From positions 496,001-560,000 of the forward strand of contig CP142730.1 in NCBI GenBank assembly GCA_036630325.1: a DNA stretch of 64,000 nucleotides, in the 5' to 3' direction. The DNA comes from Vairimorpha necatrix (taxonomy: Eukaryota). Shown one piece after another: positions 1 through 64,000 of the stretch (position 1 is the stretch's first letter; each line of letters opens with the position of its first letter). The notes below the pieces were generated by a model. That model was not told the DNA's origin and ran no database searches. It saw only the letters and a program-made list of their open reading frames with translations. The translations under genes and the position numbers were made by a program.

Positions 1-3000
1 TTTATTGCGGGGTTTTACCCTGCGATAGCAAGCTTCTTTTTGAGGGAAGAATCAAAGGTATTCATAACCCCCATCACTACAATCTCCTTGTAGTTTCTTT
101 TATCCTTCTCAATACTTAGAAGGTTAATTACTTTACTTAGAGTTTCGGCCTTGCACTCTCTCTTGTGGGACGTAAACATTGACTATTAAAATCTTTGTCC
201 ATCCCGTACTAGTTTTGAATTCAACGACAGTTTGCAGGAAATTGTCGTCATCCCCCTTTTGGAACATCTTACTGCCCCGTCTTTTCTGACTAGAGTCATT
301 AGACCCGGCCGATTCTTTCCTATGGCTGTTGTCTCCACCATCATATACTTTTCTAGTCTCGTAGAACCTAAGGATTTCTTCCAAGTTTCTTTAAGACATA
401 AGACTGTTGCCTTTTCTATTTTAAAAGGAATTCTAAGTCCTCCTTCTTTCCGTAGAAATGGTTGATGTTAAGACTATAGAGCTTGGCCTTCTCTATGGAC
501 TTGCATCTTCTTTTATTCTCCACTATATCACGAGTTGGAATTTCTTTTAATATTTCTAGGCCAAGTTTATCCATGGCTTTAGAAATTTCTTTTTTTCTTA
601 ACCTTCTGACTACGCAGAAGGTGAAGTTAGCATCTTTTCTGCGATTCTTTCTAGTATAGATAAGAGAGTTCGATAATCTCGTTGACACTCTGTCTAACTG
701 TTGTCGGAGTTCTTCTCCTTTGATATGGTTGGCCATTGTTTTAACTGGACACAACCCCCCTTGAATGCTTGTTCTCAGCATTCTAGCTTTTATTATGATA
801 TAGACATGAGATTTAAATCTCAGTTTACATCCATTACTTTTATTAGTAAAGTTACTAACTTTTGGTGAATCGTTGGGTAGACAATAATTTTTGGTACAGC
901 TAAGAAGCCGTATAACTTGTTTTTTATTAAAATATATATTATTATATAAAATTCTTTTAATAATAGGATTTTTATCACTGTTCATTGTGATGTTTACTAT
1001 CAACTTTCATGTCTTTCCCGAGCTGTTTCGCATTCAGCTCGGAAAGGAAGAACTCTTTATGACTTACTGTAGAATTATCAGATAGCCCCCTTTTTATAAC
1101 TTTTATTGCCTTATCAACAGGCACATACTTCCTCCAATTTTGACGAAGATCGGAGAATATTTTCGTCGAAGCTGATCTGTTCCTAGAGATATAATTCCAT
1201 ACTTCGTTTTCGGCAACTAATACTCTTACATTTTCTGAAGCATTCTTAAGAGCTTCTGCAGCTTGAAAGCAGAATTCATCTCTTATGAGAAAAATTCTGC
1301 CCTCGCCTTCAATATTTTTTACTAGAGGAATGTTCTTTTCCTCTATGCCCATTAATTTGCCCCAGGTCTCCCTGATTATGTGTTCCCCTCGGTAGAAACC
1401 ATGAGCGACCACAATTTTGTATTTGCAGCCTTTGAGCCTCTTTCCGTTTATTGCTAGGTCTAGCAACTCTTCTCTGGATAGTTTAGCTATCCAATTCGTT
1501 TGTTTCTTCCTCGTAATATGAGAAGAAGATGCCTTTGTTGAAGAAGTTTTCTTCATCTTGAATTTGCGCTTAGTCATAAATTTCGACTTCGCACAACCTT
1601 TTATAGATGACAGTAACAAATCATCTTTCAGTATTTTTTACAAGTTTTAGAACTTGAAGTGGGTACTTTCAACTGTTTCGTATCACAGTTGAAGTTCTTT
1701 TTTATACCTTCTAGGAATGGGGCAAACCTTTTGGCATCTGCTGTTTTTAATGTTTTTGAGGCATCAGCTTTTTTTGAGACCTTTGGTTTCATATCACAAT
1801 TTTTAAGAATGATTGTCCAGTCATTCTCCGTCTTTTCTGTTAGAAGAATAAATTTCTTCAACAATTTCCTGTTTCCTTTTACTGCAGCGGCTACCTTCCG
1901 TAAAAACACATTAATGGTATTGGATGATGGGATCCTTTTATCCGTAACCTTTATTTGCTCTTTATCTTGAGCTTTAGAGAAGACACCAAACAACTCCTAT
2001 TTATTTTTTGATCAATAAGATCAACTTTTATGGTGATTGTTTCTTTACATTCTCCTTTTTTGCCTTGAGAATCATGTCAATTCTCTGCTCTAATCTTTCA
2101 TTTGAAGCCTTTAGGGCATCAATTTGTGTGTTGAGTTGGTTTCTCATTACGGAAATCTCAATCTCATGCTGCTTCTTCAAGTTTTTAAGCTTGAATCTCT
2201 GTTCATTGAGCTCTTTTCAGATGGCATCTAAGTACTCCTGATGAATACTTGTCACTCCATGTGAACTCTTACAATAGGTAGCAAGGCTATCCATCAGCCC
2301 AGCTCTCCCACAGTACCTTTGGTTGGCATTTCTGCCTTCTTCTATCTTTATTCCGTTGAATAAAGTCTCTGTTCGTGACCAATATTTTCTCAATTCTTGG
2401 TCTGGGTGAATAGCAGCCTTGCGGAAGCTGCTAACTTCACATTCTGGTTTGTAGCTAAACATATTTATTCTAAAATTAAGGGTATAAAATATAATTTTTT
2501 AAATCTCAACATCCCCCTCTTAAAAACATTCGTCTATTATCAATTTCAGCTGAGAAGAATGTCGCTTAATAGTTTTGTTTCCTGTCCTCACCAGATATGT
2601 GTTGTTTTCTAAAACTTTATAAATTAAACCTCTAACCTTAAATTTGGGTTCTCCCTTTTTGACACCTGTTTCCGTTTTTATAATAACGCTATCCCCCTCT
2701 GAAAATTGTGGTTCGGTTTCTCGTTTTTATTTCTTTCATTGAATTTTAGTATCTCCTCATATTGTTTTTCTTTCACCTTTTGGAAATTGGCCGGGTTTAA
2801 AGCATCATTCGGAGACATACCTAATTTGCTATGATATATATTGTTATATACATCTAAAACCTTAAAAAGTCTAATTTTAAGATTTTCTTTCCCCTCTTGT
2901 TTGTATATTCCTTCTGTCAAAATTGGAAATTTCATTTTCATTACATTTAGAAACTACATCTTTGATAAAATCATCAACTTTTTGTTCTTCCTTTTGCTTC

Positions 3001-3427
3001 ATATTGTAAATGTCAAAAAGCAATGTTTTATTCTCAAATTCTTGTTCCACTTCTTTTTTCCAGATTTCAAACGTTAAAGCAGCTTTCCTTTTATTTTAAA
3101 AGTCCTACAATGCCAATCTAAAATATGAGAGTTGAGTCTGCTTATAAAAAAATCTAACTTCTCCTCATTGGTCATTTTTGCCCAACTACTCAGAGCCTCT
3201 GCTCTTCTAATTTCTACTATTATATTGTCTTTGTTTATTTCGTTTTTTATATTCTCCACCATAAACATATTTATTCTAAAATTAAGGGTATAAAATTTAA
3301 TTTTTTAAATCTCAACAGTAGCCTTCCAATACTAGTGAATTAACACTTTCTTGTACTCCAGAGGTCGATAAGTCGGCCTCAATCGCGCAAGTTTCTTCCT
3401 CCTTTTTTTTTGCGTTTGGTGAACCCC
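1..3427 (-). mobile_element. APE-type non-LTR retrotransposon (LINE), 5' part, degenerate; continues past the window start
   Basis: Near-identical to 42104-45075. ORF1 fragments at 975-2462 and endonuclease-like fragments (KILIVNVYVP) at 1-400. The 5' end GGGGTT(C) coincides in both copies. Confidence 0.85.
2456..3317 (-). mobile_element. Mini LTR retroelement (deletion derivative) with 56-bp LTRs, inserted in LINE ORF1
   Basis: Direct repeats 2456-2511 and 3262-3317 (1 mismatch). GTAGC TSD at 2451-2455 and 3318-3322; empty site visible at ~44970. PBS TGGTGGAGAAT (tRNA-Ala-like), PPT AAGAGGGGGA. Gag-like piece 3074-3268 and integrase C-terminal piece (YNNIYHSKLGMSP) 2678-2941. Confidence 0.9.
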
Positions 3428-3508
3428 ATTTTACATGCAGGACCAATATAAATTCTATGTTATTTTGTTAATCATAAAGAAAAAATGAAAATTTTTAATG
3501 TAAATATT

Positions 3509-4441
3509 GGAGCTTTTCCACTTTAGTCCCCCCTTAAATATATAAATACCAATTTTTAAAAAATATCCCCGATTTTTGAAATTCAAAGCGGACAGAACGG
3601 AGGGAGAAAAATCCAAAAAAAAATAACATCTAATAAAACAATATAATAACCAAAGATAAACAAATTATTTTTTTTATTTTTTTAATTTTTTAACTATTTC
3701 ATTATAGTTCTGACTTGATCAAATCCTCTACTTATTATACATAAATTTGTATAATAACAAGATATATTATTGAATATGTATAATAAATAATAACATAACT
3801 ATGTTATAATGTAATAATTAAAAATCAATAAGAAAATTTTTTCTATATTAATAAATTTAATTAATCTTATAGCAGTTTATTTTTAAAATTCATAATTTTA
3901 ATCTTATAGCAGTTTATTTTTAAAATTCATAATTTTAATCTTATAGCAGTTTATTTTTAAAATTCATAATTTTAATCTTATATAATATATATGAATGATT
4001 AAAAATACATAAATATGAATTTTTTCTCTTCATTTGTTTATAAAAAACAATCAATTACCTAAAATACTAATATTTTATACAAATACTTAAAATAATAAGA
4101 ACCAAACCTAAAATCTGTATTAAACATCATAAATAGAAGGAAAACATAAGTTTCAACCCGGAAATATGATAATAATGACAGAAGAAAATAATTTTCTTTT
4201 TATGTAATTAGACATCTATTTAAACACAATTTAGAAAAAATAATTTTTATAATTGTTTTATATTATGTTTTAACTGTAATATGGTCAAAATAGAACTTAT
4301 TTTAACTATTATATACTACTTTATAAATTTTGTATTTTCTCCCTTCCGTTCTGTCCGCTTCGAATTTCAAAAATCAGGGATATTTTTTAAAAATTGATAT
4401 TTATATATGTAGGGGGGGGGGGACTATAGTGGAAATTGGCC
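3509..4441. mobile_element. Non-autonomous MULE-type MITE with ~100 bp TIRs
   Basis: TIR GGAGCTTTTCCACTTTAGTCCCCCC...GCGGACAGAACGG mirrored at ~4335-4441. Flanks TAAATATT / TAAATATA form a probable TSD. Inner TIR resembles the MULE end at 15780-15855. Confidence 0.85.
3863..3981. repeat. ~37-bp minisatellite, 3 copies, inside the MITE
   Basis: Tandem AATCTTATAGCAGTTTATTTTTAAAATTCATAATTTT. Confidence 0.9.
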
Positions 4442-4490
4442 TAAATATATATAGAATGAAAATATAATCAAATTAAAAGAAAAGTTTTAG

Positions 4491-6143
4491 CTACAAAATA
4501 TTTTTATTTTCTTTCTTTTTAGCAATTTCTGCTAGTTTTTCTTTAATCAAATTGATATTTTGTTCTACTTTCTTTGGATCAAGATCAAAAATTTTTATGA
4601 ATTCATTTTTATCTACTCCTTGTAGTTTATTATCATAAAATCTGGCTTTGATGGAACATGATTCTGCTACTAATCGAATAAAATTAAACATATTTAGTAT
4701 TCTAAAAACTTCAAAGTTTTCACTTTGTTTTACAATTATTTCATTCATTATATCAAATAAATCCAAATATTGAGAACTTTGCTCATTTTGATCTTCGTTT
4801 CTTCTATTAACTTTCATAATATTTCCAATTTCTTTCAAAGTTTGAAAAGATCCTTCAGCAGCTTCATCGTTGTTAATGTAATTTTCTGCTTCAACAAGTA
4901 AATATATCTTAATATATCTATATTGGTCACTTTTACTGTTAAATATCTTTGATATGATTCCTTTCCTGTTAAGTTCTCCTTTATTTTCGATTAGGCAATC
5001 TAAATCCTCTGTGCCTATTAATTTATCGAAAACTAATATATGTCCGAAAAATATATTCAACTGATCTTTTGTTTTATCCAGAATTCTTTTGAAGAGAAAC
5101 CCAATTTCTTTTTCTTTCAATAGAACATTAAACGCATCTATGACTGCGTATTCTGTTTTTCTTATTAAAACTTGCATTCTTTCTGCATATTTCCGGCTTT
5201 CCAAATTATTTTCTTGCACTAGATTAATTGTAGTGTTATTAATTTTAGTCCACTTTAATAAACCTAGCTCATCTCTTAATAATTTTTTAATTTTGTAATT
5301 TTCATACTTACATAGAGTATTCGGAATTTTCAGCCTTCTTTCTGTGAAAAATCTCATACTTTTATTAGAAAAAGCTGAAGAAAAAAAAGCATCTTTGTAT
5401 AAATCGAAACACTTAGGACAAATGTCGTTCTTTTCTTTCAGACATTGTTTTACTATGTCCAGCATTTCGCCTTTGGAAAATTCGAAGTAAAAGTAAGCCT
5501 TTTCTATATAAACTAGAACACTGATACATATGATGTCGTCATTCGCATCATATGTAGGTAAAACATATGAATTAGCCCCCAAACTTGGGTCATCTGAATT
5601 AAGGGGAACTTCTTTGATCATATTAAGTATAGATTTTCCCTCATTAATATAAGCTTGAGTAGTTTTTAAATACAAAGATTGGTTTTCGTTATTTGTATTA
5701 TTTCTTTTATCATTTATTTTTCTGATTCCTTCTATAATGTCTTTAATAATGGTATTTTCATTAGAATATATGCATTCGTTTGTATAAGTATCTATATAGT
5801 CTAAAAAGACCTTATATAATTTATAATTGTCCATAAATTCTGTTAATTTTCTTTCATATTCATTAAGAATAATATCTAAAGATTTTTCTCCATAATTAAT
5901 ATTTAATGATTCTGTTATTTCTGATTTTTTATTTTTCTCAAAGTCTATTATTTTAAAAGAACACCTAATTTCTTTATTTTCATAATGCCTTAAGTCTGCA
6001 TAACCATAATTTTTAGTAGTGTCTACCATTTGATAATCTCCTTTTACGATTTTTTGAATAAACACTGCCGTAATTTCATCACAGAGAGGTCTATAAATTG
6101 CTTGTGTAGAAACAAACATATAGAAGACATGTAAGATGAACAT
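4491..6143 (-). CDS. Putative secreted protein, paralog family member 1 (~550 aa)
   Basis: Intact ORF. Start placed at CCCCCCCATT-ATG (6143) rather than 6179. Hydrophobic N-terminus MFILHVFYMFVSTQA. Motifs GEKS, FLFKRIL and EAENYI...FQTLKEIG are shared with the other paralogs. Confidence 0.85.
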   Translation of the reverse strand: MFILHVFYMFVSTQAIYRPLCDEITAVFIQKIVKGDYQMVDTTKNYGYADLRHYENKEIRCSFKIIDFEKNKKSEITESLNINYGEKSLDIILNEYERKLTEFMDNYKLYKVFLDYIDTYTNECIYSNENTIIKDIIEGIRKINDKRNNTNNENQSLYLKTTQAYINEGKSILNMIKEVPLNSDDPSLGANSYVLPTYDANDDIICISVLVYIEKAYFYFEFSKGEMLDIVKQCLKEKNDICPKCFDLYKDAFFSSAFSNKSMRFFTERRLKIPNTLCKYENYKIKKLLRDELGLLKWTKINNTTINLVQENNLESRKYAERMQVLIRKTEYAVIDAFNVLLKEKEIGFLFKRILDKTKDQLNIFFGHILVFDKLIGTEDLDCLIENKGELNRKGIISKIFNSKSDQYRYIKIYLLVEAENYINNDEAAEGSFQTLKEIGNIMKVNRRNEDQNEQSSQYLDLFDIMNEIIVKQSENFEVFRILNMFNFIRLVAESCSIKARFYDNKLQGVDKNEFIKIFDLDPKKVEQNINLIKEKLAEIAKKKENKNIL

Positions 6144-7224
6144 AATGGGGGGGTAAAGAAAAAATTTATTCATATGCAAAAAATAAATTAAAAATCTTCG
6201 ATATTTTATAAAACTTCTACAAAAAAATTAAAAGATGTTTATGATCTATGTAAAAGCTTTTAAAACATTTTTTATTTTTGTTTATTTATTATTTTTGATT
6301 TTGAATTTTTTATTTATTTTTTTTGAAAAAAAGAAAAATTAAAATTTTAATTAATGTTTTGAAAATTTGAAAAACCAATAAAAAGATACGGAATTCGCAA
6401 TATCAATGTCACACAATATTTTATTTTGACTCTTATTAACCAGTACAAGTTCTATTTTTGAACTTTGTGGACATCAGATTTTTAATCTGAAATAATATTG
6501 ATTTAATTAAACACGTGATATCCAAAACAAAACTTCAATCAAAAAGCGCCTGGAAGATATAACACAGCATAGATGGGAGGAGGGCTAAAATCAGCTTTAG
6601 TGTAAAAAAAATGGGGGGTCGAAATTTTTAAAAAATTGCCCCTTTTTTAAAAAAAGGAAGGGAATGCTGAGTAAAGAAGAAATTGAAGATTTTTATGAAC
6701 ATCTGCTAAGAAAGAAATATAAACAGAAATGTTCAATTTGTAGCTGGGATACATCTAGAGTATCTAACGAAACATTTTATTTGAGATGTAAATTTCCCAA
6801 ATGCGGCCAAAGATTTTCAATTTGGAATAATACTCTATTTTCAAATAGTAAGATAGATCATATTCTTATGCTGAAAATTGTTAATCTATGGACAATGGGA
6901 CTTAAAATAGCGCATATTACTAAAACTTTGGACTGTAATATGCAAAATGTAAGTGCTACACTTGAGAAATTATTTTAATTAAAAATTTATGAAAAATATA
7001 TAAATAAAACAAAACAAATAGGAGGCGAAAATATCATAGTGGAGATCGACGAAAGTAAAATAGGTAAGAATAAATACCACAGGGGAAAATTAGTTAAAGG
7101 ATTTTGGTGTTTTGGGATGGTAGAAAGAACAACAGAAAAGAAGATAATATTTGTCATAATAAATAAAAGAAACAAGGATACATTGCTGCCGATCTTATTT
7201 AAGTATGTAAATTTGAAATCTATC

Positions 7225-8894
7225 TGTGGTATCCACCACTGAGGAAAGTATTTAAAATATTTTTATTATTCATTCTATGCTTCCTTTCCATTATTCCGTA
7301 CCCCTCTCCAGATAAAATATTTAAATAAATGTTGGAGGGAAAACGGGTCGAATTTGGAGGGAAGATTTTAGAAATATATTTTATGATATTTGGTATATCA
7401 TAATCTGCCTCTCCTTTTGCTTCAAAGTTTACTATCAACCAATTTTTCATATCCCGGTATTATATTAGATACTATATCTGGAGGCTCTTCTATTGTATTA
7501 TTAACATCATTATTTATAGTTTCTAACCTATTTTTGGTGTTTATATTATCCAATGTAGCTATCATCCTCTTTCTTGTTTTAAAAGTCTTCAATAGTTTTG
7601 GTTTACCAAAGTATTTTACTTTATACAGAATTTTCTCGCGATTTTGCTTATTTTCACCTTCGCTGTTTTCTATATTGTCTTTCAATACATTGTCCCCGTG
7701 GGTTGATTTTTTAGCTCTTACTATTATCTCTTCGAGTTTCTCGTTTTTAACTTCCTTGGCTTGTGGTTTTTTAGCGGTATCTGTGCTCGCTTCTTTAATT
7801 TCATCTGCGTTAACCGCTTTCTCTTTATGTAACTCGCTGTTTTTGATGTAGTGGTCTATTTTTTCGGCAGTTTCAATGCTTTTATTTTCCTCACTTATGG
7901 AAAAGCAGTTTTGCATTAGCAAATCTTTATTTTGTGTGGCTTCATCTGTCTTCATGTTGTTATTCTTATTTTTATTACTTTTATTTTTCTTAAAGCAATC
8001 ACTAGTATTATGAGTTCTTGATCGATGCAAACTACACCATCTATTCCCATCCTCTCTATGGTTTGGTTCTTTGACCTCGACTCGGTTATTCCTTATTAAG
8101 ACTACATCATTTCGAATTCTAGCTACTAATTCTTTCTCCAAGCTTACCAATAGATAAATAATGTCTTTAACATTCGTAGTATTTAATTTCAGAACATAAT
8201 CTTTTGTATCTTCAGATAAAGCATTTAGACAGATTTCATTAAATCTTCTCTCATATTCCTTCTTAGTATATTTTTCTAAATAAGATGCCACTTCAAGTTT
8301 GGCATAAATATCATTTATCATATCTTCTATCAAAACATAATTAGATTGTTTAATTTCTAATAATTTAATTCCTTCATTTGAAAAGATTGTATGCGGATAG
8401 GCAACAGTTAATATTTCTTCCTTACCCTTCATATAAGACTTACAATTGTTCTTTCTTTTCCATTCTTTACTTTCCACTAAATTTTGTAGCACTAACAGAT
8501 TCTCTTCATCGCTCCATTCTATTTTCTTACTCAATTCTTCAAATTTTCTGAACCATTCTAGCATATTGGTTCCTTCAATACAGTTTATTATTTCTAACTG
8601 TTTTATAATAGGCTCTTTTAGGCCCTTGACTTTGATCTCAAAGCTGATCGTGTCTTTGGATTCATAAGTCTTTATCCTTTTGTTTAGTATAGGATACATC
8701 TTCGTTAAATTTAACTTGTGGTATCCACCACTGAGGAAAGTATTTAAAATATTTTTATTATTCATTCTATGCTTCCTTTCCATTATTCCGTACCCCTCTC
8801 CAGATAAAATATTTAAATAAATGTTGGAGGGAAAACGGGTCGAATTTGGAGGGAAGATTTTAGAAATATATTTTATGATATTTGGTATATCATA
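7225..8894 (-). mobile_element. Gag-only non-autonomous LTR retroelement with identical 178-bp LTRs
   Basis: LTRs 7225-7402 and 8717-8894 look identical. CTATC TSD at 7220-7224 and 8895-8899. PPT GCAAAAGGAGAGGCAGAT. No TGG-type PBS. Confidence 0.92.
7422..8783 (-). CDS. gag: Gag-like protein with CHHC zinc knuckle and a C-terminal extension; no pol
   Basis: Intact 453-aa ORF with WCSLHRSRTHNTSDC. Aligns by eye with the Gag part of 11321-13609. Confidence 0.85.
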   Translation of the reverse strand: MERKHRMNNKNILNTFLSGGYHKLNLTKMYPILNKRIKTYESKDTISFEIKVKGLKEPIIKQLEIINCIEGTNMLEWFRKFEELSKKIEWSDEENLLVLQNLVESKEWKRKNNCKSYMKGKEEILTVAYPHTIFSNEGIKLLEIKQSNYVLIEDMINDIYAKLEVASYLEKYTKKEYERRFNEICLNALSEDTKDYVLKLNTTNVKDIIYLLVSLEKELVARIRNDVVLIRNNRVEVKEPNHREDGNRWCSLHRSRTHNTSDCFKKNKSNKNKNNNMKTDEATQNKDLLMQNCFSISEENKSIETAEKIDHYIKNSELHKEKAVNADEIKEASTDTAKKPQAKEVKNEKLEEIIVRAKKSTHGDNVLKDNIENSEGENKQNREKILYKVKYFGKPKLLKTFKTRKRMIATLDNINTKNRLETINNDVNNTIEEPPDIVSNIIPGYEKLVDSKL

Positions 8895-9453
8895 CTATCA
8901 TTCATTCCGATATGTGGAAGGCCTATATAACGTTAAAAAGCCATTACGCGGACCATAGAACTGTAAATCACAGTCAAACATTTAGAGATAATGAAACAGG
9001 TGTCCATACAAACACCATCGAAGGAAATTGGAGGTCTTTAAAAGCCTCTATACCCAAAAGGTGTAGAACATATGAACTTTCTGAAATCTATTTAACTCTA
9101 TATATGATTAAAAGAAATGAGATTCAAGACGCCTTTGAAGCATTATTAAAATTATGTTTTTGATATATTTTACTTATTTTAATACAATTTTTTTATATTT
9201 TTATATCTTAATTACATTTTATTTTTTTTCTGAAGTTTTCTCTTCCCTTCCTTTTTTAAAAATTTCGACCCCCCATTTTTTTTACACTAAAGTTGATTTT
9301 AGCCGGAAGGAGTTACATATGAAAACAACTTCCATTAAACATTGTGATAAAAAAACTAATAATGAAAGTTTAGTCGTACAAAATTTTATATAAAAAATAT
9401 TAGTTCTTTTTTATAGCATATTTTTGTTCTTTAACTCATGCTCTCTTGTTTTC

Positions 9454-12400
9454 TGACGTAGTCCAGAGGAGCTACCTCTGGATAAATATAGTTCGATGTA
9501 ATTAATGATTTTATTGTTATTGAATAAGCCTCGTTGGGCATCTGTTACGGGATACTGATCCCTGGCTTGGTAGCCCTTCCTTGGTCTATGTTCCCAAGGG
9601 TAATGATCGTTAGTTTGTTTCATGATCCGGTGGGGGTCAGGGCAAAAAAGAAATAAATATTCGATTTTTGGAATAGACCGGTCGAATGGTCTATTTTCCA
9701 AAAAGGGAAAATTGATAAAATAAAAATAAATATTTTGTGGTATTTATAATACCACATTCTACCCCCTCTAAAACTTTATGTTCTTAACATGTATCCATTC
9801 GTGGATTCCATTGACCTTTATCCACTTTCCTTTAGACCCTACTTGCGTGATTCTTCGCTTCCTCCGATATTTTCGCTCTAGCTTTTTGGCTGTTAAATTT
9901 CTTACATATACCATGTCTCCTATTCTGTATTTAACTGCAATTGGTATATGTTTTGTCTCCCGCATTCGTATTGGTCTTTTCAATGGATCGTAATATTCCT
10001 TTCCCGTCAAAGCAGCATTGGGTGAACATCCAATAGTCCTGTTGTAGTTATTGTTGATTACCCATTCGCACTTCTCAACTGCTGTATGTATGTTTTCACC
10101 TTTCATAATAGATAGCATAAACGATATGGTACGGTTTATTGACTCTGAGATACCATTTGAACTTGGTGTATAAGTTGGAATGCGTAAATGTCTTATGTCT
10201 GATTCCTTTAGATATTGTTCCAACTCTTTGCTTATATATTGTTTTCCATTATCAGTTATTAGTACGGACGGTTTAGATTCCGTGACTTCCATCCAATTGT
10301 TTACTGCTTGAATAATTTCTTCCCCTCTTATTTTATACGATAAGTAGACCTTTGTGTATCTAGTTTTTATATCAGTAATTGTGATTAAAAATGCCTTTTC
10401 GTGTTTGCCTTTATGTTTAAAGTTATCTAGGCTAGATGGACCATATATGTCCGAACTAATTCTTTCTAACTTGTTTTCTGACCACATAGGGGCTCCTACC
10501 TCTCTTTTAGTAAATGTTAATTTGTATCCTTTGCATTTTTTGCAATCTTGTACTACTTGTTTGATTTTTTTCAATAAGTAAGGGACGTAAAAAAATTTCC
10601 TTAAGTTGTTATACATTGTCGTGATCCCTCTATGTCCTTGATTATGATGGATTTTCTGTAACCAGTACTTTACCTTGGTTGATCTGATGTATATCTTACC
10701 TTGTTTGTTTGTTTTTATCCTTTGGCCTTTGTCTCTTATTACAGCGTCTTTGACAATTTTTATGTATTCATCCTCATTAGGTTCAACCATTGTGAAACAT
10801 CTTGATAAGTTATCTGCAATGATGTTTTCTTTACCTTCAATGTGTATTAATTTATGGTTAAATTCATTTATAATAAGTTTCCATCGACTCATTCTTGAAG
10901 TCTCGAGCTTTGGGCTGTGTAAGCAGTTTTTGCTATCTGTTCTTACTTCTACAAAATTTCCTTGTAAGATGCTTTTGAAATGGATTAGTGATAGAAGGAT
11001 TCCAAGATATTCCTTTTCTACAATGCTGTAATTTAATTCGACTTTTCCAAATTTTTTGCTGAAATATCCAATTGGTCCATCTTCTTGGTATAAGACACTA
11101 CCTATTCCTGTGTCCGAAGCGTCGCATTCTAAGACGAATGATTTAGTGTAATCTGGGCAAATTTACTTTGCACGTTTCTCAATAAATTCACTTATTTCTT
11201 TGATGATATTTTGAATATGTTGAGTTGATTCTATCTTTGCTCCTTGTTTTAGCATATCCGTGATAGGTAGTAATTTTGTTGATAATTTTGGCAAAAATTT
11301 TCTATACCATCCAATCGTACCTAAGAGTTTTGTACATCTCTTTTTGTTTTAATTCTTCTTTCTAAGATTTCTTTAGGAATAATTTTATTAGCTGGAAATA
11401 CTCCTTCTGCATTAATAACATTTCCTAGTACCGTTATTTCATTTTTCATAAAGTTGCTTTTTTCAAAATTTATTTTTACATTTTTTTCTTTAAGTTTATT
11501 TAGAACTTTAATAATTAGATCGTTATGTTCTTCCTTTGTCTTTGAGAATAAGACAATGTCATCTATATACACGAAGCAATTGTCCACTTCGTGTAATATT
11601 TCAGTAATGTATCTTTGAAAAATTTTCGGCCCCGGTTTAATACCAAAGGGTGCACGTTTGTACCTGTATTGGGCTCCCATTATCATAAAGGAGGTCAAAT
11701 CTCTACTTTCCTTTGTAATCTTAATTTGGTTAAATCCGTTCTTTAGGTCTATTTGAGAAAAGTATTTATTCTTTCCCATTCTGAGTATACAATCGTCTAT
11801 TCTAGGGATTGAAAAAATGTCATCAGCGATGTGATCGTTTATATCTTTAAAATTTATCACTAATCTCAACTCTCCGGTTTTCTTTTCTACAAAATATCCA
11901 GGACTTGCAAATGATGCTCTCGATTTTTCGATAATGTTTTCATCAAGTAATCTTTTTACTTCCTTCCTCGCAGCTTCGTGATATTTAAACGCAATGTTGT
12001 AGAATTTGTGACGCGTCATATTCAGTTTCTTTATTATGGTGAACTTGGCTTCATCCATTTTCATATAAGAGAAGTTATCATTAAGCTTTTGATATTTTTT
12101 AAGGTGGGATATATGAAGTTCATTAGGAGTAGACGCGTAAAGTAAATTATTTAATCTTTCGTTTAACACTTCGTCTGTGTTTGGAATTGCGTCCATAAAA
12201 GGAATTTCCTCTTCATGTATCCTCAATGACTGACTTGTAAAGTTAATTGTTGCTTTGTTCTCGCTTAACCAATCTGATCCTAGTAGTAAATCTACGGGAC
12301 AATCTTGTATAACATAAAAGTCGGCATTGGCAGTTATGCTTGGGGTGAAAGTTATCTTTATTGTAACTTTGGAGGTAATTGTTTTTTCGTCTCCATTTCC

Positions 12401-13664
12401 AAATATCGTGGTGAAAGGTTGGCAAGACTGAGTTTTATGGTCATGTTGATTAACCACTCGTTCACTTATAAAATTGAAATGTGAACCTGTATCGATCAAG
12501 AATAAATGATGTATTGTCTGAATTTTTCCAATTATTTTTACTTCTCTTTTTCCGCTCCTGTTTCCTAGTTGAATCCACATGTTGTTCCTTTTATTTCGTC
12601 CTTCATCTTGTTTCGATATATTTTTAGTAACCTGTAGGTTGTTACGTAGCCTACAGTTTCTGGTATCATGGGAAAAACTTTTGTGCGTGCTGCAGTAGGT
12701 CGTTCTTGACTTGGTCTGGTTTCGTTGTTCGTTGTAATTACCTGCACTTTCATTCCGCTTCCCTAACTGAGATAGAATGCCTGATTCGAGATTTTTTAGA
12801 TATTCTATCACTTCTAAGGTGCTTCTAGTGTTTACTTCATTCTTATACAGCTCCATTTCTGTTTGTTCACCCAGTCCTCTAAAAAATACTTCTGAGAACT
12901 TTCTCTCTGACTCCTGCTTACTTAATCTGTTGGTAAAGCTATAAGCATCCAACTTTAGGGAAATATCCTTTATATAGTCTTCTAGATATCGATAGTTGCA
13001 TTGTTTTACATCTTCAAGCTCTTGTGTAATCCTAAATTTCATGTTTCGGGGATATGCCATTTCAAGTAAGGCCATTCTCAATTTTAAATATGACGTGTTT
13101 TCTTTCGCAGTTTGGAAGTGATCACCAACACACAAACTTCCATAAATTAAACCCATCTGTTCGTCGTTCCATCCATTGGCCTGTGCTAGCCTCTCAAACT
13201 TTTCCAGTTGCTTCATTGTGATCTCGGAATTCTTCTTTATGATATTAATCTTTTCTTTACATATGACTTCGGTTCCTTTAACTTTCATGTCAAATTCTCT
13301 ATATTCGCCGTTTGCGAATTTATCATCATTATTTTTCTTTAGTCCGTCTTTGAATTCAAAATGACGTAGTCCAGAGGAGCTACCTCTGGATAAATATAGT
13401 TCGATGTAATTAATGATTTTATTGTTATTGAATAAGCCTCGTTGGGCATCTGTTACGGGATACTGATCCCTGGCTTGGTAGCCCTTCCTTGGTCTATGTT
13501 CCCAAGGGTAATGATCGTTAGTTTGTTTCATGATCCGGTGGGGGTCAGGGCAAAAAAGAAATAAATATTCGATTTTTGGAATAGACCGGTCGAATGGTCT
13601 ATTTTCCAAAAGGGGAAAATTGATAAAATAAAAATAAATATTTTGTGGTATTTATAATACCACA
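9454..13664 (-). mobile_element. Full-length Ty3/Gypsy LTR retrotransposon with 303-bp LTRs
   Basis: LTRs 9454-9756 and 13362-13664 (one substitution seen). TG..CA ends, TTTTC TSD, PPT TAGAGGGGGTAGAA. Domain order gag-PR-RT-RH-IN. Confidence 0.96.
9768..13531 (-). CDS. pol: Gag-Pol polyprotein with one frameshift near 11330
   Basis: Knuckle YCSTHKSFSHDTRNC, protease FLIDTGS, RT YIDD, RNase H (ECDASDTGIG, in a shifted frame at ~10900-11320), integrase HHNQGH...C..C and ITDNGKQY. The shift sits in an A-run. The start is uncertain; the first in-frame ATG is inside the LTR. Confidence 0.9.
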
Positions 13665-13870
13665 TTTTCTTATAACTAAATTGAATTGCGTTATTTTTGA
13701 AAAAAAGAAGATGTTTTTTAATAATTTTTTGAACTGATTAAAAAAATCATCTAAAAATTAACAGTATGTATCTTAACAAAAAATTATTATGATCTATGAA
13801 TTCGAAAATTTTTTATTATCTATTTCATTTTTTAAGCTTTGCAATTTATTAGTCTTTCTAGTATTACTAT

Positions 13871-13992
13871 TGTCGTAGCCCATCAAGTCCAGCCAATCAT
13901 CTTTCGACAAATGGACGTATTTGATTGGCTACTTAAACTATTTAAAATCATTTCCAAAAGAGGGGATGGAAACTCCAATAAAGTAATTGACA
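13871..13992 (+). mobile_element. Solo LTR (122 bp)
   Basis: TGTC...GACA ends, ACTAT TSD on both sides; same LTR as 20212-20335. Confidence 0.92.
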
Positions 13993-14133
13993 ACTATATT
14001 ACATTTATTAAACAAAATTTTTAATTGAGCTATGTCTTGTATTTTAAATATTTAAAACAACTAAATGACAATAAGTTATTTTATAGTAGCTAGCATGATA
14101 TACGACAAGTTCAATACTTCGTTTTGTACTTAT

Positions 14134-15855
14134 GGGATTAAGTCCGCCAAAATATAAAAGAAAGTTCGAAAAATAGCCTTAAAAGGAGAAATCAAAATGA
14201 TCAAATTTATTGTAGAATATCATCTTTAAAGTTAAATATGGATGTAATTTCTTCTAAAACTTCCAAACAGTCATTGTCTTTTAAATCTTCTATTTTTATT
14301 ATTATTTTGGAATTTCTGGTCTTTGCTATGAGATTGTTTTTCTTGCTTATATTATTATGTTTGTATATTTTATTTAAAAAATCACGATTTAAACACATTA
14401 AAAGCTCAGTTAAACTTGGATACGGTGATCTCAATTCTCTTTTAATTAAGAATTAAAACCTTCCGCCCAATTATTTGTAAATGGTATATCATATTCTATT
14501 CTTTCTTTCATATAGTTATAACGAAAAAGTCTTTATTTAACCAATTCGTTATATAATAGTTAAGAAATTCTTTAATTGCATGTCCACTATAATCGCGACA
14601 TATTAACCTAACTAAATATTTAAATGAATATATTTTTTTTCTTCAATGATGAATAATGAACAAAGCAAACATTTGATATAAAATCTAAAAATCTTATCAT
14701 CCTTGTACAATTTAGAAAATCCCAATGATTTAAATTTTTTAAAACCCGCCTGTGAATAATGAAAGACACAAAGTCTTATTCTGATGCCTGGATATACACT
14801 ATGCAATGCTTTATGTATAGTCAACTCACAATCTTTATCATATTTTTCATTTTTCTCACATTTGCTTAATTAAATAGCATTTTAAAAGCTTCCACATACG
14901 ATTCATATTTTTCATTTGGTATTAGAAAATAAGCAAAAGGAATGTAAGTATATTCATCTACAAAAAATACTACGAAAAGTTGAAAAAAGGCTAGAGGCGA
15001 CGAGTAAAATGTCGGATCAACTGCAAAGACTTTCTTATTCTTGGCGTTGTTTAAATTTTTATCAGACCAGCATGCTATTATTCTCTCTTTGGTACTAAAA
15101 TAATTATCATACTGTATAAATTTAAGTCCAGATCGTGTCATTAGTAACTCATTTGGAATATCATGATTATAAGAATAGCTAAAATTTTGAGTTAAATATT
15201 GAATATTTCTAATTCTTCTCTTTATGTTACGTATACTTGGAAGTAACTGTCTTTCTGAATCATCAAGCATTGTTTTTGTCGCACATACAATTTCATTCTT
15301 AGTTTTTCTGCTTGTGAGGCTATCTATTTTTATATCTTCATTTACAAATAAGATTTAATTTGTAAATTACTTAATTCTTCATGATTATGATCTTGATAAT
15401 TGCATACCTCATTTGTTATGATGTTCATGCGTATACTTCCATTACAATTTTTTAAAAAACAAGACCATTTTATAAATAAAGCCCCAATGTATTACATATA
15501 GTATTTGTATCCTTTGTATAATTTTATGTGTTTATTTTCTATGCCTTTTATTTCAACAGGTCTTTCTATCTATTTTTGTAATCTTCTTTCATTTTTCATA
15601 TTAAGAGGGATTCTAAAATTATTGGATGAATAAAATTTTAAAAATCCAAATAATAATTTTATGTCTAAAAATTGTATATAAAGGGTCAATACATTCGGTA
15701 TATGGCAAATAATTATTTATTTCGTATAGAAATAATATAAATTTGTGATTTTAGTTTATGGTGTTTCTTCCTGATGCTGTTTGTCCGTTTCGAAATTCAT
15801 TTTAAGGGCTAATTTTTTTCAAATTTTCTTTTATATTTTGGCGGACTATTCCACC
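14134..15855 (-). mobile_element. MULE/Mutator DNA transposon with a degenerate transposase
   Basis: TIR AGTCCGCCAAAATATAAAAGAAA at both ends. Fragments FAVDPTFYSSPLAFFQLF, IPFAYFLIPNEK, IRLCVFHYSQA and TNNWAEGFN are typical of MULE DDE domains. Confidence 0.88.
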
Positions 15856-17980
15856 AACCATTTAAAACAACTAAATGACAATAAGTTATTTTTTAGTAGC
15901 TAGTATGATATATGAAAAGTTCAATACTTTGTTTTGTATTGTCCAATAAACATTGTTCCTTACATTTTTAATAAAAATTCGTGCCAACCACGTTATAAAA
16001 ACATTTACGTTCAACACAATACACAAAATCATTATTATATAATTGCAGGTGCATTTCTGTTTTTAAAGCGGCTTATATGATTTTTTTCTTTGAATATAAG
16101 TTTTCTTTTATTTTTCTAAGTTTCTTTTTTTAAAAAAATGAATCTTGTTGAAGGAATTGTGATTTTTAGTAAAAAACACTTTTTGTTACGTCAGATAGAA
16201 AAAATCGTTTTGATGGCTTTGCAGGCTCTCATAGTCAATCCTCCATCTTAGACTCATACTCCTCGATGTCATGTCTCATACCACTCAGTCACTTACTTAA
16301 ATGAAACTTCGTCGTCGACGAAAAAATGGCAAACCAATACATATTGTTTTGGTCTAAAATGTCATAATAAAGAAAGCTGCACTAGAGACTATCTTTCTTA
16401 CAAAAAATACTAACTTTGACACTATTAAAATCAAAACAATAAAGACCGAATTTTTGGCCTTTAACCAAGTCTTGAGAAAAAAAACAACAAACCACATTTT
16501 CATAAGAAACATATTAGTCACGGCGAGTAATAGAGGCAGTTAAACTATAGCGTTTTAATCGTATTGAGATATTTTTAAATACTTCTAAAGCTTAATTCTT
16601 TACACTTTGTTTGTAAATTTCCGATGCTTAAACTTTTTTGCAAATTTAATAAAATAGCGTAATATTTTAAAAAAACGATTTTTACAAAATCTATAATAAA
16701 TTGAAAATTATAAGCAACATTAGGTCGGCTAAATTCTGCCAACCGTTGTAACTGGGTTGTTAGTTTCAATTTTTTATGGTTTGCTTCTTTCGGACCTTTA
16801 TTTCAAATCTCCTTCTTTAGTTTTATAAAATCAGAAGAGTTAATTGAAAAAAAGAGGATGATACATTATAGATATTTGACATCTGTGACTCGTTGTTAAA
16901 CAAGTTTACAACTAAAAGCATAGATGGTGTAGTCTAAGACTTTATATATGATAAAGAACTCTTTCATAAGACAAAAAAAAATTTATTCAATTTAATTTAT
17001 TTAAATAGTTTTATTAACAACCTGCGGCAATCATGTTGCAGGTAAGTTGAATGTTTGTGATATCATGATTCATTCATGTAATCGGTACCGCAAGTGGCTG
17101 GCGATTACAAAAATCTTTTTACAAACTTTATTAGTTTGTAAATGGGCCTAAAACTATATCTTCTCAAAGGTCAATTAGTTTCTTGATATTTCACTATTGT
17201 GGTGTTAACACCAGGAGGCAGCCTATTGTAGATAGCATTCTAAGATACCCCTCCTTGCAAATAAGTTTTAATTTAATATTATATTAATTTCTTTTGACTT
17301 CTCTTTCGTCCTTTTGTCCTAATTGTAGCTAGTTCAATTAAAATTAAAAAAAAAATTTTAGCAAATATATTCTAGAATTAGTATTTGAAGGATAATAAAA
17401 TTGTGTTGTAAATAATACAACTAATTTGTTAATATATAATTTTTATCTTTGGAAGTGCGTGTCTCGTTATGAACCCGGTCTTATCAGCTGACACATGGTA
17501 TCTTCTAAGATATTAGTCAAAAAACTCAGTACACGATTTCTAAAGTATACAAAAATGGAGTTTAAATTCTTGTAAATGAATGATAATCTATTTACAATTT
17601 GTTTACCACTCTATCATTCTAACTTTGTTAATATGCTTTTAGCAATCTTAAAATAAAGGGTTCTCTAATTGTAATATCTTATCAATATTCACGATATTCT
17701 TTAATATATATGATTGTTTTGCTTGAGATCTACCTTATTACAACACTTTAATTTATAACTTATCACTTTTAAAATTTTAAAAACCGTAGTTTTTATCTTT
17801 GAATGCTTAAGAAAATCGATGGTTTTTTCTATGTTTTTCAAGCTGCGGAAGAATCTAATTTTTTTTGCAAATGTAAAAATAACTGCACATGCGCCATGTA
17901 GATGTGCTTTAAATAAATCGTCTATTGTTGCGTAATTGGGGCAATAGTGCTGAACTATGACAAAGATTCGTTTTGTTAAA

Positions 17981-19812
17981 TCATATATATAAAAGAATTT
18001 TATTTAATTTTTTACCCCTCTTTTTTCTGACTTTCTAATTTCTAAACGATACATTTTGGTCTTATTAACTTATTTAAATATCAAATTTAAACTCAATGCT
18101 TACATTTGATAATTGTAAGTGCGTATACTATATATTAATGCATTTTTATTCTATTTATTATTTTCGTAAAACTTAGTTCCAAAATATCGTCAGAATCGTT
18201 TTTTAGAATTTATTTAACCCTTCTAGAAAAATTGTAAAAACATTTAACCAATGATGATTTTAAAGATAAAGGTCAAAAATTGAGCTTAGAAGTTCCCAAA
18301 ATTATTTCAATGAGAATCATAAGTGTTTCTAACTTAACTTTACTCCTTATATGTTACTAAAAAGTATTTTTGAAAACGATGTCTTCATTCTATCAAATTC
18401 AATCATCCCGAAATAGAAACTCACCAAAATTCACCGAGGAGCGACATATTATAAAACAAAACATTCAAATCCCGTTTTTAAAACGGGAAAGCAATACGCT
18501 AGTCATCATATATATAAAAGAATTTTATTTAATTTTTTACCCCTCTTTTTTGTGACTTTGAAATTTCTAAACTATTTATTTTGGCCTTAGAAGTTTTTAC
18601 AATATCATATATAGATTTAATGTTTTGATTTGATAATTGTAAGTGCGTGTACTGTATGTTAATACATTTTGATTTTAATTCTTTGTTTTGTAAAACTCAG
18701 TTCCAAAATATCGTCAGAATCGTTTTTTAGAATTTATTTAACCCTTCTACGAAAAATCCTAAAAACAATTAACAGAAGAAGAAATTGAATGTAAGTATCA
18801 AAAACTGAGCTTTAAGAGTTCTAAAATTATCCCATAAAGATTCTTCTGTGTTTTTAACTTCATTTTACTCTCTATATGTCACTAAAAAGTATTTTTAAAA
18901 ATTATGTCTAAACTCTGTCAAATTCAATCATCCCAAAATGGAAACTTTACAAAATTTAAGAATGAAAGACATATTAAAAAACTAAACATTTAGATCCCGT
19001 TTTTAAAAACGGGAAAGCATACGCTAGTCATATATATAAAAGAATTTTATTCAATTTTTTACCCTTCTTTTTTTTTGGTTTTGAACTTTCTACACCATAT
19101 TTTTATTGCTTTTTATGTTATTTACATATCAAATATAATTTTACCGCTTTAATTTGACTATTCTAAGTGTGTATGTTATTAGTTAATACGTTTCCATTTT
19201 AATTCTTTGTTTTGTAAAACTTAGTTCCAAAATATCGTCAGAATCGTTTTTTAGAATTTATTTAACCCTTCTACGAAAAATTACAAAAAAGTCATATATA
19301 TAAAAGAATTTTATTTAATTTTTTACCCCTCTTTTTTGTGGGTTTAAAATTACTAAACGATACATTTTGATGCTTTTACGTTATTATAATATTAAAAATA
19401 AATTCAATGTTTTAACTTGACTATTCCAAGTGTGTATACTATGTGTTAATACATTTTGATTTAGATTGTTATTTTTGGAAAGCATGGTCCCAAAATATCG
19501 TCAGAATCGTTTTTTAGAATTTATTTACCCTTCCGCGAAAAATTGTAAAAACATTTAACCAATAATGATTTTAAAGATAAAGGTCAAAAGTTGAGCTTAG
19601 AAGTTTATAAAAGCATTTCAATATGACTCAAAAGTGTTTTTAACTTAACTTAACTCCTTATATGTTACTAAAAAGTATTTTTAAAAACGATGTCTTCATC
19701 CTATCAAATTCAATCATCCCGAAATAGAAACTCACCAAAATTTACCGAGGGGCGACATATTATAAAACAAAACATTCAAAACCCGTTTTCAAAACGGGAA
19801 AGCATACGCTAG
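17981..19812 (+). mobile_element. Tandem array of 4 non-autonomous Helitron units (~520 bp; third unit truncated)
   Basis: Units start TCATATATATAAAAG at 17981, ~18506, 19028 and 19292. Complete units end with the hairpin CCCGTTTTNAAAACGGG followed by CTAG (18502, 19027, 19812). The array sits between A and T with no TSD. Confidence 0.88.
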
Positions 19813-19879
19813 TACTACTATATATTTTTGTTTTATTTTGAAGAAATAAAATTCTTTCTTTTATCTAGAACTTTTACTC

Positions 19880-20211
19880 GGAGCATTTCCACTTTAGTCT
19901 TCCTCTTACATATATAAATACCAATTTTTAGAAAATACATCTATTTTTCGAAATTTAAAGCGGACAGAACGAGAAGGAGAAAAGTCATAAAAAAATTTAT
20001 TAAAAAACAACATAATATTCAATAACAAAAAAATTATTTTTCATTATTTATATTTTCATTACTTCTTTATTTTACTATCTACTTGATCAATCTATACTTA
20101 TTATACATTTATATGTATTTTGATAAGAAATATTGAATATATATAATGAACACTTAACTAACTAAATTAAATGATATAAATTAAAAATAAGTAAAAACAT
20201 ATTATGATATT
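19880..20211. mobile_element. Left half of a MULE-type MITE
   Basis: GGAGCATTTCCACTTTAGTC...GCGGACAGAACG homologous to 3509-3800. The second TIR was not found. Confidence 0.75.
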
Positions 20212-21200
20212 TGTCGTAGCCCATCAAGTCCAGCCAATCATCTTTCGACAAATTTGACGTATTTGATTGGCTACTTAAACTATTTAGAATCATTTCCAAA
20301 AGAGGGGATAGAAAACTCAAATAAAGTAATTGACATGGCGACAACTGCGAACAATGCAAGCCATTTCTCCGGGAAATAGATGAAGATGTAAACACATGGG
20401 TACGAGATATAATGATGTTGGGAGAAGTCTCTGAGTGGACAGAACAACAAATGAAAAAGCGCTTATTTTATAAATGAAAGGGAATGCTTTATCCTGGGCA
20501 TCGCAAGTCTTAGCAGAAAAGATGAACTTAATAAGCCCAACAGACTTTATAAAAATGTTGAAAGCCAGATTTGGAGCGAATAAAGATGGTGACATAACAT
20601 TGAGCCGATTTCTCTCTCTCCCCATACCAGAAACAAGGGAAGACTTTTCTAAAATGTTAACGCAAGCCACGATCATCTCTGAAAGAAAACAAATTTACTC
20701 GAGTGCATTATTTCAAATTATTATTAACAAATCCCCACCCGAAATAAAATCATTATTATTCTAGCTTCTAAATCGGCCGAGACGTGGGAAGTGTTTGTAC
20801 AAATGGCGGAAGAAATAGCATGGATTCCATATCCAGATAAGATGTGTTGTCTAGAGTAGAAGAATACGGACGTAAACCATCATTTAATTACAATTATGGC
20901 AGAGGGCCAATTAACAACAAAAAACATGGTAGAGAGACACCATATAACAGAAAACATGACAATGAGTCATTTAGCAGAGAGAGACAGACAGGAAATTCTC
21001 ATTTAAACAAGAAACACTGCATCGTGCATGGAGAAGGATTCCACGCAACAAAAGAATGCAAAAGATTATCTAAATTTATTAAAGAAGATAAGAGGAAATC
21101 ATCTGGTAGCATCAACATAGTCGATGAAGAAGAAAAGAAACTGTCGTACCTCTTGCGGAAATACAACTACAATAAAGATAAGTTAATAGTATATTGTTTA
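20212..21200 (+). mobile_element. Truncated LTR retrotransposon: 5' LTR, PBS and degenerate gag
   Basis: LTR 20212-20335. PBS TGGCGACAACTGC (tRNA-Ser-like 3' end). Gag fragments with knuckle CIVHGEGFHATKEC. No pol or matching 3' LTR seen. Confidence 0.8.
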
Positions 21201-21665
21201 TTCCTTTTATCTTCTTATCCCTAAGTATGGAATTTTCTTTTATAATTTTTATTGTTTGTTTACGGGGTAAACAAACAAGAAATGTCAAAAAGTATATGTT
21301 TGACAGGTGGGATACCACAATTATAAAGACACCAACACCATCCATTGTTAAATGCATACATTTTATGATCTAATTCTGTTTATTTTCATCCATTCGCTGC
21401 TATATTAATTGTGAAAATTTTGATACCAAAAACATAAAGGACGATTTTTCATAAAAATCTTTTTCTTTGCGTGCATGGAATTAAAAAAGATTTAAAAAAA
21501 CATAAACCAAAGATATTTAGTCTCAAAAATATTAGCCAATAATTTCTTTGCAAGTTGATGGACTTGTTTGCCTAGAAAAGAATTCTGAACATTTTATTAG
21601 AAAATCTTAAAAAAATGCAATACTAAAATAAAATTTTTTTTAAAAAAAAATTTACAGCCCCATAA

Positions 21666-22345
21666 AGGTTTTCAGTCTTATTATTATTCATTTTGAATTT
21701 ACAATAATCAACAGCAACCCATGAGAATAATGAAAGTATTACAACACAAAAAAGTACGCACGGAACCAATGAATATGAAATAACTGAGTTTTATGAAGTC
21801 GAACTTGACTACATTAAAAACATGGATTTAAGTATTAAACAATCAATAATCGGGATGATATATGACGTTGTATTAGAAAAAATGTGGTTTCCTATATTAA
21901 TGCAACATAGCTGGCCAAAAAAATTAAACGAAAATGAATATGAAATTCGGAAAGAAGACATAAATTTTAATTTTTTTATGCAACTTAAAAGTCATTCTGG
22001 GGACATTAATTCCCTTTTGTGTAAACATTGGCTGTTAGCAAATTATTATTGGCTCTTCACAAAAATATTTCTAAGTTATATATTAATTTGTTAAATTAAA
22101 TATTTTTGGGAATAAAAGTTAATGTTAATGATGCGAAAAAAATTATTGATGGATTTGTCCAAATAAAAATGAATGAAGAAAATAATTTATGCATTGAACA
22201 AGTTTTTAAAAATGATGTGTATGAAAAACTTGATGAATATATCATAGATAGTAATATTGAAAAAAAATATGAATACTCTGAGAGGAGGATAAAATATATT
22301 GTAGGAAGTGCTACACGTGTCAAATATATAGTGTCATTGTTTTGA
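21666..22345 (+). pseudogene. Small secreted-type protein pseudogene, copy A
   Basis: Homologous to 52161. ATG mutated to AGG, with an early TAA and frameshifts. Confidence 0.7.
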
Positions 22346-23416
22346 TATATTTGAAACTTTGTTTAATTAAATATTTTAGAATAAATAAACCCATGTTTTC
22401 ATTCCAACATATATAAATATTACTTTTTCTCACAATGTTTAATTATATATTAGATTAATTTACACTGTCTATAATATAACTTTTTAATGTTTTTGATTAA
22501 GCACATCGTTCTGTAAACCAACTTCTTTCATTTCTAAATAATAACATCTCTTCGACAAATTTATTCAAAAAAAACTTACAAGAGCAATAATAGATTCTAA
22601 AAACTTTAGGATTTCATGAAGTATAAATCCGCCCTTAATTTAATTCAAGAAATTTGAAGTCTCATATAAAAAAAATGTGTCAATGCTATCAAAAACAGTT
22701 ATCTTAGCAATTTCAATTTGTAGCATACATGAAAAGGAAGATGTAAAAAATTACCAACGCATTTTTATAATAAGTATAGGTATAAAGGCTTTAAAAAACA
22801 ATATTACTATCAAAACATAGTCTAATTACATAACGACTGCAAAAAAACAAAGTCATTAAAAGACTATTTTTATTCAAGTAATCTATTTTTTATTGCAAAG
22901 TGTATATTAATAATGCAATCCAAAGGTAAGAAATACAATTAGCGTCAATTTTTAAAGCGTAAAAAATGAATTCAAAATTAGTCATAGATTAAGGATTTCC
23001 TAGAGCTAGCTAATAAGTTATATATGCTCCAAAATACATACAAAGTTTTTTAAAATATAATATAATTTATCTTATACGGATGTGTTTTATGGTTTGCGTT
23101 AATAACGTTAATATATTTTATAAACTTTAATCTAATGTCCATTCATTCCTCAAACTTAAATATATTTATAAAAGAAATATATGCTCGATTTTAATCAATT
23201 AGATAATCTTTTTCATATAATGTATTTTCTATTATACATAAAGATGTGTATAACATATTTAATATGTTGCGCTTGTAATTCATTGGAATAAAATTGTATC
23301 CCTGTATATGCCTGTAAAAACATGACCAAGAGAAAGCCGTATGAAAGTGTTTTTAGGTAGTTTTATAAAAATTTTATATTTAATGTGTCTAGGATATAAC
23401 GAAAAATCGGCGTATA

Positions 23417-24910
23417 GGTCTGTGCCTGACTTTATTTCTCTCTTATGGATTTTTATAGAGAAACGAAAAAAAATAACTTCAAATATTTATCCTAAGAAAA
23501 CTTTAATAATTTATATAAAAATAAGCTCTACGTAACTCTTGATATTTTATTATATTGCGCACCCTTTCTCCATTTAAATTAACAAAAAAAGTCGTAGTTA
23601 CTTTTTCTTTGATCATTTTTTAGCTATTATATCACATTTAAGATGTGATCAGACTCCTCTATTAAATTTGCGGCCTCTCCTGCTTCGTTTTTAAAACCAG
23701 CATCGTAGATTACAACGCGATGATCATCGTTGATAGATTTTACTACTTTGTGATCTAATTTATGCCCATCAGTTATGCAAATCGTTTCGTTTTTTATGTT
23801 GTTTTTAAAAAACTGAGCCAATATCTGAATAGTCCGGTAGGTATTGTCTCGACTCTCAATTCTAACGTCGCTCGTCTATTGTACCTACCAACCATGCACA
23901 GTTTTTCACTGTGTCATATCTTTCTGAAAATGGTTGAACATATTTCCATTAATTATAACCGTTTTGTCGCCTATGCCACTTTTTCAACCCTCCTATTATT
24001 TTTTTGTGTTTAATTTTTCCTTTTTTGTTGTTTCATATAATTTTTTTATAGCCCTGAAGACACTGGAAGCTTGCACACAAAATTTTTTATTTAGGTATAG
24101 TGTAGACAGCTTTTAAGTGAATGAATACGTAATTTACAAATAATTATTGTCAGGCGACGAACCTACGCTGACAATAAGAATCCCCAAATGTGATTGATTC
24201 TTATTTAATATAAATGTGAAGGATAATATAAGTGACAGGTGAGTAATTAATATTAAACACGAGCATTTAGAGAGTTACTTTAATTTTATCAATTTACACT
24301 TTTCGGAATAGAACGTCGAAATGGTCTATGTCAAATATTTCCTATTTATTTATTCTCCAGTCCTTACCCTTGATCATGAAAGCAATTAACAATCCAAATA
24401 AATCTATTATTGATACTCCGTCTTTTATTTAAGATCAGACCACGTGTCTGATCACAAATATATATAGGTATTCGGGTATTCGTAAGTGCATTTTTTTTTT
24501 TAAAAAAACTCTCATTTATGTTCCACATATCGTCTTTCCTCTACACTTAAACAATGACAAATTATGTGCGAATCGTCCGACATTAATATAATCATACCGA
24601 GACAACTAGTAAATTCAATGGTTGTATTCAGTTAGGGGACCATCTTCTAGCCAACATTTGACTCATTTGGGCCTTGGAAGATTTTTGACCTATGTCAAGC
24701 GGCCCTAGACATAACATAAGGGTAAAATATTTTGGAAAAAGAACATTGAAAAGAAAAAAGTATACTCAAGAAATGTTAATCCGGCTTATTAAAACAAATC
24801 TGTAAAATTTTGATTCTTGTGGATAAAGTTCGAAAAAAAAATTTCATTAATTTGCCGTCTGTGCCCGGATTCAATACGTAAAAAAAATATAGAACGTCCA
24901 GGCACAGAGC
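23417..24910 (-). mobile_element. Degenerate Merlin/IS1595-like transposon
   Basis: Fragment ICITDGHK...HRVV...GFKNEAGEAANLIE resembles the ISXO2-like DDE C-terminus. Imperfect TIR GTCTGTGCCTG. Ends are tentative. Confidence 0.55.
24148..24559. mobile_element. Probable solo LTR (~412 bp)
   Basis: TGTCA...TGACA ends flanked by an AATTAT duplication. Confidence 0.7.
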
Positions 24911-25490
24911 GTTGCGATGAGAAATTTATAAAAATTTTTTTTTGAGAAAAAAAGACCACAAATGAATGCCGAAAACGAATTAGGATTTTACAGCATGTTG
25001 TAAATATATTTTCTTGCTTTTTTGAATTGTGTAAAATCGTAAATCGGAGGAATGTTCTCTGTAAAATATAACCCTAAAGTATAAATTTTACATAACTACT
25101 TAATAAATATCAAAAATGTGATTTAGGATTCATAATGATTTTCCGAACCTCGTATAAAATAATCAAATCTTCCTATGTGTAAACCCATTTAAAAGGCTTT
25201 AAATATATAAAAATTTATATATAGCAATATGTTGGCTAATAAAATGGAATGATCTAAACATGAATAAATATTAATTGTTACGGAATTTTAGTAAAATCAA
25301 ATGACTGTACATAGATCTACGCAAAAACAAAAGCGAAGAAGACTACTTTTGTGAAATTTGTTATATCTGAAAAAACTTAAGCACCATAATACTTTTTAAA
25401 AAAATAGATTTAAATCTATTTTTTTTCTTACAATCTACTTGAAAGATATATAATAATGTTTTTTTGACCAATTCCCTAATCATAAAAATA

Positions 25491-26128
25491 GGTATATGGC
25501 CGTTTGCAATCCGCTTTGAAATTTTAACGGACCCACCTTTCTAAAAAATGGCAAAATTGGCAAAACAATGTTTGTTGAGGCAGATGGGCTTTTTAGTGAT
25601 GAAATGTATTTCTACATGGAAAACAAAGTAAAGTTTATTTTGGATTCATTTGATGCTGATTAGGCGTGCGCCTTGCTCATTTCTGTAACTAGTAGGAATG
25701 CTGCTATTCTCTTGAGGTTATGCAAGATAATGTATAACCTGTTTCTATTGTGATTTCTAGTCAATGGGTAGCATATGAGAACACATTAGACAAGCAAAGG
25801 GATAAAGAACAATACTATTAATCACTCTATCAATGCTGTAAAATTTAGCGATTCCGAGACACAATACCAAATAAGTTATTTGGCGTTGGCTCGTTTCTAA
25901 AAGAAATATTCGATCTATATATGGACTAAACCATGACGAACACTATTAGCACATTTTACAGTTCCTCTGGGCATTCAAAATCTCCAAAAAAACAACGGAT
26001 AAATCGTCCTTTTTCATTATTTAAAATAAATCGTTAAGTCTTTTTTTATAATTTTTTTTATTTTTCCCTTTTTTTTATTTTTCAAAGCGGGTTCATTTTC
26101 CCAAAGCGGGTTCCAAACGGTTTGCACC
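25491..26128 (+). mobile_element. Merlin-like internally deleted element, copy A
   Basis: TIR GGTATATGGCCGTTTGCAATCCGCTTTG. Remnants resembling (S)QW.AY and TINHS. The TSD is clearer in copy B. Confidence 0.7.
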
Positions 26129-27479
26129 TAAAATAATATCATTAAAGCGATTAAAGAAACTTTGAATATAAAAAAAATGTGTCGGGGAAGAACAAAATGG
26201 CAAATTGCTATGTATTAATAATTACGTTAGGTTTCTTAAAAATAAATTAATTTTCTTTTAAATTGTACATGGCTAGATAATTCAAGAACACAAAGACCAA
26301 ATATATAAAATTTAAATGTTTTTGTACAATAAGACATTAAAATACGAAGTTTTTGTGTAAATATCAAAAAATATAAACTAGTGATGTCTATATCGAAATC
26401 CGGAAATAGGTAAAAATAATCAAATTGAACAAAAAACAAATAAGGGGGAAGGTAAACTGTAGAAGTTATAAACAGTTTAAGGGAAATGTCCATTGACCAT
26501 TTTTATTGGCTCAGGAAATGTAAAGAAGCGGGGCTTATGTCTAATTTGCAGAACATTTATGTTGCGAGTGCGCTAGCTAAACATGAAACTACAAGAATTT
26601 TGCTATAAAAGCTATAAGTTATTCTAGAGAAACAGGTTTTTTTTTATTGACCTAAAAAGTCTTTTGACAAAGCCCAAGTAAGTCGAAATTTGATGGCTTA
26701 TCTTGGAAAATATGCATTCAAGAGTTGAAGAGAGCATAGAAAATACAAAGAAGATAAGATAGATGACCTCGGCCAACATATAATATATTTTGATGATATT
26801 TGAAGAATATATAAGGACGAAAATTTCCCAGTATGGTACCTTATGGGATTATATATGTAGAAATTAAAGGCGTCGAAATCGATTACTTATTTTGGCGCTA
26901 CTTAAATTCAAAAGTACATGGGATAAAAAAAATAAAACAATTATTCTAACAATAGTATTTTGATAAAAGTCTCTGCATAAGTTTCAGTATTTCTTTTTTA
27001 AATTTCTAGATATAAATTGGAACTCGTATATATTATCCTATATTTAACTCATGATTTCTCTTCTTGTTCTCAATTGGGTCTTAAATGACTTCAAAGATTG
27101 TCTGTTTAGTTAATATGTTGTTCATGCTGATTAGTGAAGCCAATACTATAAATAACAACTTCATGAAAAAATCCGAAGTCGCGAACAGCAGAACGTAAGA
27201 AGCAAAAGCATCAGCTCCTATTGGAATTCCTGCAACTATATTATCCCTATAAATCTTTTATTATGGGGCAAACATATGAGAAACAATTTTAATAATCAGT
27301 TGTTGCTATCATTGTTTGCACCTTTAACCATATAGATTGTTTAATGTATATCTTCCTCTTGTGTATAATTCGTAATTATACGACCCTTACATATTGCCGT
27401 GTCGTCGACCTGAATAGTTTTTCCTATTCCCCTATTTTTACAAAAAATGTATTATTTCATTTTTTTTTAGAAAAAGCCC

Positions 27480-28050
27480 TTAAAAAAATGTGGTATAACT
27501 CGGAGGCCTCACATGTTGCCGATGCCATTGAGTCAGTCATTTTGATCCAGCATTGAAATATTATCAGTTGTATGTATGCGGGCATCCAGGACTTTGCAGT
27601 ATAGCGACATTTTAGGTCTTTTCGTTTTTTTGCAGCTTTTTGTACAGTAAAAAGAGACTCCTTCCGAGTAGTTTTTAGAATTTACTTGGTTCATAAAACA
27701 ACCACATTCACACTTTAGAATATTTCTATATAGTTTATAACCTATAATACAATTGGCTGCTTTTCTTCAACAAATATTGTGCTTAGAGATTTCGACTTGC
27801 ATTAGGGTGTAAAAAATCAACATGTACAAAATCTCTTTCCATAAATTCACAATCATTCAGCATTTAGAATTTTTTGTACAATGTTTACAATACATGTTCG
27901 CGATTTTTTTCTTTTTAAGCCCTATTTTATTATTAATGAGCGCCCTAATTTCTATACTGGTCAAAATTTTAATAATTTATCTAATCACATTAGTGGTACT
28001 TCTATAGGTCTTTAGCATGCTGAATGCTCCATGCAATTTTTTGAGGAGGA
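27480..28050 (-). pseudogene. Possible Tc1/mariner-type DDE transposase remnant (duplicated at ~58205-58770)
   Basis: The minus strand reads DARIHT and LNGIGNM*, resembling DNARIH and LNPIENxW. Heavily decayed. Confidence 0.4.
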
Positions 28051-28356
28051 TACAATGAATGCATCATTTATAACTACTCTTTTATCAATTCATAACTATG
28101 TTCAAAACATTTTGTAGATACAACATTGTTGTAAAAGATTCTCTTAGTATATGCCTCCCTTATTTCTACGACATACATAGGATACACTTGAGAAGATGAA
28201 CACATAAAAAGTAATTCGTTTAATCGGCGTGTTTAATAGTGAAAAATATAAATTATTCATAATATAAAACGATAGATAATTGTAGAGCCAAAAATGATTA
28301 TTAGACAAAAACAAACTTATAAATAAAACCATCGATGTAAGTATAAATGCAAACTT

Positions 28357-30581
28357 TTAATAATTGTATAATATTTCTACTAATTTATTATGCAAATCTA
28401 TGGCCGAATCTCCTTCCAGTAAATATGCTAATATGTCTTTGTATCCTATTTTTAAAATAATATCACAGATTTTATTATCATATGCGACATCTCTAACACT
28501 CGAATTTACTATATTTTTAAAATTTTCCAACAATAAATTTTTTACTATATGGGTTTGCTGTTTTTTATTCATTGTTATCTTTTCTTAAATTTAATCAGTA
28601 AAAGTATTTTTGATTTCATCTTCATATTCACTAATCAAATATTCAGATAATGCTTTTTCAAATTTTTCTACTAATTTATCTCCAAAATTTAAAATTTTTG
28701 GTTTATATTTTTTTATAAAATCTTTAAACAATTTTTTATAATTTTGTATCTGAGTTGACGAAATAATATTTCTAATAGCTATAGTGACTTTTTGTTTTAA
28801 TTCAAATTCCATTTCACTAATTTTATTTTGCGTAATCTCCAACATATCTATATTTATTGTTTCGTTTAATAATTTTTCAAAACTTTCTCTACATAATTTC
28901 TGTAAAACTGTTTCGTAATTTTTTCTTGATTCCAACATTTCATTTTTGTCTTTTTCTTGTATTCTACTTATTAGTATATTTCTATCTAATTTTTTTATTA
29001 AATTTTTTGTATTCCTTTCTATTTCTTTTTTGTCGAAGCCCAGATTGTTCAAAAATCCATTTTTCATGAAAGTATATTCATTTCCATCTTGTTTATATAA
29101 AAAACATCATCGTTTGTAAATAATGTCATCATTTTCAATAAAAAATTTTCAATGTTTTTGTTATATGTCTTAATATCAGTTATATGAGCATCTATAACAT
29201 CATATATTTTTATTAAATCAATTGAGTTGTTGCCTTCTTCTGATATCAAATTTCTAATGTTTATTAGAGTTTTAAATATTGGTTCATTGAGAGCCTCGGT
29301 TTTTTGAATAAACCTGTCTGCTTCTAAAAATAAACAACCTTTCATGATAAAACTACAGATATCAAATCTTTCCGAAAGAGCTTTTATTAGTTTCCCCACT
29401 AAATATATATTACTTTCATTGTTTTCAGAAAACTCTCTTTTTCTTATTATCATATTTTTTTCGTCTCTGGTAATCTCCCCCAAATATTCACTTAGGTGAG
29501 CAATCAATATATTAAGTACTGTGCCAGGTTCGTCTAAAATCATATTTAGCAGGAATTCAAGTCTGTTATTTACTTTAAATATATGGTAAAATAATTTGAA
29601 ACCAGGAAACTTATTTTTTACCACTAAATAAAAAAATTGAAAAATCATTTTAAATTTGTCAAAACATTTTTGATCGATAAATTCGTGATTTTCTTTGGAG
29701 TTTGCATTTTTTTCAACCAAATAAGAATCAGAACTAGTGTAACTAGAAAATGTTATTTTTCCATTTCCGATCGTGATCTTGAAATCGTCGTAGTTAATTT
29801 CGTTTTCATTAAAGACCTCTTCAATGTCTTCGTCATCAAAAAAATCTACGATCGTATCAAGGTTCACATTGGTGTATAATTTTTGCACATTATTGAATAT
29901 TATACCATAAAAATTATCCGGGATTGGATGTATTTCAAAGTACAACTTTTCGGCCTCATGTATACTGATATTGAAATCAAATCTACTATAACCATATTTG
30001 CTATAAATATTCGAATGGATACAGTGCATATTACCTTTTTTTAAATAAGAAATTAATGGAATATAAATATTAGAATCACTTCCATCATTTTGTTTTATAA
30101 ATTTTATCATTAAGTGCTTCTCGTCATGATAAAAATTTTGTTCAAGAAAATGATCAAAAATTATTTCATTATTTTGATCTTTGATATATATTACAAGATC
30201 TCTCATAATAGGATAGTTTAAAATATCTTCAAACGAGTACTTTAGTATTAAAGTGTCAATAAACAATATCATACTGTTATTTTGAATTTGTTTGTCAATT
30301 TTTTCAGCAATTAGCTTTACTGATTTTTCTCCACATTCAATTTCAAAAAAAAAAGCTAAATTTTTTAAATTCGAAAATGCACATTCTAAATATATATCAC
30401 AATTTATAACATGATCTCCGCCATCGTAATTAATTGATGCACTCCAATAACGTTTACTATTATCAAAGATAATATATTTTTTGTTCCTTATTAAATTATT
30501 TAAATAATGACTTAAGTTATCATAACCGAGGTTTGTAGTTGTAACAAATAAAATTGTAAAAAATAAATTCATATAATTCAT
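28357..30581 (-). pseudogene. Frameshifted copy of the 741-aa secreted-family gene
   Basis: Three consecutive ORF pieces match 59080-61305, with indels near 29095 and 28585. Sequencing error cannot be excluded. Confidence 0.8.
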
Positions 30582-32028
30582 ATGGGGTTAATTTTTTAAT
30601 AATAATATTTGTCGGTGATCTTGTGTCATACTATAAATCTTATTTCCTATATTGATGGATGACACGCCATAGAATGAATTGTATAGTATTTAGTCAACGT
30701 ATATATTAGGTTTTTTTCAGAAATAACAAAATTATAATTTGATACGGAAACATCTTTAAAGTCGACCGTTTGTCTGCAATTGTGTGATGCACTTGAGTAC
30801 AATACATAGAAAGATGTCATGTATATCACCTGTCACACGTGTTCAAAAACATGTTAATCATTTCAAGCGACCCACCAATATGAGTCACACAAAGAAACAA
30901 ACAAACGAAAGTTGTATAGTTGTAACTGCTTTCGTAAATACGCCAATATTTGCAGTTTAGTATGACAACAAATGATAAGTTAAAAATGAAATATAAAAGA
31001 AAGGCTGTCTTCGAAGGGTATGGAATATATGAGGAAGAAAATTACCATGCATAAAAGAATCAAATGTAAAAGCTATTTCGAAAAATACTTTAAAATGGCT
31101 ATATCGCCGGAAAAATGACAAATTGCATCAAAATGAATTGAAGATCTTAGAACGGTGATATTTTTCTAACCGACAATGAGGTTATATTAGTTGCTATTAC
31201 GCTTTCAATTTTTTATAAGAACAGAAAGCTCCGCCGCGTAAGACGAACTTTGAATTCAGCAAAATTGTACCATCTTTATCGCGCCGAGTGGATTTTCCCC
31301 AGACAGCAAATTATATCTTTAGGCGAGGCATCATCTGAAAACTATGAAAGGCCCATATTATCATCCGCATCCTGCTCTTAGTCATTTTCACATCTAGCCA
31401 CCAACCGCATTTTATGTTTTGCGTTGACTTATTTTTTTTCAATAGCATTGCCGTCTTAGCTAATAGAATATAGATGGGCATTCACAACCTTTTCCTACAT
31501 CGTAAAGTTTTTTTAGTGTACCGAAGGATCACGCTTTTAGGACATAAACAGGGTCTTTTTTATTGTCCATATAGTATTTTATGGAGTTTGAAATAACAAT
31601 ATAATTACAACAATCCTGCTAAAAGTACATTTATTATAAAACTAATTTTCCGAGAACTACATGTCTAAATATTTGGTTTTTTTGACAGAATAAATTAAAC
31701 ATGTGAACAAATGTAAAATTTTTAGTAGTACAAGAACAAATGCCCCTCGAGAAAAACGAACTCAATTTCTTTTGCATCAAAAACCCGCTTTCGAGTACTA
31801 AAATAAGACATTCTTGGCGATCCCGTAATTTATAGACATTATGGAATTTATTGACACTTAGCGCCGAGACCTTTGAGTAAAACATATGACTAAGATTAAT
31901 CTGTCGTACATGAGGATAAATTCTATTTCTAAGAAATGTGCATCATTATAGACTTTGTAAAATTTTAAAAAAAAATTAGTAGCAAAACCTAGGATTACAT
32001 AGAAAAAGATACAGATCAGATAAAATAA

Positions 32029-32797
32029 TTTTTTTTTGCAAGTAAGTGTTAAAAATCTCTTATTGGCCTAGATGAATCGGATGTGATCCTTTTCCAATTT
32101 TACTGTTAAATTATTACCTACTTAAACTCCCCCATATTACATGTCAATGCAGAAATCTTCGCCTTGTCCATTGAACTTGGCTCCAAAAGTCATTTTTTAT
32201 TTATGCCTTTAATCGCGTTTAAGTGACCTCACGGCTGATATACTTAACAGGCATGGTTTTTTTAGCCCGTGGAGTGACATCATTATGCTAACTCAAAGGT
32301 CTCAAAGAACATCTGTTAAGCACACAAGGAGTGTACAATCACAACATAACCAGCCAGATATTTTCATTGGCTGTCGACCTTAGTCTCTCCCACTAGATTC
32401 GGCCAACGGACCACATACCCTGTAGAACAAGGTCCAAAAGAACTTCTGTTGCTTTACTTCGTCTAGTCTTTAGTTAGCATTAAAATCACACTCTAGAGTG
32501 CACCAGCCCTTGGCTTCAATGAGGCCATATCCATCAGATACTTTCATGTATTATAAAGCCACTTTAAGAAGTTAGTGCTTCTGGTATTAAGTGCTGTTCC
32601 TATACCAGACACCAATTCACTTATTTATGGGCCCATACAGGTTTCATTGAATCAACTTAATGATTTTGTAGACATTTTTATCCTCTGAGTTGATCCGACT
32701 GCATCATAGAAAGTAGAAAAAATTTTTGGTAGCCCTGACATTCGAACTTAGCATTGTATAATCATAGCGTCGCCTTCTACATCTATGCTAAAAACTT
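32029..32797 (-). mobile_element. tRNA-headed SINE-like element, copy 1
   Basis: Head with A-box-like TAGCATAGATGT and B-box-like AAGTTCGAATGTC. Body homologous to 33322-34099. Short A tail. Confidence 0.65.
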
Positions 32798-33321
32798 TTT
32801 TGAAGTTTTTTGTTAATTGTGATTTTTATGAAGATTGATCACCGCAAGTTTCTTTTATAATGTTGTAATGGTAAGATCCAAAAACGAATAAATATTTGAC
32901 TATTGCAATAGACCGAGCAAATGTTCTAATTTAAATTGGGGAAATTAATAAAAAAAATTTCCTGTATTTATAACACCACAATTTTTGCCATTCAAGATCA
33001 ATGTTCATACTTTTAATACACATAGAAAAAAATCTTTTTGTTAGTGTATTGACACATTGGTCGCCTTACTTGCAGTTTAATCATACCTCTATAATACACA
33101 ATACTCTTTGGGCCCTCTGTATTTTTTTAATATATATGATTATTTTTATGCTTTAAATTCCTTGTAACAAGTATACAAGCATTTTTATTGGGCAATAACT
33201 AGATGTTTCCCAATGGGAATATATACTATGTAAAATAACTCAGTATATCTATCCTGTGAATAAAATAAAGTTTAATTTAAAATACACATGAATTTTTAGC
33301 TTACCCTCTATATTTGTAAAA

Positions 33322-34099
33322 GTACCCTTAGCTTAGTGTTGAAGGCAGTGATTTTATTGAGCAACGGCCGAGTTCGATTCCCGGGGCAATAAAATAGTTT
33401 CTACTTCCTATGATGCAGTTGGAACAACTCAGATGATGAAAATCTCCACGATAATCATTAATTTGATATATTGAAACTTGTGTGTGTCCAGCCACAAGGG
33501 GATTAGCATCTAATGTAGAAACGCACCTAAAGGCCAAAAAAATAGTATCACCCCCCTTGGTGATTTAATGATAGATAAAAGTATCTAATGGGTACGGCCT
33601 AGTTGTAGCCCATGGCTGGTGCACTCTAGAGTAGGATCCTAGAGCTAACTAAGAGAAAAGACGAAGTTAAGCAACAGAAGTCCTTTTGGACCTTGTTCTA
33701 CGGGGTATGTGATCCGGTGGACGAATCTAGTGGGAGAGACTAAGGTCGAAAGCCAATGAAAATACCTGACTGGTTATGTTATGATTGTACACCCCTTGAA
33801 TGCAATATGGATGATTGTAGGGACCTTTGAGTCAGTACGATGATGTCTCCCCTCGGGTTATAGATATCCATGTCAATAAGTATATCTGCTGTGAGGTTAT
33901 TTTGGACGCAATTTGAGGTATTAATAGACAATGTTCTTTAATATCCAAATTTCAATATTATACGATAGGAGTTCTGCGCTTAAAAGTAATTTAATAGGAG
34001 TTTAAGTGAGTAAGAATTTAAGTAGCAGTAGGATGAGGATTAACATTGAATCCCTTTAGTCCTTACGTAACTGATATTTTCAACTTTTATTATAAAAAA
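33322..34099 (+). mobile_element. tRNA-headed SINE-like element, copy 2
   Basis: A box TAGCTTAGTGTT and B box GAGTTCGATTCCC with tRNA-like spacing. Inverted homolog of 32029-32797. Confidence 0.7.
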
Positions 34100-34547
34100 T
34101 ATGACAAAACGCGCTGAACAAAAAGTATTTTCTCAATAAAATTTTTTTTAATTAGCATGGTAAAAAAAAGCAAATATTTTTTTCCAAAAAGCATTATGTG
34201 AATACTAAAACAATTTTTTATCAACGTGTCCAACTATTGAACATGTATTAGATAATTCCTAAGTTACATGATTTAACCTCACTTCTAAGTTTGTTCATAA
34301 ATTCTTATAATTTTACACAAGGAGATTTGTGGCTAGTTTAAGAAAGTGAAGCTTATTATGATATAGATGCCTTCGCTTTTGTTGTATAATTGCTTTGTCT
34401 AGTGATCTGGTAGAGATAATATAAGATACTTGATGTATTAGAAAAAAGCAAATACGATGTCTCGTTAAAGTTATTTTAAAGGTTTTTTTTATCTTTCCTG
34501 TATTAAAAAGAGTTTATAATTTTAAAAATTGTGATGAAGTGGCCAAA

Positions 34548-35079
34548 TAATAGTAGAAAATGTCAACCACATCATCTGTCAAAAGTTTCATCGGCGACGA
34601 CGCGGCGTTTCAGAAACAAACGAAATAGTGCTTTAGAAATGTGTTTATAATTGCAAAATCATTTATAGTTAGTAAGTGCTAAATAAAAATTTAAAAAAAA
34701 AGAAGTTAATGTAAAGGGTTGGAATACAAAAGCGACAAAGAAGCCATCAATAAAAATCATAATAGAGATGGTTATTCAGAAAAATATTATAAAAATAGTA
34801 TCGTTCCCATAATACAGGACAATAATATTTTTCTGAATAACCATCAATATTATAATTTTTATTGATGGCTTCCTTGTCGCTTTTGCATTCCACCCCTTAC
34901 AAAAAACTTCTTTTTATATTTTATTTTTAATTTAATTAGTTACTCAAGACTTATTAACTATTAATGACTTTACAATTATAAACACATTTTTAAAGTACTA
35001 TTTTGTTTGTTTGTTGACACGCCGCATCGTCATTGATGAAACTTTTGACAGATGATGTGGTTGACATCTTCTATTACTA
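34548..35079. repeat. ~530-bp foldback (long inverted repeat), MITE-like
   Basis: Arms of ~245 bp (e.g. ATGTCAACCACATCATCTGTCAAAAGTTTCATC and its reverse complement) with a short spacer around 34795-34820. Confidence 0.88.
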
Positions 35080-36622
35080 GTTATTAACGATATTGACGAA
35101 ATCAAAAGAAAACCAACTAAAGCAGTATAAGGATGCATAATCGAAGAGCAATGACAATAAGGCTATATCAATAAACGTATGCATGCCTAATATGTCATTT
35201 AAGCCATCTTCAAAAATATTTGGACTATGTAGCGTCCTAAGCGCGCTAGATCTTAAAGTAATTCCTTTTGCAAAGTCTGATGGTTCATCGAAATCTTCAA
35301 CATAAACAACTTCCGAAAGTAGCTGTTTTTTGTATAAAATTTGTAAAGCAATAGCAGAAAAGAATCATAGATTTAAGTATTTTTATTCTATATGTAAGGT
35401 GTCCCGCCTGCTTTACTATTTGAAAATATATTAGTATGTATATATTATTGGTTTAACACAAATATATTTAAAATTCGTCACAAAAAAACCAGTTTATAAT
35501 ATAAAAGCCATTATGTAATTTTTAAGATAAAAATACATGTAGAAGTCTTAATTTATTGTGATTTTTATTGCTCATAATCACGCAATGAGTAATAAAATAG
35601 ATTTAAAAATAGAAACACATATTTCACATAGATTCAATTTTCAATACAGCAACATCCATAGTATTTTTTTGCGTTAAGTTCACTCCTCTAACATAATTTT
35701 GTTATCTTATTCAAAATTATATGTGGTCTCATGTTTTAAAGACAAAAATTATGGAATTACAATTATAATTTACTGTCATTTAATTATAAGACAAAAAATA
35801 TGGCATTCTTATTATATTTTAGCAAATGAAAAAGTTTTATACATGAATTGCAATTGTATTGGGGTATAATAAGAGTGTTACGATGCCTCAATGCATATAT
35901 TCTATTCTGACAGAGCTAAAAATAAATCAAATTAATTAGTGCAAGCACTATAAATGGGAAAATTGTGGCCTTTATGGTCGGGTCGATTACTTATAATTTA
36001 TTTGATTATAAGTTATTGTAAATTAAGAAATATCCTCGATGAGTTGCTAAAAACTATGTTGTCTGTAAAGGCATTTATTGTTCACATTTAAGACTTATAA
36101 AACGCATCTAAAATATTGTAAAAACAATTAAGAAAGGAGAACACTACAAAATTCTATTTTTGATAATTAAAAAGAGGTTTAACACTTTTTAATTTATTAT
36201 TTTAATTTAAATGCCAGTAAATTTAAAATTGGTCGCATACTATCTTTTTTTAAGCCTTGTTCGCCAGATTTGGGTAAATGTATATAAATTAACAAAAATT
36301 AACGCTACCAATGAAGTACATTGATGCGTAAATGAATGGCTGGAAAAATCTAAATCTTGTATAACGATTATATAGATAAAAATGTGTTGATTGCTAATAG
36401 ATTCATTTCGCTATGCTCATATGGTATAGTTTATCATAAATGAACTATCTAGAGACCTTATGGGAAAATTTATTCCAAGACTCGACAATATAGTAAATAA
36501 ACAATTTTGAAAGGTTTTTAAAGAAGATTAAGTTTCAATATAATAATGTTAGCATACAAAAAATAGTATTGACATAAATAATGTGATGATTACTAATGAG
36601 GAAATGAATTATGAATTAACAA

Positions 36623-36642
36623 TATATATATATATATATATA
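36623..36642. repeat. (TA)n microsatellite
   Basis: Read directly from the sequence. Confidence 0.9.
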
Positions 36643-38495
36643 TGGTATAAATATGAAAAAATATGTTCTTTTTCATCTATATATAAAATGATGTGATTAT
36701 AAATGTTTTAATACACCAAAGGATGGTCAATATACAATCATAAAAATTTTATATTAAATGTGTAATATCAAAGAAAAGTTTTTTGATAACTCTTTATCAA
36801 AAAAATCGCGAAATTTAGAAGGGATGAGTATTGAGAAAATAAGAGCCGAATCATTTACTAAAAGACAGAATCTAGTAAGGCCTAAGCTAAAGGCTTAGTT
36901 TTATTGATTTTTTATTTTTCTATTTTATTATATCTTAGCCCAAATGATAGGCAATTTATTCTCTCATAGCATAAACTAAAAAATTTAGAAGGTATGGTGA
37001 TTCTAGGTATCAAACAATTAGTATATCAATTGCTGAAATATTAAAAAAATCATTTCAATTTATTTATTTTTGTCGTTGCTTTAATTGTTTGTAGATTTTT
37101 GTCATGTTTGTTTTTTTTATTGTATAAAAAATTAATAGTATAATAACATTTTCGCATAGCATAATATCAAATAATCGAAGTAAATTTTCAATCTTTGAAG
37201 TAATAAACAATGAACATTGCGCTACATTAGAAACTAATTTATATTTTTTTATAATAAACAATTTCTTTTAATTTTTTTTTAAGAAAAATAGTAAATACAA
37301 CTCAAAGATTTAGATTAAAGTAATAATTTTAACCTCAGTCATACATATATACATAAGAGATTTGGCCCGTTTTTGGTTTTTTCACTTTAAATTTTATATG
37401 TTTTTTTTGTTTTTTAATTTATAATATTTGTAATACTATAAAACAATATTTTTTGCACGATCACATTATGGTCTAATTTTAAATATTCGTATTTATGTCA
37501 TAAAAGCATCAAATTTACCAAAATTTAATTAATTTTAATCTTATAAAAGAAAAGAAAAAACCACATCCATCGGATGTTTTCTTATTTATTTTTTTTATTT
37601 ACATACAAGAAAAATCCGCTGCTAGAAGTGTAAACAACTCAGATAATTCTTTACAAGAAAATATCGGGGAATTGCATGAATATAAAAATTCTCATATATA
37701 AGGAAACAAAGGGAAAATAAAGATAATTTTGACAGTTTTATAGATGAAATGACATTTCCAAAAAATCCAACCTGGTTGGCCAAAAGCACCTAACTGAGAG
37801 GAACATAAAATTCTACAAGAAGATTTAGATTTTCAAATGTTTTTGGAAGCTCTTCTTAACAATTCTGATGAAATAGAACATTATGCCAAAGGAAAAGCTG
37901 TTGTATATTCCCTTGCTAATCAGCTTAAAAAATTGTGTAAAGCCGCCTTATAAATTGATTTTTGAGAGAAAAAAAGAAATTCTGAAGGTATTAAACAATC
38001 TGTAAAAAAATTAGTTGCCAGTAAATAAGACAAAGAAATCAATTTATCAGATGTTCAAGAAAACAAAGAACAATGTAAAAGTTTAAATTAATGATATAAT
38101 CAATAAAATTTGTATCATCATAAAAAATAAATTTATCCTTTTAACTATATGCGTCATTTATACTCGCATGTTGTTAAAACAATTTCTCATCTTTAATTGT
38201 CTCGTGTTCTATTTAATTAATATGTTCATTGGTTTGCCCTACTTCAGCAATATTTTCTGATGTTCATCGAAATTACCTTTCGAGGGATTCGTAGTTATTA
38301 GGAATATTAAACTATATATTAATAGCTTTTAAAATAGGTAAATTTTAATGTTTAAGAAGATTGTCGTAATTTTTTAGTTTTGTCTATATTAATCTAGGTT
38401 TTACTATTGAATATTGCAAACTCTTATTAAATAAATTAAATGACTTATATTATAATAGATTTATTATTTGATTCATAGACCAAAGCTTTAAGACT

Positions 38496-38497
<2 letters not shown>

Positions 38498-38524
<27 letters not shown>
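38498..38524. repeat. (TA)n microsatellite
   Basis: Read directly from the sequence. Confidence 0.9.
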
Positions 38525-38526
<2 letters not shown>

Positions 38527-39062
38527 TTTTAATTTTTTTCTTGTCTAAAGCACTCTTCTGCTTTATATATTCAAAAAAATTATGATTCTGAATTTTTACT
38601 GGCATAATTACAGCTTTTGTTCATTATTAGCTTTATAAACAACATGTTGTACCAATAGTAACCAGATTAAGTTCTATGAGGACAAGTATAACAGATTTTA
38701 TTACATAACAAGTCGTAGCGATGATTCATGCTCTTTTAGTGAGGATGATTTTTTTTTGATGTAGTCCTGGGCCTTGAGAGCGAATTTAGACAGAATGGAC
38801 TTGATATAAAAGGATTTAGTATAATTTTTTACTTAGATGCTTAAATATGACTCATACTGGTTCTGTATAGTTGTATCGTGTTGGCGTCAAATTATAATGT
38901 ATGCTATCCATTCTAAGACAATTTACAGTTCGTGTTTCGAATAAAAACACGACATGATTTATTATCATAAATTTGCATATCAATTGCTTGTAACCCTTAA
39001 TTTTTACACGATAATTTTTTCTGCAGAACTAGCACAACAGTCGAACGTAATAATATCCGTAT

Positions 39063-42000
39063 AAAAAAAAAACTAAAAACTAAAAAACCTTTGTTGTTAT
39101 TAAAGAAAAGCCACCCAGCAAATAAAAACTTCAACAGCCAATAACTTATGATACACTTTAGCCTACCATAAAGGTTTTGCTTGTAGGAGAAAAATATCCC
39201 TTGGGATTAGAACCACAAACATTCCTGTCTGTGACCTGCGTTCAGCAGGGTTCTAAGAGAATAACACATCTGACCCACTCGTCAGTTAAGAACCTAATTA
39301 GTTCAACGTAAATGCTACGGCACCAGCAGCTTGCCATACATCCCCAGGTAAAAGTGTGTTTTTTTCCTTCTAGATTTCTCTAGATCTGTTCTGGCTTGCA
39401 AGCCTTTCCTTTTCTCGTACTACGACATATCGTTGTACAATCATCTTTTCTGAGAACTCTACTCTTACAAGTAGAGACTTCCTCTTATGAAAACTAGTTT
39501 TGATGTCATTGATGCTACCAATAAATATCTTAACTAGCTCCTCACTTGCTTGAGTTGAAGATCTCAACTCAGATATTTTATCCTCATATAGAGATCTTGT
39601 GTTAGAGAGCGTCGGACAGTCTAACAAAAAGTGTTCAAGGTCTTCTCGATCTCCCTCACATAGGAAACAGTGAGTCCCATAATAAGGAGGGATTCTGTTG
39701 GCATGAGCCAAAGCAGAAGACCATCTGGCTAAATTACACCGAAGCCTGGTGTAATTCCTGATCTGCTTTTGTTTACTTTTGATAGTATGTACTTAATCTG
39801 CAAGTCACAGATTCCATACTTATCTGCTATTAGAGCACCTAAGGTGGTGTTGTAGAACCCCTTGCCTTAAGTATCTCTAAAATCTTGTTCTTGCCTATAA
39901 TGTAGGCAATGCTTTCATAATCGTTCCCGATATATCTCTTACACCAACGTCTAGTCCTCGAACTCTACGTTGTTTTCCCTCCCCTCGGAGATTGGTTAAT
40001 AAATTCCGAGATAATAATTTTATTGTGTTTCCACTTCCTTAATGCCCTAAATCTACTAAAGGCCGCCTGTATGTGAACTTTATTCATACAGAGTTCGTCC
40101 ATTATCCTATATAATGGCACTATTTTTGTTCGAAATACCATTAAGATCGCTTTTCTTAGGATTCTATTGATCACACCAGACCTTATACTAGACATCTTCA
40201 ATAATTCACTTCCGTATATTAGTGAGGGAAATAGCACATTTATATATATATATATATATACCTTTAAAAACTATATTAATTCCTTTATTTAGAAGCTTTG
40301 GTTTTAAAACTTCAGAGCTTTTTTGCCTCTGAAGGCTCCATCTCTTACTAAGTGTTCTTCTAAAGTAGATCTTTTTATAAGAACACCCAAATACCTGTAT
40401 TCGGCGACTTCACCGATTTTTCCAAAGTCAGTCCTGATAGCGACATCTACAGACTCGGATATATTACTGGCATCCCATACTAAGATACCACTTTTGTCAC
40501 AGTTGATCTTCATACGATTCTCAACTGCCCATCTACTGATTTGACACACTTTGTGTTTCAGATCAGCAAGAGTATTGCCTAGAACTACGATGTCATCTGC
40601 AAACATCAGTCCGGGCAGGCTTATATTTGAGCGAGGAACGCTCACTCCTGTTATGCCGTCAAAAATATCATTTATGAATAGATTGAACAGCGTAGGAGAA
40701 CAGGGGCACCCCTGTCTCACACCTTTTTTGTAGAGATATCCACTACTTGTGTCTCCGTTTATACGGATTCTATTCTTAGTATTTCCATAGATATCTTTCA
40801 ATGTGTTTATAAGATATCCCGGAATACTATACCTTTCTAGCTTATTAAATAGTAGCTCATGGCTAACATTGTCGTAAGCTTTTTTTAAAGTCAATAAAAC
40901 ATAGAAATGTTTGTTGACTTCGAAATTCTCTTCTTTTAACAACCTCCAGCAAGGTTGCAATCTATTTCATACATTCTTCTCCTGCTCTAAATCCGGCTTG
41001 GAAAGAAGAAAGAATGTTTTTTTCTTCAACAAACTGTGTAAGTTTGTCGTTTACTATTTTTAAGTAAATTTTGCTTATTGTGTTAATTAGCGCAATTCCT
41101 CTATAGTTGTTGAGATCTGACACATCTCCTTTTTTATGGAGGCAAATCATGTCAGCAGCACTCCAGCTAACAGGAGGGCTGTCTCCTGTTAGTATTCTAT
41201 TGAACTCGTTTACTAGGAACAGGGGCAGCTATTTATCTACTAAACTAGGTTTAAGTAGTACCTTGTATAGCTCGGTTGGAATCTCATCCGATCCAGCTGC
41301 CTTGTTGTTGCCACAGTTATTAGTGGCTCTCAATACTTCCTCCATAGTGATGTTCTCTGGAGTATCCCTTTCGATATTCTTTTATGACAATTTCAACGTC
41401 TGAAATTGAGTTAGCTGGATTAGCGTAAAAGTCATTGGCTATCTCTAACTTCTTTTTATGCTCGTTATGAGCCATGCCCGATACATCTTTCAAGCAAACA
41501 TTGTCTAATCTAACAGTCACGTTGGAAGAACTTTTCAACCATTTCCAGAAGTTTCTGGATCTGTTACTTTAATAGAGCTCGATGACCTTGAAGGCCCAAA
41601 GTACGGCTCGATCAATCCGAACTTTTATCTTTGTTGCCTTAATCTTATCCTTCAGTAACATGTACCTATGCACAGACGTTACGACCTATTCGTTAGCATA
41701 CGCTTAGTAGCATTTTTAAAACTTTTAAAGGCATTTACGTGTCTCCATCTGATGGGCAGTCCTTTGAATGTCCCCACTTTACTGTGTATCTTGGAGGATA
41801 TACAAACGTCTTTTATAACTCTAGAGAGTTCATCTAGTGTGAATGTTTTTTCATATAACTTTCTTGAAAGCTTAGCTTACATTCCTGGATGCTCAAGTTT
41901 CTTCCTATTGTAGGCAAATGACCATTCTCTCACTGGAGAAGGAAGAGATATCATTCTCTTCAGCAAGAGATGATCACTTACCGCCAATCTTCGAGAAATT

Positions 42001-45000
42001 GTTATTTTCTCGTTGTTGAATTAAGACCCCAAATATCGTATCAATACGTCTTTTAGAAACTTGTCCATCACTCAGGATTCTTGTCCCTGATAATCTGTTA
42101 TAGTTTATTGCAGGGCTTAACCCTGCGATAGCAAGCTTCTTTTTGAGGGAAGAATCACTAGTATTCATAACCTCATCACTACAATCTCCTTGTAGTTTCT
42201 TTTATCCTTCTCAATACTAAGAAGGTTAATTACTTTACTTAGAGCTTCGGCCTTGTACTCTCTCTTGTGGGACGTAAACATTGACTATTAAAATCTTTGT
42301 CCACCCCGTACTAGTTTTGAATTCAACGACAGTTTGCAGGATATTGTCGTCATCCCCCTTTTGGAACATCTTACTGCCCCGTCTTTTCTGACTAGAGTCA
42401 TTAGACCCGGCCGATTCTTTCCTATGGCTGTTGTCTCCACCATCATAACTTTTCTAGTCTCGTAGAACCTAAGGATTTCTTCCAAGTTTCTTGGAGACAT
42501 AAGACTGTTGGATTTTCTACTTTAAAAGGAATTCTAAGTCCTCCTTCTTTCCGTAGAAATGGTTGATGTTAAGACTATAGAGCTTGGCCTTCTCTATGGA
42601 CTTGCATCTTCTTTTATTCTCCACTCTATCACGAGTTGGAATTTCTTTTAATATTTCTAGGCCAAGTTTATCCATGGCTTCAGAAATTTCTTTTTTTTTG
42701 ACCTTCTGACCACGCAGAAGATGAAGTTAGCATCTTTTCTGCGATTCTTTCTAGTATAGATAAGAGAGTCCGATAATCCCGTTGACACTCTGTCTAACTG
42801 TTGTCGGAGTTCTTCTCCTTTGATATGGTTGGCCATTGTTTTAACTGAACACAACCCCTTTTGAATGCTTGTTCTCAGCATTCTAGCTTTTACCATGATA
42901 TAGACATGAGATTTAAATCTCAGTTTACATCCATTACTTTTATTAGTAAAGTTACTAACTTTTGGTGAATTGTTGGGTAGACAATAATTTTTGGTACAGC
43001 TAAGAAGCCGTATAACTTGTTTTTTATAAATGAATTAATTAGGGTATGTTTATTGTAGTTTATATTTATAGTTTAACAAGGTTAGGTTCCGCGTTAGCGT
43101 CACCTGCTTAAAGGTAGCTTTGTGGCTACATAGTCCTTTCCACATCGGCTTCGTCTCCTCTCCTTCGGTAGTCCAGAGAAATGCTTTCTGGCGTCTTCTT
43201 TAGCATAATCATCTGGATGTACGCTTCTACCTTCTTAGGGATTCAAAGTCTTGTGGTATATGATTTGTGAAACTTAGTCACTATACCGTCCCAAGTGATT
43301 ACGTAGGGAATTATTTCTGTTTTAAACCCATATATTAAGCCCAGTTCGCCTGCAAGGACATCATACTTTCTTAACTTATCGTTTTCTACTTGCTGTAGAT
43401 TCTCTTGTGATGTGACACCCATTTCAATTATTTTAATTAATTAATTCTTTTTATCTACTACGACAATATCAGGTTTATTATATTTTGTTTTTTATAAAAA
43501 TATATATTATTTAATTAAATTCTTTAAATAATTGATTTTTATCACGGTTCATTGTGAAGTTTACTATCAACTTTCATGTCTTTCCCGAGCTGTTTCGCAT
43601 TCAGCTCGGAAAGGAAGAACTCTTCATGGCTTACTGTAGAATTATCAGATAGCCCCCTTTTTATAACTTTTATTGCCTTATCAACAGGCACATACTTCTT
43701 CCAATTTTGACGAAGATCGGAGAATATTTTCGTCAAAGATGATTTGTTCCTAGAGATATAGTCGCCTACTTCGTTTTCGGCAAATAATACTCTTGCCTTT
43801 TTTGAAGAGCTCCCTGAAGTTTCTGCAGCTTGAAAGCAGAATTCACCTCTAATAAGAAACCCCCTGCCCTCTCCTTCAATATCTTTTACTAGAGGAATAT
43901 TCTTTTACTCTATGCCTATTATTTTGGCCGCGGTCACCCTAATGATGTGTTCCCCTCGGGGGAAACCATAAGCGACTACAATTTTGTATTTGTAGTCCTT
44001 GAGGCTCTTTCCTTTGATTGCTAGGTCTAGCAACTCTTCTCTGGATAGCTTATCTATCCAATTCGACTGTTTCTTCCTCGATGTGTGAGGAGAAGTTACC
44101 TTGGGCGAAGAAGTTTTCTTCATCCTGGATTTGCGCTTAGTCATAAATTTCGACTTCGCACGAGCTTTTATAGATAACATTAACCAATCAACTTTCAGTA
44201 TTTTATTACAGGTTTTAAAACTTGAAACGGGTACTTTCAACTGTTTCTTATCACAGTTGAAATTCTTTTTTACACACCCTAGAAATGGGGCAAACCTATT
44301 GGTATCGACTGTTTTTGATGTTTTTGAGAATGACTGTCCAGCCATTCTTTGTCTTTTCTGTTAGAAGAATATTTTTCTTCAACAACTTTCTGTTTCCTTT
44401 CTCGGCAGCGGTAACCTTCCGTAAAAACACATTAAAGGTATTGGATGATGGTATCCTTTTACCAATAACCTTTATTTGCTCTTTATCTTACCCTTTGCTA
44501 AGCCATCAAACTTCTCCTTTTCCTTTTTTTGATCAGTACGATCAGCTTTTATGGTGATTGGTTCTTCACACTCTCCTCTTTTAGCAGTGAGAATCATGTC
44601 AATTCTCTGCTCTAATCTTTCATTTGAAGCCTTTAGGGCATCAATTTGTGTGTTGAGTTGGTTTCTCATTACAAAAATCTCAATCTCATGCTGTTTCTTC
44701 AAGTTTTTAAGCTTGAATCTCTGTTCACTGAGCTCTTCACAGATGGCATCTAAGTACTCCTGATGAATACTTGTCACTCCATGTGAACTCTTACAATAGG
44801 AAGCAAGGCTAACTATCAGCCTAGCTCTCCCACAGTACCTTTGGTTGGCGTTTCTGCCTTCTTCTATCTTAATTCTGTTGAATAAAGTCTCTGTTTGTGA
44901 CCAGAATTTTATCAATTCTTGGTCTATGAAAGCAGCCCTGCGGAGGCTGCTAACTTCACAATCTGGTTTGTAACCTTCCAATACTAGTGAATTAACACTT

Positions 45001-45075
45001 TCTTGTACTCCAGAGGTCGATAAGTCGGCCTCAATCTCGCAAGTTTCTTTTTTCTTTTTTGCGTTGGGGAACCCC
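39063..45075 (-). mobile_element. Full-length APE-type non-LTR retrotransposon (LINE), pseudogenised
   Basis: ORF1 pieces 43542-44981. Endonuclease pieces (IDTIF, SDH region) at 41900-42500. RT motifs NYRGIAL, LKKAYD, GVRQGCPCSPTLFN, FADD, YRYLGV. C-terminal CFLC...EHFLLDC. ~300-nt 3' UTR. Confidence 0.93.
43031..43484 (-). mobile_element. 5'-truncated RLE-type (R2/R4/NeSL-like) non-LTR fragment nested in the LINE
   Basis: The minus strand reads KPDIVVVDK...IIEMGVT...KLRKYDVLAGEL...IPYVITWDG (PD-(D/E)xK endonuclease). 14-bp TSD TTGTTTTTTATAAA. Absent from the LINE copy at ~920. Confidence 0.85.
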
Positions 45076-45105
45076 GTTACCTTTAAATCTATCTCATAGA
45101 ACGAT

Positions 45106-45284
45106 AAAAAAAAAACTAAAAAACTTTATTGTTATTAAAAAAAAAGACACCCAGCAAATAAGAACTTCAACAGCAAAAAAAAACTTTTATTGTTATTAAA
45201 GAAAAGTCACATATCAAATAAAAACTTTAACAGCCAATAACTTGTGATACACATCAGCATACCATAAAGGCCTTGCTTGTAGGA
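45106..45284 (-). mobile_element. Extreme 5'-truncated LINE insertion (3' UTR end only, with internal duplication)
   Basis: Homologous to 39063-39188. 15-bp TSD ATCTCATAGAACGAT at 45091-45105 and 45285-45299. Confidence 0.88.
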
Positions 45285-46031
45285 ATCTCATAGAACGATG
45301 CCGAGTAAATAGTCAAAAGGATTTAGAAGAGGAAAATAAAAAAATTGTAAGTGACTAGCTGAGAATATAACCTTAAAAAGTTGTGTGTTTAGAAGGATAT
45401 GGTGTTAATAATTTGGAGCAAATAGAGAAATAAAACATAAAAAATATATTTTGTTAGAGCCGATATCATGATAGTAAACATACTGGCTCTAATATAAATA
45501 TCTAATACATGTTGTGGATCAACTAAAAAATATATTATAAGTAGAAATATCATTGTATAAAATAAGGAAATTTTAATTGTTTTTCAAATACAATGTTTAG
45601 ATAATTGTTAATAGTTTCTATTTTTGATATAATTAATCTTTCACTACTGCTTCAATTATTAAAATAGGGGTTGTTGGTAATTTGTTGTCTCAACGAACAT
45701 TTGCTCATTTTTATTGTTTTCTGTAGTACAATAATTTGTTTTTTTACTGTTTTCCTTATAGTATTGCGATTTATTTTTTGATTTTGTATATGCGAATTCG
45801 CCCATATTCAAATGCAATGCTCTACATAAATTCTTATTATTATTTATTTGAAATAATTTGTTCGAATGACATTAAAAAAACATCTTTCCAAATATTTTCT
45901 TGAAATTTCTTCTTTTTCCTCAATCAATAAAACTATCAACTACTTTTAAATTTCAAAGTAATGTTAACAATTATTTTCATATGCCAATCTAGTTGTATTT
46001 GAATTGCAATATTTACGTATTTCTTATTTTC

Positions 46032-47690
46032 TTACATTTTCTCAGTTTTTTCTCTTAATTTTTCTTTTAACTCTTCCTTATATTTTTTTATCTTTAACAC
46101 TTCGAGATTAGATTCTTTAGCATCAGTTTTCATTTCAATCTTATTTTTTTCAATTAGTTTTCCTTTATATTCATAGATATTTATAGAATTGGATCCAGTG
46201 AATAATGCGATTGTTTTATAGGTCATTTCCAATAATTTGTTATTACTTATAGTTACTATCTCCTTAAGAATATTAAATAAATCAATATTTTTTTCAGTTG
46301 TGCTCGTATCAACTGTAGTTGTTTTATTTTTTTCGTCAATAATTTCGCCAATTTCTTTAAGTGTTTTAAAAATCTTATCATCACTTACATCATTTTCTTG
46401 GATATATGCTTCTGCTTCTATTATTAAACAAATAACAATTACATATAGATCAATGCCTTTTAAATCCTCTTTTACAAGTTTTGTCAATTTTCTAATTACA
46501 TGCGTTATATGATGTTCGCTGTCTTTTTTATTTCCAATCATAAATTTTTCACCACTTCGAAATTTTTTTTTATTTTTTCTATATTGAAAAGAAAATATCA
46601 TATGTATGGCGGATTCTGGTTTGGATATAATTCTTTTGACAAGGAATTCTATCTTGTTATGATTTTTTAATAAATTGTAAAACAACTCAATTTCGTTTGT
46701 ATACTCAGTGTTAGTTAGCTTAGAACATATTTTTTCAAATTCCATATGGCAAGTCCTACTTATGTAATGTTTATTATTATCTAACGGTATAGAGTCCTCT
46801 ATATGAAAGATATAATTGTTTTTGTAATATTTAAAAACTACCGCTTCTGTTTTTATATGAATTGAATAATTTTCTTCTTTTTTACTTATGTTGATATATT
46901 TACCATAAATATAAATATTTTCATCATTGTCACGCAAAGACAGATTACAATTATCGGGCGATAACTCATATATATCTTGAAGTTTATGCATTATTTTATC
47001 TTCACAAGTATCAGCTACATTCACTTCAAAATCAAACTTGTGATATAGTTCATTAATGCAAAATTCAAAAAAATAAAGCACGTTTTCTATATCAATAGTC
47101 AACACAATAAATTTCTTACCTGTCTTTAAATCATCATAATAACATATTGAAGATTGTTGTTCTGTAATAGACCCGTCTTTAAGAGTTCTAATTTTAGTGA
47201 TTATTTTTTCAAATATATCTCCACTATGACAAATGTTTTCATAGATAATTTCTGAATATTCCTTATTGTCACTTCTTAACACGTTTCTTTTTTTTACTTC
47301 TTCTACTAACTCTTTAGTAATGGGACAATTATAATAATCATATTCTTCATATATAAACCTATATGCATTTTCGTTCTTATAGTTGAATAATGTTTTTAGT
47401 TTATCCTCTAATAGCTTAATGATATTTTTAACTGATTTCTGTCCTTCGGGTATAATAGTCAATATTTTTAGAGGAATTGTTTCCCGTGGAGTCGTCCATT
47501 TCAAATAAAATTTATATTTATTTATTTTATAAACTGCAATTATATCAATGTAATTCTTTCCTTTTCTCATATCACAAAAACGATAATTTCCCGTTTTAAT
47601 TTTTTTTAAAAGATCATCTTGAATTATTTTGCATGTTTCTAAGTTTGCTTGTACAAACAATATTGCAGAAACGACTTTCAAGATATTCAT
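46032..47690 (-). CDS. Putative secreted protein, paralog family member 2 (552 aa)
   Basis: Intact ORF, CCCTCC-ATG, signal-like MNILKVVSAILFVQA. Shared motifs GQKS, IEFLVKRII and EAEAYI...FKTLKEIG. Confidence 0.88.
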   Translation of the reverse strand: MNILKVVSAILFVQANLETCKIIQDDLLKKIKTGNYRFCDMRKGKNYIDIIAVYKINKYKFYLKWTTPRETIPLKILTIIPEGQKSVKNIIKLLEDKLKTLFNYKNENAYRFIYEEYDYYNCPITKELVEEVKKRNVLRSDNKEYSEIIYENICHSGDIFEKIITKIRTLKDGSITEQQSSICYYDDLKTGKKFIVLTIDIENVLYFFEFCINELYHKFDFEVNVADTCEDKIMHKLQDIYELSPDNCNLSLRDNDENIYIYGKYINISKKEENYSIHIKTEAVVFKYYKNNYIFHIEDSIPLDNNKHYISRTCHMEFEKICSKLTNTEYTNEIELFYNLLKNHNKIEFLVKRIISKPESAIHMIFSFQYRKNKKKFRSGEKFMIGNKKDSEHHITHVIRKLTKLVKEDLKGIDLYVIVICLIIEAEAYIQENDVSDDKIFKTLKEIGEIIDEKNKTTTVDTSTTEKNIDLFNILKEIVTISNNKLLEMTYKTIALFTGSNSINIYEYKGKLIEKNKIEMKTDAKESNLEVLKIKKYKEELKEKLREKTEKM

Positions 47691-47883
47691 GGAGGGTAGC
47701 AGAAAAATTTGTTTTTATATGAAAATAAATTAAAATATTCAAATATTTAGAAAAAATCACATCAAATTAAATATTATTTCTGTAGATTAAAAAATGAAAA
47801 ACAGTGTTATTGTATTAGCTTTTGGATATTATTGAAAAAGACAAGATAATTATTAAATTTACATATAAACATAAAAAATTACC

Positions 47884-48262
47884 GGACCATTTTCACTTTA
47901 GCCCCCCCTACCAATATGAATTTAGAATTTTAAAAAATATCACTTTTTTTAAAAGTCGAAGCTGAAAAAATGTGGTTGAGGAAAAAAACAAAAAATAATT
48001 TAAAATAAAATAGCTTAATAACCAAAACAAGCTAATTTTTTGTTTTTTTTTTGAAATATTTTGATCGTTTTCTTCTTCCAGTGATTGATCAATAATTATC
48101 TTGATTGTACATTGTAAAGTATAACAAAGATTATTCTTGAACAATTTCTATAAAACAATAATATATAAGGGAATTACTTTGTTATAAAGTATATTTTTTA
48201 AGAAATAAACAGTTTTATAAATATGTGAAATTTCACTTTTGGAAATAAAATTGATAATATTA
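47884..48262. mobile_element. Left half of a diverged MULE-type MITE
   Basis: GGACCATTTTCACTTTAGCCCCCCC...AAAAAATATCAC resembles the TIR at 3509. Truncated at the LTR. Confidence 0.6.
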
Positions 48263-51200
48263 TGTTGAAGGAGTTAATGTTGAATAACTATAAATAGCTA
48301 TAATATTATTAAATACCCCTTATGTCTACTATTCTCAACAGTTAACAAGCATAAGGGTTTATTTATTAAATAGTATAAAGACAACAACATCCCCCCCCCC
48401 CCCAAAAAAAAGCACCTTATCGGTTAACTTCTCTCACTTTTATTTTCATTTAAGAATTTTTGAAATTTTGTAAGCTGAGCGTGATTACGCTTAACCTCTT
48501 TTCAGTTGTTAAAACATAATAAGAATCACCTTCTAGGATTCTACAATTTTCCCTACAAATACGTATTTACTATCTGCTTTGGCAAATGATGTATTAGTAA
48601 GAATGTCTTGTGATAGTACATATTCTCCAATCTCAAATTTTTCTCTTTTTAACGACTTAAATTCCTTCTCGTATTTAATTCGTTGCGCTTCTTTTTCTTC
48701 TGGCGTAATTCTATTTTCCCACATCTCATTTGAGTACACTTAATACCGCTGTGATAGGTATTATTAAATCGTTTAACTATATCTGGTAAATTTATTTCCA
48801 AATTATAAATGGGTTCTGATAAAAACTTTTTCCTTATAATCTGCCATATATTTCTATTTAGTCTTTCGACTCTTCCGTTGGACTGATGTTTTCCCGGGCT
48901 TGCTATGAACTATAATCGAGTTTTTCTCGCACCACATTGAGAACTCTTTCGATATGAATTCTCTCCCATTATCTATTATAATTTGTTTCGGAAGTCCCCA
49001 TTCTTCAAAGATTTCTTTCATTTTTTTAAACGTTTTCTTGTTCGTTTTGTTCATTAGATATTTTATATTAACTTTTCATGTGTAAAGATCAATACATGTA
49101 AGTAGGGTATAGCCTGTTCTAGGAATAAAAGGTCCATGCTAACCTTTTCCAATTTGTAATTTGCTTCCACTAACTTTTCTCCTCCTCGTGTCTTTTGTTG
49201 ATTGCATTGACAAGGTTTACAACGTTTAAAGTATTGAGCAATTGATTCGTTTATTTTAGCTCAATAATATTTTCTCTTTATTGTATAAATCATTGCATCT
49301 CTTCCGTCGTGGGTTGTAAGTTTTTCGTGTGCTTCCTTAAGGAGCGCTGGTCTATCTTCGACGCGCGAGAAAAGCTTTGTTTCTGTGTCGTTTACTTTAT
49401 AGTACCACGTACCTTTAGAATCGATGAGCACATTTTTTGGCAGTTTTAAGTCATGAGTTTAATCCTCCTTTTCAGAAAATCTACTTAACACATCAGCCTC
49501 AATAATTTCGGCGCCTTTCTTATAATGTATTGTGAAGTCATAACTTTGAAGTTTCTCTCTCATTCGTTCTAATTTCATATTTCCATATATATGTTTTGTT
49601 TTAGCAAACGTAAGGGCGGTGTGATCGGTTATTACTTTAAACTTATAGCCTTTTAAATATAATTCATAGTTGTAGTATTCCCCAAGCCATAGCTAGAAAT
49701 TCTTTCTCTGTTATTGTATATTTTTTCTCTGCTTCAGACAGCTTTTTGGATGCCCAATCTATAACTATAAGTTCGCCATCTTTTTCTTGTTGATGACAAG
49801 CTCCTATTCCTGTATTTGAGGCATCTGTTGTTAAGACAAATGGTTTTGTGAAGTCTGCTACATTTATTGCTATGTTAGAATTTATCTTTAGTTTTATGTT
49901 GCTAAAAGTTTCCTCGCATTCTTTAGTCCATTTTACTTGGTCGTTGTCCATGAGACCTTTAAGTGCATCATATAATGGTTGCGAAATTGTTGCAAGGTCG
50001 CAATATATTTTCTATAGTAATTTGCAAATCCAAGAAATTTTTGTGAGTTTTTTTTTGGTTTTTGGCGTTTTGAAATCCATTATCTTTCTCTGGTGTTCTC
50101 CTATTGGCCATTGAGTTGACCCGTTGATCATAGATCCTAAAAGCTTTACTGTTTTGCTTTTATATTGCATTTTATCTGCGTTAACTTTAAAATTATTATC
50201 TGCGAGCCTTTGAAGAACTTCTGATAAGTTCTGGTCATGTTCTTTTTCTGTTTTTTCCATATACTATTATGTCGTCCATATATACCATACATTTAGTTTC
50301 AATGATATCACTTAAAATATTATCCATTATCATTTGAAAGATTGCTGGTAAATTTTTGAAGCCTTAAGGCATTCTGGTGTATTTGTACAAATTATTGTTA
50401 AAATAAAAGGCTGTTTTATGCTTATCTTTAGGGTCAATTTTTATTTGGAAGAAGCCGTCTGATAGATCAAATACTGTAAAAATTTTCTGCCCTGTGTCAT
50501 ATTAATGATATCATTTATTTTTTGGATCGTGTAATTGTTTTCCTCTACAACTTTGTTTAACCATTGCATATTACAGGTTATTCTATATCCTCCATTCGGT
50601 TTTTTACTGGGCGCATATGATTGCACCATGACGAGGTAGATCTTTCCATATAACCCAAATTTAGAAGTTTTGTTATTGTTTTTTGGGTACCTTCTATGTC
50701 ACATTGTAATATGTTTTATTTTTTTTAATATTGATTTTGGCACCTTCTTTTGTATCTATTGTGCACATTATTTTATTATAACCTCCGGATGGTTCATCAT
50801 TAAAGAGTTTACAGAACTTTTTCTTAAGTTCTCTTATTTTTTGTCTCGATTTTTGGACATTAACTATAGTTGAATTACCAATAAAAAGGGGAATTGATCA
50901 ACTGTCCATGATGTAAAAAGTGGTTGTTATCTGTATGTGATTTATTTTCACAGTTAATTCTACGTATTCTGTTAGGGTATTTTCTTGTCCAAAAATGTTT
51001 GTTGCCGTAATCTCTTTCGTCTCTATGTTAAGAAATCCTTTTTCTTCAACAAGCTTCCTACTAATTAAATTTGGATTGCTACCTGTATCTACCACTGCAT
51101 TTATTATATCTCCAGCAAGAAATACTTCCATAGTCTTAACTTCTCCTAGTGGTGTTTGTAGATTGTTAATCAAAAATCTTTCCAAATGCAAATTTTGTTT

Positions 51201-51833
51201 TTCTTTAAGAGGTTGCATATTGGTTCTTATCTGCTCAATGTTCTGAGTTTGAGGTTTCTTATTTTATGATTTTCTCTTTTTAATATTAACAATTCTCTTC
51301 TCCTTAATAGTTCTATCTTGTTCTGATAATCATCGTATACTGATTGGTTAGCAAAGTAGTCTCTAAAAGTTAAGAATCCTTCTAAAGTTAAAAATGTTCT
51401 TGAAATTATTTTTTTAGCAAATTCTTCATCCATACCAGAATCATAAGCAACAGTTATAATTCTATCTAACCATTCGCTCACTTGTTCATTTAGCCTTTGT
51501 CTAGCTTCCAATAAATTCAAAAGAGTTATTTCCTCTGTTATTTTTTTAGTCGACCCTTTAATTGTCTCCATGTAACATTTGTAAATTTTTGTTTATTTTT
51601 GATTATTGAAATTTGAACCTCCCTATCAAGAATCCTAAGGAAGATTGATATTTTTTCCTTGTCTTGAATAATGTTGTGAGCTTTAAACTGAAGCTCCAAA
51701 TTTTCCATGTCTGCTTTGGCTTTAGCGATTCTGAATGTTAGTCCTTCTATTTTCTGTTCCGTACAGGGCGCCATGTTGAAGGAGTTAACAAGCATAAGGG
51801 GTTTGTTTATTAAATATTATAAAAACACCAACA
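48263..51833 (-). mobile_element. Degenerate Ty3/Gypsy element with 60-bp LTRs
   Basis: 5' LTR 51774-51833; 3' LTR 48263-48389 (interrupted). PBS TGGCGCCC (tRNA-Lys-like), poly-G PPT. Protease VDTGS, RT YMDD, RNase H TTDASNTGIG, integrase DNGREF. Flanks do not form a TSD. Confidence 0.9.
48278..48340 (+). mobile_element. 63-bp solo mini-LTR nested in another LTR
   Basis: TGTTGA...TCAACA with GTTAA TSD. Absent from the partner LTR at 51774-51833. Confidence 0.85.
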
Positions 51834-52160
51834 CCATCCATTGTTAAATACGTACATTTTATGATCTAATTCTGTTTATTTTCATCCATTCGCTGCTATA
51901 TTAATTGTGAAAATTTTGATACCAAAGACATAAAGGCCGATTTTTCATAAAAATCCTTTTCTTTGCGTGCAGGGAATTATAGAATGTTTAAAAAAACATA
52001 AATTAGAGATATTCTAGCCTCAAAAAAATTAGTAATTAATTTCTCTACAAGTTAATGGATTTGTTTGTCTAGAAAAGAATTCTAAACATTTTATTAGAAA
52101 ATCTTAAAAATGCAATACTAAAATTAGTATTTTTTTAAAAAAAAATTTACAGCCCCATAA

Positions 52161-53065
52161 ATGTTTTCAGTCCTAATATTATTCATTTTGAATTTACAAA
52201 AATCAACAGCAACCCATGAGAATAATGAAAGTATTTTAACACAAAAAAATACGTACGGAACCAATGAAAAAGAAACAACTGAGTTTTATGAAGTCGAACT
52301 TGACTACATTAAAAACATGGATCTAAGTATTAAACAATCAATAATCGGGATGATATACGACGTTGTTTTAGAAAAAATGAGGTTTTCTATATTAATGCAA
52401 CATAGCTGGCCAAAAGAATTAGACGAAAATGAATATGAAATTCGGAAAGAAGACATATATTTTAATTTTTTCATGCAACTTAAAAGTCATTCTGGGGACA
52501 TTAATTTCCTTTCGTGTACACAATTGGCCGTTAGCACATTATTATTGGCTCTTCACAAAAATATTTCTAAACTATATATTAAATTGTTAAATTTTATATT
52601 TTTGGGAATAAAAGTTAATGTTAATTGTCAAGGGACAGATCTCCAGTGGTTCTAAGATGGCCCTGGAGACCAGAGAATACCATGCTGTAGGTATTCTTCT
52701 TCTCCTCTCTAATTATGTTTTGGAGGGAAATACTTTATTTTCCCTCCCACAAACATAAAAGAAAATCATACCCATAAGGGTATGAAGAAGTTAAATAAAC
52801 AATTAAGTAAAACTAACTCTTCTCGGACTGCTGGGCAACCAGTAGTCCACATTAATGATGCGAAAAAAATCATTGAAGGATTTGTATAAATAAAATGAAT
52901 GAAGAAAATAATTTATGCATTGAACAAGTTTTTAAAAATGATGTGTATGAAAAACTTGATGAATATATCATAGATAGTAATATTGAAAAAAAATATGAAT
53001 ACTCTGAGAAGGAGGATAAAATATATTGTAGGAAGTGCTACACGTGTCAAATATATAGTGTCATT
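52161..53065 (+). pseudogene. Small secreted-type protein gene disrupted by a solo LTR
   Basis: CCCCATAA-ATG and signal-like MFSVLILFILNLQKSTA. The frame is open until the insertion at 52626. The 3' end is approximate. Confidence 0.7.
52626..52851. mobile_element. Solo LTR (226 bp)
   Basis: TG..CA ends and TTAAT TSD. Empty site in copy A at ~22125. Confidence 0.9.
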
Positions 53066-54141
53066 GTTTTGATATATTTGAAACTTTGTTTAATTAAATA
53101 TTTTAGAATAAATAAACCCATGTTTTCATTCCAACATATATAAATATTACTTTTTCTCACAATGTTTAATTATATATTAGATTAATTTACACTGTCTATA
53201 ATATAACTTTTTAATGTTTTTGATTAAGCACATCGTTCTGTAAACCAACTTCTTTCATTTCTAAATAATAACATCTTTTCGACAAATTTATTTAAAAAAA
53301 ACTTACAAGAGCAATAATAGATTCTTAAAACTTTAGGATTTCATGAAGTTCAAATCCGCCCTTAATTTAATTCAAGAAATTTGAAGTCTCATAAAAAAAA
53401 ATGTGTCAATGCTATCAAAAACAGTTATCTTAGCAATTTCAATTTGTAGCATACATGAAAAGGAAGATGTAAAAAATTACCCACGCATTTTTATAACAAG
53501 TATAGGTATAAAGGCTTAAAAAAACAATATTACCATCAAAACATAGTCTAATTACATAACGACTGAAAAAAAACAAAGTCATTAAAAGACTATTTTTATT
53601 TAAGTGATCTATTTTTTATTGCAAAGTGTATATTAATAATGAAATCCAAAGGTAAGAAATACAATTAGCATCAATTTTTAAAGCGTAAAAAATGAATTCA
53701 AAATTAGTCATAGATTAAGGATTTCCTAGAGCTAGCTAATAAGTTATATATGCTCCAAAATACATACAAAGTTTTTTAAAATATAATATAATTTATCTTA
53801 TACGCATGTGTTTTATGGTTTGCGTTAATAACATTAATATATTTTATAAACTTTAATCTAATGTCCATTCATTCCTCAAACTTAAATATATTTATAAAAG
53901 AAATATATGCTCGATTTTAATCAATTAGATAATCTTTTTCATATAATGTATTTTCTATTATACATAAAGATGTGTATAACATATTTAATATGTTGCGCTT
54001 GTCATTCATTGGAATAAAATTGTATCCCTGTATATGCCTTTAAAACATGACCAAGAGAAAGCCGTATGAAAGTGTTTTTAGGTAGTTTTATAAAAATTTT
54101 ATATTTAATGTGTCTAGGATATAACGAAAAATCGGCGTATA

Positions 54142-55632
54142 GGTCTGTGCCTGACTTTATTTCTCTCTTATGGATTTTTATAGAGAAACGAAAAAAAATA
54201 ACTTCAAATATTTATCCTAAGAAAACTTTAATAATTTATATAAAAATAAGCTCTACGTAACTCTTGATATTTTAATATATTGCGCACCCTTTCTCCATTT
54301 AAATTAACAAAAAAAAGTCGTAGTTACTTTTTCTTTGATCATTTTTTAGCTATTATATCACATTTAAGATGTGATCAGACTCCTCTATTAAATTTGCGGC
54401 CTCTCCTGCTTCGTTTTTAAAACCAGCATCGTAGATTACAACGCGATGATCATCGTTGATAGATTTTACTACTTTGTGATCTAATTTATGCCCATCAGTT
54501 ATGCAAATCGTTTCGTTTTTTATGTTGTTTTTAAAAAACTGAGCCAATATCTGAATAGTCCGGTAGGTATTGTCTCGACTCTCAATTCTAACGTCGCTCG
54601 TCTATTGTACCTACCAACCATGCACAGTTTTTCACTGTGTCATATCTTTCTGAAAATGGTTGAACATATTTCCATTAATTATAACCGTTTTGTCGCCTAT
54701 GCCACTTTTTCAACCCTCCTATTATTTTTTTGTGTTTAATTTTTCCTTTTTTGTTGTTTCATATAATTTTTTTATAGCCCTGAAGACACTGGAAGCTTGC
54801 ACACAAAATTTTTTATTTAGGTATAGTGTAGACAGCTTTTAAGTGAATGAATACGTAATTTACAAATAATTATTGTCAGGCGACGAACCTACGCTGACAA
54901 TAAGAATCCCCAAATGTGATTGATTCTTATTTAATATAAATGTGAAGGATAATATAAGTGACAGGTGAGTAATTAGTATTAAACACGAGCATTTAGAGAG
55001 TTACTTTAATTTTAGCAATTTACACTTTCGGAATAGAACGTCGAAATGGCCTATTCCAAATATTTCCTATTTATTTATTCTCCAGTCCTTACCCTTGATC
55101 ATGAAAGCAACTAACAATCCAAATAAATCTATTATTGATACTCCGTCTTCTATTTCGGATCAGACCACGTGTCTGATCACAAATATATATAGGTATTCGG
55201 GTATTCGTAAGTGCAGTTTTTTTTAAAAAAACTCTCATTTATGTTCCACATATCGTCTTTCCTCTACACTTAAACAATGACAAATTATGTACGAATCGTC
55301 CGACGTTAATATAATCATACCGGGACAACTAGTAAATTCTATGATTGTATTCAGTTAGGGGACCTTCTTCTTCCCAACATATTGACTCATTTGGGTCTTG
55401 GAAGATTTTTGACCTACTGTCAAGTGGCTCTAGACATAACATAAGGGTAAAAAAAATTTGAAAAAAACATTTAAAAAAATGTATAACTCAAGAAATGTTA
55501 ATCCGAATGATTAAAACAAATCTGTAAAATTTTGATTCTTGTGGATAAAGTTCGAAAAAAAAATTTCATTAATTTGCCGTCTGTGCCCGGATTCAGTACG
55601 TAAAAAAAATATAGAACGTCCAGGCACAGAGC
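54142..55632 (-). mobile_element. Degenerate Merlin-like element with nested solo LTR (54874-55282), copy B
   Basis: Duplicate of 23417-24910. Confidence 0.55.
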
Positions 55633-56211
55633 GTTGCGATGAGAAATTTATTAAAATTTTTTTTTGAGAAAAAAAGACCACAAAGGAATTGCCGAAAACG
55701 AATTAGGATTTTACAGCGGGTTGTAAATATACTTTTCTTGCTTTTTTGAATTGTGTAAAATCGTAAATCGGAGGAATGTTCTCTGTAAAATATAACCCTA
55801 AAGTATAAATTTTACATAACTACTTAATAAATATCAAAAATGTGATTTAGGATTCATAATGATTTTCCGAACCTCGTATAAAATAATCAAATCTTCCTAT
55901 GTGTAAACCCATTTAAAAGGCTTTAAATATATAAAAATTTATATATAGCAATATGTTGGCTAATAAAATGGAATGATCTAAACATGAATAAATATTAATT
56001 GTTACGGAATTTTAGTAAAATCAAATGACTGTACATAGATCTACGCAAAAACAAAAGCGAAGAAGACTACTTTTGTGAAATTTGTTATATCTGAAAAAAC
56101 TTAAGTACCATAATACTTTTTAAAAATAGATTTAAATCTATTTTTTTTCTTACAATCTACTTGAAAGATATATAATAATGTTTTTTGACCAATTCCCTAA
56201 TCATAAAAATA

Positions 56212-56851
56212 GGTATATGGCCGTTTGCAACCCGCTTTGAAATTTTAACGGACCCAACTTTCATAAAAAATGGCAAAATTGGCAAAACAATGTTTGTTGA
56301 GGCAGATGGGCTTTTTAGTGATGAAATGTAATTCTACATGGAAAACAAAGTAAAGTTTATTTTGGATTCATTTGATGCTGAATAGGCGTGCGCCTTGCTC
56401 ATTTCTGTAACTAGTAGGAATGCTGCTATTCTCTTGAGGTTATGCAAGATAATGTATAACCTGTTTCTATTGTGATTTCTAGTCAATGGGTAGCATATGA
56501 GAACACATTAGGAAAGCAAAGGGATAAAGAACAATACTATTAATCACTCTATCAATGCTGTAAAATTTAGCGATTCCGAAACACAATACCAAATAAGTTA
56601 TTTGGCGTTGGCTCGTTTCTAAAAGAAATATTCGATCTATATATGGACTAAACCATGACGAACACTATTAGCACATTTTACAGTTCCTCTGGGCATTCAA
56701 AATCTCCAAAAAAACAACGGATAAATCGTCCTTTTTCATTATTTAAAATAAGTCGTTAAGTCTTTTTTTATAATTTTTTTTATTTTTCCCTTTTTTTTAT
56801 TTTTCAAAGCGGGTTCATTTTCCCAAAGCGGGTTCCAAACGGTCATGTACC
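56212..56851 (+). mobile_element. Merlin-like internally deleted element, copy B
   Basis: TIRs GGTATATGGCCGTTTGCAACCCGCTTTG and CAAAGCGGGTTCCAAACGGTCATGTACC, with 8-bp TSD TAAAAATA. Confidence 0.8.
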
Positions 56852-59079
56852 TAAAAATAATATCATTAAAGCGATAAAGAAACTTTGAATATGAAAAAAC
56901 ATTGTGTCGGGGAAGAACAAAATGACAAATTGCCTATGTATTAATAATTACGTTAAGTTTCTTAAAATAAATTAATTTTCTTTTAAATTTTACATTTCTG
57001 GTAAATCCAAGAACACAAAGACCAAATATATAAAATTTGAATGTTTTTGTACAATAAGACATTAAAATACGAAGTTTTTTTTTTGTAAATATTAAAAAAT
57101 ATTAAACTAGTATTGTCAATATTCGAACTCCGTAAATAGGTGAAACAATCAAATTGAACAAAAAACAAAGAAGGAAAAAGGTAAACTGCAGAGTCTAGTA
57201 CAGTTTAAGGGAAATGTCCATTGACAATTTTTATTGGCTCAGGAAATGTAAAGAAGCGGGGCTTATGTCTAATTTGCAGAACAATTATGTTGCGAGTGCG
57301 CTAGCTAAACATAATACTACAAGAATTTTGCTATAAAAGCTATAAGTAATTCTAGAGAAACAGGTTTTTTTATTGACCTAAAAAGTCTTTTGACAAAGCC
57401 CAAGTAAGTCGAAATTTGAATGCCTATCTTGGAAAATATGCATTCAAGAGTGGAAGAGAGCATAGAGAATACAAAGAAGATAAGATAGATGACTTCGGCT
57501 AACAATAATATATTTTGATGATATTTGAAGAATATATAAGGACGAAAATTTCCCAGTATGGTACCTTATGGGATTATATATGTAGAAATTAAAGGCGTCG
57601 AAATCGATTACTTATTTTGGCGCTACTTAAATTCAAAAGTACATGGGATAAAAAAAATAAAACAATTATTCTAACAATAGTATTTTGATAAAAGTCTCTG
57701 CATAAGTTTCAGTATTTCTTTTTTAAATTTCTAGATATAAATTGGAACTCGTATATATTATCCTATATTTAACTCATGATTTCTCTTCTTGTTCTCAATT
57801 GGGTCTTAAATGACTTCAAAGATTGTCTGTTTAGTTAATATGTTGTTCATGCTGATTAGTGAAGCCAATACTATAAATAACAACTTCATGAAAAAATCCG
57901 AAGTCGCGAACAGCAGAACGTAAGAAGCAAAAGCATCAGCTCCTATTGGAATTCCTGCAACTATATTATCCCTATAAATCTTTTATTATGGGGCAAACAT
58001 ATGAGAAACAATTTTAATAATCAGTTGTTGCTATCATTGTTTGCACCTTTAACCATACAGATTGTTTAATGTATATCTTCCTCTTGTGTATAATTCGTAA
58101 TTATACGACCCTTACATATTGCCGTGTCGTCGACCTGAATAGTTTTTCCTATTCCCCTATTTTTACAAAAAATGTATTATTTCATTTTTTTTTAGAAAAA
58201 GCCCTTAAAAAAATGTGGTATAACTCGGAGGCCTCACATGTTGCCGATGCCATTGAGTCAGTCATTTTGATCCAGCATTGAAATATTATCAGTTGTATGT
58301 ATGCGGGCATCCAGGACTTTGCAGTATAGCGACATTTTAGGTCTTTTCGTTTTTTTGCAGCTTTTTGTACAGTAAAAAGAGACTCCTTCCGAGTAGTTTT
58401 TAGAATTTACTTGGTTCATAAAACAACCACATTCACACTTTAGAATATTTCTATATAGTTTATAACCTATAATACAATTGGCTGCTTTTCTTCAACAAAT
58501 ATTGTGCTTAGAGATTTCGACTTGCATTGGGGTGTAAAAAATTAACATGTACAAAATCGCATTCCTTAAATTCACAATCATTCAGTATTTAGAATTTTTT
58601 GTACAATGTTTACAATACATGCCCGCGATTTTTTTCTTTTTAAGCCCTGTGATTTTAGTATTAATGAGCGCCCTAATTTATATATTAGTCATAATTTTAA
58701 AAATTTCTCTAATCACATTAGGAACTTCTATAGGTCTTTAGCGTGCGGGATGCTCCATGCAATTTTTTGAGGAGGTTACAATGAATGCATCATTTATAAC
58801 TACTCTTTTATCAATTCATAACTATGTCCAAAACATTTTGTAGATACAATATTGTTGTAAAAGATTCTCTTAGTATATGCCTCCCTTATTTCTACGACAT
58901 ACATAGGATACACTTGAGAAGATGAACACATAAAAAGTAATTCGTTTAATCGGCGTGTTTAATAGTGAAAAATATAAATTATTCATAATATAAAACGATA
59001 GATAATTGTAGAGCCACTAAATGATTATTAGACAAAAACAAACTTATAAAACCATCGATGTAAGTATAAATGCAAACTT

Positions 59080-61305
59080 TTAATAATTGTATAATATTTC
59101 TACTAATTTATTATGCAAATCTATGGCCGAATCTCCTTCCAGTAAATATGCTAATATGTCTTTGTATTCTATTTTTAAAATAATATCACAGATTTTATTA
59201 TCATATGCGACATCTCTAACACTCGAATTTACTATATTTTTAAAATTTTCCAACAATAAATTTTTTACTATATAGGTTTGCTGTTTTTTATTCATTGTTA
59301 TCTTTTCTTTAATTTTATCAGTAAAGGTATTTTTGATTTCATCTTCATATTCACTAATCAAATATTCAGATAATGCTTTTTCAAAATTTTCTACTAATTT
59401 ATCTTCAAAATTTAAAATTTTTGGTTTATATTTTTTTATAGAATATTTAAACAATTTTTTATAATTTTGTATCTGAGTTGACGAAATAATATTTCTAATA
59501 GCTATACAGACTTTTTGTTTTAATTCAAATTCCATTTCACTTATTTTATATTGTGTAATCTCCAACATATCTATATTTATTGTTTCGTTTAGTAATTTTT
59601 CATAACTTTCTCTACATAATTTCTGTAAAACTGTTTCGTAATTTTTCCTTGATTCCAACATTTCATTTTTGTCTTTTTCTTGTATTCTACTTATTAGTAT
59701 ATTTCTATCTAATTTTTTTATTAAATTTTTTGTATTCCTTTCTATTTCTTTTTTGTCGAAGCCCAGATTGTTCAAAAATCCATTTTTCATGAAAGTATAT
59801 TCATTTCCATCTTGTATTTTATAAAAAACATCATCGTTTGTAAATAATGTCATCATTTTCAATAAAAAATTTTCAATGTTTTTGTTATATGTTTTAATAT
59901 CAGTTATATGAGCATCTATAACATCATATATTTTTATTAAATCAATTGAGTTGTTGCCTTCTTCTGATATCAAGTTTCCAATGTTTATTAGAGTTTTAAA
60001 TATTGGCTCATTGAGAGCCTCGGTTTTTTGAAAAAACCTGTCTGCTTCTAAAAATAAACAACCTTTCATGATAAAACTACAGATATCGAATCTTTCCGAA
60101 AGAGCTTTTATTAGTTTCCCCACTAAATATATATTACTTTCATTGTTTTCAGAAAACTCTCTTTTTCTTATTATCATATTTTTTTCGTCTCTGGTAATCT
60201 CCCCCAAATATTCACTTAGGTGAGCAATCAATATATTAAGTACTGTGCCAGGTTCGTCTAAAATCATATTTAGCAGGAATTCAAGTCTGTTATTTACTTT
60301 TAATATTTGGTAAAATAATTCGAAACCAGGAAACTTATTTTTTACCACTAAATAAAAAAATTGAAAAATCATTTTAAATTTGTCAAAACATTTTTGGTCG
60401 ATAAATTCGTGATTTTCTTTGGAGTTTGCATTTTTTCCGACCAAATAAGAATTAGAACTAGTGTAACTAGAAAATGTTATTTTTCCATTTCCGATCGTGA
60501 TCTTGAAATCGTCGTAGTTAATTTCGTTTTCATTAAAAACCTCTTCAATGGCTTCGTCATCAAAAAAATCTACGATCGTATCAAGGTTCACATTGGTGTA
60601 TAATTTTTGCACATTATTGAATATTATACCATAAAAATTATCCGGGATTGGATGTATTTCAAAGTACAACTTTTCGGCCTCATGTATACTGATATTGAAA
60701 TCAAATCTACTATAACCATATTTGCTATAAATATTCGAATGGATACAGTGCATATTACCTTTTTTTAAATAAGAAATTAATGGAATATAAATATTAGAAT
60801 CACTTCCATCATTTTGTTTTATAAATTTTATCATTAAGTGCTTCTCGTCATGATAAAAATTTTGTTCAAGAAAATGATCAAAAATTATTTCATTATTTTG
60901 ATCTTTGATATATATTACAAGATCTCTAATAATAGGATAGTTTAAAATATCTTCAAACGAGTACTTTAGTATTAAAGTGTCAATAAACAATATCATACTG
61001 TTATTTTGAATTTGTTTGTCAATCTCTTCAGCAATTAGCTTTATTGATTTTTCTCCACATTCAATTTCAAAAAAAAAAGTTAAATTTTTTAAATTCGAAA
61101 ATGCACATTCTAAATATATATCACAATTTATAACATGATCTCCGTCATCGTAATTGATTAATACACTCCAATAACGTTTACTATTATCAAAGATAATATA
61201 TTTTTTGTTCCTTATTAAATTATTTAAATAATGACTTAAGTTATCATAACCGAGGTTTGTAGTTGTAACAAATAAAATTGTAAAAAATAAATTCATATAA
61301 TTCAT
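59080..61305 (-). CDS. Putative secreted protein, paralog family member 3 (741 aa, C-terminal helical extension)
   Basis: Intact ORF, CCCCAT-ATG, hydrophobic N-terminus. Motifs GEKS, LEFLLNMIL and EADRF...FKTLINIG. Confidence 0.88.
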   Translation of the reverse strand: MNYMNLFFTILFVTTTNLGYDNLSHYLNNLIRNKKYIIFDNSKRYWSVLINYDDGDHVINCDIYLECAFSNLKNLTFFFEIECGEKSIKLIAEEIDKQIQNNSMILFIDTLILKYSFEDILNYPIIRDLVIYIKDQNNEIIFDHFLEQNFYHDEKHLMIKFIKQNDGSDSNIYIPLISYLKKGNMHCIHSNIYSKYGYSRFDFNISIHEAEKLYFEIHPIPDNFYGIIFNNVQKLYTNVNLDTIVDFFDDEAIEEVFNENEINYDDFKITIGNGKITFSSYTSSNSYLVGKNANSKENHEFIDQKCFDKFKMIFQFFYLVVKNKFPGFELFYQILKVNNRLEFLLNMILDEPGTVLNILIAHLSEYLGEITRDEKNMIIRKREFSENNESNIYLVGKLIKALSERFDICSFIMKGCLFLEADRFFQKTEALNEPIFKTLINIGNLISEEGNNSIDLIKIYDVIDAHITDIKTYNKNIENFLLKMMTLFTNDDVFYKIQDGNEYTFMKNGFLNNLGFDKKEIERNTKNLIKKLDRNILISRIQEKDKNEMLESRKNYETVLQKLCRESYEKLLNETINIDMLEITQYKISEMEFELKQKVCIAIRNIISSTQIQNYKKLFKYSIKKYKPKILNFEDKLVENFEKALSEYLISEYEDEIKNTFTDKIKEKITMNKKQQTYIVKNLLLENFKNIVNSSVRDVAYDNKICDIILKIEYKDILAYLLEGDSAIDLHNKLVEILYNY

Positions 61306-62753
61306 ATGGGGTTAATTTTTTAATAATAATATTTGTCGGCGATCTTGTGTCAAACTATAAATCTTATTTCCTATATTGATTGATGACACGCCATAGAATG
61401 AATTGTATAGTATTTAGTCAACGGATATATAAGGCTATGTTCAGAAATAACAAAATTTTAATTTGATACGGAAACATCTTTAAAGTCGACCGTTTGTCTG
61501 CAATTGTGTGATGCATTTGAGTACAATACATAGACAGATGTCATGTATATCACCTGTCACACGTGTTCAAAAACATGTTAATCATTTCAAGCGACCCATC
61601 AATATGAGTCGCACAAAGAAACAAACAAACGAAAGTTGTATAGTTGTAACTGCTTTCGTAAATACGCCAATATTTGTAGTTTAGTATGACAACAAATAAT
61701 AAGTTAAAAATGAAATATAAAAGAAAGGCTGTCTTCGAAGGGTATGGAATATATGAGAAAGAAAACTACCATGCATAAAAGAAACAAATGTAAAAGCTAT
61801 TTCGAAAAATCCTTTAAAATGGCCATATCGCCGGAAACATGAAAAATTGCATCAAAATGAATTGAAGATCTTAGAACGGTGATATTTTTCTAACCGACAA
61901 TGAGGTTATATTAGTTGCTATTACGCTTTCAATTAAATTTTAAAAACAGAAAGCTCCGTCCGTAAGACGAACTTTGGATTCAGCAAAATTGGTACTATCT
62001 ATATCGCGCCGAGTGGATTTTCCCCAGACAGCAAATTATATCTTTAGGCGAGGCATCATCTGAAAACTATGAAAGGCCCATATTATCATCCGCATCCTGC
62101 TATTCGTCATTTTCACATATAGCTACCAACCGCATTTTATGTTTTGCGTTGACTTATTTTTTCAATAGCATTGCCGTCTTAGCTAATAGAATATAGATGG
62201 GCATTCACAACCTTTTCCTACATCGTAAAGTTTTTTTAGTGTACCGAAGGATCACGCTTTCAGGACATAAACAGGGTCTTTTTTATTGTCCATATAGTAT
62301 TTTATTGAGTTTGAAATAACAATAAAATAACAACAACCTTGCTAAAAGTACGTTTTATTATAAAACAAATTTTTCGAGAACCACATGTCTAAATAATCGG
62401 TTTTTATTGACAGAATAAATTAAACATGTGAACAAATGTAAAATTTTTAGTAGTACAAGAACAAATGTCTCTCGAAAAAAACGAATTCGATTTCTTTTGA
62501 ATCAAAAAACCTCTTTCGAGTACTAAAATGAGACATTCTTAGAGATCTCGTAATTTATAGACGTTATGGAATTTATTGACACTTAGCACCGAGACCTTTG
62601 AGTAAAACATATGACTAAGATTAATCTGTCGTACATGAGGATAAATTCTATTTCTAAAAAATGTGCATCATTATAGACTTTGTAAAATTTTTATAAAAAA
62701 TTAGTAGCAAAACCTAGGATTACATAAAAAAAAGATATAGATCAGATAAAATA

Positions 62754-63518
62754 ATTTTTTTTGCAAGTAAGTGTTAAAAATCTTATTGGCCTAGATGAAT
62801 CGGATGTGATCCTTTTCCAATTTTACTGTTAAATTATTACTTACTTAAACTCCCCCATATTACATGCCGATGCAGCAATCTCCGCCTTGCCCATTGAACT
62901 TGGCTCCAAAAGTCATTTTTTATTTATGCCTTTAATCGCGTTTAAGTGACCTCACGGCTGATATACTTAACAGGCATGGTTTTTTTAGCCCGAGGAGTGA
63001 CATCATTATGCTAACTCAAAGGTCTCAAAGAACATCTGTTAAGCACACAAGGGGTGTACAATCATTACATAACCAGCCAGGTATTTTCATTAGCTGTCAA
63101 CCTTAGTTCCTACCACTAGATTCATCCGCCAGATCACATACCCTGTAGAACAAGGTCCAAAAGGACTTCTGTTGCTTACTTCGTCTTGTCTTTGTTTAGC
63201 TTTAATATAACACTCTAGAGTGCTCCTGCCATGGGCTTCAATGAGGCCATATCCATCAGACACTTTCATGTATTATAAAGCCACTTTTAGAGGTTAGTGC
63301 TTCTGGTATTAAGTGCTGTTCCTATACCAGACACCAATTCACTTATTCCTGGGCCCATACAGGTTTCATTGAATCAACTTAATGATTTTGTAGACATTTC
63401 ATCCTCTGAGTTGATCCACTGCACCATAGAAAGTAGAAAAAAATTTTGGTAGCCCTGACATTCGAACTTAGCATTGTATAATGATAGCGTCGCCTTCTAC
63501 ATCTAAGGCTAAAAACTA
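62754..63518 (-). mobile_element. tRNA-headed SINE-like element, copy 3 (duplicate of copy 1)
   Basis: Homologous to 32029-32797. Confidence 0.65.
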
Positions 63519-64000
63519 TTTTGAAGTTTTTTGTTAATTGTGATTTTTATGAAGATTGATCGCCGCAATTTTCTTTCATAATGTTGTAATGGTAAAATCC
63601 AAAAACGAATAAATATTTAACTATTGCATTAGACCGAGCAAATGTTCTAATTTAAATTGGGGAAATTAATAAAAAAATTTCCTGTATTTATAACACCACA
63701 ATTTTTGCCATTCAAGATCAATGTTCATACTTTTAATACACATAGAAAAAAATCTTTTTGTTAGTGTATTGACACATTGGTCGCTTACACTTGCAGTTTA
63801 ATCATACCTCTCTAAATACACAATACTCTTTGGGCCCTCCGTATTTTTTCAATATATATGATTATTTTTATGCTTTAAATACCTTGTAACAAGTATACAA
63901 GCATTTTATTGGGCAATAACTAGATCTTTTCCAATAAATATATATATTATATAAAATAACTCAGTATATCTATCCTGTGAATAAAATATAGTTTAATTTA

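Follow-up and report, generated by a model that had tools for sequence, protein, structure and literature searches.

The analysed window is a stretch of 64,000 nt of DNA. It contains two LTR retrotransposons, designated A and B, which are both encoded on the minus strand and are composed of the following features.

7225..8894, minus strand: element A, gag-only non-autonomous LTR retrotransposon, 1670 bp (178-nt direct repeats and target site duplication)
8717..8894, minus strand: 5' LTR of A, in sense orientation TATGATATACC...GGATACCACA (repeat comparison)
8704..8715, minus strand: palindrome of A, GTTAAATTTAAC, candidate equivalent of a primer site, 1 nt past the LTR (spacer A at 8716)
8692..8726, minus strand: hairpin of A spanning the LTR end, arms GGATAC (8721-8726, in U5) and GTATCC (8692-8697)
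7422..8699, minus strand: gag ORF of A, 425 aa, with its ATG 18 nt past the LTR
7403..7418, minus strand: polypurine tract of A, in sense orientation AAAAGGAGAGGCAGAT, abutting the 3' LTR
7225..7402, minus strand: 3' LTR of A, same sequence as the 5' LTR
9454..13664, minus strand: element B, Ty3/gypsy-type, gag-PR-RT followed by RH-IN, 4211 bp (LTRs, target site duplication, Pfam domains)
13362..13664, minus strand: 5' LTR of B, in sense orientation TGTGGTATTAT...GGACTACGTCA, 303 nt, ending in ...CGTCA (repeat comparison)
13349..13360, minus strand: palindrome of B, TTTGAATTCAAA, candidate equivalent of a primer site, 1 nt past the LTR (spacer T at 13361)
13345..13366, minus strand: weak hairpin of B spanning the LTR end, arms CGTC (13363-13366) and GACG (13345-13348)
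11321..13288, minus strand: gag-PR-RT ORF of B, from the first in-frame ATG (13286-13288) to the stop codon
9768..11162, minus strand: RNase H-integrase ORF of B, 464 aa, reaching the polypurine tract
9757..9769, minus strand: polypurine tract of B, in sense orientation AGAGGGGGTAGAA
9454..9756, minus strand: 3' LTR of B, 1 mismatch to the 5' LTR

The two LTRs of A are identical in 178 of 178 nt (0 differences) and those of B in 302 of 303 nt. Both elements are flanked by clean target site duplications of 5 bp. On the plus strand, that of A reads CTATC and occupies 7220-7224 and 8895-8899, whereas that of B reads TTTTC, at 9449-9453 and 13665-13669. Since these duplications define the element ends, the boundary between LTR and internal sequence is exact in both cases; the junction coordinates and sequences are those given in the initial annotation, and its claim of recent insertion is borne out by the LTR pairs and the duplications. 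The host sequence of A is a Merlin-type DNA transposon, whose DDE_Tnp_IS1595 domain is split by the insertion. The empty site is visible in other copies of this host transposon, and the corresponding joint (7219->8895, skipping 1675 nt) is present in DNA contigs of run X1. LTR identity, perfect duplications and the empty site of A establish that A and B do replicate.

A and B have the directly repeated LTRs and short target site duplications of Ty3/gypsy elements; the domain order is known from B, as A has gag alone. In B, Pfam assigned the order RVP_2, RVT_1, RT_RNaseH, Integrase_H2C2 and rve. The best solved relative is the reverse transcriptase of Ty3 (4ol8, E 1.6e-33), and the closest protein relative is a microsporidian element. 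The pol region of the present copy is not intact: between approximately 11160 and 11330, a frameshift and a TAA in frame part the RT ORF from the RH-IN ORF. The Gag proteins of A and B are homologous, as previously supposed, with 30% identity over 247 aa (E 3e-25).

LTR retroelements are generally held to be primed by tRNA 3' ends, by half-tRNAs, or by a foldback of the transcript 5' end as in Tf1. Within the first 40 nt past the 5' LTR, neither A nor B contains a TGG or, apart from the palindrome described below, any candidate primer site. The ordinary TGG sites that had been named as an internal control are present at four other LTR junctions of the window (TGGCGCCCTGTACGG, TGGCGACAACTGCGAAC, TGGTGGAATAGTCCGCC and TGGTGGAGAATAT, the third being preceded by a 4-nt spacer), and these sites are GC-rich. 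At the position in question, both A and B carry a perfect 12-nt palindrome, whose first base is located 1 nt past the LTR-terminal CA. In sense orientation, the junction of A reads 5' LTR end, spacer A, GTTAAATTTAAC, GAAGAT, GTATCC; the ATG of gag (8697-8699) overlaps the 3' arm of the hairpin.

The junctions of A and B can be aligned without gaps and are identical at 15 of 23 positions. The palindromes themselves differ at four positions, which make up two compensating pairs (G-C to U-A and A-U to G-C), such that four of the six pairs do not vary and pairing is retained in 12 of 12 cells. The probability that four random substitutions leave the palindrome perfect is P = 0.0033. A shuffle control of covariation is powerless for two sequences (n=2) and reached the observed values in 130 of 500 shuffles. 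The compensating changes point to self-complementarity as the selected property.

It might be argued that two functionless AT-rich palindromes lie at these junctions by chance and that the real priming site went unrecognised. AT-rich sequence is indeed rich in palindromes: the 64,000 nt contain 48 centres of perfect non-(AT)n palindromes of at least 12 nt, compared to 39.4 +/- 5.4 expected from a first-order Markov model, and the outer stem of B described below is at chance level. However, the observed rate corresponds to 7.5e-4 per position. Already a single palindrome at the 1-nt offset is therefore improbable by chance, and two were found. Moreover, the motif CANNTTNAATTNAANGA, with one mismatch allowed, has two matches in the window, which are exactly the junctions of A and B, and a random origin would hardly account for the compensating differences. 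Coincidence is thus an extremely unlikely explanation. Neither A nor B contains any further copy resembling the palindrome when up to 2 mismatches are allowed.

The initial annotation had also described outer arms that pair the U5 end with the leader. For A, the predicted hairpin has an energy of -12.3 kcal/mol (z -2.10), and 6 of 200 shuffles fold equally well. For B, the prediction yielded -9.3 kcal/mol (z -0.66), a value reached by 48 of 200 shuffles, and the outer 4-bp stem is accordingly predicted to be weak, at chance level. As isolated 12-mers, the palindromes have a computed energy of 0.0 kcal/mol as hairpins and of -9.4 and -10.6 kcal/mol as duplexes. In contexts of 61 nt, the predicted gain of the homodimer over two monomers is -10.8 kcal/mol for A and -11.8 kcal/mol for B.

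Which partner might pair with the segment downstream of U5? In Tf1/sushi elements, the first bases of the transcript, which belong to the 5' LTR, pair with the post-LTR segment by folding back, and cleavage turns them into a primer. This is the established tRNA-independent route of fungal gypsy elements (PMC4600332, PMC6317226; both considered in part), and a short or G-U-rich pairing with the transcript start is conceivable for A and B as well. However, Watson-Crick complementarity of the LTR to the 22 nt that follow it extends over 6 nt at most in either element, in agreement with the annotated lack of a Tf1-type complement. RNAduplex energies of LTR and post-LTR segment were no better than those of shuffled LTRs: 27.8% of 500 LTR shuffles were as good for A and 95% for B, where the B strings were offset by 2 nt; the exact-match search was redone with the correct coordinates and whole elements. 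This search concurred: besides the palindrome itself, no complement of at least 9 nt to the first 24 post-LTR nt exists in either whole element, and the sole 8-mer complement to the post-LTR segment outside the palindrome occurs in B. Furthermore, no Chromo family was detected by Pfam in the 464-aa RH-IN ORF of B at E <= 0.01, and the microsporidian affinity of B likewise speaks against this route. By the two features compared, chromodomain and LTR complement, A and B seem to lie outside the Tf1/sushi clade, and we consider priming of the Tf1 type to be very improbable.

Three further candidates were rejected. Both LTRs terminate in a stretch of 11-12 nt that consists of TGG plus 8-9 nt, so that a primer site could be hidden in U5. 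This was dismissed, because the stretch recurs at the 3' LTR end, which is unexpected from standard strand transfers, and because it coincides with the terminal inverted repeat of the LTR. The U5 of A holds TGGTGGA, the 7 nt with which two TGG sites elsewhere in the window begin. The second candidate, CGGACTA in the leader of B, shares 7 nt with the tRNA end inferred from one of the TGG sites; the identity has the wrong sense and is at chance level. Thirdly, if the 3' arm of the outer stem snapped back to prime synthesis, the U5 end that is actually observed would not be restored.

A primer could also be provided by a cellular RNA, be it half of a tRNA, a fragment from within a tRNA or another small RNA, as in copia, Ty5 and some plant copia lineages. 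The palindrome would then mirror the sequence of the primer, or be a separate dimerisation or packaging signal that overlaps the primer site. Elements of the copia, Ty5 and Osser type are primed by half-tRNAs. Such primers are established in several copia lineages, according to the portion of the review considered here (PMC6317226). In addition, a palindromic stretch of 12 nt has been reported for the 5' end of yeast initiator tRNA (PMC4974528, in the part consulted), which means that palindromes in tRNAs are not impossible. The 64,000-nt window itself contains no tRNA gene with which the segments could be compared. On the other hand, these related elements would need two different cellular primers, each of them AT-rich (2 G/C in 12 nt) and palindromic over the same 12 positions, whereas the tRNA sites of the same window are GC-rich. 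A fixed primer would not predict the compensating differences. Rfam models detected nothing tRNA-like between 7000 and 14000, where two sub-threshold snoRNA-like matches were the only hits. We consider a cellular primer to be a somewhat unlikely alternative.

Finally, the palindrome might serve solely as a hairpin for dimerisation, packaging or translational control, or as a binding site of a dimeric protein, with priming being accomplished by an unrecognised site or mechanism. Palindromes that link genomic RNAs are standard in retroviruses and have been proposed for Ty1 (PMC4974528, as far as the consulted part goes), and the location of the gag start codon of A in the 3' arm of the hairpin would suit translational control. 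Against such a role, the first 40 nt offer no other candidate site, and A has only 18 nt between LTR and ATG. In A as in B, the palindrome is set off from U5 by exactly 1 nt, which corresponds to the requirement of a primer site and not to that of a dimer site, and the known dimer sites dealt with in the consulted part of PMC5445492 occur besides a primer site. We judge this explanation to be rather unlikely.

The reading that we favour is that in A and B the palindrome is a functional substitute of the primer site that operates by virtue of its self-complementarity. We consider this quite possible, if somewhat short of an even chance. Most likely, the primer would then be provided by a 12-bp duplex of two copackaged RNAs that is nicked to yield a 3'-OH, a mechanism that we infer from the anatomy of the junctions. 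Two genomic RNAs of one particle would be joined via the palindrome, which may be presented by the short stem of U5 end and leader in a manner similar to the retroviral U5-leader stem. RT/RNase H of the element, or another nuclease, would cut one of the strands where the duplex ends on its 3' side. The 11-bp self-primer duplex of Tf1 is reportedly nicked in this way; to our knowledge, Tf1 is the only case of a nicked RNA:RNA duplex, and a nick is assumed for A and B. The fresh 3'-OH would face the base at which the palindrome of the partner RNA begins, 1 nt from U5, and its extension into U5-R would generate minus-strand strong-stop DNA. The 12-nt RNA primer would later be copied by the plus strand, and this copy would provide the homology for the second strand transfer. 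An intramolecular mini-hairpin that is used in cis is a less likely variant.

The offset of the palindrome in A and B matches the position where the 3' end of a primer must pair. In the DNA contigs of run X1, the depth of the LTRs exceeds that of the internal parts by a factor of tens to hundreds. DNA contigs of variant copies share with B the LTR plus only the first 24 internal nt (breakpoint 13338), and with A the LTR plus approximately 43-48 internal nt (breakpoints 8669-8674), before they diverge. These breakpoints weakly favour priming by self-pairing. Several points count against it: the outer stem of B is at chance level, its pol is broken, and the comparison comprises two sequences only; moreover, the palindromic 3' end of the plus strand could anneal to itself and impede the second strand transfer. 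A more far-reaching and correspondingly more doubtful notion is that A and B represent a second, independently evolved class of tRNA-free priming in LTR retroelements, in which the palindromic primer site would pair with its counterpart on the copackaged RNA, so that dimerisation and primer formation would be one event.

In retroviruses, the dimer palindrome of approximately 6 nt occupies a loop, has no part in priming, and follows downstream of a tRNA primer site of its own. In A and B, the palindrome sits within the U5-leader stem and is predicted to prefer the duplex, and a separate primer site is absent. A stem of U5 and leader likewise brackets the retroviral primer site. Also common to both is a palindrome of the 5' leader that is presented by a hairpin and would be able to link two genomic RNAs (PMC4974528, PMC5445492; consulted in part).

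The initial annotation had concluded on a distinct priming route. Its description of A and B as related, young elements that lack a TGG and a Tf1-type complement and share a palindrome stands, whereas the word "distinct" was too strong, because palindrome and hairpin have already been published for the GalEa copia elements of Pezizomycotina. In 2017, a Conserved Hairpin Site was proposed to replace the primer site of these elements, and its mechanism was left unexplained in the sections of the report considered here (PMC5445492), which also underlie the following comparison. GalEa elements resemble A and B in lacking a tRNA primer site and a Tf1-type complement between U5 and LTR, and in having a conserved palindrome and hairpin at the LTR end where the primer site is expected. 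However, GalEa elements are Ty1/copia, whereas A and B are Ty3/gypsy-type and probably microsporidian, from an AT-rich genome; B does not belong to the GalEa copia clade, since its integrase follows RT-RNase H, which is the gypsy order. CHSeq1 of GalEa comprises 9 nt and is palindromic only if the final A of the LTR is counted; the palindromes of A and B comprise 12 nt and begin 1 nt past the LTR. GalEa possesses a second box, CHSeq2, which is inverse-complementary, has a fixed A/A mismatch and lies 12-41 nt downstream; such a box is missing in A and B, whose stem is formed by U5-terminal bases and leader and encloses the palindrome, in contrast to the Conserved Hairpin Site.

According to the consulted part of PMC4600332, Tf1 and Tj1 are tRNA-independent and use their own RNA in a duplex of about 11-12 bp next to U5, as is proposed for A and B. 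Cleavage is needed there to create the 3'-OH, and would likewise be needed here. The partner in Tf1 is the transcript 5' end within the LTR, whereas the only partner in A and B is the palindrome itself. Skipper of dictyostelids has a polypyrimidine stretch past the LTR and a chromodomain, as far as PMC5006619 was considered; A and B have the palindrome, and no chromodomain was found in B. In a literature search that left subscription journals largely aside, no description of a palindromic replacement of the primer site was found for gypsy-type or microsporidian elements, and Parisot et al. 2014 (PMC4202319) contains 0 occurrences of "PBS" or "primer binding".

Judging from the part of PMC5445492 that was considered, a palindrome standing in for the primer site had thus been noted once before, in fungal copia elements and without a mechanism. 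New here is that gypsy-type elements, whose host is very different, show the same arrangement in young copies and with compensating changes between families, which suggests that a palindrome at the primer site is a general, convergent strategy. If pairing in the dimer holds true, the same principle would explain the Conserved Hairpin Site of GalEa. Priming from the dimer would furthermore couple RNA dimerisation to priming, and would bear on the question of why two genomes are packaged. A palindrome of 12 nt, a distance of only 18 nt from LTR to start codon in A, and the existence of a non-autonomous partner make the elements a compact test system. In the TE-rich genomes of microsporidia, such families would be overlooked or wrongly scored by annotation tools that demand a tRNA primer site.

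The window contains no other members of the A or B families. No relatives were detected in viral contigs, neither by a single-protein scan nor by an alignment scan, or in prokaryote genome contigs by an alignment scan. One metagenome locus (L001) is uninformative, because it lacks an LTR, begins within gag and encodes a CCHC-type Gag of another lineage. A 27-nt motif of the LTR start had no match in viral contigs; its one match, which lies upstream of an ordinary gene in a bacterial MAG, was taken as chance. Altogether, the contigs of the DNA runs show 824 differences to the window. A diverged copy of the A region (DNA run X2, record 8) differs at 41 positions over 8481-8732.

Two LTR retrotransposons of the window, designated A and B, carry a perfect 12-nt palindrome at the place where a tRNA primer site is expected:

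7225-8894, minus strand: element A, gag-only LTR retrotransposon; identical 178-nt LTRs; 5-bp duplication CTATC on both flanks
9454-13664, minus strand: element B, Ty3/gypsy-type LTR retrotransposon; 303-nt LTRs with 1 mismatch; duplication TTTTC (+ strand)
8704-8715, minus strand: palindrome at the A junction; in sense direction ...GGATACCACA / spacer A / palindrome GTTAAATTTAAC / GAAG ATG TATCC
13349-13360, minus strand: palindrome at the B junction; in sense direction ...GGACTACGTCA / spacer T / palindrome TTTGAATTCAAA / GACGGACTAAAG

Since the 3' LTR and the target duplication define where the LTRs end, the 1-nt offset between LTR and palindrome is exact. The initial annotation had placed a perfect 12-nt palindrome at this offset in two related elements with LTR pairs differing by 0–1 nt and homologous Gags, all of which was confirmed. 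The two Gags share 30% identity over 247 aa (E 3e-25), and the LTRs are alike over their first ~30 nt. A 27-nt degenerate LTR-start motif matches the window only at the four LTR starts of A and B (4 observed, 0.01 expected), and no further members of either family were found in the window.

The 23-nt junctions of A and B align without gaps and are identical at 15 of 23 positions. Within the palindrome, differences are confined to positions 1 and 12 and to positions 4 and 9, so that two pairs have changed in a compensating manner and four are unchanged, with 12/12 cells paired. According to a simulation, four random substitutions leave the palindrome perfect with P = 0.0033. A shuffle control for covariation gave 130/500, a value without power at n = 2 sequences. 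Both palindromes contain 2 G/C in 12 nt, and palindromes occur in the window at a background rate of 7.5e-4 per position (non-(AT)n centres: 48 observed versus a Markov expectation of 39.4 ± 5.4). The palindrome at the LTR junction is real and non-random, and an origin by chance is highly improbable. Judging from the two junctions, what is conserved between the diverged families is self-complementarity, not sequence.

In line with the initial annotation, TGG is absent from the 40 nt following the LTR in both A and B. It had also reported ordinary TGG sites in other LTR elements, and we found these, all GC-rich, at four further LTR junctions of the window (TGGCGCCCTGTACGG, TGGCGACAACTGCGAAC, TGGTGGAATAGTCCGCC, and TGGTGGAGAATAT); tRNA-primed families thus coexist with A and B. 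The last 11–12 nt of the LTR 3' ends (8717-8730 and 13362-13373) consist of TGG plus 8–9 nt, the complement of which would end in CCA, and U5 of A holds TGGTGGA, with which two of the TGG primer sites at other junctions of the window begin (7 nt). The TGG at the LTR ends was considered as a primer signal and judged a coincidence with the terminal inverted repeat.

Classical Tf1 priming would demand a partner for the post-LTR segment in the LTR. The longest Watson-Crick complement in the LTRs of A and B is 6 nt each, in agreement with the initial annotation, which had found no such partner. RNAduplex energies between site and LTR are ordinary when compared to 500 shuffled LTRs, namely -7.6 versus -6.85 ± 1.78 for A and -6.1 versus -8.59 ± 1.78 for B, whose strings were offset by 2 nt. 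A search of the whole elements with exact coordinates for complements of at least 9 nt to the first 24 post-LTR nt retrieved only the palindrome itself. One 8-mer complement lies elsewhere in element B, and no further copy resembling the palindrome was found in A or B when up to 2 mismatches were allowed. Tf1-type priming is therefore disfavoured and improbable. Priming by a cellular RNA is a possibility, if a rather doubtful one.

The palindrome is located exactly where the 3' end of a primer would pair, and its length is that of short primer sites. Given this position and length, the palindrome as its own only partner, and the preserved self-complementarity, it can be read as a self-pairing equivalent of a primer site that would allow for tRNA-independent priming. 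With two sequences at hand this reading is plausible and the best available, albeit unproven. Thermodynamic calculations gave 0.0 kcal/mol for hairpins of the isolated 12-mers, and -9.4 (A) and -10.6 kcal/mol (B) for their duplexes. In 61-nt contexts, the homodimer is preferred over two monomers by -10.8 (A) and -11.8 kcal/mol (B). A palindrome that serves purely for dimerisation or for translation control seems unlikely.

For self-pairing as the mode of priming, we infer every step past self-complementarity and primer position. Two copackaged RNAs would pair through the palindrome and form a 12-bp duplex. Nicking of one strand at its 3' edge would then generate a 3'-OH facing the partner RNA's first palindrome base. 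Such a nick would be analogous to the cleavage of the Tf1 self-primer, which occurs after nt 11. Extension from the 3'-OH would proceed through the 1-nt spacer into U5-R, and the plus strand might later copy the 12 RNA bases, which would serve the second transfer.

The initial annotation had further proposed a hairpin that straddles the LTR end in both elements. This holds for A, whose 6-bp outer stem (GGATAC/GTATCC) gives a fold of -12.3 kcal/mol (z -2.10; 6/200 shuffles equally good), but is weak in B, where the 4-bp stem (CGTC/GACG) yields -9.3 kcal/mol (z -0.66; 48/200). Due to these fold statistics, the palindrome is the robust common feature, and the straddling hairpin is convincing in A only.

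The nearest published case is the CHS (Conserved Hairpin Site) in GalEa copia elements of fungi, as described in PMC5445492; the initial annotation had drawn a comparison with Tf1/sushi elements only. According to this paper, GalEa elements lack a primer site, and the CHS is a 9-nt box that is palindromic once the last A of the LTR is counted. A complementary second box follows 12–41 nt downstream, and the resulting hairpin may reach into the LTR. A Tf1-type complement was not found there, and the mechanism is described as not known. A paper on bivalve TRIMs (PMC6934838) refers to the CHS in connection with inverted repeats of a similar kind. A and B differ from the CHS case in superfamily and host, in length and offset of the palindrome, in the missing second box, and in the U5-leader stem around the palindrome. 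Their gypsy gene order sets them apart from GalEa. They also fall outside Tf1/sushi by two features: they have no LTR complement, and a chromodomain was not found; for Tf1/sushi-type elements, a self-primer and its cleavage site are mentioned in PMC4600332. A literature search of incomplete coverage gave no description of a palindromic primer-site replacement in gypsy-type or microsporidian elements, and the main microsporidian TE survey (PMC4202319) makes no mention of primer sites. The junction of A and B is a known but unexplained kind of feature in a new form, not a categorically new one.

Further copies were surveyed in contigs of two DNA sequencing runs, X1 and X2, which contain about half of the words sampled; the contigs were aligned to the window. 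In X1, depth over the LTRs exceeds that of internal parts by a factor of tens to hundreds, which indicates solo LTRs or a large number of copies. The B junction is crossed, with 4 differences, by a contig of X2 (12654-13391). Variant contigs of both runs share the LTR plus the first 24 internal nt in the B family and the LTR plus 43–48 internal nt in the A family; beyond 13338 and 8669-8674, respectively, they diverge into unalignable stretches. These breakpoints weakly suggest stronger conservation of the segment just past the LTR than of the gag start, and hint at subfamilies that may have exchanged gag 5' regions while keeping the junction segment.

Element A codes for Gag only (425 aa; ATG 18 nt past the LTR). 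Both LTR copies (7225-7402 and 8717-8894) start with TA (sense TATGAT...) instead of the usual TG seen in B, and A thus integrated with a TA...CA LTR. Its insertion site is a Merlin-type transposon, whose DDE_Tnp_IS1595 domain is interrupted, with profile positions 6-78 to the left and 78-144 to the right of A (E 6.6e-9). The transposase frame is restored when read across the empty site, which is present in X1 contigs (joint 7219->8895, 1675 nt skipped). This Merlin/IS1595-type DNA transposon (6583-9304) ends in terminal inverted repeats of 53 nt (98% complementary; 6583-6635 and 9252-9304). Besides being split by A, the transposase contains an additional stop at ~6978, and X1 contig depth indicates many copies.

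Element B encodes RVP/RVT_1 followed by RT_RNaseH/Integrase_H2C2/rve, and its nearest solved relative is Ty3 RT (4ol8, E 1.6e-33). Its Gag-PR-RT has only 6 matches among 5.8 billion proteins. The closest, at 27% identity and 80% coverage (E 3.5e-51), is a polyprotein from Pancytospora philotis, a microsporidian, and it shares the Gag motif YC..H.S.SHDTR.C. Between the two ORFs of B, pol is interrupted by an in-frame TAA and, within an A-rich run, by a frameshift (~11160-11330), so that this copy is defective despite its young LTRs. Another copy in X1 differs at 11160-11330 by 8 letters and 2 gaps. The broken pol reflects either a defective copy mobilised in trans, a later mutation, or assembly errors.

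The window is AT-rich (24–37% G+C in 2-kb bins) and dense in mobile elements. The Pancytospora-related polyprotein of B and the abundant Merlin/IS1595-type transposons fit a TE-rich microsporidian (compare PMC4202319). A segmental duplication of ~12 kb (21320-33279 versus 51816-64000, 30.7 kb apart, 92–97% identical) contains long ORFs without a Pfam match, e.g. 59080-61311 (743 aa). A repeated element (1-2453 versus 42104-44972, 88–96% identical) has its second copy inside a putative LTR element (boundaries 39068-39188 and 45106-45284), which holds an RVT_1 ORF at 40304-40966. A tandem array (17978-19825; period ~262/524 nt, unit-to-unit identity 64–90%) includes a perfect 20-nt palindrome at 18995-19014, and the TGG-primed element 48262-51840 has a C(14)A(8) homopolymer run (48390-48410) beside its 3' LTR.
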